Shown in pieces: positions 1-64,000 of a DNA stretch of 64,000 nucleotides. The number at the start of each line of letters is the position of its first letter. Within the stretch, counting starts at the first letter, position 1. This stretch comes from Pyrinomonadales bacterium. Its GTDB lineage: Bacteria > Acidobacteriota > Blastocatellia > Pyrinomonadales > Pyrinomonadaceae. Made by a program: the position numbers and the translations under genes. The stretch covers positions 16,182 through 80,181 of the forward strand of contig JBBRPZ010000011.1 of NCBI GenBank assembly GCA_038227175.1, written 5' to 3'. The notes beneath the pieces are model-generated. The model ran no database searches and was not told the DNA's origin. It worked only from the letters and a program-made list of their open reading frames with translations.

Positions 1-2278
1 CGACGGTGGCGTCAACATTACCTACGACCGCGGCAAGACGTGGGATTATGCGAATACGATTCCGATCGGACAGTTTTACGAGGTCGGTGCCGATAACGGT
101 ATGCCGTACAAGATCTGCGGCGGTCTTCAGGACAATAATGTGTGGTGCGGGCCGAGTATGTCGTTCAATCCACGTGGAATCACCAACGACGATTGGTACA
201 CGATCGGCGGCGGCGACGGATTTTACGCCCAGCCCGATCCGAACGATACAAATATCGTTTACACCGAATCGCAGGATGGCAATGTGCTTCGCCGAAACAC
301 GTTAACGGGCGAGAATAAGGGCATTCGCCCACAGGAAGACGAAGGCGAAAAGCCTTACCGCTTTCAATGGAATTCGCCGATCGTTATCTCGGCCTACGAT
401 TCGAATACAGTCTACTACGGCGGCAACTTCCTATTTAAATCGACGAATCGCGGCGACGGTTGGACAAAGATTGGCGGCGATCTGACGACTGGCGTCGACC
501 GAAACACTTTGTCCGTGATGGGCAAGGTGCCGGACAAGAATACACGTTCGCGTCATGACGGTGTGCAGAATTACCCCGCGATCACAGCGATCTCAGAGTC
601 GCCCGTGAACAAGAGTGTACTTTGGGTCGGAACCGACGATGGCAACTTACAGGTAACTCGTGATTCGGCGACCTGGAAGAATGTTGTTGACAAGGTCCCG
701 GGACTTGCGAAAGGGACTTATGTTTCGCGAGTTGTCGCTTCGCGTGAAAGCGAGGGTGCGGCGTACGCGACATTTGACGGCCACCGTTCGGGTGATTTCA
801 AGGTTTACGTTTACCGGACCACGGATTTTGGCGAGACTTGGACGTCGATCGGCTCAGGTCTGCCGCAAAATACAGGTATTGTACACGTCATTCGCGAACA
901 CCCTAGAAATACGAGTCTCCTGTTTGTCGGAACTGAGTTCGGCTTGTTCGCTTCGATTGATAAGGGCGCAAATTGGACGCAAATCCGACTGAACCTGCCG
1001 ACGGTGCCGGTTGACGATATTCTAATCCACCCGCGCGACAACGACATGATACTTGGAACCCATGGCCGCTCGATCTGGGTGATGGACGATATCACGCCTC
1101 TGATGCAGATGAATCAAAGCGTTCTCGATAGCAAGCTGTTCCTGTTTGATCCTCGTCAGGCTGTGATGTACCGCACATGGAGTAATAAAGATCTGACCTC
1201 GGATAAGGCTTTTTACGGTCAGAATCCGCCCAGCGGCGGCATTATTAATTTTTATTTGAAAGATAACCTTGCCGACCGCGAAAACATCTCGATCACGATC
1301 CTTGATTCTAAAGGTGCGACGATACGGACGCAGAACTGCACGCGGCCTAATCCACAGGCAGCTGCCGCAGCCGCGGCTGCTCTTGCCGTCGGTCGTCCAG
1401 GTGGCGGTGGAGGGGGTGGAGGAGGAGGCTTCGGATTTGGCGGTGGCGGCGGTGCACAGTGTAACGCGACCAAGGGCGTCAATCGATGGGTTTGGGATCT
1501 TAGAACTCGTCCAGCGGCAGTCCCCGGCGCCACTCCGGGAGCCGAGGGAGCACCGGGCGGTGGCGGTGGTGGTGGCGGTGGCGGAGGTGGATTTGGGGGA
1601 TTTGGAGCACAGGGCTTCCGCGTTGATCCGGGTGACTACACCGTTAAGATCAAGCTTGGCGATACCGAGTTCACAAAATCGATCAGGGTGCTGGAAGATC
1701 CGCGTATCAATTTCTCAATGGAGGATCGTGCCAAAAAACGGGCCGCTCTCAACAAGCTGCAGCCGCTTGTCACGCAGGCGCAGTTAGCGGCGGGACAAAT
1801 CACGGGACTGCGGACAAATCTGGTCGCCGCCATGGATGCTTGGAAACGGCCTGGTGCTACGCCGGTCCCGGACAACGTCAAGAAGGCAGCCGACGATCTT
1901 CTGAAGAAGATCGATGCGATCTATGTAAATTGGGGTACACCTCCCGGAAATGCCAACCCGATCGGCTCGGCCGGACCGCCGTTGGTCGAACTGCCGACGC
2001 CGCTCAGTCAGCGGGTCGCTCGATTATTGGGTGGTATCGAGGGTACCTCAAATGCTCCGACCGATTACGAATTGGCGCAGATCGATCTTCTCTCGAAGCG
2101 GATACCGGGCGCCGCTGATGAGGTACGCAAACTGGTGACAGAAGATCTGGCCGCTCTCAATACGATGATGAACGATGCCAAGATCCCGCATATTCAGCCT
2201 CCAGCGGCCGGATTTGGCGGCGGCGGACGTCGTCCCCCTGTCGATAACGATGATGACCCGGATCGTATCGATCCTTGA
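1..2278 (+). CDS. Sortilin/VPS10-like BNR (Asp-box) beta-propeller repeat protein, 5' end outside window
   Basis: The reading frame is open from nt 2 (DGGVNITYDRGKTWDY...), so the ATG at 101 is internal. Repeated Asp-box-like motifs are present (TNRGDGWTK, TTDFGETWT, IDKGANWT). It is a collinear paralog of the ORF at 43118..46363 (GTHGRSIWVMDD vs GTHGRSFWILDD). It contains two poly-Gly tracts. Confidence 0.8.
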   Translation, partial: DGGVNITYDRGKTWDYANTIPIGQFYEVGADNGMPYKICGGLQDNNVWCGPSMSFNPRGITNDDWYTIGGGDGFYAQPDPNDTNIVYTESQDGNVLRRNTLTGENKGIRPQEDEGEKPYRFQWNSPIVISAYDSNTVYYGGNFLFKSTNRGDGWTKIGGDLTTGVDRNTLSVMGKVPDKNTRSRHDGVQNYPAITAISESPVNKSVLWVGTDDGNLQVTRDSATWKNVVDKVPGLAKGTYVSRVVASRESEGAAYATFDGHRSGDFKVYVYRTTDFGETWTSIGSGLPQNTGIVHVIREHPRNTSLLFVGTEFGLFASIDKGANWTQIRLNLPTVPVDDILIHPRDNDMILGTHGRSIWVMDDITPLMQMNQSVLDSKLFLFDPRQAVMYRTWSNKDLTSDKAFYGQNPPSGGIINFYLKDNLADRENISITILDSKGATIRTQNCTRPNPQAAAAAAAALAVGRPGGGGGGGGGGFGFGGGGGAQCNATKGVNRWVWDLRTRPAAVPGATPGAEGAPGGGGGGGGGGGGFGGFGAQGFRVDPGDYTVKIKLGDTEFTKSIRVLEDPRINFSMEDRAKKRAALNKLQPLVTQAQLAAGQITGLRTNLVAAMDAWKRPGATPVPDNVKKAADDLLKKIDAIYVNWGTPPGNANPIGSAGPPLVELPTPLSQRVARLLGGIEGTSNAPTDYELAQIDLLSKRIPGAADEVRKLVTEDLAALNTMMNDAKIPHIQPPAAGFGGGGRRPPVDNDDDPDRIDP

Positions 2279-2305
2279 GCGGGGTGGAAATCGATCGAAA
2301 AAGAG

Positions 2306-2333
2306 GGCGAAGGATGTTGATCCATCCTTTGCC
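2306..2333 (+). terminator. Possible stem-loop downstream of the sortilin-like CDS
   Basis: ggcgaaggatg / catcctttgcc arms (one G-T) with a 6-nt loop, 28 nt after the stop codon. There is no clean T-tract directly after it. Confidence 0.3.
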
Positions 2334-2416
2334 TTCCTTGCATTTCGAGTTTTTACAGCGCTCCTCATTTGGCAATCGAAATTCCGCCAGCGACCAACAA
2401 CGGATAAAATAGATCA

Positions 2417-3427
2417 ATGCTGAAAATCGATGTTCACACTCACATCCTGCCGAAAGACATTCCAAAATGGAAAGAACAATTTGGTTACGGCGGCTTTATT
2501 GAGCTTGATCATTACAAGCCGAACTGCGCCCGCATGGTGCGTGACGATGGTACGCAATTTCGCGACGTTGACGATAACTGCTGGGATCCGCTAAAACGGA
2601 TCGAGGAATGCGACTTAGCCGACGTCAACGTGCAAGTGCTCTCGACCGTGCCCGTGATGTTTAGTTATTGGTCAAAGCCGAGGGACGGTGCCGAAATCGC
2701 GAGATTTTTAAACGATCATATCGCTGAGATCGTCGCTGAATTTCCGTTTCGTTTTGTCGGCGTCGGCACCGTGCCGATGCAGGATGCCTCGCTCGCCATC
2801 GCGGAACTCGAACGCTGCCAGAGACAGGGCCTCGTTGGCGTCCAGATTGGCACAAACGTAAATCAACTCAATCTTGGCGAACCGCAATTCTTTGAGTTTT
2901 TCGCCGCCTGCGCACGCCTCGGGATGGCCGTATTCGTCCATCCTTGGGAAATGGCGGGCGAGTGTGACATGCAAAAATACTGGCTGCCGTGGCTGGTCGG
3001 CATGCCGGCCGAGGTTTCGCGGGCGATCTGCTCGCTGATCTTTTCTGGCACACTCGAACGGCTGCCAAATTTGCGAATTTGCTTTGCCCATGGCGGCGGA
3101 TCTTTCCCAGCCACCCTGGGTCGTATCGAGCACGGCTTCGATGTTCGACCGGATCTCTGCGCAGTCGACAATCCAGTTAACCCGCGCGAATATTTAGGCA
3201 GAATGTATTTTGATTCGTTGGTACACGATGCCACGGTTTTGAACAATCTGATAGAGCTGGCAGGGGCTGAACATGTTGCTCTCGGGAGCGATTATCCGTT
3301 TCCACTCGGCGAAGCCGAACCGGGTAAATTGATCGCATCGGCCGGTTGCGGCCAAAATACAATGTCGATGCTCTATCATGGGGCGGCATTGAATTGGTTA
3401 GGGATTGACAAGAAAAGGTTTATTTAA
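2417..3427 (+). CDS. 2-amino-3-carboxymuconate-6-semialdehyde decarboxylase (ACMSD, amidohydrolase family)
   Basis: N-terminal KIDVHTHILPKD metal motif. Further matches are FGYGGFIELDH, STVPVMFSYWSKP, KYWLPWLVGMPAE, CFAHGGGSFP, RPDLCAVDNPVNP and DYPFPLGE, which track eukaryotic/bacterial ACMSD along the full length. Confidence 0.9.
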   Translation: MLKIDVHTHILPKDIPKWKEQFGYGGFIELDHYKPNCARMVRDDGTQFRDVDDNCWDPLKRIEECDLADVNVQVLSTVPVMFSYWSKPRDGAEIARFLNDHIAEIVAEFPFRFVGVGTVPMQDASLAIAELERCQRQGLVGVQIGTNVNQLNLGEPQFFEFFAACARLGMAVFVHPWEMAGECDMQKYWLPWLVGMPAEVSRAICSLIFSGTLERLPNLRICFAHGGGSFPATLGRIEHGFDVRPDLCAVDNPVNPREYLGRMYFDSLVHDATVLNNLIELAGAEHVALGSDYPFPLGEAEPGKLIASAGCGQNTMSMLYHGAALNWLGIDKKRFI

Positions 3428-3429
3428 TC

Positions 3430-4692
3430 ATGGAAAAGGAAGTTTCAAACAAAAATTATGCAGAGCAGATGGATGCAACCGATCTCCTGCGAGGCTTTCG
3501 TAAGCGATTTCACATTCCGCGAGGTGCCAATGGCGAAGAGGTTATCTATTTCACCGGCAACTCGCTCGGGCTGATGCCAAAAAGGGCCCGTGGCTACGTC
3601 GAGCAGGAATTGTTGGACTGGGAAACGCTCGGGGTCGAGGCACATGTCAAGGCAAAGACGCCGTGGCTACCGTATCACGAATTCCTAACGGCACAGATGG
3701 CGGCGATCATCGGAGCTAAACCGATCGAGACCATCGTGATGAATGCGCTAACAATCAATCTCCATCTGATGCTCGTATCGTTTTATCGGCCGGATGCGTC
3801 GAGGCGTAAGATCGTGATCGAAAAAGGTGCGTTCCCGTCAGATCAATACGCGGTCGAATCACATATACGCTTTCATGGATATGAGCCGCGAACGGAGTTG
3901 ATCGAGATGTCGCCCCGAGTGGGCGAATCGACATTGCGTACTGAAGACATTGTGGGCCGGATCGAGCGCGATGGCACCGAGATCGCATTGATCCTGCTGG
4001 GCGGCGTTAATTATTACAGCGGACAGGCTTTTGATATGGCTTCGATCACCGAGGCCGGGCATAAGTCGGGAGCGGTCGTTGGGTTTGATCTGGCGCATGC
4101 GGCGGGAAATATCGAGCTGAAAATGCATGACTGGAACGCGGATTTCGCGGCATGGTGTTCGTACAAATATCTCAACGGCGGGCCCGGAGCGGTCGCCGGG
4201 GCGTTTATTCACGAGCGTCATTCGCGTTCGTTCGACCTGCCGCGATTTGCGGGCTGGTGGGGACACGATAAGGAAACACGGTTTCTGATGGGCCCGCAAT
4301 TTCGTCCGATCGCCGGTGCCGAAGGCTGGCAGATCTCAAATCCGCCGATACTACAGATGGCCGCCCTAAGAGCCTCGCTGGAGATTTTTGAAGAGGCCGG
4401 AATGCCCGCATTGGTAGAAAAATCACGCCGCCTCACAGGATACCTTGAACGCCTGATCAACGAGATCGCGGACGGCCGAATTTCGATCATTACGCCGCCG
4501 GATCCGGCGCAGCGAGGCTGTCAGCTTTCGATCTATGTCGGTGACAAAGGGCTGCACGAGCGGATCGTCGCACGCGGCGTCTTTGCCGACTGGCGTGAGC
4601 CAGGCGTGATCCGCGTTGCCCCTGCGCCATTGTATAACTCATTCACTGATGTATTTCGATTTAGCGAGGTACTAAAGGATTGTCTTCGATGA
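3430..4692 (+). CDS. kynU: Kynureninase (PLP-dependent)
   Basis: FTGNSLGLMPK, the PLP-lysine motif CSYKYLNGGPG, FAGWWGH and RVAPAPLYNSF. The start lies 2 nt after the ACMSD stop. Confidence 0.92.
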   Translation: MEKEVSNKNYAEQMDATDLLRGFRKRFHIPRGANGEEVIYFTGNSLGLMPKRARGYVEQELLDWETLGVEAHVKAKTPWLPYHEFLTAQMAAIIGAKPIETIVMNALTINLHLMLVSFYRPDASRRKIVIEKGAFPSDQYAVESHIRFHGYEPRTELIEMSPRVGESTLRTEDIVGRIERDGTEIALILLGGVNYYSGQAFDMASITEAGHKSGAVVGFDLAHAAGNIELKMHDWNADFAAWCSYKYLNGGPGAVAGAFIHERHSRSFDLPRFAGWWGHDKETRFLMGPQFRPIAGAEGWQISNPPILQMAALRASLEIFEEAGMPALVEKSRRLTGYLERLINEIADGRISIITPPDPAQRGCQLSIYVGDKGLHERIVARGVFADWREPGVIRVAPAPLYNSFTDVFRFSEVLKDCLR

Positions 4693-5045
4693 AACTCGGC
4701 AAAATAATGATCTTTGTCTCTAACCTTGCAGCAGCGAAAAATTTTTACCGTGATGTTCTCGGGTTTCCCATTCGCAATGAGTCGGAACGCCGACTCGATT
4801 TCGAACACGATGGCTGTGATTTTGTGGCGTTCAAATGCGAGAAAAATGCTGAAGCTTTGGATTACAGCGAAGTCGCTCGCTCGGGTTTTGTGTTTGAAGT
4901 AAAGTCGGTCGAGGAAACGATGGACAATTTACAAAAGAAAGGCGTCCACTTTTTGCATTCGGTACCCGCCGAGAACGAATTCAGCCGGTACGCTGCTTTT
5001 TCTGACCCTTTCGGCAATGTTCACGAGATATTTGAACGTAGATAG
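4689..5045 (+). CDS. VOC/glyoxalase-bleomycin resistance-dioxygenase fold protein (118 aa)
   Basis: MKLGKIMIFVSNL...FYRDVLGF...FSDPFGNVHEIFE is a typical single-domain VOC pattern. The ATG at 4689 overlaps the kynU stop (ATGA), with AAGGA 9 nt upstream. The TTG at 4680 in the ORF track is less likely. Confidence 0.75.
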   Translation: MKLGKIMIFVSNLAAAKNFYRDVLGFPIRNESERRLDFEHDGCDFVAFKCEKNAEALDYSEVARSGFVFEVKSVEETMDNLQKKGVHFLHSVPAENEFSRYAAFSDPFGNVHEIFERR

Positions 5046-5047
5046 AC

Positions 5048-6505
5048 ATGTCGAAACCCGTGATCATTATTGGGGCAGGATTGGCCGGTTCGCTGCTTGC
5101 GATCAATCTCGCAAAACGCGGGATCGCGGTTGATGTGTACGAATCTCGCGGGGACATGCGGTTCGACGAAGTCGCGGCCGGGCGTTCCATTAATCTCGCC
5201 TTGTCAGATCGCGGGATCGCGGCGCTTCGCGAGGTTGGCATGGACGAATATATGCTTTCCGAGGCAGTGCCGATGTACGGGCGGATGATCCACGCTGTTG
5301 ACGGGCAAACTCGTCTGCTGCCGTATTCTGGTCGAAAGGGCGAATATATCAATTCGGTGTCACGAGCGGGCCTCAATATCGCCCTGATAAACGAGGCCGA
5401 AAAACATGCCGGTGTAACGTTTCATTTCAACGAGCGATGCGTCGATTTTGACTGCAAGACTGGCGAGACTCGATTTTCGCGCGGTGCAGTTGTTTCCGGC
5501 GATACTGTGATCGCGACCGACGGAGCGGGCTCGGCGGTGCGTAATGCTATGCTGCACGGCGGCGTTGAGCGATTTGATTTTTCGCAGACTTGGCTTGAAC
5601 ATGGCTACAAAGAATTGCATATTCCGGCTGCGGGTATTAGGGTTCAACCACCCGCTACCGCAGGTGGTGCTGACCTGGAGAAAAATGCCCTTCACATCTG
5701 GCCGCGGCATAAATTCATGATGATTGCTCTGCCTAATTTTGACGGCAGCTTTACGGGAACTCTGTTTTTGGCGCACGAGTCAGAACCCGCTACGTCAGCG
5801 GAGGGCAAAAACCGTGAGCAAATCTCAACGTCCGCTCCGCGCTCTCACGCAGGCGGTTCTGACAACGCCGCGTTCGACCATCTAGCCGGCGAACGGGACG
5901 TGGTCGACTTCTTTAACCGCGAATTTCCCGACGCGGTTCCACTGATGCCAACTCTCGTGGGAGATTTCTTCGATAACCCCACAGGCAATCTCGGCACGAT
6001 CAAATGTTTCCCTTGGAACGCGGGCGGCAAGGCGCTTCTGCTTGGCGATTCGGCCCATGCGGTTGTGCCGTTTTATGGGCAGGGGATGAACTGTGCTTTC
6101 GAAGATGTCCGCGTGCTCGACCAGCTTATGGTAAAGCATGGAACCGATTGGGAAACCGTTTTCGCGGAATACGGCCAACTTCGTAAAGTAAACACCGACG
6201 CGATCGCCGACATGGCCGAGGAAAATTTCTACGAAATGCGCGACTCGGTCGCCGACCCTGTTTTTGTCCGCAAACGCGAACTCGAAACCAAGCTCGAACA
6301 GACCTATCCCGACTATTTCTCAAAATACTCGATGGTCACATTTCGGCAAGACCTGCCTTATTCGGTCGCAAAGCAACGCGGGAATGCTCAGGACCAGTTG
6401 CTGATGGAGATTTGTGCTGGTGTTAAAAATGTAAGTGATCTCGATCTGAACGACGTTCACGCGAGAATTCTCGGTATAACATACGAAATGAGCAATGACG
6501 ATTGA
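5048..6505 (+). CDS. kmo: Kynurenine 3-monooxygenase (FAD-dependent)
   Basis: GAGLAGS dinucleotide-binding motif, DRGIAALREVGM, LHIWPR..FMMIALPN, VVDFFNREFPDA and GDSAHAVVPFYGQGMNCAFED match KMO. It carries two repeat-derived inserts (see findings). Confidence 0.9.
   Translation: MSKPVIIIGAGLAGSLLAINLAKRGIAVDVYESRGDMRFDEVAAGRSINLALSDRGIAALREVGMDEYMLSEAVPMYGRMIHAVDGQTRLLPYSGRKGEYINSVSRAGLNIALINEAEKHAGVTFHFNERCVDFDCKTGETRFSRGAVVSGDTVIATDGAGSAVRNAMLHGGVERFDFSQTWLEHGYKELHIPAAGIRVQPPATAGGADLEKNALHIWPRHKFMMIALPNFDGSFTGTLFLAHESEPATSAEGKNREQISTSAPRSHAGGSDNAAFDHLAGERDVVDFFNREFPDAVPLMPTLVGDFFDNPTGNLGTIKCFPWNAGGKALLLGDSAHAVVPFYGQGMNCAFEDVRVLDQLMVKHGTDWETVFAEYGQLRKVNTDAIADMAEENFYEMRDSVADPVFVRKRELETKLEQTYPDYFSKYSMVTFRQDLPYSVAKQRGNAQDQLLMEICAGVKNVSDLDLNDVHARILGITYEMSNDD
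5646..5674. repeat. Single-arm copy of the GTCAGAAC-family palindromic element, inside the kmo CDS
   Basis: aaccacccgctaccgcaggtggtGctgac differs by 1 nt from 27556..27584 (aaccacccgctaccgcaggtggtTctgac). It has an internal accacc/ggtggt stem. Confidence 0.85.
5779..5863. repeat. Full-length GTCAGAAC...GTTCTGAC element inside the kmo CDS
   Basis: It starts gtcagaacccgctacgtcagcggagggc and ends cgctctcacgcaggcggttctgac. The termini are inverted and resemble both arms of the 27487..27584 element and of 53929..53995. Confidence 0.7.
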
Positions 6506-7265
6506 TCTCGAAAAACTGGCTTTTTCGATCGATATCTCGATCCCGCTGAGGTTCAACGGGCCGCAGCCGAATGCTTACGGAGTCGAGCCGGCAAGATCGA
6601 AGGCGTGTGAGTCAGGCGACATGGTTGGCGATACGCGGCGAGGGGGCAGCGTTAATTTTGAAAAATACACGCTGATACCGCACTGCAACGGCACCCATAC
6701 GGAATGTGTCGGGCATATCACAAAAGAGCGGACCTCAGTTCGCGATTGTTTGAAAGATGTGTTTATCCCAGCCGTGCTGGTGTCGGTTGAGGCTGAAAAT
6801 GTTGAAGGCGAAAGCGTCTTGACCAAAGCTGGGTTGATGAATGCTATAGGAGCCCTTACTTACGTGCGGGCTACTGACACGAAGCCGATGGCATTGATCG
6901 TAAGGACGCTGCCAAATGATGAGAGCAAACTGACCCGTGTTTATGACGCCGAAAACATCCCGCCGTATTTTGCGTCCCAGGCTATGGAATTTATTGTCGC
7001 AGCAGGTTTTAGGCATCTGCTCGTCGATGTGCCGTCGATCGACCGAATTTTTGATGAAGGAAGACTCACGAACCACCGCATCTTTTGGAACGTGGAACCG
7101 GGCAGCTTTGAAATAAACGCCGCGACCCGAATAAACAGCACGATCACGGAGTTGATCTGCGTCCCAGAAACGGTCGTTGACGGCGAATATTTGTTGAATC
7201 TGCAGATCGCTCCTTTTGAGGCTGATGCCGCGCCGAGCCGTCCGGTACTTTTTAAGATTTATTAA
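6495..7265 (+). CDS. Cyclase-family protein, putative kynurenine formamidase (divergent)
   Basis: HCNGTHTECVGH resembles the HxGTHxDxPxH cyclase/KynB motif, with one extra residue and D>E. It overlaps the kmo stop by 11 nt, so it is in the same operon. Confidence 0.55.
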   Translation: MTIDLEKLAFSIDISIPLRFNGPQPNAYGVEPARSKACESGDMVGDTRRGGSVNFEKYTLIPHCNGTHTECVGHITKERTSVRDCLKDVFIPAVLVSVEAENVEGESVLTKAGLMNAIGALTYVRATDTKPMALIVRTLPNDESKLTRVYDAENIPPYFASQAMEFIVAAGFRHLLVDVPSIDRIFDEGRLTNHRIFWNVEPGSFEINAATRINSTITELICVPETVVDGEYLLNLQIAPFEADAAPSRPVLFKIY

Positions 7266-7403
7266 CGTAAAGACGCAAAGTAAGAAACCTGCGTCCCAGG
7301 AATTTCTCCGCATTTTTTGCACTCGCGTGAAGACCCTGTTTCACACAAAGTTACAGATTTGTTTCTGAAAAGATGCCGAGAAGCAAAGAAAACAGAAGAT
7401 TTT

Positions 7404-7489
7404 TTGCCGCAGATTAACACAGATCTACGCAGATAAGAGCCAGCAAACATTTTTCTGATCTGCGTATATCCGCGTTCATCTGCGGTTAA
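7404..7489. repeat. Word-array hairpin element (gcagat words)
   Basis: Left arm ttgccgcagattaacacagatctacgcagataag. Right arm ctgatctgcgtatatccgcgttcatctgcggttaa, which is its imperfect reverse complement. Confidence 0.8.
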
Positions 7490-7817
7490 ATTTCTTTCTG
7501 CTCTTCTCATCCACTCCAAGTGTTTCTAAGAAGTCGAAAAATTGCCAAGCCTGATCCAATGCGCATCCCGAGAATGTCATACAAGCCGCTGGGTTTTTCA
7601 TCCAATCTGCCCGGTCGAGCGGGTGACCATTCACGCAAGCGGGGAAAGAAGGAAAAACCACTAAGCCGATAAAGTTTTCAAAGATCTAAATATCAGAAGA
7701 ACTAAAATCCCAACACAAAGAAACGCCGCCATGCATCTCAATGTAAAGACAGTATTGCATAGATAAAACATTTTGTCAGGCGCTTTTTTTCTTCTTTTTT
7801 TGATCGGACTGTTTAGG

Positions 7818-8711
7818 TCAAGCGACGGCGTGTTCGATGGCGGCCTTTAGATCAGTGTATTCGAACGCGAATCCGGCGGCGTCCAGTCGCTTAGGCATGA
7901 CCTTTGTGCTTGCAAGCAGCAGGGCGTCACCCATCTCGCCAAAGACCATCGAGACGGCGAATTCGGGCAACGGGATGAACGTGGGGCGGTAGAGAACCTC
8001 CCCAAGCGTTTTTGTAAACTCCTGATTTGTAACGGGATGCGGGCTTACCGAGTTGACGGCTCCGCGGATATTTTCGTTTTCGATGACGTAGTTGATGACC
8101 GCGATATGGTCGTCCATCGAGATCCAGCTCATCCATTGCTTGCCGCTCCCGACCACGCCGCCGACGCCTAGCTTAAACGGCAGCAGCATCGTTCCCAATG
8201 CTCCGCCATCCTTTGATAAAACGATGCCGGTGCGGAGCAAAACGGTTCGGATGCCCGCGTCTTCGGCACGGCGCGATTCGGCTTCCCATTCTTTACAGAC
8301 GCCTGCGAGAAAATTGTCGCCCGCAGCGGATGATTCGGTGACCTCTTCGTCGCCTCGCTCGCCGTAGAATCCGATCGCCGATGATGATACAAACACCTTC
8401 GGCCTGTTTTTGAGTTTCGATATGCCATCGACGACATTTCGCGTCCCGAGCACGCGGCTATCATGGATCGCCTTTTTCTTTTCATCTGTCCAGCGAAGCC
8501 CGCTAACATTTTCGCCCGCCAGATGCACAACGGCGTCGATGCCTTCGAGTTTTTTGGGTTCGGCAAAGCCTTCTTCGATGCTCCATTGGATGTGGTGCTC
8601 GTCCGTCGGCGCTTTTCGCGAGGCGAGCAGCATCTCGTAATCCTGCGCTGCAAAAGACTTTTGAAGCTCCGTCCCGACCAAACCGCTTGCACCTGTGATG
8701 AGTACTTTCAT
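7818..8711 (-). CDS. TIGR01777/YfcH-type NAD-dependent epimerase/dehydratase family protein
   Basis: MKVLITGASGLVG Rossmann start, with C-terminal DUF1731-like GFAFEYTDLKAAIEHA. The longer ORF start at 8768 runs into a repeat element, so ATG 8711 (or 8720) is preferred. Confidence 0.8.
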   Translation of the reverse strand: MKVLITGASGLVGTELQKSFAAQDYEMLLASRKAPTDEHHIQWSIEEGFAEPKKLEGIDAVVHLAGENVSGLRWTDEKKKAIHDSRVLGTRNVVDGISKLKNRPKVFVSSSAIGFYGERGDEEVTESSAAGDNFLAGVCKEWEAESRRAEDAGIRTVLLRTGIVLSKDGGALGTMLLPFKLGVGGVVGSGKQWMSWISMDDHIAVINYVIENENIRGAVNSVSPHPVTNQEFTKTLGEVLYRPTFIPLPEFAVSMVFGEMGDALLLASTKVMPKRLDAAGFAFEYTDLKAAIEHAVA

Positions 8712-8728
8712 ACGAACCATTTTAACAA

Positions 8729-8796
8729 CAGATTTACGCGGATGAACACCGATTATAAGAAAAACCAAATTATCTGCGTCAATCGGCGTTAATCCG
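8729..8796. repeat. Word-array hairpin element
   Basis: cggatgaacaccgatt (8739-8754) pairs with aatcggcgttaatccg (8781-8796). It contains the ttatctgcgtcaatcggcg string, which is also present at 60230-60248. Confidence 0.65.
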
Positions 8797-8800
8797 TTGT

Positions 8801-9157
8801 TTATTTCTTATCTTGGCGGAGTTCGTCATGGACGAATTTTGCCATCAGATTTAATTCACGCTCGGTTAATTGGTCGCGAAAGGGCGTCATGCCGTTGCCG
8901 CCGCCGGCGATCTGTTTGAGTATCTCAGCTTCGCTGTGAAATTTTAGCTCCCCGTAACGCATGTTCGGCACGATCTTGCCGTCGTCGAGCGTTTTGCCTT
9001 CACCTTCGGGGCCGTGGCAAATTGCGCAGTGCTGACGGAATAGCGAGGCTTCGTAGGCCTTACTGTCGGCGATAGAGTATTTTCGCGGCTTCGAGTCAAG
9101 GCATCCCACTGCGATCACGGCAAATATGATAAGGACGGTCAGCTTTGAGTAAAACAT
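8801..9157 (-). CDS. Class I c-type cytochrome, membrane/lipoprotein-anchored
   Basis: CAICHG haem-binding motif and a downstream Met ligand region (GNGMTPF). There is an N-terminal hydrophobic segment ending in Cys. ATG 9157 is preferred, because the GTG at 9169 lies inside the RAYT inverted repeat. Confidence 0.8.
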   Translation of the reverse strand: MFYSKLTVLIIFAVIAVGCLDSKPRKYSIADSKAYEASLFRQHCAICHGPEGEGKTLDDGKIVPNMRYGELKFHSEAEILKQIAGGGNGMTPFRDQLTERELNLMAKFVHDELRQDKK

Positions 9158-9159
9158 AG

Positions 9160-9728
9160 GAATTGCCACTAGCTTTAGCTACTGGAAAAGTGTGAACAAA
9201 ATCCGGGCTTTAGCCCAATCATTATTGTCCGTCGGTGATGCGTTTGAATCCACCTCGCGCCAGAAAATCTTCAAATTCTTCGTTAAAAGGGCGGGTTGGT
9301 GTTCTTCCTGGGAGTCGATATATTTACGCACATTAGGCAGAACTGATTCGCTCACCGAGACAACGAAGTACTCGTCCTGCCAATGGAATTTGCCGCGACA
9401 CATCTGTTGCTTGTTTATCCAGAATGAAGATTCACCCTTGAGTAGCCGCATTATGTCATCGATAGTTTGTCCTGAACCGAGAGAAATAAGGCAGTGTACA
9501 TGTTCTACCCAGCCATTGAGAGCACCGATGAAGATGTCTTTAGCTCGAGCATTTTTACGGATGTGGTCAAAGACCTTGTGGCGGATGGATTCGGTTAACA
9601 AAGGTTCCCGATCCTTTGTGGTCCACACAAAATGTAACCATACGCTTATGTGAGGCATAAGTATGTTTGGGCTAAAGCCCGGAATTAGTTTTCTAAACTA
9701 ACCCACTAGCTAAAGCTAGTGGCAATTC
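9160..9728 (-). mobile_element. RAYT unit: Y1 transposase gene bracketed by inverted double-hairpin REP-like repeats
   Basis: The left end 9160-9217 (gaattgccactagctttagctactgg...tccgggctttagccca) is the reverse complement of the right end 9668-9728 (tgggctaaagcccgga...ccactagctaaagctagtggcaattc). Confidence 0.8.
9179..9658 (-). CDS. REP-associated tyrosine transposase (IS200/IS605 TnpA-like Y1 transposase)
   Basis: HISVWLHFVWTTKDREPLL and VEHVHCLISL (HUH-type motif) with a later Y-containing helix. No tnpB is adjacent. Confidence 0.85.
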   Translation of the reverse strand: MPHISVWLHFVWTTKDREPLLTESIRHKVFDHIRKNARAKDIFIGALNGWVEHVHCLISLGSGQTIDDIMRLLKGESSFWINKQQMCRGKFHWQDEYFVVSVSESVLPNVRKYIDSQEEHQPALLTKNLKIFWREVDSNASPTDNNDWAKARILFTLFQ

Positions 9729-9764
9729 ATTTAAGATCAATTTGCCCAAAAAGGTCGGCTCGCC

Positions 9765-11357
9765 TTAGTCTGTTTCTTCTTTGAGTGCCCGTTTGTAAAT
9801 CTTGCCGGTGCGGCCGAGTGGCAGTTCGTCGCGAAATTCGACGTGACGCGGATATTTATTGGCGGCGATCTGGGTTTTACACCATTCGATGAACTCGGTT
9901 TTGGTAAGCTCAGCGTCTTTATTGAGCACGACGAAGGCCTTGACCTCTTCGCCGAGGCGGTCGTCATGCACGCCGATCACGGCACAAAGAGAGATGGCCG
10001 GATGGGTGATGATGACCTCTTCGAGTTCGCGGGGATAGATGTTGTAGCCGCCGCGAAGGATCATGTCTTTTTTGCGGTCAACGATGGCGAGATAACCTTC
10101 GTTGTCCATAGTACCGATGTCGCCTGTGTGAAACCAGCCGTTGCGAAACGCCTCGGCGGTGGCCTCGGGGCGCTTGTAATAGCCTTTCATAACGTTGGTC
10201 CCGCGAATGACGATTTCGCCACGCTCGCCGCGGGGCACCTCGGTGTCGTTCTCGTCAAAGCACCGCACATCGACGCCGAAGATCGGCTGGCCTACCTTGC
10301 CGGGTTTTGAGACTTGTTCAAAATGATTAAATGTCGCGAGCGGCGACGTTTCCGAAAGGCCGTAGCCCTCCATCACGCGGACGCCGAATTTCTCCTGAAA
10401 ATCCAGCATAACCTCGACCGGCATCGGTGCTCCGCCGGAGGTGCAGACTTTCATGTTGTCGGCGATGTGACTGACGTCGTAGTCGTTATCCTCAGCATAT
10501 TTTAGCAGCGACCAAAACATCGCCGGGACGCCTACCCAGAAATTCACCTTCTCCGCGACCATCGTATCGAGCGTAGTTTTGGCGTCAAAGCGCGGGAGCA
10601 GCACGACGCGGTTGCCGCCGTAGAGATTGGTGTTCATTTGCACGGTCTGTCCCGTGGTGTGAAACAGCGGCAGCGTGATCAGAACCGTTTTTTGTTTGCC
10701 ATCCGTAAAATCAAGCACTGGCAAATGAATACCCCAGCCCGTGACGACGTTAGACCAGAGATTGAGGTGCGTCAATTCGGCTCCTTTAGGCTGACCGGTC
10801 GTACCCGAGGTGTACAGGATCGCACAAGTGTCGTCGGGCCGCGTCGGGTAGATGTCGAATTTGCCCGATTTATCGGCGGTAATCTGCGTCAGCGTTTTAT
10901 GTTCAAGGAATGGACTCGCACCCATGATGTCGCTGGTCATCACGACAAGATGCTCACATGTCTCGACCTCGTCAAACGCCGTCTTGGTCGATTTGGCGAG
11001 CGGCAGTTCGTCGGTGCCTTCGTAGACAAATACGGCCTTTGCTTCGGAATCACGCAGGTGATAGGCGATTTCGCGGGGCGTAAAAAGCACGCAAATCGGC
11101 ACAACGGCGGCACCGGCCTTCATAATTCCATAATAGACGATCGGGAAATAGGGAAGATTTGTGCAGTTGAGCGCGACCTTGTCGCCGTAGCCAATGCCCA
11201 TTTCCGTCAATGCATTTGCGATGCGGTTTGACATCGCGTCGAGTTGCCCAAACGTCAGCCGCACGTCGTTCCACACGATCGCCTCTTTTTGCGGAGACAG
11301 CCGCGCGTGGTGCGAGATTATCGAGGCTAAATTTAAAGTCGTAGCCGAGTTTTGCAT
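9765..11357 (-). CDS. AMP-dependent acyl-CoA synthetase/ligase (long-chain fatty acid-CoA ligase-like)
   Basis: YTSGTTGQPKG AMP-binding motif, GYGLSETSP, GWFHTGD, and C-terminal GKIYKRALK. Confidence 0.88.
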   Translation of the reverse strand: MQNSATTLNLASIISHHARLSPQKEAIVWNDVRLTFGQLDAMSNRIANALTEMGIGYGDKVALNCTNLPYFPIVYYGIMKAGAAVVPICVLFTPREIAYHLRDSEAKAVFVYEGTDELPLAKSTKTAFDEVETCEHLVVMTSDIMGASPFLEHKTLTQITADKSGKFDIYPTRPDDTCAILYTSGTTGQPKGAELTHLNLWSNVVTGWGIHLPVLDFTDGKQKTVLITLPLFHTTGQTVQMNTNLYGGNRVVLLPRFDAKTTLDTMVAEKVNFWVGVPAMFWSLLKYAEDNDYDVSHIADNMKVCTSGGAPMPVEVMLDFQEKFGVRVMEGYGLSETSPLATFNHFEQVSKPGKVGQPIFGVDVRCFDENDTEVPRGERGEIVIRGTNVMKGYYKRPEATAEAFRNGWFHTGDIGTMDNEGYLAIVDRKKDMILRGGYNIYPRELEEVIITHPAISLCAVIGVHDDRLGEEVKAFVVLNKDAELTKTEFIEWCKTQIAANKYPRHVEFRDELPLGRTGKIYKRALKEETD

Positions 11358-11400
11358 CGAAGTGCCATTTCTAAGGAGTTTCCGGTTGGGTAGATTTTAA

Positions 11401-12981
11401 CTATACAGCACGGGCGGTGTCAAAATTCATTTGCGGTGTCGAGAAAATGTCCTCGCCAAGCCGCTGGACCGAGTGCGTTCGCCATTCTTCGTGCCGCTCG
11501 GGAAAGTCCGAGCGAAAATGCCCGCCACGTGACTCTTCGCGCCAGAGAGCGGCGGTGGCGACGAGCTTTGCCAGCGTCACAAACTTTCGCGACGAGGTGC
11601 TCAAATTACCCGCCGCTATCTGATCGAATTCTTTCAGAGCCCGGCGAAGCGAATCGCGGTCGCGGATAATGCCGACGCGATCCCACATCACGCGTTTGAT
11701 ACGCTTGCGAACCGCCGTGCTCAGTGCGGAGTGCGAAGTGCGGAGTGCGGAGTCATCGGAAACATACTGCCGACTGCCTACCGCAAACTGCCTACTGTCT
11801 TCTGCGGCGGCCTGGCCCGCTCTCGCACCAAAAACCAGCCCTTCGAGCAGGGAATTCGACGCCAGGCGATTTGCTCCGTGGACGCCGGTACACGTCACCT
11901 CGCCCGCGGCATAAAGTCCCGGCAGCGTGCTTCGGCCCCACAGGTCGGTGCGGATGCCGCCCATGCAGTAATGCGATGCGGGCGAGACCGGGAGCAGGTC
12001 TTTTGCGATATTGAGGCCGAAGGCGGAGCAAGTGGCGTAAATCGTGGGGAATCGATGTTTCAAAAATTTCTGATCGAGCGCCGTCATGTCGAGAAAAACG
12101 TTGCGCGTTCCGGTCCGCCGCATTTCGGCGACGATCGAGCGTGAGACGATGTCGCGGGGAGCGAGTTCGAGGCGTTCATCGTAACGCGGCATAAAGCGTT
12201 CGCCGTATTTATTTCTCAGTATGCCGCCCTCGCCGCGCATCGCCTCGGTCAGCAGAAATCGCGGGGCTCGTTCGAGATCGAGAGCCGTCGGGTGAAACTG
12301 GACGAATTCCATATCCGCCATCTCGGCACCCGCAAAATACGCCATCGCCATGCCGTCGCCGGTCGCCACCGGCGGGTTCGTCGTGTGCATATAGAGCTGT
12401 CCGGCACCGCCGGTACACATGATCACGGCCTTCGCGTGGAGTTCGCGCGGAGTACGCAAAACGGGGTCGCGAAACCGCACGCCAACGCATCTGTCGTCGT
12501 TGATGATCAGGCTCTCGGTATTAGCAAAAGGCGTCAGATTAATCGCTTTTTCCGCACCGGCCCGAGCGATCAACGAACGGACAAATTCCGCTCCCGTCGA
12601 ATCGCCATGCGCGTGCAAAATACGCCGTCTTGAATGGGCCGCCTCCTGTCCCATCAACAGTTTGCCACCCTCGCGGTCAAACTCGGTGCCCCAATCGATA
12701 AGCTGATTGATGTATTTTGTCCCTTCGGTAACTAGCGTCTCGACTGCCTTTGTATCGCACAAACCTGCACCGGCAACGAGCGTGTCATCCTCGTGCAGTT
12801 CGGCGTTATCGTCCTCAGCAAGTACCACCGCAACACCGCCCTGGGCATATTCCGTGTTCGATTCGCTGGCTTTATCTTTGGTGAGAACCGCCACCCGCGC
12901 GCCGTTCGTAGCCAACTCAATAGCCGCACGCAACCCCGCAACGCCGCTGCCGATCACGATAAAGTCCGTTTCGAGAGACAT
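11401..12981 (-). CDS. nadB: L-aspartate oxidase
   Basis: DFIVIGSGVAGLRAA FAD motif directly after Met at 12981, then YAQGG, HPTAL, RGEGG and NRLASNSLLEGLVFG. The ORF extension to 13104 has no homology-like sequence. Confidence 0.9.
   Translation of the reverse strand: MSLETDFIVIGSGVAGLRAAIELATNGARVAVLTKDKASESNTEYAQGGVAVVLAEDDNAELHEDDTLVAGAGLCDTKAVETLVTEGTKYINQLIDWGTEFDREGGKLLMGQEAAHSRRRILHAHGDSTGAEFVRSLIARAGAEKAINLTPFANTESLIINDDRCVGVRFRDPVLRTPRELHAKAVIMCTGGAGQLYMHTTNPPVATGDGMAMAYFAGAEMADMEFVQFHPTALDLERAPRFLLTEAMRGEGGILRNKYGERFMPRYDERLELAPRDIVSRSIVAEMRRTGTRNVFLDMTALDQKFLKHRFPTIYATCSAFGLNIAKDLLPVSPASHYCMGGIRTDLWGRSTLPGLYAAGEVTCTGVHGANRLASNSLLEGLVFGARAGQAAAEDSRQFAVGSRQYVSDDSALRTSHSALSTAVRKRIKRVMWDRVGIIRDRDSLRRALKEFDQIAAGNLSTSSRKFVTLAKLVATAALWREESRGGHFRSDFPERHEEWRTHSVQRLGEDIFSTPQMNFDTARAV
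11725..11797. repeat. Two 4 x 7-bp word arrays inside nadB
   Basis: gtgcgga gtgcgaa gtgcgga gtgcgga, then a 14-nt spacer, then ctgccga ctgccta ccgcaaa ctgccta. Confidence 0.8.
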
Positions 12982-13165
12982 TAAGAAAAATGTAACATAA
13001 ATAAGTCCCCCGATGCAGTATTCCGCCCGTGAACATGGCGTAACACTTAACTTGTATGGTACGCCCTTGCCGATCCGCGAAATATACACCGATGGATTAA
13101 TCAATACGCTTCGCCGTCGGTCGATCTATTGACTAAACTCAGACATGATCTTGATGAAAACTAAT

Positions 13166-13197
13166 AAGCCTGCCCATCGAAATGGGCAGGCTTTTTT
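13166..13197 (-). terminator. Stem-loop terminator after the LysM gene (bidirectional shape)
   Basis: aagcctgccca tcgaaa tgggcaggctt, an 11-bp perfect stem. It is flanked by an A-run/T-run and lies 17 nt downstream of the stop at 13214. Confidence 0.55.
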
Positions 13198-13213
13198 AAC
13201 ATGAATTTTCCGG

Positions 13214-13588
13214 TTAGGGAATCTTCAATTCCTGTCCCGGATGAATCATGTCCGGGTTGTGGATGGTGTCGCGGTTGGCGTCAAAGATCGCCTTCCATGC
13301 AACGCCGTATTTGGCACCGATCTTCGAGAGGCTGTCGCCTGGTTCGACGGTGTATGTATTGGCACCGCCGCCGGCGTCGGCCCCTCCGGTGGTGACATTC
13401 AGGATCAGGTCGCTCGACGAAAAGCCGGGGTCGAGGGTTTCGTATTCGGCCCAAAGAGCAGCTTTCGCGGCGTCGTCCGGGGCCGATCCATTGATGTGTA
13501 GAACTCCATCGCCTTCCTCTAGCGTATAGGTCGTGCCGTTGGAATTCGCGAGTTCAAGAAGTGACTGATATTTTTCTTGTAGTGACAT
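13214..13588 (-). CDS. LysM peptidoglycan-binding domain protein
   Basis: C-terminal YTVEPGDSLSKIGAKYGVAWKAIFDANRD...HPGQELKIP is a canonical LysM domain. Confidence 0.8.
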   Translation of the reverse strand: MSLQEKYQSLLELANSNGTTYTLEEGDGVLHINGSAPDDAAKAALWAEYETLDPGFSSSDLILNVTTGGADAGGGANTYTVEPGDSLSKIGAKYGVAWKAIFDANRDTIHNPDMIHPGQELKIP

Positions 13589-13606
13589 ATTTCCTCCTGT
13601 TTCGGC

Positions 13607-14086
13607 CTATTTCTCTGTGATCTTGTTGATTACTTTCTTCGGTTTCGCTTCGTTCGCGGCCATCATAATATCAGGCCATTTAGCTTTAGGTGCGATACCG
13701 CTCAACGTCACTTCACCATCCGAAACGGTCACGGTGATGCCAGTAATACTCTTTTTCTTGAGCGACTCGTTGATCGTGCCCTCAAGCGTCTTGTCAGGTG
13801 ACGGCGGCGGCGGGGGCGGCAGCGGCTTTAGCGTGCAGTTGTTGGTCACGGACTTGATGCCCTCGACCGCTTTGACCGAAGTCTCTGCTTTTGCTTTCAC
13901 CAACTGATCGGCAACCTCGCCCGTCAGCGTGGCCACGCCGTCTTTGACGGCAACAGTCACACCCGTAACCTTATCGGCGGTCAGCTTATCTGTGGCCGCT
14001 TTTGTCAGGTCAGCATCGCTCTTGCCGCATGCGCTCATGAATAGAGCGACCGCCAGCATTAGAACTGTTAAAAATTGAACTTTCAT
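13607..14086 (-). CDS. BON-domain lipoprotein (two BON domains, poly-Pro linker)
   Basis: MKVQFLTVLMLAVALFMSACG lipobox, with GGAGG 5 nt upstream of ATG 14086. Two repeats of the type V.V.DGV.TL.G.V. are present. Confidence 0.8.
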   Translation of the reverse strand: MKVQFLTVLMLAVALFMSACGKSDADLTKAATDKLTADKVTGVTVAVKDGVATLTGEVADQLVKAKAETSVKAVEGIKSVTNNCTLKPLPPPPPPSPDKTLEGTINESLKKKSITGITVTVSDGEVTLSGIAPKAKWPDIMMAANEAKPKKVINKITEK

Positions 14087-14261
14087 TTTTCCTCCCGAAA
14101 AATTCTGTCTATTATGTACGTCTATTATCGCAAATACCCAGTGAATATAGGCGATCCTAAGCAACCGATACTCTACCCGAAAAGCCCGCGGCGAGTTCTA
14201 ATTAATTAGTGATTTTATAGTGATTGAAATTCGCAAATTTCGCAAGATAAAAATGCTAATT

Positions 14262-14777
14262 TCACGAGAAAATTTCTTCCACGATCTGCTTTGCGACCTG
14301 GTATGACGTGTAGTCCGAGCGGACGATAAAATGCCAATCGGCGAGGCAATAGACCTTTTGCCGCTCCTCAAAGAGTTGTCGCGTCACGGTTTTGTTACGC
14401 GCAAGTGGTCGGTCCTTACGTGAGTAGGTGATGTTGAGCCAGCAGTGCTCGAACGAAGATTCGAGCCAGACGGTGGTGAAGCCACTCGCTTTTAGCAGGT
14501 CGCGGTTGGCGGGAACGGTCCACGTGCCGCCGCCTAAGCTTAGGATATTAGAATCCATCTCGTTTAGGACTCGTTCAAGATTTTGCGATTCGAGCGTGCG
14601 GTAAAATTCGATGCCATCCTGGTCAATAATATCTGCCACGACGCGACCGGCGTTTTGCTCGATGACCCGGTCGAGATCCACCCACCGGCACTTCATCACA
14701 TGAGCAAGGTGACGCGCGACGCTAGATTTCCCGACGCCCATAAAACCCGTTAATGCTATGCGAGTGTCTTTACTCAT
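14262..14777 (-). CDS. aroK: Shikimate kinase
   Basis: GFMGVGKSSVARHLA P-loop, about 170 aa, adjacent to aroA. Confidence 0.88.
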   Translation of the reverse strand: MSKDTRIALTGFMGVGKSSVARHLAHVMKCRWVDLDRVIEQNAGRVVADIIDQDGIEFYRTLESQNLERVLNEMDSNILSLGGGTWTVPANRDLLKASGFTTVWLESSFEHCWLNITYSRKDRPLARNKTVTRQLFEERQKVYCLADWHFIVRSDYTSYQVAKQIVEEIFS

Positions 14778-14790
14778 TTAAGATAATTTG

Positions 14791-14973
14791 ACCGCGAAAT
14801 ACGCGAAAAGACGCGAAAAAAAAGATATGACTTTGCCCGCAAATAACGCGAATAACCGCGAATCAAGAATTATAGAAACGTCTATCTGCCTTTTATTCTT
14901 ATTCGGGAATATTCGCATAATTCGCGGGCAAATATATCGTTCCCTTTTTCGCGTCTTTTCGCGTATTTCGCCG
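14791..14973. repeat. Nested 183-bp palindromic element between aroA and aroK
   Basis: The outer arms are 27 bp and perfect: gcgaaatacgcgaaaagacgcgaaaaa (14794-14820) against 14945-14971. The inner arms are tttgcccgcaaataacgcgaataaccgcgaat (14832-14863) against 14901-14932. Confidence 0.9.
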
Positions 14974-16281
14974 TTAAGCCTCTTTTCCTACGACCGAAGC
15001 AAGCGTATCAAAAAATCCGGGAAATGAGATATCCGCACAGTCCGCGCCCATGATCTCGGTTTCGCCGGTCGCGAACAGACCGGCAACCGCGAAGGCCATT
15101 ACTATGCGGTGATCGCCGAATGAGTCTATCACCGCCCCATTGAGATCGGACCGCTCAACCTTAAATCCATCCGGGAATTCCTCGACCGCCGCGCCCATTC
15201 GTCGCAGATTTTCAACGATTGCGGCAATTCTATCGGATTCCTTAACCCGAAGCTCGGCCGCGTCGCGTATCTCAAGGCCGCCCTCGATTTGCGTTCCGAA
15301 GATCGCGAGGATTGGGATTTCGTCTATGAGAATGGCGACTGTGGGGCCATTTATCAGGTTCGATCCCGGTTTTTTGGGGCCGTAAATATTTCCCTGCGCC
15401 CGAATCGTGGCGACCGGCTCGTTGTTCACCTCGCGCTGATCCGACAATTGTAGATCGACGCCGAGATCGCAGAGGACTTCGAAAATCGCCGCCCGGCTCG
15501 CGTTAAATCCCACATTTGGAAGCGATACATCAGATCCATTCAAACACGCCGCCGCGACCATAAAAAACGCGGCCGACGAGATGTCTGATGGAACGATCAG
15601 GTCACGGGCCGTGAGCGTTGCGTCGCCTGAAACGGTAATTCGCGACCCGCCCATCGATTCCTCGACCGCGACATCGACGCCAAACCAACGCAGCATTCGC
15701 TCTGTATGGTCGCGGGTCTGGATGGTTTCGAGGACGGACGTTTCGCCATCCGCATTGAGCCCGGCAAGCAAGACGCACGATTTTATCTGGGCCGAGGCGA
15801 CGGGCGGCTGATATTCGATAGCGGTCAGCGGCTGCTTGCCGGAAATGTTGAGCGGTGCGCGGCCCTCGTCTGACGTGATCTCGGCTCCCATTTTTGTGAG
15901 CGGTTCGATAACCCGGTTCATCGGCCTTTTCTGGATCGATTCGTCCCCGACCAAAACAGACAAGAAATTTTGCCCGGCCACAATGCCGGAAAGCAGACGC
16001 ATCGTCGTGCCGCTGTTGCCGCAATCCAATGGCCCCGACGGCGGCGAAAAGCCTGTTTTGCCAACACCATTCACGACCACGAGATTGCCGTCGCGAGCTA
16101 TCGTGACGCCCAGAGATTGGAGACATGAGAGGGTCGACGAGCAGTCTTCGCTGGTCGCAAAATTGTCGATTCGAGTCTCGCCAATGGCGATTGCGGATAG
16201 CATTGCGGCCCGGTGCGATATTGATTTGTCACCCGGCAGCCGGACGGTTCCACGCACGTGTGATGCGGGTTTGATCTTCAT
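14974..16281 (-). CDS. aroA: 3-phosphoshikimate 1-carboxyvinyltransferase (EPSP synthase)
   Basis: LPGDKSISHRAAML, NSGTTMRLL, and RVKESDRIAA. ATG 16281 (MKIKPAS...) is preferred over 16326. Confidence 0.92.
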   Translation of the reverse strand: MKIKPASHVRGTVRLPGDKSISHRAAMLSAIAIGETRIDNFATSEDCSSTLSCLQSLGVTIARDGNLVVVNGVGKTGFSPPSGPLDCGNSGTTMRLLSGIVAGQNFLSVLVGDESIQKRPMNRVIEPLTKMGAEITSDEGRAPLNISGKQPLTAIEYQPPVASAQIKSCVLLAGLNADGETSVLETIQTRDHTERMLRWFGVDVAVEESMGGSRITVSGDATLTARDLIVPSDISSAAFFMVAAACLNGSDVSLPNVGFNASRAAIFEVLCDLGVDLQLSDQREVNNEPVATIRAQGNIYGPKKPGSNLINGPTVAILIDEIPILAIFGTQIEGGLEIRDAAELRVKESDRIAAIVENLRRMGAAVEEFPDGFKVERSDLNGAVIDSFGDHRIVMAFAVAGLFATGETEIMGADCADISFPGFFDTLASVVGKEA

Positions 16282-16361
16282 ATTTACAATCTTAGACCGA
16301 AACAGGCGGTTTTGTCTTGACAGCAACTGTCTTAAACGGCTAACTTACAGAACATACTATT

Positions 16362-16772
16362 GTGAGTGAGATACGAGAGATCAAGCTGCCCAGCCGCATC
16401 GAATCGGTCGATCAAGCGGCCATCGAAGCGGATGAATTCGCCAAACGCTGTGGCTTTGGCGAGGATTTTGTCTCCTCGCTCGACCTTGCCATTCGCGAAT
16501 CGGTGGCTAATGCCGTTAAGCACGGCAATAAATTCGACGAAACAAAACAGGTCGAAGTTACATTCGCCGATTCATCCGAAGGCTTTGAGGTTATTGTTCG
16601 TGATCATGGCAACGGATTTGCAATAGACGATATACCCGACCCGACAAATCCTGAAAATCTCTTAAAAGCTAACGGTCGCGGGATACTGTTCATGAATTCA
16701 TTTATGGACGAAGTGAGCTGGTCTAATCACGAGAACGGCGGAACAGTGGTGAAAATGTTGAAAAAGCGTTGA
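16362..16772 (+). CDS. Anti-sigma regulatory factor, Ser/Thr kinase (RsbW/SpoIIAB-like HATPase)
   Basis: ESVANAVKHGN N-box and DHGNGF G1-box. It has a GTG start and is followed by a STAS antagonist gene. Confidence 0.8.
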   Translation: MSEIREIKLPSRIESVDQAAIEADEFAKRCGFGEDFVSSLDLAIRESVANAVKHGNKFDETKQVEVTFADSSEGFEVIVRDHGNGFAIDDIPDPTNPENLLKANGRGILFMNSFMDEVSWSNHENGGTVVKMLKKR

Positions 16773-16870
16773 AAAGTGGAAAGGGTTAAATGTGAAAAAG
16801 TGAAAAAGTTTGGGTCAGATTATCGACCTTAAATTTTTTCACGTTTTCAGGTTTTCACATTTTCACTTTT
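16748..16870. repeat. Word-array hairpin element (gtgaaaa words)
   Basis: Left ...gaaaagtggaaagggttaaatgtgaaaaagtgaaaaag. Right ttttttcacgttttcaggttttcacattttcacttttt. The left arm begins inside the last codons of the RsbW-like CDS. Confidence 0.8.
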
Positions 16871-16920
16871 TAGACTAAAATCGGCTATCGCAAATTATAA
16901 AAAGTTAAGAGGAGAAACAC

Positions 16921-17268
16921 ATGGCAGATATTACAATTACGGAACGCCAGGCGGGCGACGTCACGATACTTGATCTCGCGGGCAAGGTAACGATCGGCGA
17001 GGGAAGCGTGGCTCTGCGAACGACGATTCGCCGCCTTCTGGGCGAAGGCAAAAACAAGATCCTGCTCAATCTGGCAGGTGTCGGATATATCGATTCGAGC
17101 GGCATCGGCGAACTGGTTTCGAGCTTTACCGCAGTCAAGAAAGAAGGCGGAATACTGAAACTTTTGAAATTGACGCAAAAGATCCAGGATCTCCTTGCGA
17201 TCACCAAGCTTTTGACCGTTTTCGACGTCTACGACGAAGAAGGCGAGGCTCTGGCCAGCTATAACTAA
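16921..17268 (+). CDS. STAS-domain anti-sigma factor antagonist (RsbV/SpoIIAA-like)
   Basis: The phosphorylatable motif context [11 protein letters not shown], and a length of 115 aa. Confidence 0.85.
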
Positions 17269-17435
17269 ACGCCCCGGGAATTAGCATTACGCCCGGCAAT
17301 GCAGATTAAGGGTAAAGGAAAAGCTGTTTGTTCCTTTATCCTTTCTCATTTTTGCCGCAGGTTTAATACATCTTTGACCGCCCAAAACTCATCTTTTAAT
17401 AGAGTAGAATTCTAAAGGACAGAAACGATTTATAA

Positions 17436-19226
17436 ATGCAGAGAGTTTTTCTATTTTTGATCATGGCTATTTTCGCCCGCGGGGTATCGGGACAGGCTCC
17501 GGCTCCAGGGTTTGACCTGACGAACTACGGCGTTCGCATCGAACCGGATAAGCGGCTTATCGTCGTCCTCGCCGCCCTCGAGATGGCGACGACGACCAAC
17601 GCGGCCGGCGTGGAAGAAAAGCTGATCAATACGCCGCTGTCGGATCAGGGGTCGAAGTTTCGTGAGCAGCTGCTGAAAGACAACGCCAGCCTGCCGGAAG
17701 ATCTTCGCCGCAAGATCTCGGGTTTTGTGCTCCAATACAAAAAACGTAACGCTAAGGCGACCGACGCCGAGATCGTGGCTCCCTTTATTTCGATGGCGTA
17801 CACGCTGACGCCGGTCCCGGAACTGGCCGATCCGATCATTACTAACGATTTGCCTGGTAATTTGCTCGACGTGCTTGATTTTGCACCTTTGACGCGAGAA
17901 TTTTACAGGCGTTCGGTTATCAGCTCAAAGCTCGACGATTATGTGAAAGACTCGCGCATGCTGGCGGAGGGGTCCCTTCGCGGTTCGACCCGTGACATGG
18001 TGGGTGATTTGCTTAACTATCTCCACACGCGGCCGCAACTGATATTTTCGGAAAAGGTCAAGGTCGAGACCCGGAAAGGAACAAGCAAAACGCAAACTCT
18101 GACAAAGATCGAGACCCGCGAGCACGACCGGCATTTCTACGTCGTCCCGGAAAATCTTGCTCCGAGAGGCAATATCAATTTTCTTAATATACGCGACGAT
18201 TACTATCTAATTATTCCGCCCGACACAGTTATAAGTAACTCCGATGGCCGCCGGGCGTTTCTGCAATTTGTCGTCGACCCGATCGTCCTCGGCAGGGCCC
18301 AGGAGATCTCGATAATGCACGACTGGGCCAGACCGGTGCTCGACGACCTGAGAAAAACGACGCCAAATATCTCGCCGGACATTTTCCTGTGCTTGTCTCA
18401 TTCGCTCGTAGCGGCAGTCGACGTGCGGCAGTCGGAATTCGAAAAGATTCGCATCGCAACCGACCAGGCGAGGCAAAGGATAGGTCTATTAAAGACTGAG
18501 GTTGAGAAAAAGGCCCTGTACCAAGAGTTGGAGGACTATAAAAAATCACTTGATGACGAGGCCACGCTGCAGTTGTACGACGAGTATCAAAAAGGCGCGG
18601 TGCTCTCGCTTTATTTCGTCGAGCAATTGAAGGGAATAGAAGATTCCGGATTTGATATCGCCGCCTCGCTTCGAGAAATGATCGCAACCTTCGATCCGGC
18701 GAAAGAGACGGCCCGCATCGCAAATTCCGGCGACGCCAGAAAACGAGCGCTCGCAGCCCGCGAGAAACGAAAACTGAGTCCCGATACCCGCTTTACGGCG
18801 GCCGAAAACCCGGTGACGACAGGCCTCCTCGAAATTCAAAAAATGATCGACGCCAAGGATCTGCCGAAAGCAAATGCCCAGTTGAAGCAGCTTTTGACGC
18901 AGTATCCGTCTGAGCCGCGTATCTATTACAGCCTCGGCCGCGTCGCGAGCCTGTCCGCCGAGGGAATTACCGACCCGGACGCACAGGCCCAGAAATTACA
19001 AGAAGCGAAAACCGCTTACAGCAACGTTCTTACAACCTCTACCCAATACACCGAGAGTGCGCTCCTTTCATTGACGTACGTGGCGCTCGGACGTATCTAC
19101 GAATTCTTTAATCAAAACGACTATGCAATAAAGTTGTACGACCAGGCCATCAAGCTCAACGAGGTCAGAAACGGTGCGTACCGCGAGGCGATGGACGCGA
19201 AACAGCGGTTGATAAAGCCGCAGTAG
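17436..19226 (+). CDS. Secreted hypothetical protein with C-terminal TPR-like repeats
   Basis: N-terminal signal-like segment MQRVFLFLIMAIFARGVSGQ. C-terminal TPR-like helices (YYSLGRVASL, ALGRIYEFFNQNDYAIKLYDQAIKLN). Confidence 0.6.
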   Translation: MQRVFLFLIMAIFARGVSGQAPAPGFDLTNYGVRIEPDKRLIVVLAALEMATTTNAAGVEEKLINTPLSDQGSKFREQLLKDNASLPEDLRRKISGFVLQYKKRNAKATDAEIVAPFISMAYTLTPVPELADPIITNDLPGNLLDVLDFAPLTREFYRRSVISSKLDDYVKDSRMLAEGSLRGSTRDMVGDLLNYLHTRPQLIFSEKVKVETRKGTSKTQTLTKIETREHDRHFYVVPENLAPRGNINFLNIRDDYYLIIPPDTVISNSDGRRAFLQFVVDPIVLGRAQEISIMHDWARPVLDDLRKTTPNISPDIFLCLSHSLVAAVDVRQSEFEKIRIATDQARQRIGLLKTEVEKKALYQELEDYKKSLDDEATLQLYDEYQKGAVLSLYFVEQLKGIEDSGFDIAASLREMIATFDPAKETARIANSGDARKRALAAREKRKLSPDTRFTAAENPVTTGLLEIQKMIDAKDLPKANAQLKQLLTQYPSEPRIYYSLGRVASLSAEGITDPDAQAQKLQEAKTAYSNVLTTSTQYTESALLSLTYVALGRIYEFFNQNDYAIKLYDQAIKLNEVRNGAYREAMDAKQRLIKPQ

Positions 19227-19352
19227 AACAAGTCTTTAAGCGGTGCGGTTATGACTTTTCCAAAAGTTCTGTTAGTATCTATCCGGTCGAAATACTTAGT
19301 CGGCTGCGCCATCTTTCTCAGAGACATCAAAAATTTATCAGGAGTAGAACAC

Positions 19353-19700
19353 ATGAAAGGATTTAACAATTTTAAGAGGATTAGCCTGCTGGTAGTCGCA
19401 ATAGCGTTGATCGGCATTTCGGTTGGCCGCGCGGGTACGGGTTTTGACTACAGATTCAAAGTTCACAACACTACAAAATTTAAGATCACCAAAATCATGG
19501 TGTCCGAAAACGGTAAGAAATATAGTCTTTTTGACATTGGCGACGGCATTGCTGCCGGGGCGACTGAAGAGTTGATCTGGGATAAATCTACAGACAATGG
19601 TGGCTGTGAATGGTATTTCAAAGCAACGTTCAGCGATAAATCAGAGTCTGAGGCTGCAAAATTCGATTTCTGTGAAAAGAATCTGGTTTTGGAGTTTTAG
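19353..19700 (+). CDS. Small secreted hypothetical protein
   Basis: AGGAG 9-10 nt upstream of ATG 19353, a signal-like MKGFNNFKRISLLVVAIALIGISVG, and a terminator downstream. Confidence 0.5.
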   Translation: MKGFNNFKRISLLVVAIALIGISVGRAGTGFDYRFKVHNTTKFKITKIMVSENGKKYSLFDIGDGIAAGATEELIWDKSTDNGGCEWYFKATFSDKSESEAAKFDFCEKNLVLEF

Positions 19701-19734
19701 CCATCGGAAATTAGGATTTGGTAAAAAATAAATG

Positions 19735-19772
19735 AAAGCCCCGGAGCGGATTTCCGGGGCTTTTCAGTTTTT
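19735..19772 (+). terminator. Rho-independent terminator
   Basis: agccccgga gcggatt tccggggct followed by ttttcagttttt. Confidence 0.7.
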
Positions 19773-19836
19773 CGGGTAAAGTAATTTAGCAGGCAATAGG
19801 TGTGCATTGCCCAAAAACTCTGCTAACGTTTAATCA

Positions 19837-20736
19837 ATGTCATCCGAACCGTTTCGCAGCGGCTATGTCGCGCTCATAGGCCGGCCGAATGCCGGAAAAT
19901 CTACGCTCATCAATCGCCTTGTTGGCGAAAAGATCGCCGCTGTTTCCAACAAACCGCAAACCACGAGGCATCGCATCAAAGGAATTGTTAACCGCGAAGG
20001 TGGCCAGATCGTCTTCATCGACACGCCGGGCGTGCACAAGCCGGGGCATCTGCTCAACCGGCGGATGATGTCGGCGGTGCATGACGCAATAATGTCGGTC
20101 GATCTGATCGTGCTAATGCGTGACGCGAGCGTTTCGACGGGGAATGGCGACCGGTTTGTGTTCGAGCTGGTAAAGCAGGCCGAAAAGCCGAGCGTGCTCG
20201 TGCTCAATAAGATCGATAAGCTCCACGACAAAGCAGCGCTGCTGCCGCTCATAGAGAGTTATTCGACGGAATTCGAATTTGACGAGATCATCCCTATTTC
20301 CGCCCTCATGGGCTCTGGACAAGACACGCTTCTCGACCAGATCGTTAAACATCTGCCGCCGGGCGAGCCGATATTCGCGGACGACGAAATGACCGATCAA
20401 TCGATGCGGGTCATCGCCTCCGAGATGGTACGGGAAAAGATCCTTGCGACGACTGGTGAGGAGATCCCGTATGTGACGGCGGTCGTGACGGAGGTTTTTG
20501 ACGAGACCGAGCCAGGCTTGACGCGGATATTTTGTGCGATCTACGTTGAGCGTTCGTCGCAGAAAAAGATAGTCATCGGCAAGCAAGGCTCGCGAATCAA
20601 GGATATCGGAACCAAGGCGCGCCTCGATATTGAAAAACTGCTGGGCAAGAAAGTTTTCCTAAAACTCTTCGTAAAGGTCGTCGAGGATTGGCGTAACCGC
20701 GAACGGGACCTCGATGATATAGGTATTCACGAATGA
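19837..20736 (+). CDS. era: GTPase Era
   Basis: GRPNAGKST (G1), DTPG (G3), NKID (G4), and a C-terminal KH domain (GKQGSRIKDIG). Confidence 0.93.
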   Translation: MSSEPFRSGYVALIGRPNAGKSTLINRLVGEKIAAVSNKPQTTRHRIKGIVNREGGQIVFIDTPGVHKPGHLLNRRMMSAVHDAIMSVDLIVLMRDASVSTGNGDRFVFELVKQAEKPSVLVLNKIDKLHDKAALLPLIESYSTEFEFDEIIPISALMGSGQDTLLDQIVKHLPPGEPIFADDEMTDQSMRVIASEMVREKILATTGEEIPYVTAVVTEVFDETEPGLTRIFCAIYVERSSQKKIVIGKQGSRIKDIGTKARLDIEKLLGKKVFLKLFVKVVEDWRNRERDLDDIGIHE

Positions 20737-21671
20737 ACGACACCAGCGAAAAAAAATGGCTCGCCGTCGACATCGAGACCTCTGCGGACGCTGTAGATGC
20801 GGTCGAGTACGCTTTGAACGCGCTCGACGCCCTCGGCACGGAGATCGACAGTCTGAGAAAATCCGCCGATGAAAGTCAGCGTGTTACCGGCTATTTTCAC
20901 CAGCTGCCGGACGCCGAAGAATTGAGCCGCGAGATCGATCTGGGATTAAAGATCTACGATCAGCCAGCCGCGACGGTTTACGCGATTGCGATGCGCGAGG
21001 TGCTGGACGCCGATTGGCTCGCCGAATGGAAACGCCACTGGAAGCCGACCGAGATCGGCAAATTTATCATCGCCCCGCCGTGGTCGGATGTCGCCGAAAC
21101 CGACAAGATCGTCATCCGGATCGAGCCAAATATGGCCTTTGGAACCGGCACGCACGAAACAACACAGCTATGTTTGACGGCGATAGGTGAAAATTACCGC
21201 AACGGCCAGACGTTCCTCGACATCGGCACGGGAACGGGTATTTTAGCGATAGCGGTTGCGAATTTAGCCACTGAGTACACAGAGAAAGATGAGAGAAGAA
21301 ATCAAAATTATCTCCCTAACTCGGTGCCCTCTGTGGCTAAAATTCTTGCTTGTGATACCGACGTGGACTCGGTCAAGATCGCGAAAGTGAATGCCGATGC
21401 AAATGGTGTAGGCGGGTTGATCGAGTTTTTCGATGGCTCGATCTCGGACGCTACGCCGGTCTTTGATTTTGTTTGTGCAAATTTGACGATCGACGTGATC
21501 GTGCCGATTTTGCCGATGCTGATCGACAAGACGAAAAGCATCTTATTGCTTTCGGGGGTCCTTGCAGAGCAGGAATCTGTCATCACAACCGAACTTTTGA
21601 AATTTTACATTTCAAACTTTGAAATTACAAAAGCCGGCGAGTGGATCTCGGCGCTGATACGAAAGGTTTAG
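20733..21671 (+). CDS. prmA: Ribosomal protein L11 methyltransferase
   Basis: W..HWKP, MAFGTGTHETT, and the LDIGTGTGILAIA SAM motif. ATGA overlap with era. It contains an 84-bp repeat-derived insert. Confidence 0.88.
   Translation: MNDTSEKKWLAVDIETSADAVDAVEYALNALDALGTEIDSLRKSADESQRVTGYFHQLPDAEELSREIDLGLKIYDQPAATVYAIAMREVLDADWLAEWKRHWKPTEIGKFIIAPPWSDVAETDKIVIRIEPNMAFGTGTHETTQLCLTAIGENYRNGQTFLDIGTGTGILAIAVANLATEYTEKDERRNQNYLPNSVPSVAKILACDTDVDSVKIAKVNADANGVGGLIEFFDGSISDATPVFDFVCANLTIDVIVPILPMLIDKTKSILLLSGVLAEQESVITTELLKFYISNFEITKAGEWISALIRKV
21261..21344. repeat. 84-bp word-array hairpin element inside prmA, in frame
   Basis: aatttagccactgagtacacagag...ctcggtgccctctgtggctaaaatt. The termini are TTTAGCCAC/GTGGCTAAA, as in the element at 28911-28986. 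Confidence 0.85.
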
Positions 21672-21732
21672 AGTGCAAATTTTAGTTTGTCTCTTAACTT
21701 AGGAGAAACAAACTAAAGTTTGCACTCTAAAC
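21666..21732. repeat. Long hairpin (about 28-bp stem) between the convergent prmA and BNR-protein stops
   Basis: gtttagagtgcaaattttagtttgtctc, a 9-nt loop, then gagaaacaaactaaagtttgcactctaaac. There is no U-tract, and each arm holds a CTTTAG/CTAAAG-centred palindrome. Confidence 0.85.
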
Positions 21733-21733
21733 A

Positions 21734-23779
21734 TTAGTTAGGCTTTTTGGCGGGAGATGGAGCAGGAACCGCGATCGGAATATCGCCGTCATCCGTGATC
21801 GTAACGAGCGGGATGCGAGATTTGGGTTTCAAACGCGGGCCGGCGTTTTTTAGGACTGGCGGGCCGCCTTTGGGGAGGCTGATATTTACCGGCGCGAGCG
21901 ATTCAGTCCGTTTCAGCATCGTGCCGCCGCGCCCGCCGATCCACACGCGGTTACCGCCGCGAAAGACGACTGCTTGCAGGAGTTTGCTGGTGATATTTGG
22001 CTGTACAGCCCACGTCGTGCCACCGTCGTCCGTTAACAGTACACTGCCTAATTCGCCGACCGCGATCGCCGCGTTTCGCCCAAACGCTTGGATGGCGAAT
22101 AAATTCAGCTTTACGGCCGATTCCTTATCAGTCCAAGTCTGCCCGCCGTCCGTCGTTCGCAGCGTGATGCCGCCGGCCCCGACCGCAAAGCCCGAGCGGT
22201 TGTCGAAAAAACTGACCGCGTAAAGATTTTCGCGGACATTTGTCTTAACCTTTTCCCAGGTCGCGGCCCCGTCGCTGGTTCGCAAGATCGTACCCTTGTC
22301 GCCGACCGCGACGCCGTGTTTATCGTCAAAAAATTTTACATCTTCGAGCCATAGATGACTGCCGGATTCGACCTTTCTCCATTGAATGCCGGCAGAATCC
22401 GTCCGCAGTACCATTCCACCCGCACCGACGGCAAAACCGGTTGTGTCGGAGACAAAATTCACGGCTGACAGGTCTTCCGTAACGCCTGAAGTGTTTTTGC
22501 TCCAGCTTGCTCCACCATTTGACGTGGCCAAAATCGTGCCACCGTCACCAACGATCCAGCCTCGTTGCCCGTCGATGAAAAAAACGGAATTCAGATTTTC
22601 CTGCGTGTCCGAAAAAGCTGGCAGCCAACTGACGCCCGCGTCATTCGTGATCCATATCCGGCCGTGCGACCCGACCGCGACGCCGATCTCGTCGTTTAGA
22701 AAGGTCAGGTCATTGACATCTTCGCGGCCACCTTCGCTCAGGCGCTGCCAGCTGAAACCGCCATCGTCGGTCCTGAGCATCAATCCGTTTTCACCGACGG
22801 CCCAACCAGTGAATTTGTCACCATAGTAGACGCTCACGAGCTTTGGATTTGTCCGGACGTTGAACGGCAGCCACGACCTCCCGCCGTCGCCTGTTACCCA
22901 TACCATGCCGTTCGCATCGGTCATCGAGCCGTTTGCAGCGTCGGCAAACGAGATCGAAAGCAGATCGGCGTGGCTGAAAATATTGATGCGTGACCATGTC
23001 TGACCCGCGTCGTCGCTGCGGGCGACGCAGCCGTCGTAGCCCGCGGTTATGATCGCAGTCGGAGACAAAAAGGCCGAGCCCGAGACGATGGTGCCGGAGC
23101 AGGGATCGGAAATCTTCCACTTCTCGCCGCCATCGGCGGTCGTCAAAACAACCCCGTTGACTCCCGATGCCACGGCGTGCAGCTCGTCAAGCGCATTGAC
23201 ATTTAATAGCTGTTCGGTCGTGCCGGAATTCTGCGGTTTCCACGTCTGTCCGCCGTCGACAGTTTTGAGGAGCCGGCCGTAGGTTCCGCTGATCCAACCC
23301 GTGTTACGCCCAGCCCCGGCAAACGTAATGCTGTAAAGATGATCGCGTGTATCGACCGCGACCCGCCGCCAATCTTTGCCTCCATTGCTCGTTGTAAGAA
23401 CCGTGCCCCGAGAGCCGACGACAAATGCGAAATCGGCATCACGCACGAAAACCGACGAAAACGTCGCATCGACCGGCGGCGTCTGTTTTGCCCAGCTAAA
23501 CCCGCCATCCTGGGTCCGAAGGATCGTGCCATCCGACCCAACTGCGAAGCCATTCTCCTTATCCGCCGCAAAATGAATTGAGTAAAGTGAGTTGCCCTGA
23601 GGCAAAGGATTTTGCCAGACCCAGCCCAGCCCGCCCCGTTGGGCCACTGCGACAGAAGAAGTGATTAACGCAAAGGCGCAAAGACGCAAAGAAAATGACG
23701 TCGTTCGGCCAACGAAACGCCTCGCCTCGCCTCTTCTCCTCTTCACCTTTTCTCCTCTTCCCGCCGTCCGATTTCCCAC
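21734..23779 (-). CDS. Ycf48/BNR-repeat beta-propeller protein (secreted)
   Basis: More than 10 repeats of the form G..G.IL.T.DGG.TW. The start is uncertain: the GTG at 23779 overlaps the rnhA stop, the N-terminal 40 aa are encoded by word repeats, and a TTG start nearer the signal peptide is possible. Confidence 0.75.
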   Translation of the reverse strand: MGNRTAGRGEKVKRRRGEARRFVGRTTSFSLRLCAFALITSSVAVAQRGGLGWVWQNPLPQGNSLYSIHFAADKENGFAVGSDGTILRTQDGGFSWAKQTPPVDATFSSVFVRDADFAFVVGSRGTVLTTSNGGKDWRRVAVDTRDHLYSITFAGAGRNTGWISGTYGRLLKTVDGGQTWKPQNSGTTEQLLNVNALDELHAVASGVNGVVLTTADGGEKWKISDPCSGTIVSGSAFLSPTAIITAGYDGCVARSDDAGQTWSRINIFSHADLLSISFADAANGSMTDANGMVWVTGDGGRSWLPFNVRTNPKLVSVYYGDKFTGWAVGENGLMLRTDDGGFSWQRLSEGGREDVNDLTFLNDEIGVAVGSHGRIWITNDAGVSWLPAFSDTQENLNSVFFIDGQRGWIVGDGGTILATSNGGASWSKNTSGVTEDLSAVNFVSDTTGFAVGAGGMVLRTDSAGIQWRKVESGSHLWLEDVKFFDDKHGVAVGDKGTILRTSDGAATWEKVKTNVRENLYAVSFFDNRSGFAVGAGGITLRTTDGGQTWTDKESAVKLNLFAIQAFGRNAAIAVGELGSVLLTDDGGTTWAVQPNITSKLLQAVVFRGGNRVWIGGRGGTMLKRTESLAPVNISLPKGGPPVLKNAGPRLKPKSRIPLVTITDDGDIPIAVPAPSPAKKPN

Positions 23780-24237
23780 TAAATTTCTACAACTCCTATC
23801 TCCGCCGCCGCTTCTTCGAGCAATGCATCATCGACATAGCCCAGCTCCGCCATTTTTCGGGCCATCGAATCGGCGACCTCTTGAACGATGTGCCCGTCAT
23901 GGCCCTTGATCCATTTCCAGGTTATTTGATGCCGCTTTGAGGCGTCATCGAGTTTTTTCCACCAATCGTGATTGGTTTTTCTTCTCCACGTTCCGCCCAT
24001 TGTCTCGACAACATAACGCGAATCGGACATTAGCGTTACTATACAAGGCTCTTTCAGGTTCTCAAGCCCGACCGTCGCCGCCGCGATCTCGGCCTGCTGA
24101 TTTGTCGCATTGCCGAGATAAATGCCGACCGCTTTCCACAGCCCTTTAAACCCAAGCACAGCGACCGCCGCGGCGCGCGGATTTCCCTTGCCGTTGCCGA
24201 GACTCGATCCGTCGCAGACGATGGTTACATTTTTCAC
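23779..24237 (-). CDS. rnhA: Ribonuclease HI
   Basis: VTIVCDGSS, NQQAEIAA, MSDSRYVV, and WIKGHDGH...EVAD (the D-E-D-D pattern). The GTG at 24237 gives a canonical N-terminus. The ATG at 24285 would overlap the HD gene by 43 nt. Confidence 0.85.
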   Translation of the reverse strand: MKNVTIVCDGSSLGNGKGNPRAAAVAVLGFKGLWKAVGIYLGNATNQQAEIAAATVGLENLKEPCIVTLMSDSRYVVETMGGTWRRKTNHDWWKKLDDASKRHQITWKWIKGHDGHIVQEVADSMARKMAELGYVDDALLEEAAAEIGVVEI

Positions 24238-24242
24238 AATTT

Positions 24243-24812
24243 TTATTCGAATGCCAGATGTATCTTTTCCGCGATGACATCCCAAACAACCTGACTGCCA
24301 TCGGCAATGTAGGCGGTTTTAGTCAGGATCTGTTCCTTGGTCACATTGTTTTCGACCCAACTCTGTTTGTTATTGTATAGATTTTGCAGGACGGGCATCA
24401 CGCGATCGATCGCGCGGGCATATTTTGCCTCTTTTGTATCGCCATTCTCGAATTCGTCTAATAGCTCAAAAAATTGCGCGCTAATCTCGTCCGGCAAGAT
24501 CCCGAAAATCCTCTTGATCGCCAACTCTTCCTTTGCCTTGGCGTCGGCCCTACCAGTTTCGTCAAAAAAGAATACATCGTCGGCGTCGATCTCGCAGATA
24601 TCGTGGACGAGAAGCATCCTGGACACGCGGGCCGCGTCTAGGCCTTCGTCACCAAATTTTGCTAGAACGAGTGCCAAAAGAGCGACCTGCCAACTGTGTT
24701 CGGCGGACGTTTCGTAACGGTCGAGCCCTAGCGGCTTGACCTTACGCGTGACTGCCTTTAGCTTTTCGAGCTCTAAGATGAACTCGAAGCATTTTTCCAA
24801 CTCATCTTTCAT
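24243..24812 (-). CDS. HD-domain phosphohydrolase (YfbR-like 5'-nucleotidase family)
   Basis: SAEHSWQVALLA ... LLVHDICEIDADD ... AIDRV matches the H...HD...D pattern of small HD_3-type hydrolases. Confidence 0.8.
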   Translation of the reverse strand: MKDELEKCFEFILELEKLKAVTRKVKPLGLDRYETSAEHSWQVALLALVLAKFGDEGLDAARVSRMLLVHDICEIDADDVFFFDETGRADAKAKEELAIKRIFGILPDEISAQFFELLDEFENGDTKEAKYARAIDRVMPVLQNLYNNKQSWVENNVTKEQILTKTAYIADGSQVVWDVIAEKIHLAFE

Positions 24813-24820
24813 TTGTTTAT

Positions 24821-27466
24821 TCAGTCTCCTACCGACACTACGTTGTCGACGTAGCTATCAAACGTCTCATCATGAGAGATCACAAAAAGCTGGTCAAAAT
24901 GCGTGATCCGGCTGATCTGCATCGCGAGGTTTTCGCGGCGCTCGGCGTCCATGTTAGTGGTCGGCTCGTCGAAGAATGCGATGCGAATGTCGGTCAACTG
25001 CTTAAGCAAAGCCAGTCTCACTGACAGAGCGGCCGCCATCTGTTCGCCGCCCGACAGGCTCGGAAAAGGCCGGTCGTATCCATCCTCTTCAAGCATTATG
25101 GCGTAATCCTCGCCCCATTTCAGCGTCTGTTCGCCGTTTCCGGTAATTTCGCGAAACATCTGGTTGGCCTCGAGCGAAACGTGATAGACATAATTGCGTG
25201 CGACGCGCGGTGCGGCCTCTTTGAGCGTGTCACGGATAAAGGCGGTTGTTTCGGCTACGATTTCGAGTCTTTCTTTCTCCTTGAATTCGACGGCGAGCGA
25301 CTTTCGAATGTCCGCAAACCGGGCGATCTCAGCGGCAAGCTGCTGCTCACGGCGTTTTGCAGCTTCAAATGTGGCCCGTACCTCGGCGTGTCGCCGTTCG
25401 GCCGCAAGAAGAGCGGCTCGCTCGGTGTTATGCAAATTGGCGTCGTAGTCAGTTCCTGTGGAAGCGAATTCCTTTTCCGCTGCCCCAGCCTTTTCAGTTA
25501 GTTCGGTAAGCGTTTTGGCCGCTGCCGCGACCTCCTGTTGACGCAGCTCAAAGGCTTTTCCTTCATTTTCGTTCGTCAGGAAAACCCGATGTGCCTCGGC
25601 GGTTGCGTCTCGCTCCGCCGAAAGCCGTGCCCATGTCGCATCCATTTCCTTAAATTCGTCAAGCTGCTCGACAAACAGCCGCCGCTCGCTTTCGAGGCGT
25701 TCGAGATTACTCTCAACTTTACTCAGCCATTCGCGAATTTCGGATTCCCGCAGTACATCCTTTTCGAGAAAGCGAATGCGGGCGGTTGGGTCATCGAGAG
25801 ATTTTAACCGCGCTGCCAATTCGGCGAGCTTGGTTTCATTTTCAGCCACATCGCCCAACTGCTTTTCAAGCGCGGCTTTCTTTTCGTTGAGGCTGCGACC
25901 TTCTTCCCTCAATTCGGCGTCGCGTTTGCGATAGCCGTCGAGAGCGGCAAGAATTTTTTCGCCTTCGCGGGCGGCAACCAGATCGACCGAGAGCGTCTGA
26001 CGCTGACCTTCGAGATTTGAGATCTGAGATTTGATATCCGCGAACTGGCTCGAAACAAAGCCCTCGAGCGTCTCGCCGGGTTTCAGATTGAGACACTTTT
26101 GCGAAAGGATTGGGCACAGGCCGTTCTTGATCTCGCTCTGGAATTTTTCATCGCGTTCGAGGCTGGCGCGAAGATTAGCGATGCTGCCGATCAATTCAGC
26201 ATCACTTTTTTCGAGTTCCAAACGTGCGGGAGCTGTCGCAGATTTGGTTTCCGCTTCGTCAAGAGCGGCCTTGTTGTCGCGGTACTTGTCCCGCATCCGT
26301 TCGAGCTGAGAGTCGATACTGACGATCCGCTCGCGGGCCATGCCGACCGATGCGATCTGGTCGCGAAGCGTCGCGATCTCTTTGTCGAGAGCTTGCTGCT
26401 CAGCGGCTTTTGGGCGAAGCTGCTCTATCTCGCCATGGGCTTTACTAACCGCCGCGAGTTCCTGATTGAGCCGTTTCTGATCGGCCTTGACGTTGACGAT
26501 TGCCGCATCGGTGCGGGCGAGCTCGGCGCGAAGACCGTCTCGAAGCCCACGTTCGCGTTCGAGTTCTTTTAACCGTCCGAGCGTGGCAACGTGGCGTTCG
26601 TGATCGGAGCGAACCGCCTCGACCTTACCCGCCGCGTCGGTTGCCCGTGCAAGCGCGCGTTCGGCTTGGCTCGCGACAAGCTCGGCTTTTTCTTTGTCGG
26701 CACGATGGCGTTCGAGGGCGGCCTTTAGTGTCGAAACCTGCCGCTGTTTATCGTCAAGATCTATTACGCGGGCCTGTTTTGCGTCGAGATCGGCGGTGAT
26801 CGTTTCGATCTCGATTCTGAGCGTGGCTGATTGAGCGTCAACGGTCTTGTGTTCCTCTTCAACTGTTTCGGAACGTGATAATTCACCTTCGGAACGGGCA
26901 ATGCCTTCGCGGACAGTTACGATCGATATGTCGAGAAATCGCGAGGTTTCACGCAGTTTTTCCGCCGCCTGCCGGTATTCCTCGACCTTGAGCAGGCGGT
27001 CGAAGGCGACCTTGCGTTCGGTTGCTCCCTCAAGAAAGATTGCCGTAAAAGTGCCTTGGGGGACGCCGATGGCCTGTTTGAAAAGCGATTTGAGATCGGT
27101 GCCCGGTTCGAGGCCGAGATGCTGCCAGAGAAAGCGGAAAACCTCTTCTTTTTTGTCGGCGATGCGCGTTTGTAGACGCGGATCGGTCACGTGATAGCCG
27201 GCACCGGAATCGCGATAAACGATGTATTCGCGTTCGTCGAGGCCGCTTTCGAACGTTACCCGCACCGAACCCTTTTTGGCCCCGCGACGGACAAAATCTT
27301 CTTTTTTATAATCGAGCAGATCAAAAAGCACCCACGCGATCGCCTCGATTATCGTCGTCTTTCCCGCGCCGTTCTCGCCTGTTATGGCGGTCGTCCCTCG
27401 GGCAAATTCGATAGTTGAAGCGGCGTGAGATTTGATATTCTCAAGCTCGACCTTAGAGATGTGCAT
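24821..27466 (-). CDS. Rad50/SbcC-like SMC-family ATPase (881 aa)
   Basis: Walker A GENGAGKTT, Q-loop GVPQGTF, about 550 aa of coiled coil, and a central CPILSQKC. The C-terminal head has LSGGEQMAAALSVRLAL, Walker B IAFFDEPT and VISHD. Confidence 0.85.
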   Translation of the reverse strand: MHISKVELENIKSHAASTIEFARGTTAITGENGAGKTTIIEAIAWVLFDLLDYKKEDFVRRGAKKGSVRVTFESGLDEREYIVYRDSGAGYHVTDPRLQTRIADKKEEVFRFLWQHLGLEPGTDLKSLFKQAIGVPQGTFTAIFLEGATERKVAFDRLLKVEEYRQAAEKLRETSRFLDISIVTVREGIARSEGELSRSETVEEEHKTVDAQSATLRIEIETITADLDAKQARVIDLDDKQRQVSTLKAALERHRADKEKAELVASQAERALARATDAAGKVEAVRSDHERHVATLGRLKELERERGLRDGLRAELARTDAAIVNVKADQKRLNQELAAVSKAHGEIEQLRPKAAEQQALDKEIATLRDQIASVGMARERIVSIDSQLERMRDKYRDNKAALDEAETKSATAPARLELEKSDAELIGSIANLRASLERDEKFQSEIKNGLCPILSQKCLNLKPGETLEGFVSSQFADIKSQISNLEGQRQTLSVDLVAAREGEKILAALDGYRKRDAELREEGRSLNEKKAALEKQLGDVAENETKLAELAARLKSLDDPTARIRFLEKDVLRESEIREWLSKVESNLERLESERRLFVEQLDEFKEMDATWARLSAERDATAEAHRVFLTNENEGKAFELRQQEVAAAAKTLTELTEKAGAAEKEFASTGTDYDANLHNTERAALLAAERRHAEVRATFEAAKRREQQLAAEIARFADIRKSLAVEFKEKERLEIVAETTAFIRDTLKEAAPRVARNYVYHVSLEANQMFREITGNGEQTLKWGEDYAIMLEEDGYDRPFPSLSGGEQMAAALSVRLALLKQLTDIRIAFFDEPTTNMDAERRENLAMQISRITHFDQLFVISHDETFDSYVDNVVSVGD

Positions 27467-27486
27467 CGCGATTTCAAGTATAAATT

Positions 27487-27584
27487 GTCAGAACCGCCTA
27501 CGGTAGTGGGCGGTTGAAGATATTTGTCCACGGCGAACTTCGATAGGCCAAGTTAAACCACCCGCTACCGCAGGTGGTTCTGAC
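27487..27584. repeat. 98-bp GTCAGAAC-family double-hairpin element (MITE/BIME-like)
   Basis: The left arm gtcagaaccgcctacggtagtgggcggtt and right arm aaccacccgctaccgcaggtggttctgac are imperfect reverse complements. Each arm is itself a 7-bp-stem hairpin, and the spacer is 40 nt. Confidence 0.85.
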
Positions 27585-27602
27585 TTGGTGTACAATTGTG
27601 CT

Positions 27603-27896
27603 ATGAAGATCGAACCCGGTGAAACCGTTATCGCCATCCTGCACAGCCCGCGTGAAAAGCTGCTCGGAACTCTCGAAGACATTAGCCCCGCCGGTATCGG
27701 CATCCGTGCGATCGAGCTTGGGTATTTCGACGATTGGTGCCAGTCGATCGCGGCCGGAGAGCCGCATTTGCAGATGACGGATTATTTTTTCCCGATGTGG
27801 CGGGTCGAGCGGATCAGCCGGGATGATACTGGCGATATTCCGTCGATGGCGGAACAGTTTGAAACGCGAACGGGCCAACGGCTCGCGAATCAGTAA
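27603..27896 (+). CDS. Hypothetical protein (weak PilZ-like D.S..G motif)
   Basis: ORF with ATG 27603 just past the repeat element. LEDISPAGIGIR resembles the PilZ DxSxxG motif, but no RxxxR is seen. Confidence 0.45.
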   Translation: MKIEPGETVIAILHSPREKLLGTLEDISPAGIGIRAIELGYFDDWCQSIAAGEPHLQMTDYFFPMWRVERISRDDTGDIPSMAEQFETRTGQRLANQ

Positions 27897-27897
27897 T

Positions 27898-28965
27898 CTA
27901 TTTCTTTTTGATCATGATGCTGCCGCTATTAGAGGTGAGTTTTACGTTGGCCCCGCCCTTTCCGATCAGGCCGACCTGCCGTTTGACAGGGCCGGTTGAG
28001 ACATCCTCGGTCTGGACTTTCATAGGGAGTTCGGAACTAAAAGTCCCGGAGCCGTACAAAGCGACGACCTGAAACGATGAATCTGCGGGAACCGACATCT
28101 TGATCGATCCCTTGGTCGTGCCAAGAGCGTAGGTGCCGCCGCTCAATATCTCGCCCTTGAATAACACCGATCCGGAGATCGAATTGACGTCTATCTGACG
28201 ATACCTGAGACTGTCCAGCGAGAGCGTTCCGCTGTTTGTTTTAGCCCGGAAAATGTCACCGATCTGGCTCGGCCCTGCATCAAAAACGACTATATTACCA
28301 CCGGAAGTATCGAGCATCATCGAGCCGCCGGACTCGTCAACCGTGATGTCACCCTGATAGGTCGACGCCGTTACGCCTTCGGCAATATTTCTGAGCGAAA
28401 TGTCACCGCCGATCATCTTCACCGAGGCTTTTTTTACGCCATCGACGGTTGTCGTTGCCTCCTGACCTTGTAGGGTTATCGTCGAATTAACAGGTGCGTC
28501 GATCTCGATCTCGTCACCCCAGAGACATTCGGATTGCGCTCCATATCGGGATTTGGCGGGCTCGGCACTGGCTATCTTTATCCACCCCGGTGCTTCGCTG
28601 TGCATGCTTTTTTCCAGCACCTGAAACGCGAATTTCGCTCCATCCTTAACAAAAACACGCACTTCGCCACGGCTCCAACCGTTTATTTTCAGGGTACCCT
28701 GCGTGACGCAGAGCGAGACGGTGACGTTTTTGTCGACAGTGATGGTTCTCTCGTTCGATCTGCCGCCGGACGGTGCCGGAGGCTCGGGAGCGTGGGGGTG
28801 AGCAACCGGAAGCCTCTTTGCGTCAGGCTTTGCAGGCTGCGAATAGGAAATCAGCGGAAAAGCGGCGAGCAGGGACACCACTAGCGTTCTGTAGCAAAAG
28901 TTTAAAGAACTTTTAGCCACGAATGACACAAATAGCACTAATAATTTTCTTCTTATTTGTGGCAT
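27898..28965 (-). CDS. DUF4097-type beta-strand repeat protein (putative adhesin-like)
   Basis: Repeated GDI.V / GGNIVV / SGS..F.G strands. It lies downstream of the ECF sigma and anti-sigma genes. An alternative GTG start at 28920 exists, because the first 15 codons lie in a hairpin element. Confidence 0.7.
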   Translation of the reverse strand: MPQIRRKLLVLFVSFVAKSSLNFCYRTLVVSLLAAFPLISYSQPAKPDAKRLPVAHPHAPEPPAPSGGRSNERTITVDKNVTVSLCVTQGTLKINGWSRGEVRVFVKDGAKFAFQVLEKSMHSEAPGWIKIASAEPAKSRYGAQSECLWGDEIEIDAPVNSTITLQGQEATTTVDGVKKASVKMIGGDISLRNIAEGVTASTYQGDITVDESGGSMMLDTSGGNIVVFDAGPSQIGDIFRAKTNSGTLSLDSLRYRQIDVNSISGSVLFKGEILSGGTYALGTTKGSIKMSVPADSSFQVVALYGSGTFSSELPMKVQTEDVSTGPVKRQVGLIGKGGANVKLTSNSGSIMIKKK

Positions 28966-28986
28966 TCGTGTAATTCGTGGCTAAAA
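28911..28986. repeat. Word-array hairpin element (cacgaat words)
   Basis: ttttagccacgaatgacacaaata ... tatttgtggcattcgtgtaattcgtggctaaaa. Confidence 0.85.
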
Positions 28987-29058
28987 TTCCTTTCTTGAAA
29001 ACCCAGGTTACGTAGTTGTTTGTGCGATAAAATATTCATCAAATTCGGGTCACGGGAG

Positions 29059-29910
29059 CTATTTCATGCTCACCATCAACTCCTCTTTCTGCGAAACCGA
29101 ATTCAAAAGATCGATCTTGTTCTGATAAGACGAATACAGTACCTGTTTGGCCGATTCGTTCTTCGGGTTCTTTTTAACCGCCATTTTCATTTTCGTGATC
29201 GCGTCGTTAACCACGGCCATGTCGCGTTCGTACGAAATGCGTTCCGACGGTCGCAAAACGTTTTCCTTTTGCTCATCGACGGATTTCGAAAGGCTTGAGA
29301 TCGTTTTGACGTAGCTTTCTTCGCCCGGCAGGTAACCATCGGAGGTCATATTTGCGAGGGCTGAAGTTCGGTAAACGGCCGGAACTGTTTTCGCGCGATT
29401 ATCCGGACGATAAGCGGCTTGCTCAACCTTCACCGGAGCCACGGGACTTTGATCGGCAACGACATTTGTTACGGTTGATGCCGAGATCGCGGCCGACACT
29501 TTCACCGGGCTTGCATTACCCGCGACCGTGTCATTTACAGTCGTCCGGTTAATCAAAACCACGGCGACAACACCAGCAATGATCAAAACACTCGCGGCAA
29601 CCGCGATCGACGGATTAATCAGCGCCACTGTCAAAAACGCCCACGCTTTTTGCCAAAAACGCATACTATCGCGTTCAACGGCGATCGAATCGTTGATCTT
29701 ATTCCACAGACGCTGCGTCGGGACGAGGCTGTTAAATTCGCGTTCGAGGGCAGGGAAAACAATCGCCGATTCGTCCTCGGCCTCGGCCAGCATGACGGCA
29801 CAGGCATCGCACGCGGCGATGTGGCACGAAACCCGCGACACTTCATCGTGGGCGAGCTCGCCATCCAAAAAGGCCTGTATTGTGCCTATATCAAAACAAT
29901 CTGCGTTCAT
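29059..29910 (-). CDS. Anti-sigma factor (zf-HC2 type, single-pass membrane)
   Basis: N-terminal H..(3)C..C motif (CHIAACDAC), a central TM segment (FLTVALINPSIAVAASVLIIAGVVAVVLI), and ATGA overlap with the sigma factor stop. Confidence 0.75.
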   Translation of the reverse strand: MNADCFDIGTIQAFLDGELAHDEVSRVSCHIAACDACAVMLAEAEDESAIVFPALEREFNSLVPTQRLWNKINDSIAVERDSMRFWQKAWAFLTVALINPSIAVAASVLIIAGVVAVVLINRTTVNDTVAGNASPVKVSAAISASTVTNVVADQSPVAPVKVEQAAYRPDNRAKTVPAVYRTSALANMTSDGYLPGEESYVKTISSLSKSVDEQKENVLRPSERISYERDMAVVNDAITKMKMAVKKNPKNESAKQVLYSSYQNKIDLLNSVSQKEELMVSMK

Positions 29911-30482
29911 ATCGTTCCCTTACCCACCTTGCCATAAAACCTCGCAAATTCTGTCCTCGCACGAGCGACAAACGTGCCGATGCTCGATTCATTCAACTCC
30001 AGGCTGCTCGCGATCTCTTTGTACGAAAGGCCTTGCTGTTTAAGTATCAAGCAGCTTCGGAGCGGCTCTTTGACCTTGCTGAGTGCCCGATGTATCTCGT
30101 TAATCCCTGTATATTCTTCATAATCCATCTCGACCGATTGGGCCGACGTTATCCCTGTATCTTTGACGTAGTTCTCGTCCCGCGTGTTTGCCCGAATCGC
30201 ACCGCGAACGGCATTCCTTGCAACATTTATCGCCACGCGAATAAGCCACGGCCGGAGCATTTCTTCCGTCGTGATCGAATCGAGATTTTTGTAGAGCCGA
30301 ATAAAAGTTTCCTGCACGACATCTTCGGCAAGCGCGGCATCGTTCACCACCGACCGGGCGGCACGAAACACGGTCCGGTGATGAAGCGTAAACGCCTCCT
30401 CGAACTCGATCTTACCTGTCGCTGCCGCCGCCGCTGTATGCTCGGACATTATGTCCACAAATATGTCGGTACTCTCGTTCAT
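29907..30482 (-). CDS. ECF-family RNA polymerase sigma-70 factor
   Basis: Region 2 (AEDVVQETFIRLY, RPWLIRVAIN) and region 4 (LSYKEIASSL). The start is uncertain: ATG 30491, 30482 and 30449 are all in frame, and the ORF-track start at 30530 is a GTG. Confidence 0.8.
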   Translation of the reverse strand: MNESTDIFVDIMSEHTAAAAATGKIEFEEAFTLHHRTVFRAARSVVNDAALAEDVVQETFIRLYKNLDSITTEEMLRPWLIRVAINVARNAVRGAIRANTRDENYVKDTGITSAQSVEMDYEEYTGINEIHRALSKVKEPLRSCLILKQQGLSYKEIASSLELNESSIGTFVARARTEFARFYGKVGKGTI

Positions 30483-30551
30483 GTTCAGCATCAAAAAATG
30501 CTCATCTGTGACAAACACACCGCGAAGCACAGAATTATGACAAGAATATCC

Positions 30552-31982
30552 TTAAAACCTAATAATTTTCAATCGTTGAAGGACATCGGATGACAGGTCG
30601 ACCGTGCCGTTTGCGGTCACGAGAAACCGATAGCTGTCGTCCGATTCATTGAGAATACGTTTAAGGTTGGATTCAAGTTCTGTTGAATGGGTTGCGGCAG
30701 CGAGCCCCGGTTCGGTCAATGCCACGCGGCGGAAGGATTCGTGGAGATGTGTGCGGCCGACGCCGAATTCGCCGGCGTCCGCGTCGATGATGAGTTGAGT
30801 CTCGGCATTTTCCTCGGCAAAATGGGCGAGGATCGATGCGGCGAGAGTGGCTCCGGTTTCGAATTTTTCGGAGGCTACGACCGGCATGCCGCTTTGCTCG
30901 GCAGCGATCTTTTCGCGGAGTGATGCGGTTTTGTCGTTCGGGATCATGGTGTCGAAAATGATAGTCACGCGTTTTGCGTCTTCGTTGGCGTATTCGCGGA
31001 CGGTCAATTGCATCGAACGGGCGGTCGCTTTCCAGTCGATACGGCGAAGATCGTCGTGGGGTTGGTATTCGCGCAGGGCGAGCAGGTCAAGGCCGACGCC
31101 GCGTTTGCCGGAGGCGTGGTTTCCGGCGTCGAGCGGAGAATTTTCGATGGCAGCGTCGATAGATCCGAGCTTGGGGAATACGATCAGCTCCGCCGCACGC
31201 GCAGGCAAACGCCGCCGGTGGCGGAAAAACCCGAATGGGAATTTTGTCGACAGCTCAAAATCCTTGATCAAAAGCCGTCCGCGATTCGGAAAAATATGCT
31301 CGGTCTTGGCCTCGGCGCTTGAATTGCGGCCAATGTGGACAAAATGATTAAGCGTTCGCCTGACGACGGGAGCCGGAGTCAGACGGCTGGCGATCCAACG
31401 CGGCAAAATTGCGTCCATGTCGGCTGCCGCGATCGACCTTTCTCGTTCACGCCCGCGAACCTCGACGACCACGGAAAACGACGGAAATATCCGCTTTCGA
31501 TTGGTCAGACTTACCAACATTGGCGTCGGCTCGCCGGCAAAGATCGTGTCGGGAAAACGCATTCTGATGTCGAGCTTTTTCAGGCAAATGCTGCCCGCAA
31601 AAAAACCGACGACGATCGCCGCCAGCAGAAACGATAGGACGATGAAAAGTAGATTATTCCCCGTATTCCACGCCGAAAAACCAACAATCACCACCAAAAC
31701 CAGCATGATCGCCCCGCCGGTCGTAAATTCGAACGGCAGATTCATCTGCGACGCCTCGCGGCCCGCGTTTCGAGCGAGCGGCGGCACCACAAAGATCAAT
31801 ATCAGTAGTGCAAAAACCAATGAAGCCCCGGCCGAGATCACGGCGAGACGTTCATTTTCGACTTGATGAGCGTAGATCGTAAGAATCGACAGGCCGAGCC
31901 CCCCAACGACAACGAGCACACCAAGCCCGGCGTTTCGCAGATCGCGGAGACTGAAGAGTTCGGTAATGGCTTTGAGATTCAT
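30552..31982 (-). CDS. DUF58 domain protein with N-terminal membrane segments
   Basis: REYQPHDDLRRIDWKATAR DUF58 signature, located directly downstream of moxR. Confidence 0.8.
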   Translation of the reverse strand: MNLKAITELFSLRDLRNAGLGVLVVVGGLGLSILTIYAHQVENERLAVISAGASLVFALLILIFVVPPLARNAGREASQMNLPFEFTTGGAIMLVLVVIVGFSAWNTGNNLLFIVLSFLLAAIVVGFFAGSICLKKLDIRMRFPDTIFAGEPTPMLVSLTNRKRIFPSFSVVVEVRGRERERSIAAADMDAILPRWIASRLTPAPVVRRTLNHFVHIGRNSSAEAKTEHIFPNRGRLLIKDFELSTKFPFGFFRHRRRLPARAAELIVFPKLGSIDAAIENSPLDAGNHASGKRGVGLDLLALREYQPHDDLRRIDWKATARSMQLTVREYANEDAKRVTIIFDTMIPNDKTASLREKIAAEQSGMPVVASEKFETGATLAASILAHFAEENAETQLIIDADAGEFGVGRTHLHESFRRVALTEPGLAAATHSTELESNLKRILNESDDSYRFLVTANGTVDLSSDVLQRLKIIRF

Positions 31983-31992
31983 TTAAGAATTT

Positions 31993-32079
31993 TTGCCCGC
32001 GAATAACGCGAATCATTGCGAATAGAACGCTTTGAATAGATTTCTCCTATTCGCGTTCATTAGCGTTATTCGCGGGCAA
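31993..32079. repeat. Word-array hairpin element filling the moxR-DUF58 spacer
   Basis: ttgcccgcgaataacgcgaatcattgcgaatag ... ctattcgcgttcattagcgttattcgcgggcaa. These are the same words as the inner arms at 14832-14932. Confidence 0.9.
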
Positions 32080-33078
32080 TCAAATCGGCACACTGACCTT
32101 TTGCAAAATATCCTGCAATATCTGCTCGGCCTCGCGGGTGCGTTGGCGGAGAACTCCCGCCCGCGAATTTACGATGAGGCGATGGGCGAAGCACGGGACG
32201 ACGAGGCGTTTGATGTCGTCGGCGATGCAGTAATCGCGCCCTTCGATAAAAGCCAAGGCTTGCGCGGAACGGAAAAGAGCGAGTGTGCCACGCGGGCTGA
32301 TGCCCAGCTCGACGGTTTCGGATTTGCGTGTCAGGTCGACGATTTGGAGCAGGTAATCGAGCAGAGCGTCGTCAAACCGGACATCGGCCACACGGCGCTG
32401 CATCTCAAGCACTTCCGATTGCGACATGACCGGCTTAACAAACCGCAGCGGATCGCTGTTTTCGCGGTCGCGTAAAATATTTCGCTCGTCGTCGAGCGTC
32501 GGATAGCCGATGTGCAGCCGCAGCATAAAACGGTCGAGCTGCGATTCGGGCAGCGGATATGTGCCGTGATGCTCGGACGGATTTTGCGTCGCGACGACGA
32601 TAAAGGGTAGCGGCAGACGCCGCGTGACGCCCTCGACCGTGACCTGTTCCTCGGCCATCGCTTCGAGCAGGGCGGATTGCGTTTTTGGGGTTGCCCGGTT
32701 TATCTCGTCCGCCAGGACGATATTCGAAAAGATCGGCCCGGCTTTCCACTCGAAATCGCCGCTTTTTTGGTTAAAGATCGACAGCCCCAGCATGTCGGAG
32801 GGCAGTAGATCGGACGTGAACTGGATCCGTTGAAACGACAGCTCAAGCGCGCGGGCCAGAGCGTTTGCAAGCGTCGTTTTGCCGATGCCCGGCACGTCCT
32901 CGATCAACAAATGTCCCTTTGCCAGCAATGCGATCAGTGCAAATTTGACCGTCTCGGATTTGCCCCTGATAACGGTCTCGATCGCCGCCTGCAGCTTGGC
33001 GATCTTGCCCGCCGCGTCAAAATTCACCGCGATGTTTTCGCCGGTTTCTCGTGTCTCGCTGATTATCCAATCTCTCAT
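32080..33078 (-). CDS. MoxR-family AAA+ ATPase
   Basis: HLLIEDVPGIGKT Walker A, VLADEINRA Walker B, and VVATQNP. Confidence 0.9.
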   Translation of the reverse strand: MRDWIISETRETGENIAVNFDAAGKIAKLQAAIETVIRGKSETVKFALIALLAKGHLLIEDVPGIGKTTLANALARALELSFQRIQFTSDLLPSDMLGLSIFNQKSGDFEWKAGPIFSNIVLADEINRATPKTQSALLEAMAEEQVTVEGVTRRLPLPFIVVATQNPSEHHGTYPLPESQLDRFMLRLHIGYPTLDDERNILRDRENSDPLRFVKPVMSQSEVLEMQRRVADVRFDDALLDYLLQIVDLTRKSETVELGISPRGTLALFRSAQALAFIEGRDYCIADDIKRLVVPCFAHRLIVNSRAGVLRQRTREAEQILQDILQKVSVPI

Positions 33079-33346
33079 TTATCGGTTGGCCGCCGCCGTT
33101 CTCAATTATATATTCTACCTGATTGGAAACAGCCGCTGCATCAAAAAGTTGCTTTATTTCGGTCTCGGCGTCACCTCTGCATTCCCTGCGTTTAATGGGT
33201 TTTTAACGCAGAGAACGCGGAGAAGTTATGCGGACGTTACAGAGATGTTCTGCGAATAATTGAAATTCGGGCCAAAACAATCTAAACTTTTGAAACTTAG
33301 GGCGTATGTTTTCGTGAGAAACACGAGAGGGAACCACAGTATTTTT

Positions 33347-33826
33347 ATGAACAATCTTAAACTCAGGCTCAAGGACCAGCGCGGATTTAACCTTATCGAA
33401 TTGATGATCGTGATCGCGATCATCGGGCTTCTGATCGGCGTTGGCACGGTCGCTTGGACCGCCGTCATCCGCTCGGGCAACGAAACCGCCGCCGCCCAAT
33501 CTATAGACAACGTCCGCAAATTTCAGGCTCAATACGCGTCGCGTGCGCGTGGAAATTTTGCAAGCTTTGACGAATTGATCGCCAAAGTGAGCATGGACGA
33601 AAAGTTTAAGGGGGAGGGACCGGTTGTTAACGGTTATATTTTTAGGCTGACCGTCGAACCGTCGTCCGCCGCTAAACCCTCATTTTATTCGGTAACCGCT
33701 GACCCGCAGGTCGCCGAGGGCTTGACCTCGACCGGAACGCGACATTTTTACACCGATTCATCGCTTAGCACGATCAAGGGAACCGACGAAAACCGCCCGG
33801 CCAAAGCCGACGATCCGTCTATTTAG
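33347..33826 (+). CDS. Type IV pilin-like protein (prepilin N-terminal methylation domain)
   Basis: QRGFNLIELMIVIAIIGLL matches the G/F cleavage site with E+5. ATG 33347 is preferred over 33260. Confidence 0.75.
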   Translation: MNNLKLRLKDQRGFNLIELMIVIAIIGLLIGVGTVAWTAVIRSGNETAAAQSIDNVRKFQAQYASRARGNFASFDELIAKVSMDEKFKGEGPVVNGYIFRLTVEPSSAAKPSFYSVTADPQVAEGLTSTGTRHFYTDSSLSTIKGTDENRPAKADDPSI

Positions 33827-33916
33827 TGAATAGTTAAGAGTGAAAAGTGAATAATGGCGGATTTACGTAATCGCATCCTAATTTTCACTATTCACTGTTA
33901 GTTATTAACTTTTAAC
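33826..33916. repeat. Word-array hairpin element (gtgaata/gtgaaaa words)
   Basis: gtgaatagttaagagtgaaaagtgaataatg ... attttcactattcactgttagttattaactttta. Confidence 0.75.
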
Positions 33917-33923
33917 TAACCTC

Positions 33924-33998
33924 GCCGTCTTAGCTCAGTGGTAGAGCACTCGCTTCACACGCGATAGGTCACAAGTTCGAATCTTGTAGACGGCACCA
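33924..33998 (+). tRNA. tRNA-Val (anticodon CAC), CCA encoded
   Basis: Manual fold: acceptor GCCGTCT/AGACGGC, D-arm GCTC-AGTGGTA-GAGC, anticodon loop TTCACAC, T-arm ACAAG-TTCGAAT-CTTGT, discriminator A plus CCA. Confidence 0.9.
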
Positions 33999-34012
33999 GT
34001 ATTTTCAGGAGT

Positions 34013-34043
34013 AAAGAGGCATTTTGTGGTGCCTCTTTTTTTT
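34013..34043 (+). terminator. Rho-independent terminator after the tRNA
   Basis: aaagaggca ttttgtgg tgcctcttt followed by a T-run. Confidence 0.7.
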
Positions 34044-34107
34044 CTTGTTGCATTGCCGAAGTGCCGTTAAAATGGAGCTTACAAACAAAACGAGCAATCG
34101 TTAATAT

Positions 34108-36663
34108 ATGACTCAAAATCAGGTGGATGCCTTTGGTTCCTTTCAAAACGAGGTCGCGGTCAAATTTCAGCTCTATAACAGCCTGTTTTTGTCGCTGCCA
34201 TACGACCGTATCGAGAAGACGGGCATACTGCTGTCGCTGTTTCTGACGCATTGTGAAGAAGGTTTTCAGGCGGGTAAAGCCACGCCGGAGATCGTCGATG
34301 AATTCTTTGAACATCACACGTCCATCGTGACCGAGGCGGAGAGGGTTGCTCTGCTGTTGAGTTTTGTGCGTTATGCCGAGCGTCAGGTGGTGTTGTTCGA
34401 CGCGCTGGAGGATGCGGCGTTTCGCACGGTCAACGATATGCACGGGGCGGGAACGCTCAAGCATCTCGAATCGACGGTCCTCGAAAACAAGCGAAAAGCG
34501 GAATTGGAAGAAAAGCTGCGAGGGTTTTGCGTCCGGCTGGTTTTAACGGCGCATCCGACCCAGTTTTATCCCGGCTCCGTGCTCGGCATTATCAATGACC
34601 TGACGCACGCAATCGCCGAGAATAACATCACTGACATCAACACTTACCTGCGACAGCTTGGCAGGACGCCATTTATCAAAAAGCAAAAGCCGACGCCGTT
34701 TGACGAGGCTGTGAGCCTGATCTGGTATCTCGAAAATGTTTTTTACACGGCGGCTGGCAACATCGTTTCCGACCTGAACCGTTTTGCGGGTGGTGAAAAT
34801 TCGCCAATACGAATGGGTTTCTGGTCGGGCGGCGACCGAGACGGGAATCCGTTTGTCAATGTCGGGACGACGTTGCAGGTCGCCAGGGCACTTCATGATT
34901 CGATTTTGAGGTGCTATTACCGCGATGTGCGGCTGTTAAAGCGGCGGCTGACATTTGCCGGCGTCGAGAGCATTTTGGCCGAGCTTGATGAGACGCTCTA
35001 TCACGCCTTGTATTCGGATGACGGGATATCTGGTTTGGGCAAACAGAATATTCTTGACCCGTTGCTCACCATTCGCAACACATTGCTCGAGCGACACAAC
35101 GGCTTATTCGTTCATTTGGTCAACGATCTGATCTACAAGGTCGAGCTGTTCGGCTTATTTTTCGCGTCGCTCGATATCCGGCAGGAGAGCAGCATTCACG
35201 GGCAGATATTGGCGAACATTGCGTCGAACAGTGACGCTTTGCCTTCGAATTACAACGAATTGAGCGATGGTCAAAAAATCCAAACGCTTTTGAATATTTC
35301 GCAGATCGCCGACGTAGCGTCATTCGGCGATGAGCTGACCAAAGACACGCTGCAAACCATCGCCGCCGTCAAAACGATTCAACAGCAAAACGGCTCTGCG
35401 GGTTGCGAGCGATACATCATCAGCCAGTGTCAGAGTGCTCTGAACGCAATTGAGGTCTATGGTTTGTTCCTGCTCGGCGGCTGGCGTGCCGACGAGATGG
35501 CGATCGATATTGTTCCTTTATTCGAGACGGTTTCCGATCTGCAAAATGCCGCCGACATTATGCGGCAATTGTACAAAATACCGCAGTATCGCCAACATTT
35601 GCGGGCTCGCCGCGATACGCAGACGATCATGCTCGGCTTTAGTGATGGCACAAAAGACGGCGGGTATTTGATGGCGAATTGGAGCATTTACAAGGCTAAG
35701 GACGAACTGACGCGGGTCTCAAAAGAATTTGGCATAGAGGTCATATTTTTCGACGGCCGCGGCGGTCCGCCTGCACGCGGTGGAGGAAAAACACACAAAT
35801 TTTACTCGTCGATGGGTGAAAATATCTCGGACAAAGCCATCGAACTGACCGTGCAGGGCCAGACAGTTAGCTCCAATTTCGGCACGGTCGATGCGGCCCA
35901 ATTTAATATCGAGCAGCTCATACACGCCGGCATCTACAATCACATTTCGGTTGCGAAGGACATCACTTTTTCCCCGATCGAGGAATCCCTGATGCGTCAG
36001 CTTGCGGGCGAAAGTTATGCGGCGTACGAAGGGCTAAAACAGCATCCGTCGTTTCTAGATTATCTGTTGGAGGTCAGCCCATTACGTTTCTATTCGGAAA
36101 CCAACGTCGGCAGCCGCCCGGTCAAACGCGGCGGTGCGAGCAAGCTCGAATTCAAGGACCTGCGGGCGATCCCATTTGTAGGGGCCTGGAGCCAACTCAA
36201 GCAAAATGTGCCGGGTTATTACGGCGTCGGGTCAGCGTTCGAAAAGATTGAGGCAGACGGCAAACTCGCCGATGCAAAAGCGATGTACCAAAACAACGCC
36301 TTTTTCAAAGCATTGATGGACAACTGCGAAATGGCAATGGTCAAATCGTTTTTTCCGCTGACGGCGTATCTTGCCGAACATCCCGTTTTCGGCGAGCTAT
36401 GGCGCAAAATTCACGACGAATATGAATTGACGCGAAAATATCTGCTATTGGTCTCGGAAAAGGACGAGCTGATGACCGACTATCCCGTCGAGCGGCAATC
36501 GATCCAAATGCGCGAGCGGATCATGATCCCGCTGACTACAATTCAACAGTATGGCCTCGCGAAAACACGAGAGGAATTGCAGCCGGATCTGCGTACAGCG
36601 TATGAAAAACTGATCATGCGGTGTTCGTTCGGCATCATCAACGCAGGAAGGAATTCGGCTTAA
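34108..36663 (+). CDS. ppc: Phosphoenolpyruvate carboxylase
   Basis: VLTAHPTQ, GFWSGGDRDGNP, MLGFSDGTKDGG, FDGRGGPPARGGG, and C-terminal IINAGRNSA. Confidence 0.92.
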   Translation: MTQNQVDAFGSFQNEVAVKFQLYNSLFLSLPYDRIEKTGILLSLFLTHCEEGFQAGKATPEIVDEFFEHHTSIVTEAERVALLLSFVRYAERQVVLFDALEDAAFRTVNDMHGAGTLKHLESTVLENKRKAELEEKLRGFCVRLVLTAHPTQFYPGSVLGIINDLTHAIAENNITDINTYLRQLGRTPFIKKQKPTPFDEAVSLIWYLENVFYTAAGNIVSDLNRFAGGENSPIRMGFWSGGDRDGNPFVNVGTTLQVARALHDSILRCYYRDVRLLKRRLTFAGVESILAELDETLYHALYSDDGISGLGKQNILDPLLTIRNTLLERHNGLFVHLVNDLIYKVELFGLFFASLDIRQESSIHGQILANIASNSDALPSNYNELSDGQKIQTLLNISQIADVASFGDELTKDTLQTIAAVKTIQQQNGSAGCERYIISQCQSALNAIEVYGLFLLGGWRADEMAIDIVPLFETVSDLQNAADIMRQLYKIPQYRQHLRARRDTQTIMLGFSDGTKDGGYLMANWSIYKAKDELTRVSKEFGIEVIFFDGRGGPPARGGGKTHKFYSSMGENISDKAIELTVQGQTVSSNFGTVDAAQFNIEQLIHAGIYNHISVAKDITFSPIEESLMRQLAGESYAAYEGLKQHPSFLDYLLEVSPLRFYSETNVGSRPVKRGGASKLEFKDLRAIPFVGAWSQLKQNVPGYYGVGSAFEKIEADGKLADAKAMYQNNAFFKALMDNCEMAMVKSFFPLTAYLAEHPVFGELWRKIHDEYELTRKYLLLVSEKDELMTDYPVERQSIQMRERIMIPLTTIQQYGLAKTREELQPDLRTAYEKLIMRCSFGIINAGRNSA

Positions 36664-38135
36664 GCGTCCGGTTGTTTTAGATAATTATTGACGCCGATGG
36701 CGGCACGTTTTCCGTCAGCGATGGCCCAAACGATGAGCGACTGGCCGCGTTCGCAGTCACCGGCGGCAAAGACGCCACGCGCACTGGTCTGCTTGTTAGC
36801 GTCCACTGCGATTGTGCCGCGTTCGGTAAAGGCGAAACCGAAGTCGTCGAGCAGCCCGCCCTTTTCCGCACCGGTAAAGCCCATCGCCAGAAAGACGACA
36901 TCAGCTTCCCAAATTTTCGCCGTTTCCGGAATCTCGCTGATCGAGCGGCTACCATTATCGCCGACCCATTCGATCTCGCCGGTTTCGAGGCTGGCCACGA
37001 CGCCGTCTTCATTGCCGAGAAAGCGTTTTGTGAGTACAGCAAATTGTCGCGGATCCGAGCCAAAGAGTGTTGTGGCCTCCTCCTGGCCGTAATCGGTCTG
37101 AAATGTGCGAATACTCGCAAGCCACTGGTCGTGATTCAACACACGCTCCGGCGGCTGGGCCATAATTTCGAACTGCGTCACGCTCCGGCATCCTTGCCGC
37201 AGTGAACTTGCGATGCAATCCGTTCCCGTGTCGCCGCCGCCGATGACGATGACGTTTTTGTCACAAACGTTAATAAATTTGCCGTCCTCAAACCTTGAAT
37301 CCAAAAGGCTTTTGGTATTCGCCGTCAGAAAATCCATCGCAAAATGAATGCCGTTCAGCTCGCGGCCCTCGATCTGCAAATCTCGAGGCTTAGGAGCACC
37401 GCCGCATAAAACTATGGCGTCAAACTCTCTTTTTAAGTCATTCGCGGTCACGTCACGACCGACATCGACGTTTGCTTGGAACGTAATTCCCTCAGCCGTT
37501 AAAAGCTCGACGCGGCGGTCGACGATATGCTTTTCGAGCTTCATATTCGGAATGCCGTACATCAAAAGGCCGCCAATGCGGTCGGAGCGTTCAAAAACAG
37601 TCACGTTATGACCCGCTTTGTTCAGGTCGTCGGCACATGCAAGACCGGCCGGGCCGGAACCGACGACGGCGATGCGTTTATCAGTACGATCCGTCGGCGG
37701 GTCTACTTTAACCCAGCCTTCGTCAAAAGCGCGGTCTATGATCGCGGACTCTATCTCCTTTATCATTACCGGCTCTTCGTTGATGCCGAGTACGCACGAC
37801 GATTCGCACGGAGCGGGGCAGGCACGGCCTGTGAATTCCGGGAAATTGTTGGTCAGTGCGAGCCTTTTGTAAGCCTCTTGCCACTGGCCGCGATAGACGA
37901 GATCGTTCCATTCGGGAATCAGATTGTTGAGCGGACATCCGGTCGTCACGCCGTTGTGGGCCGTACCGTGATGGCAAAACGGAATGCCGCAATTCATGCA
38001 CCGCGCACCCTGTGTTTGCAGGTCGCGGTCAGCCATCGGAGCGTGAAACTCGTCCCAATTGGCGACGCGCTCACTTGCCGGCTGTAGGATCGGCAGACTT
38101 CTTCCGAATTCGATAAAACCTGTTACTTTACCCAT
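36660..38135 (-). CDS. gltD: Glutamate synthase (NADPH) small subunit
   Basis: RCMNCGIPFC and CPAPCE Fe-S motifs, VVGSGPAGLACA, and IGGGDTGTDC. Confidence 0.92.
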   Translation of the reverse strand: MGKVTGFIEFGRSLPILQPASERVANWDEFHAPMADRDLQTQGARCMNCGIPFCHHGTAHNGVTTGCPLNNLIPEWNDLVYRGQWQEAYKRLALTNNFPEFTGRACPAPCESSCVLGINEEPVMIKEIESAIIDRAFDEGWVKVDPPTDRTDKRIAVVGSGPAGLACADDLNKAGHNVTVFERSDRIGGLLMYGIPNMKLEKHIVDRRVELLTAEGITFQANVDVGRDVTANDLKREFDAIVLCGGAPKPRDLQIEGRELNGIHFAMDFLTANTKSLLDSRFEDGKFINVCDKNVIVIGGGDTGTDCIASSLRQGCRSVTQFEIMAQPPERVLNHDQWLASIRTFQTDYGQEEATTLFGSDPRQFAVLTKRFLGNEDGVVASLETGEIEWVGDNGSRSISEIPETAKIWEADVVFLAMGFTGAEKGGLLDDFGFAFTERGTIAVDANKQTSARGVFAAGDCERGQSLIVWAIADGKRAAIGVNNYLKQPDA

Positions 38136-38138
38136 AAT

Positions 38139-41100
38139 TTAGACGCTAACCTTCGCTGTAAAGGCTGCCATAGCTGCCTTTTCGGGCGACAACCCGCTCG
38201 ATATCAGTTCTCGTTGAGCTTGTGTAACTTGTTGATAATCGACCGGGATGACGCGAACAAAGCGCGATAGATTTGCCTCCCAGTTATTGAGCAGATCTCT
38301 CGCACGCTGGCTGCCGGTCGATTCGGCGTGGGCGGTGATCAGGTCTCTCACAAACTCAACCTCGTCGCTTTCGTCGATCTGCGACAGGCTGACCATCTCG
38401 GTGTTACAGAGCCGCCAAAAGTCCTCGTGTTCGTCAAAAACGTACGCGATGCCGCCTGACATGCCCGCAGCAAAATTCTTGCCAGTTCGCCCCAATATGA
38501 CTACTCTGCCGCCGGTCATATACTCGCAGCCGTGGTCGCCGATGCCTTCGACGACCGTGTTTGCCCCGCTGTTTCTCACAGCAAATCGTTCGCCAGCGAC
38601 ACCCGAAATAAAGGCGGTTCCGCTCGTCGCTCCGTAAAGAGCGGTGTTTCCGATGATGACGTTTTCGTGAGCAGGAAAGGTCGCGGTTTTTGGCGGAAAG
38701 ACGATTATCTTGCCACCCGACAGACCTTTACCGACGTAGTCGTTCGAGTCGCCCTCGAGCGTCAGCGCCACGCCCGCAGGAAGAAATCCACCAAAACTCT
38801 GCCCCGCCGAGCCTTTGAAATTGAGCCTGATCTTTTCGTCTGGTAACCCCGCCGCTCCAAATCGCCGCGAGATCTCGCTGCCGAGCAGCGTTCCCACCGA
38901 GCGGTTGGTGTTGCGGATGGGAAGATCCGCAATGACACGTACCTCGGATTCGAATGCGGGACGGCAGAGGTCGAGCAGCACCGATTTGTCGAGTGTTTCG
39001 CCGAGCTTGTGATCTTGTTTGACTAGCTGAAATCGACTGTAGTCGTCGGGGACATCGGCCTGAAACAAGATCGGCGACAGATCGAGATGGCTTGCCTTCC
39101 AGTGCCCGCTGGTCGATTCGGCCTCCAAAATATCGCTGCGTCCGACCATCTCGTCAATGGTGCGGAAACTTAGCTCGGCCATAAATTCGCGAACCTCTTC
39201 GGCGACGAATTTCATGAAATTGACGACGAACTGCGGGTCGCCTGAGAATTTTTCACGCAAACGCGGGTCTTGCGTCGCGACACCGACAGGACACGTATTG
39301 AGATGGCAAACGCGCATCATGATGCAGCCAAGTGAAACGAGCGGGGCGGACGAAAACCCGAATTCTTCCGCTCCCAGCAACGTTGCGATAACAACATCGC
39401 GGCCGGTTTTCATTTGGCCGTCGGTTTCGAGACGGACGCGGTCGCGGAGGTTATTGAGCAGCAGCGTCTGGTGCGTTTCGGCGAGGCCGATCTCCCATGG
39501 GATGCCCGCGTGTTTAAGGCTCGTCAGCGGCGAAGCTCCGGTGCCGCCGTCGTGGCCGCTGATCAGGACGAGGTCGGCCTTTGCCTTTACGACGCCCGCA
39601 GCGACCGTTCCGACACCGGCCTCGGCGACGAGCTTGACGCTGATACGAGCGTTCTCGTTGGCGTTTTTTAAGTCGAAGATAAGCTGTTTAAGATCTTCGA
39701 TCGAATAAATATCATGATGCGGTGGCGGTGATATCAGGCCGACGCCGGGCGTCGAATACCGCGTTTTGGCAATCCAAGGGTAGACCTTGTCGCCGGGCAA
39801 CTGGCCACCTTCGCCCGGTTTGGCACCCTGCGCCATTTTGATCTGCAATTCTTGGGCGTTGACGAGATAGTGGCTCGTCACGCCAAAGCGTCCCGATGCT
39901 ACCTGCTTGATCGCACTCTTACGCGAATCGCCATTCGCATCCGCAATATAGCGGTCCGCATCCTCGCCGCCTTCGCCGGTATTGCTTTTGCCGCCGAGGC
40001 GGTTCATCGCAATTGCGAGCGATTCGTGAGCCTCCTCACTGATCGATCCGTACGACATCGCACCCGTCTTGAAGCGTTTCAGGATGCTCTCGACCGGCTC
40101 GACCTCGTCGATGGGGATCGGGCTGCGTCCTGGCTTGAATTTCAAAAGCCCGCGCAGCGTCGCGAGATGGCCCTCCTGTTCATTCACGGCTTGACTGAAT
40201 TCCTTAAATATTTTGTAATCGCCCGTGCGGCAGGCCCGCTGCAACGCATGAATTGTAACTGGATTGAAAAGGTGCGTCTCGCCCGTCTCGCGCCATTGGT
40301 AATTGCCGCCGATCTCGAGCGAATCGTGATTTGGATTGAGCGAAAACGCCTGTTTGTGACGGATCAGAGCCTCGCCCGCGATCTCATCCAGGCCGATGCC
40401 GCCGAGCCGCGACGCGGTTCCGGTAAAATATGTCTCAATGACCTCTTCGCTAATGCCGAGAGCCTCGAAGATCTGGGCTCCGAGATAGCTGCGGATCGTC
40501 GAGATGCCCATTTTGGAGAGCACCTTGACGACACCTTTGTTGACAGCTTTTACGTAATTTTTATTGGCTTTGGCTTCCTCAATAACGATTCCGCCAAGCC
40601 GGATCTGGTCGTGGATCGTCTCAAACGCGAGATACGGGTTGATCGCCGTCGCTCCGTAACCAAGCAGCAACGCAAAATGATGCACTTCGCGCGGCTCGCC
40701 GCTTTCGAGCACAAATCCGACCTGTGTTCGCGTGCCCTCGCGGGTCAAATGATGATGAACGGTTGATACGGCGAGCAATGCAGGAATTGGAACGCGATAT
40801 TCGCTCATCTCGCGGTCGGAGAGGATGAAAATATCGTAGCCATTCTCGACCGCGCTGCTCGCTCGTTGGCAGAGTTTTTCGAGAGCCCATTCGAGGCCTT
40901 GCTTGCCGTGCTCTTTTTCAAAAAGCATCGGCAGCGTGATCGATTTGAAACCGGCCTTACCCCAAACACTGTCGGAATCGCCGAGCAGACGCAGCTTTTC
41001 CAACTCTTCGTTGGTCAGCACAAATGAATTGAGCTTGATCTGGTGCGCGGCCCGGGCGGTCGGTTCGAAGAGGTTTTCGTCGCGGCCGATCGCGGTGTCG

Positions 41101-42725
41101 ATCGAGGTTACGAGATCCTCGCGGATCGCGTCGATCGGCGGATTTGTGACCTGGGCGAAAAGCTGTTTGAAATAGTTGTAAAGGAGCTGCGGCTTATTCG
41201 ACAGCACGGCGAGCGGTGTGTCGTTGCCCATCGAGCCAGTCGCTTCCATGCCGTTCGTCGCCATCGGGGCAATGAGCATTCGCAGCTCTTCCTCGGTATA
41301 GCCGAACGCTCGCTGACGCTGGACCAGCGTTTCGTGGTCAACCTCGTGGACGAACGGCGGATCGGGCAGGTCGTTGATGTGGAGCAAATTTTGCTTGAGC
41401 CAGACCTGATAAGGAAGCTCGGTCGCGATCCGTTCCTTGATCTCGTCGTCGGGAATGATGCGGCCTTCACGCGTGTCGATCAGGAACATTTTGCCCGGCT
41501 GCAAGCGGCCCTTACGCAAGATATTTGCCGGGTCGATCTCCAAAACGCCGACCTCGGACGCCATAATGACGCGATCGTCTTTGGTGACGTAATACCGCGA
41601 TGGCCGCAAACCGTTTCGATCCAAAACGGCTCCGATCAGCTCGCCATCCGTAAACGTGATCGCCGCCGGGCCGTCCCATGGTTCGAGCAGGCACGCGTGA
41701 TATTCGTAAAACGCACGCTTTTCCTCGCTCATCACGTTCTCCGCCGACAGCGGTTCGGGGATCATCATCATGATGGAATGCGGCAGGCTGCGGCCCGCGA
41801 GCGTGAGCGTTTCGAGCGAATTGTCGAATGCCCCCGAATCGCTCGCCTCGCCGTCGATGACGCGCAAAACCTTGGCCGAGTCTTCGCCAAAGAGAGTCGA
41901 ATTGAGATTTTTTTCACGAGCGTTCATCCAGTTGATGTTGCCGCGAAGCGTATTGATCTCGCCGTTGTGAGCGATGTAACGCATCGGCTGTGCCCGCGAC
42001 CAGCTTGGGAATGTGTTCGTGCTGAAACGTGAATGAACGACCGCGATGGCGGTCTCAAAGGTCTCGTCGTGCAGATCCGGGAAAAATTCTCCGAGTTGAC
42101 CGGTCGTGAGCATTCCTTTGTAGACGATCGTGCGCGTCGAGAGGCTCGAAAAATAAAACTGATCGGCGAGTTCCGCGTCCGCTTGGGTTATCTGTTCCTT
42201 TGCCCAACGGCGGATGACAAACAGCTTACGCTCGAAATGCTCGTTGTCAGTGATGTTGTCGCCTTTACCAATAAAGACTTGCCGGATCACGGGCTGCGAG
42301 TTCTTTGCTGTGGGCCCAAGCGATCTGTTTTCTGTGGGCACATCGCGCCAACCGAGGAGAGTTTGGCCCTCGTCGGCGATCACTGTTGCGAGCATCTTTT
42401 CGCAAAAGGCACGCTCGTCATTATCCGTTGGTAGAAAGACCATCCCAACGGCGTAATTTCGTGGTTCGGGCAGATCAATGCCCAGCCTGTTGCATACTTT
42501 TCGTAAGAATCCGTGCGGTATCTGCGTCAGGATTCCCGAGCCGTCGCCGGTGTTTTCTTCAGCACCGCTCGCACCGCGATGGTTCATCTGGACCAGCACC
42601 TTTATAGCGTCCGTGACCGTTTGGTGCGACGCTCGGCCTTTGATGTCGGCAACGAAACCAATGCCGCACGAATCGTGTTCAAATTGCGGCCGATATAGAC
42701 CCCGATTTTTGGTTGGTGTATTCAA
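38139..42725 (-). CDS. gltB: Glutamate synthase large subunit
   Basis: [12 protein letters not shown] amidotransferase N-terminus with the catalytic Cys, an FMN/Fe-S central domain, and a C-terminal GXGXG beta-helix. TTG start at 42725. Confidence 0.95.
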
Positions 42726-42764
42726 ATTGGTTCCCTTTTGGTCACAGATTTCCGATTTTCTTAC

Positions 42765-42836
42765 AAAAAAAAGTCATCACCCTTTTTTCGGGTAATGACT
42801 TTTTGCGTATTCGATACACAATAAAGGTCATTACCC
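42765..42836 (-). promoter_or_regulatory. Candidate terminator/antiterminator leader upstream of gltB
   Basis: On the minus-strand RNA, segment A is gggtaatgac (42836-42827), B is gtcattaccc (42799-42790), and C is gggtgatgac (42782-42773), followed by U8 (42772-42765). B:C forms a 10-bp hairpin plus U-tract 40 nt before the start codon. A:B is a perfect alternative pairing. Confidence 0.4.
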
Positions 42837-42958
42837 GCTAAGTAATAATGACGGTCGTGCGTTTGATAATAATGATCGCTACCGTAGTGCGGCAGATTCT
42901 GAATACGATCGTATTTATCGGAGCGTCGTACATAAAACTATGTTTTTCTTTTGTGAAG

Positions 42959-42986
42959 ATTATTACAATTTATTATGGCTTGTCAA
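42959..42986 (-). promoter_or_regulatory. Possible sigma70-like promoter for the gltBD leader
   Basis: TTGACA (42986-42981), a 16-nt spacer, then AATAAT (42964-42959) on the minus strand. This is a pattern match only. Confidence 0.3.
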
Positions 42987-43018
42987 GTTAAATGTTTGTA
43001 AAGAGCGGAAAAAGATTT

Positions 43019-43067
43019 AGCTGCGAATGCACGAATGTTCTTTTCAGATATTCGTGGATTCGCAGCT
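43019..43067. repeat. Short word-array hairpin (cgaat words)
   Basis: agctgcgaatgcacgaat ... attcgtggattcgcagct. Confidence 0.75.
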
Positions 43068-43117
43068 ATCGTTTGTCCTTACGACGCTTCTGCCGCCGGC
43101 ACCAATTTTTCCACAAT

Positions 43118-46100
43118 TCAGGGCCAAAGCGGTCGCAGAGCGTCCTGGCCACGAATGGCGGGTTTGGAACTATCAGAAAGACTTACTTCTCCGATCGCTG
43201 GAAGCTTCGCCGCCTTCAGCTTAGCATTGAGTGCTGGAATGTCCGTCGCTACTATTTCGCTCCAAGCCTTGTTCGACTTTTCAAACGATGCTTGGGCCTC
43301 ATTTGCGGCTGATACCGTTTGAGTCGTCGGTGTTACGTCAGCTTCCTGAAGCAGATTTAACAGCGATGTGAACGTGCCGCCAAGTTGGCCAAAGTTCGCA
43401 TCAGAATTGGCCGCTGCGCCTCCGCCTCCGCCACCTCCGCGTCGTCCACCGCCGCCGCCGCCGAAGCGGGCAAGCTTTTGCTGAAGGTCCGTGATGTCCT
43501 TGGCCAATGGACTGGCATCACCTGCCTTTTGTTTGATCGCGGCAAGCTGGTCGCTGATCTTTTTAACGCTCTCAGTTGCCGAGCGGGCTGCCAAGATGCC
43601 GCGATAGGCGACCATTGACAGGATGTACTGTTTCAGCAAATCTTCGTCCGGTGTTGTAAGTCTCGGGTCCATCCGTACATTAAGCGATTGCGTGTAAGCT
43701 TTGCCATTTACGGTCAGCTTTACCGTATATTTGCCCGCCATAACGGCCGGGCCCTGAGGCACAAAAGGCGTATCTTTGTAGATCGCCGAGATCGGCAGAT
43801 CATAGCCGTCCGACGGTGGATTTGGGTACATGAGGTCCCAGACGAAACGCTGCATACCGACCTCGTTCTTGAGAATTTGCGGTGGACGCAGCCAGTAGGT
43901 CGGGAAACGAAGTGTGTTCGGGTCGACCGCGAGCGGTTTGTCGTCGCTCGAATATCTGCGAACGAGTTGGCCTCCGGTATCGGTAATTTCAAGCACGATC
44001 GGCGTTTTTGCAGGTTCCTTAAGATAGTAGTTAATGATCGCTCCGTCGGGCGGGTTTTGTCCGGCGGGTTCCTCGGGGGGGAACGGCGTGTCGGTGTGGA
44101 CGCTGCGTTTGACCCGTGTCGCTGTTTCCGGTGCAAACAGCACGGCGGCCGCGGCCTTTGTGCCGGATTCGATCTGCCTCAGATTCGTAACATCGTCAAG
44201 TATCCAAAACGACCGTCCGTGTGTGCCGACCACCACATCGTCCTGGTGGATGACGAGGTCGCGGATCGACGTTGCGGGCATGTTGAGCCGCAGCGGCTGC
44301 CAGTTTTCGCCATCGTCGGTCGAGAAATAAACCGCTTGTTCGGTACCGGCGAAGAGCAGGCCTTTGCGGACAGGGTCTTCGCGAACGACGTTGACGATGC
44401 CGCCGAAGGGCAAGCCTTTGACGATCTCCTTCCACGTTTTGCCGCCGTCATGGGTCCGCAAAATATGCGGCCTGAGGTCGTCGAGGCGAAACGTATTTAT
44501 CGCGGCATAAGCTGTATTGGCGTCAAATCGGCCGGCGTCGATCAGCGAGACCTTGGCCCAGGATTTGAGCTGGGGCGGCGTGACATTTTGCCAGTTTTTG
44601 CCTCCGTCGCGGGTGACATGGATCAGGCCATCGTCGGTCCCGGCCCACAGCGTATCTGCGTCTTTGTACGACGGGGCAACCGTGTAAACTACACCGCGCC
44701 GGGGCATCGTTTCCATGTCTTTGGTTGCGTAAATGCCCACGTTTGCGGGCACGTCCCATTTTTCACGAGACAGATCGGGACTGATCACGGCCCAGCTTTG
44801 ACCTCCGTCCAAAGTCTTAAAAACAACATTTCCGGCGAAATAGAGAGCGTGTTTATCCACTGTCGAAAACACGACAGGAGCGGTTCGCAGGAAGCGGTAC
44901 TTTCCACTGCGGACTGCCTCGGGCATGATGTTTTGGACCTGGCCAGTGCGTTTGTCGAAACGCGTGAGTTTTCCGCCGTAGATCATATTCGGGTCTAGGG
45001 GGTCAGGAGCGGCGTAGCCATATTCTTCGAGTCCGACCGTCCGCCAGTCTTTTGCGAGGATCGCTCCGGTATCGCCGCGTGACGAAACGCCGGCTGAGCC
45101 ACTTTCCTGCTGGCCGCCGTAGACCCAATACGGATACTGGTCGTCGGTTGCGACATGGTAAAACTGCGCCGTTGGCTGGTTGTACCAACTCGACCACGTT
45201 TGTCCGCCGTTGACCGAGATCGTCGCTCCCTGATCGCTGGCGATCATGATGATGTCCGGGTTTGCCGGATTGATCCAGAATCGGTGGTAGTCATCGCCGC
45301 CTGGAGCGCCTTTGAAACCAATAAATGTCTTTCCACCATCGGTCGATTTGTAAGTCGCTGTATTTGCGATAAATATCGTATTCGGATCGTTCGGGTGCAC
45401 CTTAACCTCGGCAAAATCGCTGCCCCGGCCCCAGATGCGGTTGTCGGTGTTTGTCTGCTCCCAGGTTTCGCCGGCATCATTAGACACGTAAATGCCGGCT
45501 GATTTGGCATTGGCATCGACGGTTGCGTACATCCGTCTTGGGTTGCTCGGCGAGATCGCAAATCCGATGCGACCTAATCCCTGCTCAACGGTTGGTAAGC
45601 CGCCAGCCAACTTCTTCCAGGTTGTTCCGCCGTCGGTCGATTTAAAGAGGCCGCTTTCCTTGCCCTGCCAAGCACCGTTTTCCCACGGGCCCTGACGTCC
45701 GGCCCAGAGATCGGCGTACAGGGTGTTTGGGTCTTTTGGGTCGAACTCAACCTGGAATGCTCCGGTGTCCTGATCTCTGTACAAAACTCGTTCGAACGTC
45801 TTGCCGCCGTCGGTCGAGCGGTAGATGCCGCGTTCCTCGTTTGGGCCATACGGGTGGCCGAGAACGGCGACGAACAGTCGATTTTCATTTTTTGGATCGA
45901 CCGCGATCGAAGCGATCTGCTGACCTTCGCGCAGGCCCAGATGCGTCCACGTCTTACCAGCGTCGGTCGATTTGTACATGCCGTCGCCCGTCGCGAGGTC
46001 GGGTCGCTGGAGGCCTTCACCGCAGCCGACGTAAATCACGTTCGGATTTGATCGTGCAATGGCGAGGTCACCAATCGAGCCGGTCGGCTGGTCGTCAAAG

Positions 46101-46363
46101 ATCGGTTTCCACGTGCGTCCTGCATCCGTAGTTTTCCAGACACCGCCGTTATTGACGCCAATGTAAAAAACATTCGGTTGCGAAGGTATCCCGACCGCGC
46201 CGACCGTTCGGCCGGCGCGAAACGGGCCGATCATTCGCCAACGCATGCTTTGGTAAAGCGATTGGTCGATCTGCTGTCCGATAGATATTGTCGGGAATGC
46301 AAAAAACACGGCAAGAGCCGCGAGAACGATCCCGCGAAACGCCGAAGCGGTCGAATTGAACAT
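43118..46363 (-). CDS. Sortilin/VPS10-like BNR (Asp-box) repeat protein, secreted (1081 aa)
   Basis: Signal-like N-terminus and many S/T.D.G.TW motifs (TTDAGRTW, STDAGKTW, STDGGKTF, STDGGTTW, ...). It is a paralog of the CDS at 1..2278. Confidence 0.85.
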   Translation of the reverse strand: MFNSTASAFRGIVLAALAVFFAFPTISIGQQIDQSLYQSMRWRMIGPFRAGRTVGAVGIPSQPNVFYIGVNNGGVWKTTDAGRTWKPIFDDQPTGSIGDLAIARSNPNVIYVGCGEGLQRPDLATGDGMYKSTDAGKTWTHLGLREGQQIASIAVDPKNENRLFVAVLGHPYGPNEERGIYRSTDGGKTFERVLYRDQDTGAFQVEFDPKDPNTLYADLWAGRQGPWENGAWQGKESGLFKSTDGGTTWKKLAGGLPTVEQGLGRIGFAISPSNPRRMYATVDANAKSAGIYVSNDAGETWEQTNTDNRIWGRGSDFAEVKVHPNDPNTIFIANTATYKSTDGGKTFIGFKGAPGGDDYHRFWINPANPDIIMIASDQGATISVNGGQTWSSWYNQPTAQFYHVATDDQYPYWVYGGQQESGSAGVSSRGDTGAILAKDWRTVGLEEYGYAAPDPLDPNMIYGGKLTRFDKRTGQVQNIMPEAVRSGKYRFLRTAPVVFSTVDKHALYFAGNVVFKTLDGGQSWAVISPDLSREKWDVPANVGIYATKDMETMPRRGVVYTVAPSYKDADTLWAGTDDGLIHVTRDGGKNWQNVTPPQLKSWAKVSLIDAGRFDANTAYAAINTFRLDDLRPHILRTHDGGKTWKEIVKGLPFGGIVNVVREDPVRKGLLFAGTEQAVYFSTDDGENWQPLRLNMPATSIRDLVIHQDDVVVGTHGRSFWILDDVTNLRQIESGTKAAAAVLFAPETATRVKRSVHTDTPFPPEEPAGQNPPDGAIINYYLKEPAKTPIVLEITDTGGQLVRRYSSDDKPLAVDPNTLRFPTYWLRPPQILKNEVGMQRFVWDLMYPNPPSDGYDLPISAIYKDTPFVPQGPAVMAGKYTVKLTVNGKAYTQSLNVRMDPRLTTPDEDLLKQYILSMVAYRGILAARSATESVKKISDQLAAIKQKAGDASPLAKDITDLQQKLARFGGGGGGRRGGGGGGGAAANSDANFGQLGGTFTSLLNLLQEADVTPTTQTVSAANEAQASFEKSNKAWSEIVATDIPALNAKLKAAKLPAIGEVSLSDSSKPAIRGQDALRPLWP

Positions 46364-46741
46364 AGGGTTTCTCCTGAAAGTGATAATTCAGAAGATTAAC
46401 AGAAAACGGGAGTTGATAGTTATTCCCCGCATGAGTATTAATGTAATTTTTTTTCAGGCGTGGCAAATCTCGCTTTTCTGAAAACCGATCGTCGTCCGCC
46501 GGCGCTAAAAACCCCTCTCGCGGCTCAGTTCGGGGCATCAGCGAGGTGCGGGCCGTATTTTGAAAGCATTACGTGACGGTCAGCAACAGGAAGATAGTCG
46601 TTCGAAGACTCGATATTACGCATTTAATCCGCTTTGGCTGTATCATGAAAGATGATAATAGCAGCGCCGGTGGCATACGGTTCGTTTGAGCAAAACCTTT
46701 CAAATACCGCTATTTCGCCGGACAAAAAAGAGAGTTATTTT

Positions 46742-47632
46742 ATGATCATCAGCGTATCAAAATTATGGACTACGATACTCTCGTCAGCCTTTATCACCTT
46801 GTTATTTTGCGTTGGCTTGTCCGTCGCTAATGGGCAGGTGACCGCTCAGCCCAGCCCGACACCCGGCCCGCGTCGTCCTTTGCCCGAACCTAAAAATCCA
46901 AAACTGCCGACGCTTTTCCTGATCGGCGACTCGACGGTTCGCAACGGGCAAGGCGACGGAGCCGGCGGACAATGGGGTTGGGGTGAGCCGATAGTCGAAT
47001 ATTATGACGCCTCCAAGATAAACGTTGTCAATCGCGCCGTCGGCGGCCTGAGCAGCCGCACCTATCTGACCGGCGGGCACTGGGACCGCGTCCTGGCGAT
47101 GCTCAAGCCGGGCGATTTTGTAATGATGCAGTTCGGCCACAACGACGACGGAGCGGTCAACGACAATTCCCGTGCCCGCGGCACGATCAAAGGCACAGGC
47201 GAGGAAATGCAGGAGATCGACAACATTCTGACCAAACAGCATGAGATCGTGCATTCGTACGGCTGGTATTTACGAAAATTTATCGCCGACGCGAAGGCCA
47301 AGGGTGCGACGCCGATCGTCTGCTCGTTGATCCCGCGAAAGACCTGGAAGGACAGTAAGATCGTTCGCAACACCGCCAATTATCAGAAATGGGCGGCCGA
47401 TGTCGCGAGATCGGAGAAGGTTGACCTGATCGATCTCAACAACATCATTGCCGATCAATACGACGCGATGGGCGAGGAAAAGGTCGAGCCGATGTTCGCC
47501 GACCCACACACGCACACAAGCCTCGTCGGCTCCCAACTAAACGCCGAGAGCGTTATCAAGGGTTTGAAAGCGCTCAAGAAAAATCCGCTCGGCCGATATT
47601 TTTCGACGAAAGGCAAGAGCGTTCACAAGTAG
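46742..47632 (+). CDS. SGNH/GDSL hydrolase (rhamnogalacturonan acetylesterase-like)
   Basis: Block I LFLIGDSTV, GGLSSRTY, and FGHNDD. There is a signal-like N-terminus from ATG 46742. Confidence 0.8.
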   Translation: MIISVSKLWTTILSSAFITLLFCVGLSVANGQVTAQPSPTPGPRRPLPEPKNPKLPTLFLIGDSTVRNGQGDGAGGQWGWGEPIVEYYDASKINVVNRAVGGLSSRTYLTGGHWDRVLAMLKPGDFVMMQFGHNDDGAVNDNSRARGTIKGTGEEMQEIDNILTKQHEIVHSYGWYLRKFIADAKAKGATPIVCSLIPRKTWKDSKIVRNTANYQKWAADVARSEKVDLIDLNNIIADQYDAMGEEKVEPMFADPHTHTSLVGSQLNAESVIKGLKALKKNPLGRYFSTKGKSVHK

Positions 47633-47639
47633 ATCGGCC

Positions 47640-50315
47640 CTATTTCGCGACCCACCCCGGAAGTGTTTGCGGCCGGACGGTCGTCAGGCCGCCGATGATC
47701 TCAACCGGTTTCGATTCGATCTTGACAGTCCCGCTCGTCAGTCCTTTTCTCGTGGCCGTGACCGTGATCGTGCCGGGATTCATCGTTGAGCGGATCGCCA
47801 CTCGATTGATGCCGCATTCAGTGTCGAGAAAAAGGTTGTTTGTCGATTCGAGCTTTGCGGCATTTAGACCACCACGCCAGATCGTAGGCCCGGTCACTGT
47901 GAAATCCACTCTCGCCTCATCGGTCGGCACACGTCGCCCTTTGGCATCGACCACTTCGACGTCAATAAACGCAACGTCGCTCCCGTCCGCCTGCAAGCCC
48001 TGCGGCCCGGCGTGCGGAGTCAGCTTAATGGCTACAGGTTCACCGGCGGTCTCGATCTCCTGTTGGGCGACGATCTTGCCACCCTTAGTCGCAACTGCTT
48101 TTATCGTTCCCGGAGCGAATGCAACGTTTGGAAAAGCGTAGATGAATCCTGTCGAGAGTCCGGCAGTTGGATCGTCCATTTTTACATTCGGATTATCAGC
48201 ATCAACGAAATTTGCCGATTTTGTCTGCACGCCGATCGATTTGCCGTTAACGAAAAGCTCCACCTGATCGCAATGCGAGGCCGCGACATAGATGGTTTTC
48301 TTAGTACCGACGGGATAGGTCCAGTGGCCGATGATCGAGAGGTCCGGCTTTTCGTTTTGCATTACGCGCGAGACATAAAATATGGGCTTAGGCAGGCGCA
48401 CGCCGTCCACCTTGCCGCTGACGCGGAGCACGTAGCTGCCCTGCTGGCGGCCGTCGGCGTCCGAATCGGTGAAGTAGATCGACGAATAGCCCGACCATTT
48501 CGAATGCGCCGGGTCGGTGTTGTCGATCCTGTTGCTGACGTAGGCGTAATACCGTGTCGCGGCAGCCAGGCTGAACGATTCCGAGTTCCAATGCCAAGTA
48601 TCGCCGCCCGGTCCGGGACGGTTATTCGGCCCGGGGACGATCTTGGGTTTGAATCCGAAATGCGGCGGCGAATAGTCGTCCCAGACGTTACGGCCCGCTT
48701 CGTCGCGAAAATCCTCGGTTTCGATCAGCGGAGCCTTATCGCGGCGGGCAATGCTGTAGCCCCGGAAAATATCATCGCCGGCTACTTTATCGGTTCGCGG
48801 GTCCTGGCCGACCATCACGCCGTAGAATTCGGATACCGGCGTCAAGGCCTTGTTTTCAGCTTCGAGATCGTTGTCCCGCGTGCCCATGACGCGGCCGCCG
48901 TGCGGGTCGAGTTCCTTTCGCATGGCGACCATCTGCACCATCTGCTCGGGCGTGACGATCGTGTTGCCGGCTTCCCAAAACAGGACGCTCGGATTGTTCC
49001 GATACGAGATCATCGTTGATCGCATCACCTCGGCCCGCTGTTCCCACTGGCGGCCCGTAACCAATTTCTCTTTATCGCCGGCCGGTGCGACCTGGACGAT
49101 GCCAAGACGGTCGCAAGCCTCGACATCAGCCTTTTGCGGGGCGACGTGCATCCAGCGCATGTAATTGCCGTTGCTCTCACGCAGAATTGAGAGCGTGTAA
49201 TCATGCATCCAGTTCGGATAGGCCCCGCCGAGCCCGGCCCAGTCGTTTGCCGATCGCTGCGAGTAACCGGTTAACCAGACAAACCGGCCATTCAACCAAA
49301 CTCCGCCTTTCCCCGTGCCGCCTTTAAATTCCGTCTTACGAAACCCGGTCGTCGTGTCAACCACATCAACCACCTTGCCGTTGACCGTCAGGATCGAATA
49401 GACATGATAAAGGTAAGGATCGTTGACATCCCAAAAACGGACGTCTTTCAAAGTGCCGGACGCTTTGAATACTTCCGCCTGTCCGGCTACGAGATCTGAG
49501 GTCGTACCATCGAATTTTGCCTTGACGCCCCCGGCCGCGTCGACAACCAACGCCGAAAGCGTGATCGATGCATAATCGCTAGTTTCATTGACAACCTCGG
49601 ATTCGACCTTAATATCGGCTGTCTTTTTTGCTAGATCGATCGCGTCGGCATAGACATAAACGCCTTTCGATTTGAGATTTTCGTAGATCGGCAGTGTTTG
49701 GTAAACCTTGTCGGTTAGGATGAGCGATGCGTTGCGGTTGAGGCCGCCGAAGTTGGGGTTGAAATCTTTCGAGTTCCACCGGAATGCCGTTCCCGTAGCC
49801 TCTTCCTTGTAGTCGGTACTGTTGTCGGCCTTAACGGCAAGGATGTTGTCCTGGCCGCCAAATTTCACGGTTTCCGTAATGTCGAACCCAAATGTTGTGA
49901 CGCCGTTCTCATATTTGCCGATCGGTTTTCCGTTTAGGAAAAAACGTCCGGCCTGTCTCATGCCTTCGAACGCAAGAAAAATCTTTTTCCCGTCCGCATT
50001 TGCGGGCAGCTTAAAATGTTTTCTGTACCACCCGACGCCAAACCGCTTTTCGCCCTGATCCCCGCCCCCGTGACTTATGAACGCTCGATACGTATCTACG
50101 TCGTTCCACGTATGCGGCAGGCTGACGTTCTCCCATTTCGTGTCGTCGAAATCCGTTTTTTCAGCTCCCGGCACGTCGCCAAAGATAAATTTCCAGCCCG
50201 GATCAAAATTGTAAGCGGCACGCGACGAAGCCGGAGGCTGATAGCCCAAGCCGTTCGCGACGCAAAAAACGACAAACGCGGTGATGATTGACGCAGAAAA
50301 AAGCCTTTGTTTCAT
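47640..50315 (-). CDS. Glycoside hydrolase family 2 protein (beta-galactosidase/glucuronidase-like)
   Basis: VSLPHTWN, FLAFEGMRQAGRFFLNGK sugar-binding domain, and the WEAGN catalytic region. It has a signal peptide. Confidence 0.85.
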   Translation of the reverse strand: MKQRLFSASIITAFVVFCVANGLGYQPPASSRAAYNFDPGWKFIFGDVPGAEKTDFDDTKWENVSLPHTWNDVDTYRAFISHGGGDQGEKRFGVGWYRKHFKLPANADGKKIFLAFEGMRQAGRFFLNGKPIGKYENGVTTFGFDITETVKFGGQDNILAVKADNSTDYKEEATGTAFRWNSKDFNPNFGGLNRNASLILTDKVYQTLPIYENLKSKGVYVYADAIDLAKKTADIKVESEVVNETSDYASITLSALVVDAAGGVKAKFDGTTSDLVAGQAEVFKASGTLKDVRFWDVNDPYLYHVYSILTVNGKVVDVVDTTTGFRKTEFKGGTGKGGVWLNGRFVWLTGYSQRSANDWAGLGGAYPNWMHDYTLSILRESNGNYMRWMHVAPQKADVEACDRLGIVQVAPAGDKEKLVTGRQWEQRAEVMRSTMISYRNNPSVLFWEAGNTIVTPEQMVQMVAMRKELDPHGGRVMGTRDNDLEAENKALTPVSEFYGVMVGQDPRTDKVAGDDIFRGYSIARRDKAPLIETEDFRDEAGRNVWDDYSPPHFGFKPKIVPGPNNRPGPGGDTWHWNSESFSLAAATRYYAYVSNRIDNTDPAHSKWSGYSSIYFTDSDADGRQQGSYVLRVSGKVDGVRLPKPIFYVSRVMQNEKPDLSIIGHWTYPVGTKKTIYVAASHCDQVELFVNGKSIGVQTKSANFVDADNPNVKMDDPTAGLSTGFIYAFPNVAFAPGTIKAVATKGGKIVAQQEIETAGEPVAIKLTPHAGPQGLQADGSDVAFIDVEVVDAKGRRVPTDEARVDFTVTGPTIWRGGLNAAKLESTNNLFLDTECGINRVAIRSTMNPGTITVTATRKGLTSGTVKIESKPVEIIGGLTTVRPQTLPGWVAK

Positions 50316-50343
50316 GAGATTTTTACCATTCCTGACAACAATA

Positions 50344-51906
50344 TCAAGTCCAGTAATTTCGGTCTAGTGAGCGATAGTTAATCGCTTCACTGAGGTGTTC
50401 CGGCTGGATGTTTTCGCTGCCTTCGAGATCGGCGATCGTTCGCGAAACTTTCAGGATACGGTCGTGGGCCCTGGCTGAGAGGCCCTGCCTGAGCATCGCC
50501 TTTTCGAGCAACTCTTCGCTCTGATCGTCGAGCGAGCAGAACGCCCGGATCTGCTTTGTCGACATCGACGAATTCGAAAACCCATCACCCGCAAATCTCG
50601 CAAGTTGTACCCCGCGTGCACGAATAACACGGTCGCGGATCACGTCGGAACTGTCACCAGGGGCAACACCTTTGCCGCGCAACTCGTTAAATTTTACGGC
50701 CGGAACATCGATGTGGATATCGATGCGGTCCATCAGTGGGCCGGAAATTTTCCCAACGTACCGCTGGATCTGCATCGGCGAACATTTACACTCGCGCGAA
50801 GAGCCGAAATATCCGCAAGGGCACGGATTCATTGATGCGACCAGCGTAAATGCCGCCGGAAACGTCAGCGAGGTCGCGGCCCGCGAGATCGTCACATCCT
50901 TGTCCTCCATCGGTTGACGGAGGACTTCGAGGACGCTGCGGTCGAATTCAGGCAGTTCGTCGAGGAACAGAACGCCGAGATGGGCGAGCGAAACTTCACC
51001 CGGTTTCGGGATCGAGCCGCCACCGATCAGACCGGCCTGGCTCACGGTGTGATGCGGAGATTTGAACGGCCGCTCAACGATCAACCCGGTGTTGCCCGTA
51101 AGTCCGGCAACCGAATGGATCTTTGTGATTTCGATCGCCTCTTCGAACTCGAGCGGCGGCAGGATCGTTGGCAGACGCTTAGCCAGCATCGTCTTTCCGG
51201 AACCGGGCGGGCCAATAAAAAGAATGTTGTGGCCACCGGCGCTCGCAACCTCCAATGCACGTTTCGCTGTCTGCTGGCCGCGGACCTCGTTAAAATCGAC
51301 CCGGTATTTATTCTTGCGGGATTTCAGTTCTGAAATGTCGAGCTTGAGCGGGGCAACCCGCGTTGGGCGGCCAATTTGTAGATCTTCGGCCAGCCCGGCG
51401 GCTGTGCGAAGGTCGGGGACCGGATAAACATTGACGCCCTCGACAACCGCCGCCTCGGTCGCATTCTCCTCCGGTAAAAGCAGATTTTTTACTCCGGTCT
51501 CGCGGGCTTTGAGAGCTATCGATAACGCCCCGCGCACGGGCCGCACCCGTCCGTCGAGCGACAGTTCGCCAACGCTTAGTGTGTTGTCCAAACTATCGAT
51601 TCCAAGATCGCCCGCCGCACCGAGAATGCCGAGCGCGATTGGCAGATCAAAGGCCGCCCCCTCTTTGCGAACGTCAGCCGGTGCGAGATTTATTGTTGTT
51701 TTATGAAACGGGAAGAAATATTTGCTGTTCGTGATCGCCGCCCGTACACGCTCCCGCGATTCGCGGATCGCCGTGTCCGGCAGCCCGACGATCATAAACG
51801 GCGGCACCGTGTCCACTTCTTTTGGAACGGGTTGCAGATTGACCTCGATGTCGACGATCAATGCGTCGATACCATAAACGGTCGCCGACTGGGATAGGAA
51901 AAGCAT
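50344..51906 (-). CDS. comM: YifB/ComM family Mg-chelatase-like AAA+ ATPase
   Basis: Lon-like N-terminal domain, GPPGSGKTM Walker A, FLDELPEF Walker B, and a C-terminal [15 protein letters not shown]. Confidence 0.9.
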
Positions 51907-52268
51907 AAAAAACTCGGATCAGGAACTTGGAATATGAGAGATTTTATACCACTCTTTCTGCATCAGCAGCAAATAACTGATCGAACATATTCCGCTCGTC
52001 ATAATTTATAACGTTTAATTCCATTAACGAAACGTACTTATGCTCAAAACCCCGTTCTGCGTTATGTTCTCAGTCGGCATCACCGGTTGTGTGGCAAGCG
52101 AATCGGGCAAACGGCAATGGAATAAAGCCGCGAGCAGCGGGCATTGAACCATCACATGGTTGGGGCGAAAAGCAATATTTTAAGGACGTTGGAATGCTTG
52201 TATGAGTGGAGTTTTAAATCAGCCTGTTTTGATGCTAATGTTTTGTATCAGAATTAATTGAGGAATTG

Positions 52269-52889
52269 ATGAAACAATTTATTACCAATCTGGCTTTATT
52301 TATGGTTTTTGCGATCGCATTTTCGAGTTTTAACGCTTGTAAGACTACACAGCAGACGGCAACAAACGACAATGCCGTCAACGCGCCCGCCAATGCTAAT
52401 ACGGAGAAAACCGATTCAAAATCGTCCGACTATCCGCCGCTGCCGGTGGCAATCGCCGATGCCGATATCGAATTGGTAGACGGTACGGTCACAAAGGTTT
52501 CGGGGCACAAGGGCAAAGTTCTCCTACTCGATCTTTGGGGTATATGGTGCGGGCCGTGCGTTGCCGAAATGCCGCATCTCGCGCAGCTCCAGGCGGCTTA
52601 TGCCGATAAGGGATTTGAGGTTATCGGCCTCAACATCGGCGACCAGGACGGCGGCCCCGAGGATCTTGGCAAGATCAAGGCATTTGCCGAAAAGTTGCAG
52701 ATAAACTATACGATCGGGCGGATCCAGAATACGACGACCGGCCAGTTTTATAGGGTTTCGCGGCAGCAGGCCGTGCCGCAGACATTTCTCGTCGATCGCG
52801 AGGGACATCTCCGCGGAGTATTTGTTGGCGGCGGTCCGAAGGTGTTAAATTCGATCATGGAAACCGTCGAAAAGACGATGAGCGAATGA
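52269..52889 (+). CDS. TlpA-family thiol-disulfide oxidoreductase (thioredoxin fold), lipoprotein-like
   Basis: WGIWCGPC active site, and a signal/lipobox-like N-terminus (FSSFNAC). Confidence 0.8.
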   Translation: MKQFITNLALFMVFAIAFSSFNACKTTQQTATNDNAVNAPANANTEKTDSKSSDYPPLPVAIADADIELVDGTVTKVSGHKGKVLLLDLWGIWCGPCVAEMPHLAQLQAAYADKGFEVIGLNIGDQDGGPEDLGKIKAFAEKLQINYTIGRIQNTTTGQFYRVSRQQAVPQTFLVDREGHLRGVFVGGGPKVLNSIMETVEKTMSE

Positions 52890-52893
52890 CTCT

Positions 52894-52954
52894 GTTCCAG
52901 GTTTAGGATTTTTTTCTTCAACTTGGAACTTTGAACTCGAAACTCGGAACTTTT
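52894..52954. repeat. Hairpin plus ggaact/gaaact word array between the convergent tlpA-like and NFACT genes
   Basis: gttccaggtt (52894-52903) pairs with aacttggaac (52920-52929). The array aacttggaactttgaactcgaaactcggaac encodes the last codons of the NFACT protein. Confidence 0.7.
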
Positions 52955-53862
52955 GGCTCAACGAGGATCGTCTTAAAACTCGCGAGGCTTACCAATCCAG
53001 GAGCCGCGCGCTTCGGCTTATTTACAAACTTCTTAAGCGTATAATGTACCGCAGCTTTCGTCTGCGACCGCCCGCTGCTGTAAAAAGCGGCCAGTTGCGC
53101 CGCTTCGAGCAGCGTCTTGTTGGGAATTTCTTTGCGTCCCGCGTTTCGAATCACAACGTGCGAGCCCGGATAGTCCGCTGCGTGCATCCACGTGTCGAGC
53201 GAGCGGGCGACGCGGAACGTCAGATAATCGTTATCCGTAGCTTTTTTTCCCACTAATATTTCAAATCCATCCGTCGATATAAATCGCCTCGCACCGTTAA
53301 ACTCGATCTCGCGTTTTTTCTTACGGGCAATAGCGATCGGTTTTCGCGGCGGGATGATTAGGGATGTCAGGTACGCTTCGTTTCCTTCGTCGATCGCGAC
53401 TTCAATGAGACCCATTTTTTCGTCTGCGGCAGCGAGTTTTTCCTTGGCCGCGAACATCCGTTCATTAATAACCTGCGTGCCGTTTCGGGCTTTAACGTAA
53501 CGGCGAAAATACCCTTCGGCGACCTCGCTGAGCGGCTTGTTCGATTCGCCTTCGATCTCAATTGTCGGAACTGCTTCGTCGAAATAGTCCGTGACGAGGA
53601 TCACGTCTCCTCTCCGTTCCGCATTATTGACGTTTGCAAGGAGCAGATCACCGTACCGTTTCCAGCGCCCGGGTTCGCCGTGTTTTGTGAGGTCGGCGTT
53701 TAGATTGTTGATGAGTTTTTGGTGTTTTTTGATCTCGCCCGCCGCTCTGCGTCGAACGGTCGATGCCAATTGATCGAACCGGTCGGTGTTTGGAGTTCCA
53801 ACTTTAGTTGGCTTTTTGTCCGGTGAAGACGGAAGTCCGGACCCGGTCTGTTGAATACTCAT
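52918..53862 (-). CDS. NFACT-R (DUF814) RNA-binding domain protein, RqcH C-terminal-half-like
   Basis: DTWMHAADYPGSHVVIRN DUF814 signature preceded by a coiled-coil region. No NFACT-N domain is present. Confidence 0.75.
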   Translation of the reverse strand: MSIQQTGSGLPSSPDKKPTKVGTPNTDRFDQLASTVRRRAAGEIKKHQKLINNLNADLTKHGEPGRWKRYGDLLLANVNNAERRGDVILVTDYFDEAVPTIEIEGESNKPLSEVAEGYFRRYVKARNGTQVINERMFAAKEKLAAADEKMGLIEVAIDEGNEAYLTSLIIPPRKPIAIARKKKREIEFNGARRFISTDGFEILVGKKATDNDYLTFRVARSLDTWMHAADYPGSHVVIRNAGRKEIPNKTLLEAAQLAAFYSSGRSQTKAAVHYTLKKFVNKPKRAAPGLVSLASFKTILVEPKVPSFEFKVPS

Positions 53863-53885
53863 AGCTTCGAGTTTAGATCAGGCGC

Positions 53886-53915
53886 TAAAAAGCCCAAAGT
53901 ATCACAACTTTGGGC
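53886..53915 (-). terminator. Rho-independent terminator after the RDD gene
   Basis: On the minus strand: gcccaaagt tgtgat actttgggc followed by ttttt. Confidence 0.55.
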
Positions 53916-53928
53916 AAACCATGTGTCC

Positions 53929-53995
53929 GTAGCCCGCACGTCAGTAAGGGCCTATCCCCGCTCAGCATACCCTCCCTAACGGTCGCGCTACTGAC
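53929..53995. repeat. Degenerate GTCAGAAC-family element
   Basis: The left part cccgcacgtcagtaagggc resembles 5786-5806 (cccgctacgtcagcggagggc). The right part acggtcgcgctactgac resembles 5847-5863 (acgcaggcggttctgac). Confidence 0.55.
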
Positions 53996-54001
53996 GCCAC
54001 C

Positions 54002-55330
54002 CTAAAACTCGCGAACAACGATCGTACCCGAAAGCAGGTCGTGTATCGCACGTCTTTCTTCGTTAAAGAGAGCGGTGATAAAACCGGCACCGGCAAACAG
54101 GAGCGATATGATGTAAAGCGATGAGCTGATCGCGGCCTGGTGCAAGGTCGGGTATTCGTTTTCGAGAGCGTCGACGATCTCCAGCGAGAACAGCCTCATG
54201 CCCATGGTCTTGCCAAAAAAGCCAACACTGGTCGTCATATAGAGGAACGAGACGATCGCCCATGTGGCCGAAAACGTCAGAATTCCCGACGCCGTCGTCC
54301 AACTGGCACCGGCAAAGGCAAACGGCAAAAGCAGCACCATCGCGGTGAACGCACTGATGATCAGATCAAAAAGCCCGGCCCCAAAACGCATGGAAAACGG
54401 AGCGAGATCGTCGATCTCGTCTTCATAACCGTCCGTCGCTTCCAAGTCGACGATCTCGGTATTTTCAGCCCTGATCCGGATACGGTTGATCTCGGCAAAC
54501 TCGGTCGGACGAGCCCCGGAACCGGCTTTGATAACAATCGGATCATTGATCTCGATGACGTGTTCCCTGATTTCCTCGACGCGCTCGATCCTTTCGGCTA
54601 TCGGCGGCAGTTTGTTTGTGTCTCGCTTTTGCTCGACTGGGGGCGGCGGAACGACGAGCCTTGGCTTTGACGGAGTCATCATCGGAGCCGCAGATCTCGC
54701 CGGTGCGGTGGCCGTCGCGGCACGGCCATTAGGAGCAACCACGTCAAACGGAAACGATCGTGCCGGGGCCGGTCTTGCCGGCGGCATTTTTTTCGGTGCA
54801 TCGGGCTCGGAAAAAGTGTTTCTCGATTCGTTGATCCGCCGCATCGCATTGGCAACGCGCGGATCGGTGATCTGAGCTTCGGAGGCAGGTTCGACATGCT
54901 GAACGATCTCGGCCTTAAGCGCCGCTCCGCCATTTGTCGGATACGACTGGCCCACATGCGTTGACGCCGAGTTTTGCCCGCCTTTGCGCTGCTGGACCGC
55001 ATTCTGCAATTGCAGCCGCCAATCGGGCAACGACGCGCTTTTCGTTTGAAATTCAACGAGCGTGGGGCTTGTTTTGGGAGCTACCAGATCGCAGGTTACC
55101 TGCTGCTTCGCTATGGGCGGAGGTACCCGAGTTGGCAGTCGCATCGCTGGCGGCGGCCCGAAGTGCCGGTTTACCGGAGCCGGCTCGGCTCGGGCCTCGA
55201 TGCGACCCGAAACGACGGGGGTTATTTTTGTCTGAAGATCCTCGCGAACGGTGTCATTCATCATGGCTCCGCAAGTAGGGCAAATTGAAAGGGTCGGTGC
55301 TAAACTCCGATCACATACGGGGCAATTCAT
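54002..55330 (-). CDS. RDD-family membrane protein with N-terminal zinc ribbon
   Basis: CPVC...CPTC at the N-terminus, a Pro-rich linker, and a C-terminal multi-TM RDD domain ending RRAIHDLLSGTIVV. Confidence 0.7.
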   Translation of the reverse strand: MNCPVCDRSLAPTLSICPTCGAMMNDTVREDLQTKITPVVSGRIEARAEPAPVNRHFGPPPAMRLPTRVPPPIAKQQVTCDLVAPKTSPTLVEFQTKSASLPDWRLQLQNAVQQRKGGQNSASTHVGQSYPTNGGAALKAEIVQHVEPASEAQITDPRVANAMRRINESRNTFSEPDAPKKMPPARPAPARSFPFDVVAPNGRAATATAPARSAAPMMTPSKPRLVVPPPPVEQKRDTNKLPPIAERIERVEEIREHVIEINDPIVIKAGSGARPTEFAEINRIRIRAENTEIVDLEATDGYEDEIDDLAPFSMRFGAGLFDLIISAFTAMVLLLPFAFAGASWTTASGILTFSATWAIVSFLYMTTSVGFFGKTMGMRLFSLEIVDALENEYPTLHQAAISSSLYIISLLFAGAGFITALFNEERRAIHDLLSGTIVVREF

Positions 55331-55503
55331 AGGCGTTTGTCGAATGTGCTGAGATTTATGAAGCGAACTTCCAGAAAACTAACCGATAATATCAGGAGTT
55401 ACTTTAAGTAGTCAATAGTAAAGCGCACAAAAGTTTAAACTTTTCGATGTTTTACTAAAATGTTAAGCGCCATGTGGAAAACTATCGCGCCTGTGGAAAT
55501 CTA

Positions 55504-55878
55504 TCAGAGCGGTTGGCGACCTGCAAAACCCGCTTCGGGCTCGTGCCACCACTCGATGCGGTCGTCCTCGCCCAGCTGCCAGCAGAGCAGTATGATTCGT
55601 TCGCCTCGCATACTTGGGAAATCGATCAGGCCGCGCGAATAGTCCTTTAGTTCGATGCCGAGATCGTGGAGCTCGGTCGTCAGTTTGCCGACCGTGTAGA
55701 GTTTACTGACGTAACCGGTGCCGCCCTCCATGCCGCCGCCGAATTCGGATGCACTGGCCGCCGCCCGGGCGGCATCTCGCAGCCCATCGATCGCGGCGTA
55801 GAGAGTCTGGATCGACTGCAGTTTGGGAATAATATCGGGCAGCAGCGCGTTGGCCTCTTCAAGCGTGAACAGTTTCAT
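55504..55878 (-). CDS. DUF2203-like protein
   Basis: MKLFTLEEANALLP start and about 124 aa. It overlaps the NYN gene stop by 4 nt. Confidence 0.55.
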   Translation of the reverse strand: MKLFTLEEANALLPDIIPKLQSIQTLYAAIDGLRDAARAAASASEFGGGMEGGTGYVSKLYTVGKLTTELHDLGIELKDYSRGLIDFPSMRGERIILLCWQLGEDDRIEWWHEPEAGFAGRQPL

Positions 55879-56582
55879 CCTCTCTCTCGCAGATTTGCAA
55901 AATCGGCGGCCTCATCGGTCTCAGTTTCGGAGTAATCGGCATCAAACGGCACAGGCCGCGCCACTTGCTTAAAATCGCCGCCCCGCTCGTCATCAACGTG
56001 CAGCTCGCCCGGGGGAATGAACGACGGCACATCGTACTCACCCGTTTGGGTGGAATCCTTCCGAATAAGATCGCCAATATCGCCGAGGTCGATAAAAAAA
56101 TCGGCTACGTCAATCAGCCTCGGGGCCGTATTCGAGCGAAACCCGGCGACCTCGACCCTGCAGCCTTTGTAAGCGACGGCGTTGACGGCGTAGACAAAAT
56201 CTTCGTCGCCGGACACCAAAACGGCGGTGTCGTAACGACCCGCGAGACTCAGCATATCGACGGCGATCTCGACATCGAGATTCGCTTTTCGGGTGCCGTC
56301 GTAGAAGGTCTTGAGCTGCTTCTGAATGACGCGAAAGCCATTGCGCCGCATCCACAACAGAAACCCCTGCTGCCGCTCTGCTCCGACATCTACGCCGGTG
56401 TAGAAAAATGCCCTCAGCAGACGCCCGTCACCGAGCAGCAGCCGGAGCAGCTTATTGTAATCGATATCTATATTATGAAAACGCGCTGCGTGAAACAGAT
56501 TATTGCCGTCGATAAAAACGGCGACCCGTCCACGATGCCCAAACTGCCAGGATGAGCTGGTAGTCGTGTCGAACTGCATCAT
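55875..56582 (-). CDS. NYN-domain (LabA/DUF88-like) putative RNase
   Basis: VAVFIDGNNLFHA and VLVSGDEDFVYAV acidic motifs. Confidence 0.8.
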   Translation of the reverse strand: MMQFDTTTSSSWQFGHRGRVAVFIDGNNLFHAARFHNIDIDYNKLLRLLLGDGRLLRAFFYTGVDVGAERQQGFLLWMRRNGFRVIQKQLKTFYDGTRKANLDVEIAVDMLSLAGRYDTAVLVSGDEDFVYAVNAVAYKGCRVEVAGFRSNTAPRLIDVADFFIDLGDIGDLIRKDSTQTGEYDVPSFIPPGELHVDDERGGDFKQVARPVPFDADYSETETDEAADFANLRERG

Positions 56583-56886
56583 GTTAAGTACCTCAAACTG
56601 CGAGTATAAACGGCTAATTCCGAGGTCGGACAGGCGAAGAAAATTTCGGTGAGGGCAAGGCGTTTGTTAAATCAGCAATTGATCTTGAAGTTCCGAACTA
56701 TCCAGTTTTCAAAAAATATCAGAGTTTACCTAATAAAGTGCCTTAATATTATTTTGCCAATACCGACGATCCCTATCGTCTGCTTTTATCATAATTGAGC
56801 CTGCTCCTAGTTTGCCAACCCAGCATGATGCGGTCAAGCAATTTCGTGATGAAAGTGTTAAAATTCTTTGTCACCATCCTCTTTTT

Positions 56887-57903
56887 ATGCCAGATATTGC
56901 TGAAAACCAATCCGACGACACGCCCGGATTTGATCCTCGCATCCAAACTGAGGACATCGCCTTTAAACCGCACGAAATGGTGGTGTGCGGAGCCTGCGGG
57001 CGAACAAATCCGCCGAACCGGCTTGCATGCATCTATTGCGCAAATCCGCTTGAGATCAAGCCTGAAAATGCCGCGTTGATCAAGCCAGCCTTGCGAAGGC
57101 TCGACGCGTGGGAGCTGGGCTATAATGTGATACTAGTTGAACCGATGGCAATGGATCAGGCACCTGTGGCGAATGCGGCAGCTTTTTTATCGATGGATCC
57201 GGACACCCTCGCCGTAATTCTTGATGCCGGCGAACCTCTGCCGCTCGCCCGTGTGGAAAGTCAGGCAGAGGCCGATATTTTGATCGCGGGTCTCGACCGC
57301 CTCGGGCTGAGATCGAGGGTCGTCACCGATGCCGATCTGGCGGATGACAAACTGCCGATCCGCTTGAGCGGTATCGAACTCCGCGATCAAACCATTAGCG
57401 TTACAGATTTTAATACCCGAAAGGTGACTGAGATCAACATCGACGATCTGGCATTGCTCGTACCGGGAATCATTACGACGAGTAAAGTGGATGCCGTTGA
57501 GAAAAAGGGCCGAGGCGGAAAATCCAAGGTCATCGACGAAACGGCAACAGCCTCAGACGAATCGATCCTTGATATTTACAGTCGCCACGACCCTGTCGGA
57601 TTTCGCGTGCAGCTGACCGGATTTGATTTCTCGTGTCTTGGTGATGACAAAGGGATGATAGCTGTCGAGAATCTGCGCCGCCTCATTGTCGTGTTAAAGG
57701 AACACGCCTCGAATGCCCGACTTGTCGCCGATTATAAACCAGTGCGGGTGGCCCTCGGGCAGGTTTGGGAGGTCGAATTCAGAAAGGATCCGAAAGGGGT
57801 ACAGCGGTCAGGATTTGCCAAACGAGAATTCGGCACAGTATCCTCCACAAGCAATCTACGGCAATTTACAAAGTATTCGCGACTGCAATGGCATCTGTTA
57901 TGA
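56887..57903 (+). CDS. Hypothetical protein with N-terminal zinc ribbon
   Basis: CGACGR...CIYC. The rest has no recognisable motif. ATG 56887 is preferred over 56812. Confidence 0.5.
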   Translation: MPDIAENQSDDTPGFDPRIQTEDIAFKPHEMVVCGACGRTNPPNRLACIYCANPLEIKPENAALIKPALRRLDAWELGYNVILVEPMAMDQAPVANAAAFLSMDPDTLAVILDAGEPLPLARVESQAEADILIAGLDRLGLRSRVVTDADLADDKLPIRLSGIELRDQTISVTDFNTRKVTEINIDDLALLVPGIITTSKVDAVEKKGRGGKSKVIDETATASDESILDIYSRHDPVGFRVQLTGFDFSCLGDDKGMIAVENLRRLIVVLKEHASNARLVADYKPVRVALGQVWEVEFRKDPKGVQRSGFAKREFGTVSSTSNLRQFTKYSRLQWHLL

Positions 57904-58745
57904 AGAAAAAGGGACAAGGAATGAGGGACAAGGGACGAGAGAGAGAGCAGAGCGATCTTCGATCGAAGCCCTCGCCCCTCGCCCCTCATTCCCCGTCCCT
58001 CATCTACGGTGTGCTGCCGGTTCTCGAAGCGCTTCGGGCCGACAACCGCCGCGTCGACAAGGTCCTGATCGTCGACGGGGCCAAGGAGCATCGGCTCTCC
58101 GAGATCATTGACCTGTGCCGCTCGCATTCGATCGCGTGGAACCGCGTGCCTCGCGAGACGTTTGCCAGGCATCTCGACAGCCAGGTAAATCACCAGAGCG
58201 TACTGGCGTTTTCGGCTTCGGCCGCGTATGTGACAACGTTAGATATTTTGGAACAAGCCGGCGAGACGCCGCTGATCGTAATCCTTGACGGTATCGAAGA
58301 CCCGCGAAATCTCGGAGCCATTCTGCGAGCAGCCGAATGTGCCGGAGTAGATGGTGTCGTCATTCCCGAACGCCGGGCGGTCGGTCTAAACGACACCGTC
58401 GCGAAATCTTCGGCCGGTGCGATCGAGTATGTAAAGGTCGCAAAAACTACAAACCTGAATCGATTTATCGAAACGCTGAAAGAGCAGGATATCTGGGTTG
58501 TTGGCACAAGCGCGGATGCGGAGACGAGCTACGTCGATTGGGATTGGACGCGGTCCTCGGCTCTTGTGCTGGGCGGCGAAGGCGGTGGGCTGCACAGGCT
58601 CGTCGCGGAGAACTGCGACGTCTTGGTAAAAATACCGATGTATGGAAAAATAGATTCTCTGAACGTATCGGTCGCCGCGGGCGTAATACTTTTCGAAGCG
58701 GTTAGACAACGAGTTTCGAGTTCCAAGGTACGGGTTCCGAGTTAG
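57900..58745 (+). CDS. rlmB: 23S rRNA (guanosine-2'-O)-methyltransferase RlmB (SpoU/TrmH family)
   Basis: IYGVLPVLEAL, LDGIEDPRNLGAILR, and ESLNVSVAAGVILFE. ATGA overlap with the upstream stop. The in-frame ATG at 57921 is an alternative start. Both termini are encoded by repeat elements. Confidence 0.8.
   Translation: MKKKGQGMRDKGREREQSDLRSKPSPLAPHSPSLIYGVLPVLEALRADNRRVDKVLIVDGAKEHRLSEIIDLCRSHSIAWNRVPRETFARHLDSQVNHQSVLAFSASAAYVTTLDILEQAGETPLIVILDGIEDPRNLGAILRAAECAGVDGVVIPERRAVGLNDTVAKSSAGAIEYVKVAKTTNLNRFIETLKEQDIWVVGTSADAETSYVDWDWTRSSALVLGGEGGGLHRLVAENCDVLVKIPMYGKIDSLNVSVAAGVILFEAVRQRVSSSKVRVPS
57911..57999. repeat. Word-array hairpin element (gggac words) at the rlmB 5' end
   Basis: gggacaaggaatgagggacaagggacgag against ctcgcccctcgcccctcattccccgtccc. 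Pairing is 24/29, and the 5 mismatches are all A.C on the plus strand, which corresponds to U.G on the minus strand. Confidence 0.85.
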
Positions 58746-58788
58746 ATGCGGAAAGTCGATTTGGAGCTTGAAACTCGGAGCTCGGAGC
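58710..58788. repeat. Word-array hairpin element (ggaact/cgagtt words) at the rlmB 3' end
   Basis: cgagtttcgagttccaaggtacgggttccgagtt ... ggagcttgaaactcggagctcggagc. Confidence 0.75.
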
Positions 58789-58797
58789 ATAAAATAT

Positions 58798-59313
58798 ATG
58801 TTTTGCCCAAAATGCGGTGGTCAAAATCCGGAAACAGGAAAATTTTGTCGAAGTTGCGGCACTGACCTTGGCAACGTTTCGCAAGCGTTGACGGGCAATA
58901 TGCCGCAGGCCCGGCCGATGCTGGATCGCAAAGGCAAGCCTCTCAGCTGGGACCGAGCCGTGGCAAAGATCTTTACCGGGCTCGCCTTTATCGCGGTTTC
59001 TCTCGCCTTGGCTTTCTCGCAGGCGGGCCGCGGCTGGTGGTTCTGGATGCTGATCCCGGCCTTCTCAAGCCTCGGGGCCGGCGTTGCTCAATACGTTCAA
59101 TTACGAAAGGCAGAAAAGGGCGGCATGATGTACTCACCGGAAATTTTACCGCCAGCCCAAAATACCGCCCTGCCGCCGCCGCAAACGGCTTGGGTTGCCC
59201 CCGACAACCGCTACAAAACCGGTGACCTCGTCCCGCCAAGCGTTACCGATGGCACAACCCGGCACCTGGAAATGGATTCCGAAAACCAGACGATGCCGCT
59301 GCCGAAGAAATAA
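58798..59313 (+). CDS. Zinc-ribbon membrane protein
   Basis: MFCPKCG...CRSCG followed by two hydrophobic segments. Confidence 0.6.
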   Translation: MFCPKCGGQNPETGKFCRSCGTDLGNVSQALTGNMPQARPMLDRKGKPLSWDRAVAKIFTGLAFIAVSLALAFSQAGRGWWFWMLIPAFSSLGAGVAQYVQLRKAEKGGMMYSPEILPPAQNTALPPPQTAWVAPDNRYKTGDLVPPSVTDGTTRHLEMDSENQTMPLPKK

Positions 59314-59315
59314 AG

Positions 59316-60152
59316 CTATTTTTTCCGTAAGCTCAACTTGTGCCCGTTGAGACGTTCCAGGATCGAAAGATACCTTCGCGGGAAAAGGCGTGAAATGATG
59401 CTGATGGCTTTAGCGTCTTTGCCGATCAGGATGCGGGGCTCGTTTGATTTAATTCCTTTCACTATCACATCGGCGGCGACCTCGGGTGTCGTCTTGGCGA
59501 TGCGGTCAAAGAGCTTTGCGCCCTGATCTTTCCATTCACCGGGCGTATCTTTTCCGACGCGGGAATTGCGGACGATGTTTGTCAAAATGCCGCCCGGATG
59601 GACGCATGAAATAGCCACATTTGTGCCTTCCATTTCGTGACGAAGGCTCTCGGTAAATCCTCGAACGGCAAATTTTGACGAGCAGTAGGCCGACTGTTCT
59701 TGGGGAGCGATGAAACCGAAAACGCTCGAAACATTAACGATATGAGATGACGGCTGCTGCGTCAGTATTGGCAAAAAGACCTTGCAACCGTACACGACGC
59801 CCCAAAAGTTGATGCCCATTAGCCACTCGAAATCTTCGATCGAAAGTTGCTCGAACGTTCCGATCACGCCGACGCCGGCGTTGTTTATCAAGTGCGTCAC
59901 GCGGCCATGCCGAGCCATTACGTCATCGGCAAGTTGCTGAACCTGCTTGAGATCGGATAGGTCGGTCACGTGAAGCGAAACAGACACACAGAGTTTTTCA
60001 ACCATCGCGGCAGTCTCGGTCAGGCCCTCTTCGTTAACGTCGGAGACGGCGATCGCGGCGATCTTTTCCTCGGCAAGTCGCACCGCCAACGCCCGGCCGA
60101 TTCCCGAGGCCGCTCCGGTAATGACCGCGACACTATTGTTTGAAAGACTCAT
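59316..60152 (-). CDS. SDR-family oxidoreductase
   Basis: TGAASGIGRALA, NNAG, and the S...YCSSK catalytic triad pattern. Confidence 0.88.
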   Translation of the reverse strand: MSLSNNSVAVITGAASGIGRALAVRLAEEKIAAIAVSDVNEEGLTETAAMVEKLCVSVSLHVTDLSDLKQVQQLADDVMARHGRVTHLINNAGVGVIGTFEQLSIEDFEWLMGINFWGVVYGCKVFLPILTQQPSSHIVNVSSVFGFIAPQEQSAYCSSKFAVRGFTESLRHEMEGTNVAISCVHPGGILTNIVRNSRVGKDTPGEWKDQGAKLFDRIAKTTPEVAADVIVKGIKSNEPRILIGKDAKAISIISRLFPRRYLSILERLNGHKLSLRKK

Positions 60153-60160
60153 AAGAACTT

Positions 60161-60251
60161 TCGCCGCAGATAAACGCGGACGACGCAGATAAGAAATAAC
60201 GGATGATCGATCTGATTCTTAACAGCGTTTATCTGCGTCAATCGGCGGCTA
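60161..60251. repeat. Word-array hairpin element (gcagata words) filling an intergenic spacer
   Basis: gccgcagataaacgcggacgacgcagataag ... gcgtttatctgcgtcaatcggcggc. Confidence 0.75.
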
Positions 60252-60252
60252 A

Positions 60253-62394
60253 TTATTTCTTAATAACAACGCGGGCGTTTCCCGCATTGCCGTTCACGTC
60301 GTAAACACGGATCGTGACCGCATATTCACCTGAGGCAGCGGGAACGTCGACCGAATATGTCTCAGTCGGTGAATCCGAGATGCCGTCGTCGGCATAGATC
60401 GGTTTCCATTCGCCTCCGTTGATGCTGTACTCGGCACGAACCACATAGCTGGACTTGTCAGTGGCCGTGAACACAGCTTTTGCCGACGTGCTGCTTACCA
60501 CGGTTACGATAGGCGGTGTGTTGTCGACGTCGATCGGCTCGGTTATGCGTTCGCCTGAAAGGGCCGTGCCGGCGGGGTTTGAAGGCGAATCTTTGGCAAC
60601 GATCTTAAAGATGTAACGCCCGTCGGCCAGCGATTGACCATCGATGGCGATAAAATTGTCCGTCAAACCGCCTCTCAACAGCTTGAAATTTGCATCGCCG
60701 ACCTCCTTATAAAGAACGTCATACACAATTTTATCGCCGTTGCGATCCTCGGCCGTCCACTGGAGCGATGTTGCCCCGCGTTGGTAGACGCGACGCGGCG
60801 GAACGGCAACGCTCGGGATGCCAAACGTCACGGGATCCATCCCCGACAGTTCGATATTCGGATCGATCTGCTGGGGCGGATTGGCCGCGAGGCCGACATT
60901 GGTAGGGAGGATCTGAATAGACAAAACCTCGGGGGCGATATTTCGGGCCGCAAACGAAACGCTAACCTCGTTCAGCGTGGCGGCCATTGCTTTCAAAACG
61001 GCACGCCATTGGAGGTATTTTGCCTTCGGACTCGAGACCTGTCCCCCTTTTTGATCTGTCAGTGCCGTACTCCAGGCGCTCCATGTCTCATCGGCTTTTT
61101 CCGTATTTCCAGACCGCGTCTGGATCGTCACATTGCCGCTCGACCGCCACCAAATGCGGCCCCAGGTCGCTGTGGCCTTGGCGTCCAGCACCGCCGAATC
61201 GTACGTTCCCTCGGCAACCGTCTCCGGACCAAGGCGATAGAGTACACCCTGATTGCTAGATGTCGCGATTATGCTGTTTCCGACCGAACGGAGCGTCGAT
61301 ATCTGATTCGCGTCGGTCTGCAGTACGAGCGTATCGCGGCCTTCGTTCGTGATGTTGTAAATGCGGCCTTTATCGGATGTTCCGAGCAAGACGCCGTTTC
61401 CGTTTTGGTTGGCAAAAAGCGAAAATCCCGTCACACTCGGCGAGGCCCAGATTATGTCCGTGCTGCCGTCCGGTAAGATATGATAAACAGCGGATTTCGC
61501 GGCGGTCAGATCATAGCGGCTCTTTGCGGGCGGCTCGGGGTTGAGCGGATTTGGTTTATCGACCGAGACGGTCTTGTTTTCCGGGGTGGCTGCAGGCGTC
61601 GCGGCGGCGGCTTCGACGGGTTTTGGGGTCGAAGCGGATTCGCCAAGCGCCAGTACATAGAGCGAGCCGTCCGGGCCGACAGCGAGGTCGTGAATTTCTC
61701 TCAACGGCGAATCGAGCAACCCGAATGGCTTCCCATCCGGTCCGAATCGCATCACAAGCCCGCTTGAATCCGTACCGGCGTAAAGATTTCCCAACTTGTC
61801 CGTTGCTAACGAAATGATATGCGTTTCGCTAGTATCAAAAAGCAGCGCCGCCGCCGGGACCGCATTTGCAGCCTTCACCTTGTATATCCTGCCGCCGTCA
61901 CCGGTACCGACCGCGAGGCTGCCGTCGCTCAAAACCGCGAGCGACCAGATGTACTTTTCTTTCGGCTCAAAATAGACGTCGGCCTTGCCGGCTGCGTCGA
62001 TCTTGTACACCTTGCCGTCGGGCGAGGTAGCGGCATAGATCTCGCCAGATCTGCCGAGAGCGAGAGCGGAAACGTTCATCTCGCTCAGATCAGTGAAAAG
62101 CGTTCCTTTTCCGGTCGGGTCGACCTTAAATATCTTGCCATCGCCACCCGTTCCGAGATAGACATTTCCCGTGGTGTCCGAGATGCTCGACCAGATATAC
62201 GGTTGTCCGGTTTTGAAAACCTCGGTCAGTTTCGGAGCCAGACTGATATTACCTTCCGAATCTATCGAGACGCCGCGAGCATCGCCTTTGACGACATCGG
62301 CACGCGAGTTTACCGACCAAATGGACGGCCCGGCGGCAAAACAAAGAATGGAAAGTGCAAAAACGGCGAGGACAACAGCTAGGAATTTCTTCAT
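60253..62394 (-). CDS. Secreted beta-propeller repeat protein with C-terminal Ig/FN3-like domains (hypothetical)
   Basis: Signal peptide. Repeated G.IY.GT...G.IYKV blades. The C-terminus is beta-rich (YSINGGEWKPIY). Confidence 0.6.
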   Translation of the reverse strand: MKKFLAVVLAVFALSILCFAAGPSIWSVNSRADVVKGDARGVSIDSEGNISLAPKLTEVFKTGQPYIWSSISDTTGNVYLGTGGDGKIFKVDPTGKGTLFTDLSEMNVSALALGRSGEIYAATSPDGKVYKIDAAGKADVYFEPKEKYIWSLAVLSDGSLAVGTGDGGRIYKVKAANAVPAAALLFDTSETHIISLATDKLGNLYAGTDSSGLVMRFGPDGKPFGLLDSPLREIHDLAVGPDGSLYVLALGESASTPKPVEAAAATPAATPENKTVSVDKPNPLNPEPPAKSRYDLTAAKSAVYHILPDGSTDIIWASPSVTGFSLFANQNGNGVLLGTSDKGRIYNITNEGRDTLVLQTDANQISTLRSVGNSIIATSSNQGVLYRLGPETVAEGTYDSAVLDAKATATWGRIWWRSSGNVTIQTRSGNTEKADETWSAWSTALTDQKGGQVSSPKAKYLQWRAVLKAMAATLNEVSVSFAARNIAPEVLSIQILPTNVGLAANPPQQIDPNIELSGMDPVTFGIPSVAVPPRRVYQRGATSLQWTAEDRNGDKIVYDVLYKEVGDANFKLLRGGLTDNFIAIDGQSLADGRYIFKIVAKDSPSNPAGTALSGERITEPIDVDNTPPIVTVVSSTSAKAVFTATDKSSYVVRAEYSINGGEWKPIYADDGISDSPTETYSVDVPAASGEYAVTIRVYDVNGNAGNARVVIKK

Positions 62395-62490
62395 TTATTT
62401 GAAAGGAACGAGGCCAAATTAAGATGTGAGATATGATAGCAAATTCCGCCTGGAATTCGCTCCGCTCCGAACCAAAAGTACCTTCGCCTC

Positions 62491-63843
62491 CTACCGTCTA
62501 GTCCCCGACCGGGTGATGGGTTTTGGCTTTCGTTCGTCTTTTACGTCGATGGCTACAGGTCGGGTTTCGAGAAATCGCATCGCGTCACGCATCTCGTCAG
62601 CGTCGCCGGTGATAAGCCGGGCGCTTCGCTCACGGGTCAGGTAGGCCCAGAACCACTCAAATAATACTGCAAGCCGGTTGCGGAAACCGATCAGAAAAAA
62701 CACATGCAGAAAGAGCCACATCAGCCATGCGATAAAACCTGTGAACTTGAATCCCGCAGCCTCGGCGATCGCCTTGCTCCGGCCGATGGTGGCCATTGAA
62801 CCTTTGTCGACATATCGAAAGTTCTCCAGCGGCTCTTTCTTGAGATCGCGGAGAATATTCTTCGCGGTCGCCCGTCCCATCTGCATCGCGGCCGGGCTGA
62901 CACCGGGAACAGGCTGGCCGTTTTGCTGCAATAACGACGCCATATCGCCGATAACAAAGATATTCTTGAATCCTTGGAGCGACAGATCAGGCTCAACAAA
63001 AATCCGCCCCGCCTTGTCGGTTTCGAGACCTAACGCCGTGCCCAAAGGTGACGCCGCAACGCCAGTCGCCCAAAGCACCACATCACAGTCGATCCATTTG
63101 TCGCCAACCTTGATTCGGCCCGCCTCAACATCGGTGACAAAGCTGTTGAGATGAACTTCGACGCCGGTGGATTCGAGCTGCGATTTTGCGCTTGTCGAAA
63201 GATCGCCCGCAAATGTGCCGAGTACGCGGTCGGATCCTTCGAAAAGCATCACCCTCGCTTTCCGCGTGTCGATCGCCATAAAATCCTTTGCAAGAGCTTT
63301 TCTCGCAATGTCGGCGATTGCACCCGCCAACTCGACGCCGGTCGGCCCGCCTCCGACGACGACAAAATTCAACTGCCGCTGAATGCCCGTCAGATATGCG
63401 TCACGCTCGGCGTATTCAAAAGCAAGCAGCACGCGTCGGCGAATCTCGACCGCGTCCTCGATTGTTTTTAACCCCGGAGCTTCTCGCTCCCAATCGTCGT
63501 GACCAAAATAGGAGTGTCTCGCACCGGCCGCAACGATCAGATAGTCATACGCGATCTCGGAGCCATGGGTCAGCGTTATCCGGTTATTTTCCTTATCAAA
63601 CCCGGCGACATCACCGAGAATTACCTCAATATTTTTGTATTTATGAAGGATGCGGCGGATCGGCTGGGCGATCTCGCCGGGCGACAGTACGGCGGTCGCT
63701 ACCTGGTAAAGCAGCGGCTGGAAAACGTGATGATTCTTACGGTCGATCAGCGTGACCTCGACCGGTTTATTTGCCAGAGCCTTCGCAGCAGACAGGCCGC
63801 CGAAACCGCCGCCGATGATCACTACCTTCGGTTTTTCGCTCAT
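62491..63843 (-). CDS. ndh: Type II NADH dehydrogenase (NAD(P)/FAD-dependent oxidoreductase)
   Basis: VVIIGGGFGGLSAA and VVVGGGPTGVELAG dinucleotide motifs, and a C-terminal membrane-anchoring helix. ATG 63843 has GGAGG 8 nt upstream. Confidence 0.88.
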   Translation of the reverse strand: MSEKPKVVIIGGGFGGLSAAKALANKPVEVTLIDRKNHHVFQPLLYQVATAVLSPGEIAQPIRRILHKYKNIEVILGDVAGFDKENNRITLTHGSEIAYDYLIVAAGARHSYFGHDDWEREAPGLKTIEDAVEIRRRVLLAFEYAERDAYLTGIQRQLNFVVVGGGPTGVELAGAIADIARKALAKDFMAIDTRKARVMLFEGSDRVLGTFAGDLSTSAKSQLESTGVEVHLNSFVTDVEAGRIKVGDKWIDCDVVLWATGVAASPLGTALGLETDKAGRIFVEPDLSLQGFKNIFVIGDMASLLQQNGQPVPGVSPAAMQMGRATAKNILRDLKKEPLENFRYVDKGSMATIGRSKAIAEAAGFKFTGFIAWLMWLFLHVFFLIGFRNRLAVLFEWFWAYLTRERSARLITGDADEMRDAMRFLETRPVAIDVKDERKPKPITRSGTRR

Positions 63844-63896
63844 AACCCACGCCTCCACCGAGTAAAGCTTGTGAAAAGTATCACACGATTATTATC

Positions 63897-64000
63897 TCAT
63901 ATCCCAATGTACTTTGCGTACAAAGATCTGGCTACGGTAACGTCGTCCGTCCCGCGCACAATAGCCCGGCCGTCGCGAAACACGGTCACTTCATTTTCGC
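63897..64000 (-). CDS. 3' end of a CDS continuing beyond the window (possibly a ThiF/MoeB-type adenylyltransferase C-terminus)
   Basis: The minus-strand frame reads ...ENEVTVFRDGRAIVRGTDDVTVARSLYAKYIGI*. The family assignment is from memory of similar C-termini and is unverified. Confidence 0.35.
   Translation of the reverse strand, partial: ENEVTVFRDGRAIVRGTDDVTVARSLYAKYIGI

Follow-up and report, generated by a model that had tools for sequence, protein, structure and literature searches.

Short palindromic repeats in frame within loops of kynurenine 3-monooxygenase in Pyrinomonadaceae

The kynurenine 3-monooxygenase (KMO) gene of a Pyrinomonadales bacterium contains two inserts that are copies of a short hairpin-forming repeat (family A). 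Very probably, they are in-frame insertions that derive from this repeat and are tolerated in loops that permit extra length. The gene is located at 5048-6505 (+) of the window, by which we mean the whole 64,000-nt stretch of DNA that was analysed. It is an intact ORF of 485 aa with a Pfam match to FAD_binding_3, and it has full-length similarity to solved KMOs (PDB KMO matches at E = 1e-84; P. fluorescens KMO, E = 1.4e-84; human KMO, E = 1.8e-81) as well as the FAD-binding and active-site motifs.

Two repeat copies in the KMO reading frame

The insert at site 1 (5642-5674, +) consists of one right arm of a family A hairpin (GTTCAACCACCCGCTACCGCAGGTGGTgCTGAC), which is read as VQPPATAGGAD. Its core at 5646-5674 (AACCACCCGCTACCGCAGGTGGTGCTGAC) shares 28 of 29 bases with the intergenic stretch 27556-27584, a match already reported in the original prediction, and the similarity extends to 5642-5674 versus 27552-27584. 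At up to three mismatches these two are the only matches to AACCACCCGCTACCGCAGGTGGTGCTGAC in the window, and 100 shuffles returned none. The arm has a perfect stem and folds with -12.7 kcal/mol (z = -2.3). The insert at site 2 (5779-5863, +; 85 nt) is an inverted doublet, GTCAGAACC...GGTTCTGAC, identified by its termini and by alignment to family copies. The original prediction considered it a full element with inverted termini, and we find it to be a decayed copy of one, with 20/29 positions of the left arm and 23/27 of the right arm agreeing with the family A consensus. The window has four copies of GGTTCTGAC (0.36 expected by chance), each of them a terminus of either 5779-5863 or the intergenic element 27487-27584, and the site-2 element folds with -32.9 kcal/mol (z = -3.2). 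As had been proposed, both copies lie within the ORF without causing a stop or a frameshift, the second one being read as (E)SEPATSAEGKNREQISTSAPRSHAGGSD. A chance resemblance of low-complexity sequence was ruled out by the nucleotide identity with the intergenic copies.

Compared with the insert-free ortholog P0077, the window KMO is longer by 8 aa at site 1 and by 27 aa at site 2, which is about what had been anticipated (7-11 aa and about 29 aa). The ortholog from locus L002 also lacks the site-1 insert, and its site-2 loop, like that of P0077, is 27 aa shorter. When P0077 itself is aligned to human and rat KMO, the gaps at the two sites are 1 and 3 residues long; with P. fluorescens KMO they are 0 and 6 residues long. 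Among 116 classifiable close orthologs (70-79% identity), 15 have no insert at either site, and their loop lengths equal those of the solved KMOs. The repeats also recur elsewhere, as an intergenic copy in the window and in at least 120 stretches from species-representative genomes among the matches listed. Both observations support the interpretation given in the original prediction.

An AlphaFold2 model of the window KMO (TM 0.70-0.75 to P. fluorescens KMO) predicts coil with pLDDT < 50 over residues 174-215 and 241-274. Because the alignment was shallow, the model is of moderate quality (mean pLDDT 67.5) and its low confidence reaches past the inserts; it speaks for unstructured loops only, and we infer that the inserts are surface-exposed. 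Most likely, the protein still works as an enzyme and has two disordered loops of increased length at its surface. The inserts are probably translated and close to neutral. A predicted tryptic peptide of this KMO is VQPPATAGGADLEK.

The family A hairpin and its distribution

The reference copy of family A in the window is an intact intergenic element of 98 nt with two inverted arms (27487-27584), which adjoins the end of ORF 24821-27466 (-), lies outside any long credible ORF, and folds into a near-perfect hairpin (-54.6 kcal/mol, z = -7.8). The arm consensus is CCGCCCGCTACCGCAGGCGGTTCTGAC. Family A is a palindromic repeat present in many genome copies, and the hosts of the at least 120 stretches among the matches listed are nearly all Pyrinomonadaceae, Blastocatellia, or 'Chloracidobacterium' MAGs; three matches were stray. 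A search of Rfam found no family for these elements, and the sole match was a sub-threshold chance match to mir-361.

The sampled loci provided 171 arms and 56 full elements. Arms are about 27-33 nt long and often single, and the 56 inverted doublets span 56-181 nt. Arm positions 3 and 18 pair as G-C in 89 and as A-T in 57 of the 171 arms, a covariation by which the hairpin is maintained. A conserved CTGAC tag is located 3' of the hairpin, outside the stem, and the loop contains GTAG/CTAC. The full elements have the terminal inverted repeats GTCAGAACC...GGTTCTGAC; none of the 56 has a target-site duplication of 3 nt or more, duplications of 2 nt were seen in four (3.5 expected), and no conserved flanking target motif surrounds them. 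The spacers between arms are mostly unalignable across copies, apart from one 94-nt size class (8/56) with a common spacer. As most spacers are not conserved between copies, it could be single arms that are mobile, or the doublets could be of secondary origin.

Family A arms are depleted in genes: 37 of 169 (22%) fall inside long open frames compared with 69% of random 27-mers from the same loci, which leaves 78% outside such frames against 31% expected. The arm is a CCNCC...GGNGG palindrome and in either orientation has one frame that reads Pro-Pro-Ala-x-Ala-Gly-Gly. This PPAxAGG frame is used by 29 of the 37 arms in long open frames.

The 0.91 Mb of sequence sampled contained no RAYT gene with these arms at its flanks, and a tblastn search of the same 0.91 Mb with an approximate E. 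coli RAYT query, a weak test, gave no match. Y1 transposase genes were seen at 9179-9658 of the window and at 1095-1550 of locus L086, both flanked by hairpins other than family A arms. The protein encoded in the window reaches 29 bits with the RAYT model (cut-off 80) and 64.5 with that of IS200. Used as a query, it matched only the L086 gene and a fragment in L081, neither of which has family A flanks, and both were discarded as candidates. In L096, an ORF of 159 aa (170-649) that is enclosed by two family A arms was likewise rejected as a candidate transposase, having no Pfam match. Mobilisation by a single-strand HUH/Y1 transposase route, by analogy with REPINs, is a tentative guess.

Recurrent insertion into the same loops

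Internal insertions of 5 aa or more in 120 KMO orthologs are confined to three loops, which follow P0077 residues 197 (63 orthologs), 238-239 (102 orthologs), and 328-332 (28 orthologs). The inserts range from 0 to +56 aa across more than 100 orthologs. At least six repeat families fill the three loops, and the family A copies among them differ in orientation and in reading frame. This diversity within the same loops means that there were many independent insertions. These counts carry an ascertainment bias, as orthologs broken by out-of-frame insertions are absent from full-length matches. Copies are in frame in protein genes at places where orthologs lack them, and such indels were seen only in KMO and kynurenine formamidase when about 15 syntenic neighbour genes were compared.

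The formamidase gene (cyclase family, Pfam Cyclase; 6495-7265, +) is the next gene downstream of KMO, and its ortholog alignment has a hypervariable loop at about aa 117-130. In the window this loop carries a single arm of a second family, family B (6852-6880, +), which is read in frame as GALTYVRATD and is 93% complementary over 29 nt to 53923-53951. The latter is the left arm of an intergenic inverted doublet (53923-53997) placed between ORFs 52918-53862 and 54002-55330, the right arm of which would read TLPNGRATD. Peptides of the type GNxSGSEG...TLPTGRVSA occupy site 2 of KMO in 32 of the 116 classifiable orthologs. The family B sequence is GTCAGTAGC..., and GTAG adjoins its stem. The same formamidase loop contains a family A arm (VQPPATAGGSD) in locus L001 and FQPPAHAGGS in L002, and a weak alignment to the solved formamidase of B. 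anthracis gives the latter about 14 residues fewer there.

The best reading is one of selfish repeats, which insert without a target-site duplication and persist only in tolerant loops and in frame. The two inserts come from family A, a set of short, hairpin-forming, non-autonomous REP/REPIN-like repeats spread through Pyrinomonadaceae and related Blastocatellia. Copies would insert genome-wide, and those in genes would mostly be lost, the survivors being those that add a multiple of three bases and a stop-free frame to a length-tolerant loop. The PPAxAGG frame would yield a flexible, loop-compatible peptide, and inserted copies would decay by point changes and in-frame indels. In the window, what is left is one near-consensus arm at site 1 and a worn full element at site 2.

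One feature of site 1 is not predicted by a simple model of an old neutral insert. The KMO gene of L001 is identical to that of the window over 27 nt at this site, yet the two genes share just 50% of their third codon positions. Such a near-identical arm in both genomes would need recent or independent insertion, gene conversion, or a constraint on the hairpin. This 27-nt run is the longest identical one in the gene, but conserved coding parts also give runs of 26 and 23 nt, and we regard it as suggestive, not decisive.

Recurrence in the same loops might instead stem mainly from targeting and not from selection on the protein, with new elements entering or adjoining residents (such as at their common CTGAC end or in hairpins) or replacing them by recombination or gene conversion, so that colonised loops are recolonised. 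We consider this possible but doubtful. It would fit site 2, where families A, B, and E all start directly after the same His-Lys/Glu codon pair, and it would fit the composite loop inserts (A+B and B+E), the extragenic arrays of alternating A and B arms in L086, the near-consensus site-1 arms in two diverged genomes, and the restriction of indels to KMO and formamidase among the syntenic neighbours. However, family D enters the same loop about 5-6 residues further downstream, after ENSFE, and the site-1 junctions of family A vary among orthologs (..GGSDFLLE, ..GGSDKFLLE, ..GGSDTRFLLE, and ..GGADLE). The full elements also lack a flanking target motif, and insert-free alleles are common, which makes the empty loop a frequent state. 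That the inserts are retained for their usefulness, as loops that tune KMO or as mRNA or DNA hairpins with a regulatory role (pausing, stability, or protein binding), is improbable. The perfect hairpin of the site-1 arm, shared over 27 nt with L001, would agree with it, as would the covarying stem positions and the presence of some site-2 insert in 102 of 120 orthologs. Covariation, however, is a trait of the whole family, intergenic copies included, and is explained by the needs of the mobilising machinery; the window copy at site 2 is decayed; and because the loops vary in family, orientation, frame, and length (0 to +56 aa, with 15 orthologs empty at both sites 1 and 2), none of the peptides or hairpins is required as such.

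Least probable of all is damage, in the form of an inactivated KMO, an eroding pseudogene, or a misassembly. Repeats can cause misassembly in MAGs, and the confidence of the structural model is just moderate. Against this, the ORF is full-length and free of stops, the protein has 78% identity to orthologs, and the FAD and active-site motifs are invariant in the 76 KMO orthologs compared. The kynureninase-KMO-formamidase neighbourhood is also conserved in synteny, and by these sequence features the gene looks functional. The same in-frame pattern is present in more than 100 independently assembled orthologs, and a second, separate assembly, made from sequencing run SRR19962015, contains identical DNA with the inserts included; together, these two observations rule out an assembly artefact.

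Beyond tolerated insertion, it is conceivable, though we think it unlikely, that related CTGAC-tagged hairpin families in Pyrinomonadaceae have evolved to be translation-safe, with a stop-free Pro/Ala/Gly frame in both orientations, and preferentially re-enter occupied loops. If so, a few surface loops of housekeeping enzymes, those of KMO and formamidase among them, would be fast-turnover cassettes, and selfish DNA would be diversifying them across the lineage in an ongoing manner, at a scale beyond that described for Rickettsia. More than 100 orthologs of a well-characterised enzyme with solved structures, from abundant free-living soil bacteria, constitute a clean and very large natural experiment. 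It yields a map of the insertion-tolerant positions in the KMO fold and a means of measuring how often proteins are entered by selfish DNA and the rate at which such DNA then decays. It also carries a warning for the annotation of Acidobacteriota MAGs, in which PPATAGGSD, TLPTGRVSA, SPPYEGG, and NSFEEISRG are repeat footprints and not domains.

Relation to known repeat systems

Rickettsia, Opitutus, Coxiella, and enterobacteria are known to have palindromic repeats in frame within genes; the families described here are apparently undescribed, and our literature search found no account of them for Pyrinomonadaceae, Blastocatellia, or Chloracidobacterium. Cyanobacteria have small dispersed repeats, reportedly described by Elhai and colleagues in 2008, which are very short hairpins that occur in coding sequences and nested in each other, and orthologous sites can hold different families. 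Their lineage and sequences are unrelated to those of the Pyrinomonadaceae repeats.

The original prediction compared the KMO inserts with Rickettsia palindromic elements (RPEs), and the comparison is apt for their behaviour, in that ordinary genes are entered in frame and at loops. RPEs (Ogata et al. 2000, 2002, summarised in PMC10969869) are palindromic families of about 100-150 bp found between genes and in frame in housekeeping and metabolic genes, and they share with the repeats described here the fold-compatible insert positions and the presence of several families per genome. Ogata and colleagues once called such protein-coding palindromic repeats unique to Rickettsia, and the cases noted elsewhere since then have been sporadic. 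RPEs belong to obligate intracellular Rickettsia, whereas the present hosts are free-living soil Acidobacteriota with arms of about 27-33 nt, doublets of 56-181 nt, and common single arms, and here three loops of one enzyme have been invaded repeatedly by several families across a bacterial family. Given a host in the Acidobacteriota, the likeness to RPEs would be one of analogy and not of membership.

In form, the elements look like short REP/REPIN-type hairpins (singlets, inverted doublets, no target-site duplication) rather than RPEs of 100-150 bp. REPs, REPINs, and BIMEs, which are associated with RAYT (Bertels & Rainey 2011, PMC3116915; Di Nocera et al. 2013, PMC3733652), are built of imperfect palindromes that measure 20-40 nt and have a high copy number. 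Family A likewise consists of imperfect palindromes in this size range, numerous and mostly extragenic, with inverted arms that form a longer hairpin as in REPINs, and the mixed arrays of different arm types in L086 resemble BIMEs. In REPs, one end of the palindrome bears a GTAG or CGTC tag (Di Nocera 2013); family A has CTGAC 3' of the hairpin and GTAG/CTAC in the loop, and family B has GTAG beside its stem. Opitutus terrae, Thauera, R. conorii, and others have intragenic REPs that code for 20-30 aa (Di Nocera et al., PMC3733652).

Other small non-autonomous repeats with open frames and occasional in-frame host fusions are the intragenic RU/ERIC elements of enterobacteria (Delihas 2007, PMC2759123) and the QMITEs of Coxiella (PMC5896051). 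These are longer, with terminal inverted repeats and sporadic intragenic copies, whereas the repeats described here have no target-site duplications, variable spacers, and a very high recurrence across orthologs. With classical (DDE-type) MITEs, family A shares terminal inverted repeats but not the target-site duplication.

Hairpin repeats within the KMO reading frame

The kynurenine 3-monooxygenase (KMO) gene (5048-6505, + strand) encodes a 485-aa FAD monooxygenase that matches the solved KMOs of P. fluorescens (E = 1.4e-84) and human (E = 1.8e-81) over its full length, and its closest homologs carry the label Pyrinomonadaceae. Neighboring genes encode a kynureninase (3430-4692), a small glyoxalase-family protein, and a kynurenine formamidase/cyclase (6495-7265). 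Within the KMO ORF, 5646-5674 is identical at 28/29 positions to 27556-27584, and these are the sole matches in the window at three or fewer mismatches, where chance would give none. Four copies of the nonamer GGTTCTGAC are present in the window (0.36 expected), and each is an inverted terminus of 5779-5863 or 27487-27584. The frame stays unbroken and reads VQPPATAGGAD at site 1 (5642-5674) and SEPATSAEGKNREQISTSAPRSHAGGSD at site 2 (5779-5863), bearing out the original observation of two in-frame repeat stretches. Site 1 is a lone, near-consensus arm of a repeat family that we call family A. Site 2 aligns with family A at both arms (20/29 and 23/27 positions of the consensus) and is an old, decayed copy.

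We compared the protein with its 120 best homologs (70-79% identity, 441 to 524 aa). Basal loop lengths are 10 aa at site 1 (e.g., ASPDGGFLLE) and 18 aa at site 2 (e.g., HKGDNGFDKLTDDVSLMH), versus 18 aa and 45 aa in the window KMO. At the two loops, the insert-free ortholog P0077 shows gaps of 1 and 3 residues relative to rat and human KMO and of 0 and 6 relative to P. fluorescens KMO; the short loops thus represent the canonical KMO architecture. In a codon alignment with two syntenic loci from related genomes, L001 (78% identity) and the insert-free L002, the repeat DNA forms clean insertions, which, together with the P0077 loop lengths, backs the claim that the enzyme is longer at two places owing to the repeat. 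An AlphaFold2 model (mean pLDDT 67.5, pTM 0.70; TM 0.70-0.75 to P. fluorescens KMO) gave pLDDT below 50 and no secondary structure for aa 174-215 and 241-274, which span both inserts; this only moderate model supports describing the inserts as unstructured loops, and no more.

Insertion hot spots and repeat families

The in-frame KMO repeats are real, as first read, and more extensive than first seen. Internal insertions of at least five residues in the 120 orthologs are confined to three places: after P0077 residue 197 (63/120, up to +34 aa), after residues 238-239 (102/120, up to +56 aa), and after residues 328-332 (28/120, up to +42 aa). The third is empty in the window KMO (aa ~365, VKHGTDWE) and is filled by family A or E peptides in those 28 orthologs (e.g., SPPVLGGVDAVSADGVV). 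The inserted peptides are of recurring types, each a translated hairpin repeat with copies outside genes: family A (QPPATAGGSD or SEPPAxAGG, and, from the reverse orientation read in a different frame, QNHLRERV; window 27487-27584), B (GNLSGSEG...TLPTGRVSA; 53923-53997), C (KLQFV; 21663-21735), D (NSFEEISRG.TQINADQ; near 7410 and 60167), E (SPPYEGGV..ASADGVV; sampled loci L027, L073, and L118), and F (NPVATAPGSD, DNA CCGGTCGCTACCGCTCCCGGTTCTGAC; L044, L098, L107, and L114). Among 116 classifiable orthologs, site 1 has no insert in 55, F in 13, C in 10, forward A in 8, reverse A in 7, and unclassified peptides in 23, and site 2 has B in 32, none in 21, D in 16, E in 15, A in 14, mixed inserts in 5, and unclassified ones in 13; 15 are insert-free at both. 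Families and empty states vary so much across orthologs that many independent insertions are required.

The family C copy is a palindrome with 32-nt arms between convergent genes (20733-21671, + strand; 21734-23779, - strand). It would translate as DKLKFA/NKLKFA, the same peptide type as SNKLQFV..KLKFVG at site 1 of about 10 other orthologs. Short TTATCTGCGTCAATCGGCG-type repeats lie at 7456-7474, 8770-8788, 10870-10888, and 60229-60247 (the second and fourth identical), and also near 7410 and 60167; copies near them read QINTD/QINAD, like the family D peptide at site 2. Another family (TTTGCCCGCGAATAACGCGAAT...) forms inverted pairs at two intergenic places (14774-14985 and 31979-32087; 33-nt arms, 88-94% complementary), and an AT-rich inverted repeat (28904-28993; 41-nt arms, 83% complementary, 8-nt loop) overlaps the end of ORF 27898-28965.

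The window formamidase bears an in-frame family B arm (6852-6880, reading GALTYVRATD); in this loop, L001 has an arm of family A (12194-12225) and L002 has FQPPAHAGGS. In about 15 other syntenic genes, these genomes do not differ by any indel of at least five residues, apart from a glycine-rich tract of one large protein. In the window, GGTGGCGG-type tracts (1400-1600, ORF 101-2278) encode poly-glycine in a large BNR/sortilin-like protein, whose L001 ortholog is missing 12 residues of the stretch. The L001 formamidase (cyclase gene, 11860-12609) has its C terminus, ...LFLSEPPA*, within a family A arm (12591-12617) that provides its final residues and stop codon, and P0106 (729 aa, Pyrinomonadaceae), annotated as a KMO-kynurenine formamidase fusion, holds the repeat-type peptide LPPSYAGG in its formamidase portion. 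The L002 EPSP synthase (18758-20099) is split between two overlapping ORF calls (237 and 219 aa), which may reflect a frameshift or sequencing error.

Family A and its possible mode of spread

The intact intergenic copy (27487-27584), made up of two arms in inverted orientation, forms a nearly perfect hairpin (-54.6 kcal/mol, z = -7.8). The arm consensus (n = 171), CCGCCCGCTACCGCAGGCGGTTCTGAC, has a roughly 10-bp stem with TACC as its loop, a C·A mismatch that is conserved, and CTGAC as its 3' tag. Stem positions 3 and 18, which are free, covary: 89 arms have G-C here and 57 have A-T. Full elements (n = 56) span 56-181 nt; their lengths peak near 72-76, 89-98, and 121-122 nt, and their spacers are mostly not conserved between copies. 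None of the 56 is flanked by direct repeats of at least 3 nt, and Rfam has no matching family. Scanning species-representative genomes with the degenerate pattern CCNCCNNCNNNNGNNGGNGGTTCTGAC gave at least 120 matching stretches; among the matches listed, all but three strays are from Pyrinomonadaceae, Blastocatellia, 'Chloracidobacterium', or unclassified Acidobacteriota MAGs. Together with the labels of the closest KMO homologs, this makes Pyrinomonadaceae the most likely source of the window. In the sampled loci, 37/169 arms (22%) are intragenic (flanked on both sides by 40 or more codons of an open frame), versus 69% of random 27-mers from the same DNA. Each orientation offers two stop-free frames, yet 29 of the 37 intragenic arms use the one encoding Pro-Pro-Ala-x-Ala-Gly-Gly. 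The scarcity in genes and the frame bias argue for a selection filter.

We propose that a non-autonomous hairpin repeat would spread without target-site duplication, that insertions into genes would mostly be purged, and that in-frame, stop-free copies in permissive loops would survive and later decay. Family A resembles REP/REPIN/BIME elements, which are mobilized by RAYT-type Y1 transposases, in its lack of target-site duplications, singlet/doublet layout, and mixed arm arrays. The window encodes an IS200-like (HUH) Y1 transposase (9179-9658, - strand, 159 aa; 89 bits to PF01797, 64.5 to the IS200 model, and 29 to the RAYT model, cut-off 80), flanked by 26-nt inverted repeats (9160-9185/9703-9728), with GGGCTTTAGCCC hairpins on their inner side. 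At the orthologous position, L001 and L002 have a cytochrome c/AMP-ligase gap of just ~120 nt without a Y1 gene, so this insertion (9160-9728) is lineage-specific. At L086 1095-1800, a second Y1 gene (151 aa) with its own inverted flanking hairpins is followed downstream by alternating family A and B arms in a BIME-like mosaic. Because no enzyme mobilizing family A was found in 0.91 Mb of sampled sequence, and the hairpins flanking the window Y1 gene are neither family A nor B, the enzymatic step is one that we infer.

Recurrence at the same loops could also arise if elements inserted into, or replaced, resident ones. The insertion point common to families A, B, and E at site 2, the composite inserts, and near-consensus site-1 arms in two diverged genomes (27 identical nucleotides versus 50% third-position identity) lend this some support, but family D enters a few residues downstream, the site-1 junctions of family A vary among orthologs, and no flanking target motif was observed, leaving it a less likely reading. 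No particular peptide or hairpin is likely to have an adaptive role, given that family, orientation, frame, and length vary freely, total absence included. It is likewise unlikely that a pseudogene or assembly artifact is involved, since FAD-binding and catalytic motifs are invariant in 76 KMO orthologs, the window protein among them, and a separate assembly of run SRR19962015 has identical DNA with both inserts.

Comparison with known intragenic repeats

In-frame palindromic repeats are established as Rickettsia RPEs, enterobacterial RU/ERIC elements, and Coxiella QMITEs (review PMC10969869), and in-frame REPs in Opitutus terrae, Thauera, and others (Di Nocera 2013, PMC3733652); a full-text literature search found no account of such elements in Pyrinomonadaceae, Blastocatellia, or Chloracidobacterium. 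Family A appears to work in the same way as RPEs and intragenic REPs, its likeness to RPEs being one of behavior. Its place among the GTAG/CGTC-tagged REPs is doubtful because its tag differs, and the absence of target-site duplication rules out a classical MITE. The type of phenomenon is known; what is unusual, and directly testable, is its scale and its repeated occurrence at three defined loops of an enzyme with solved structures.
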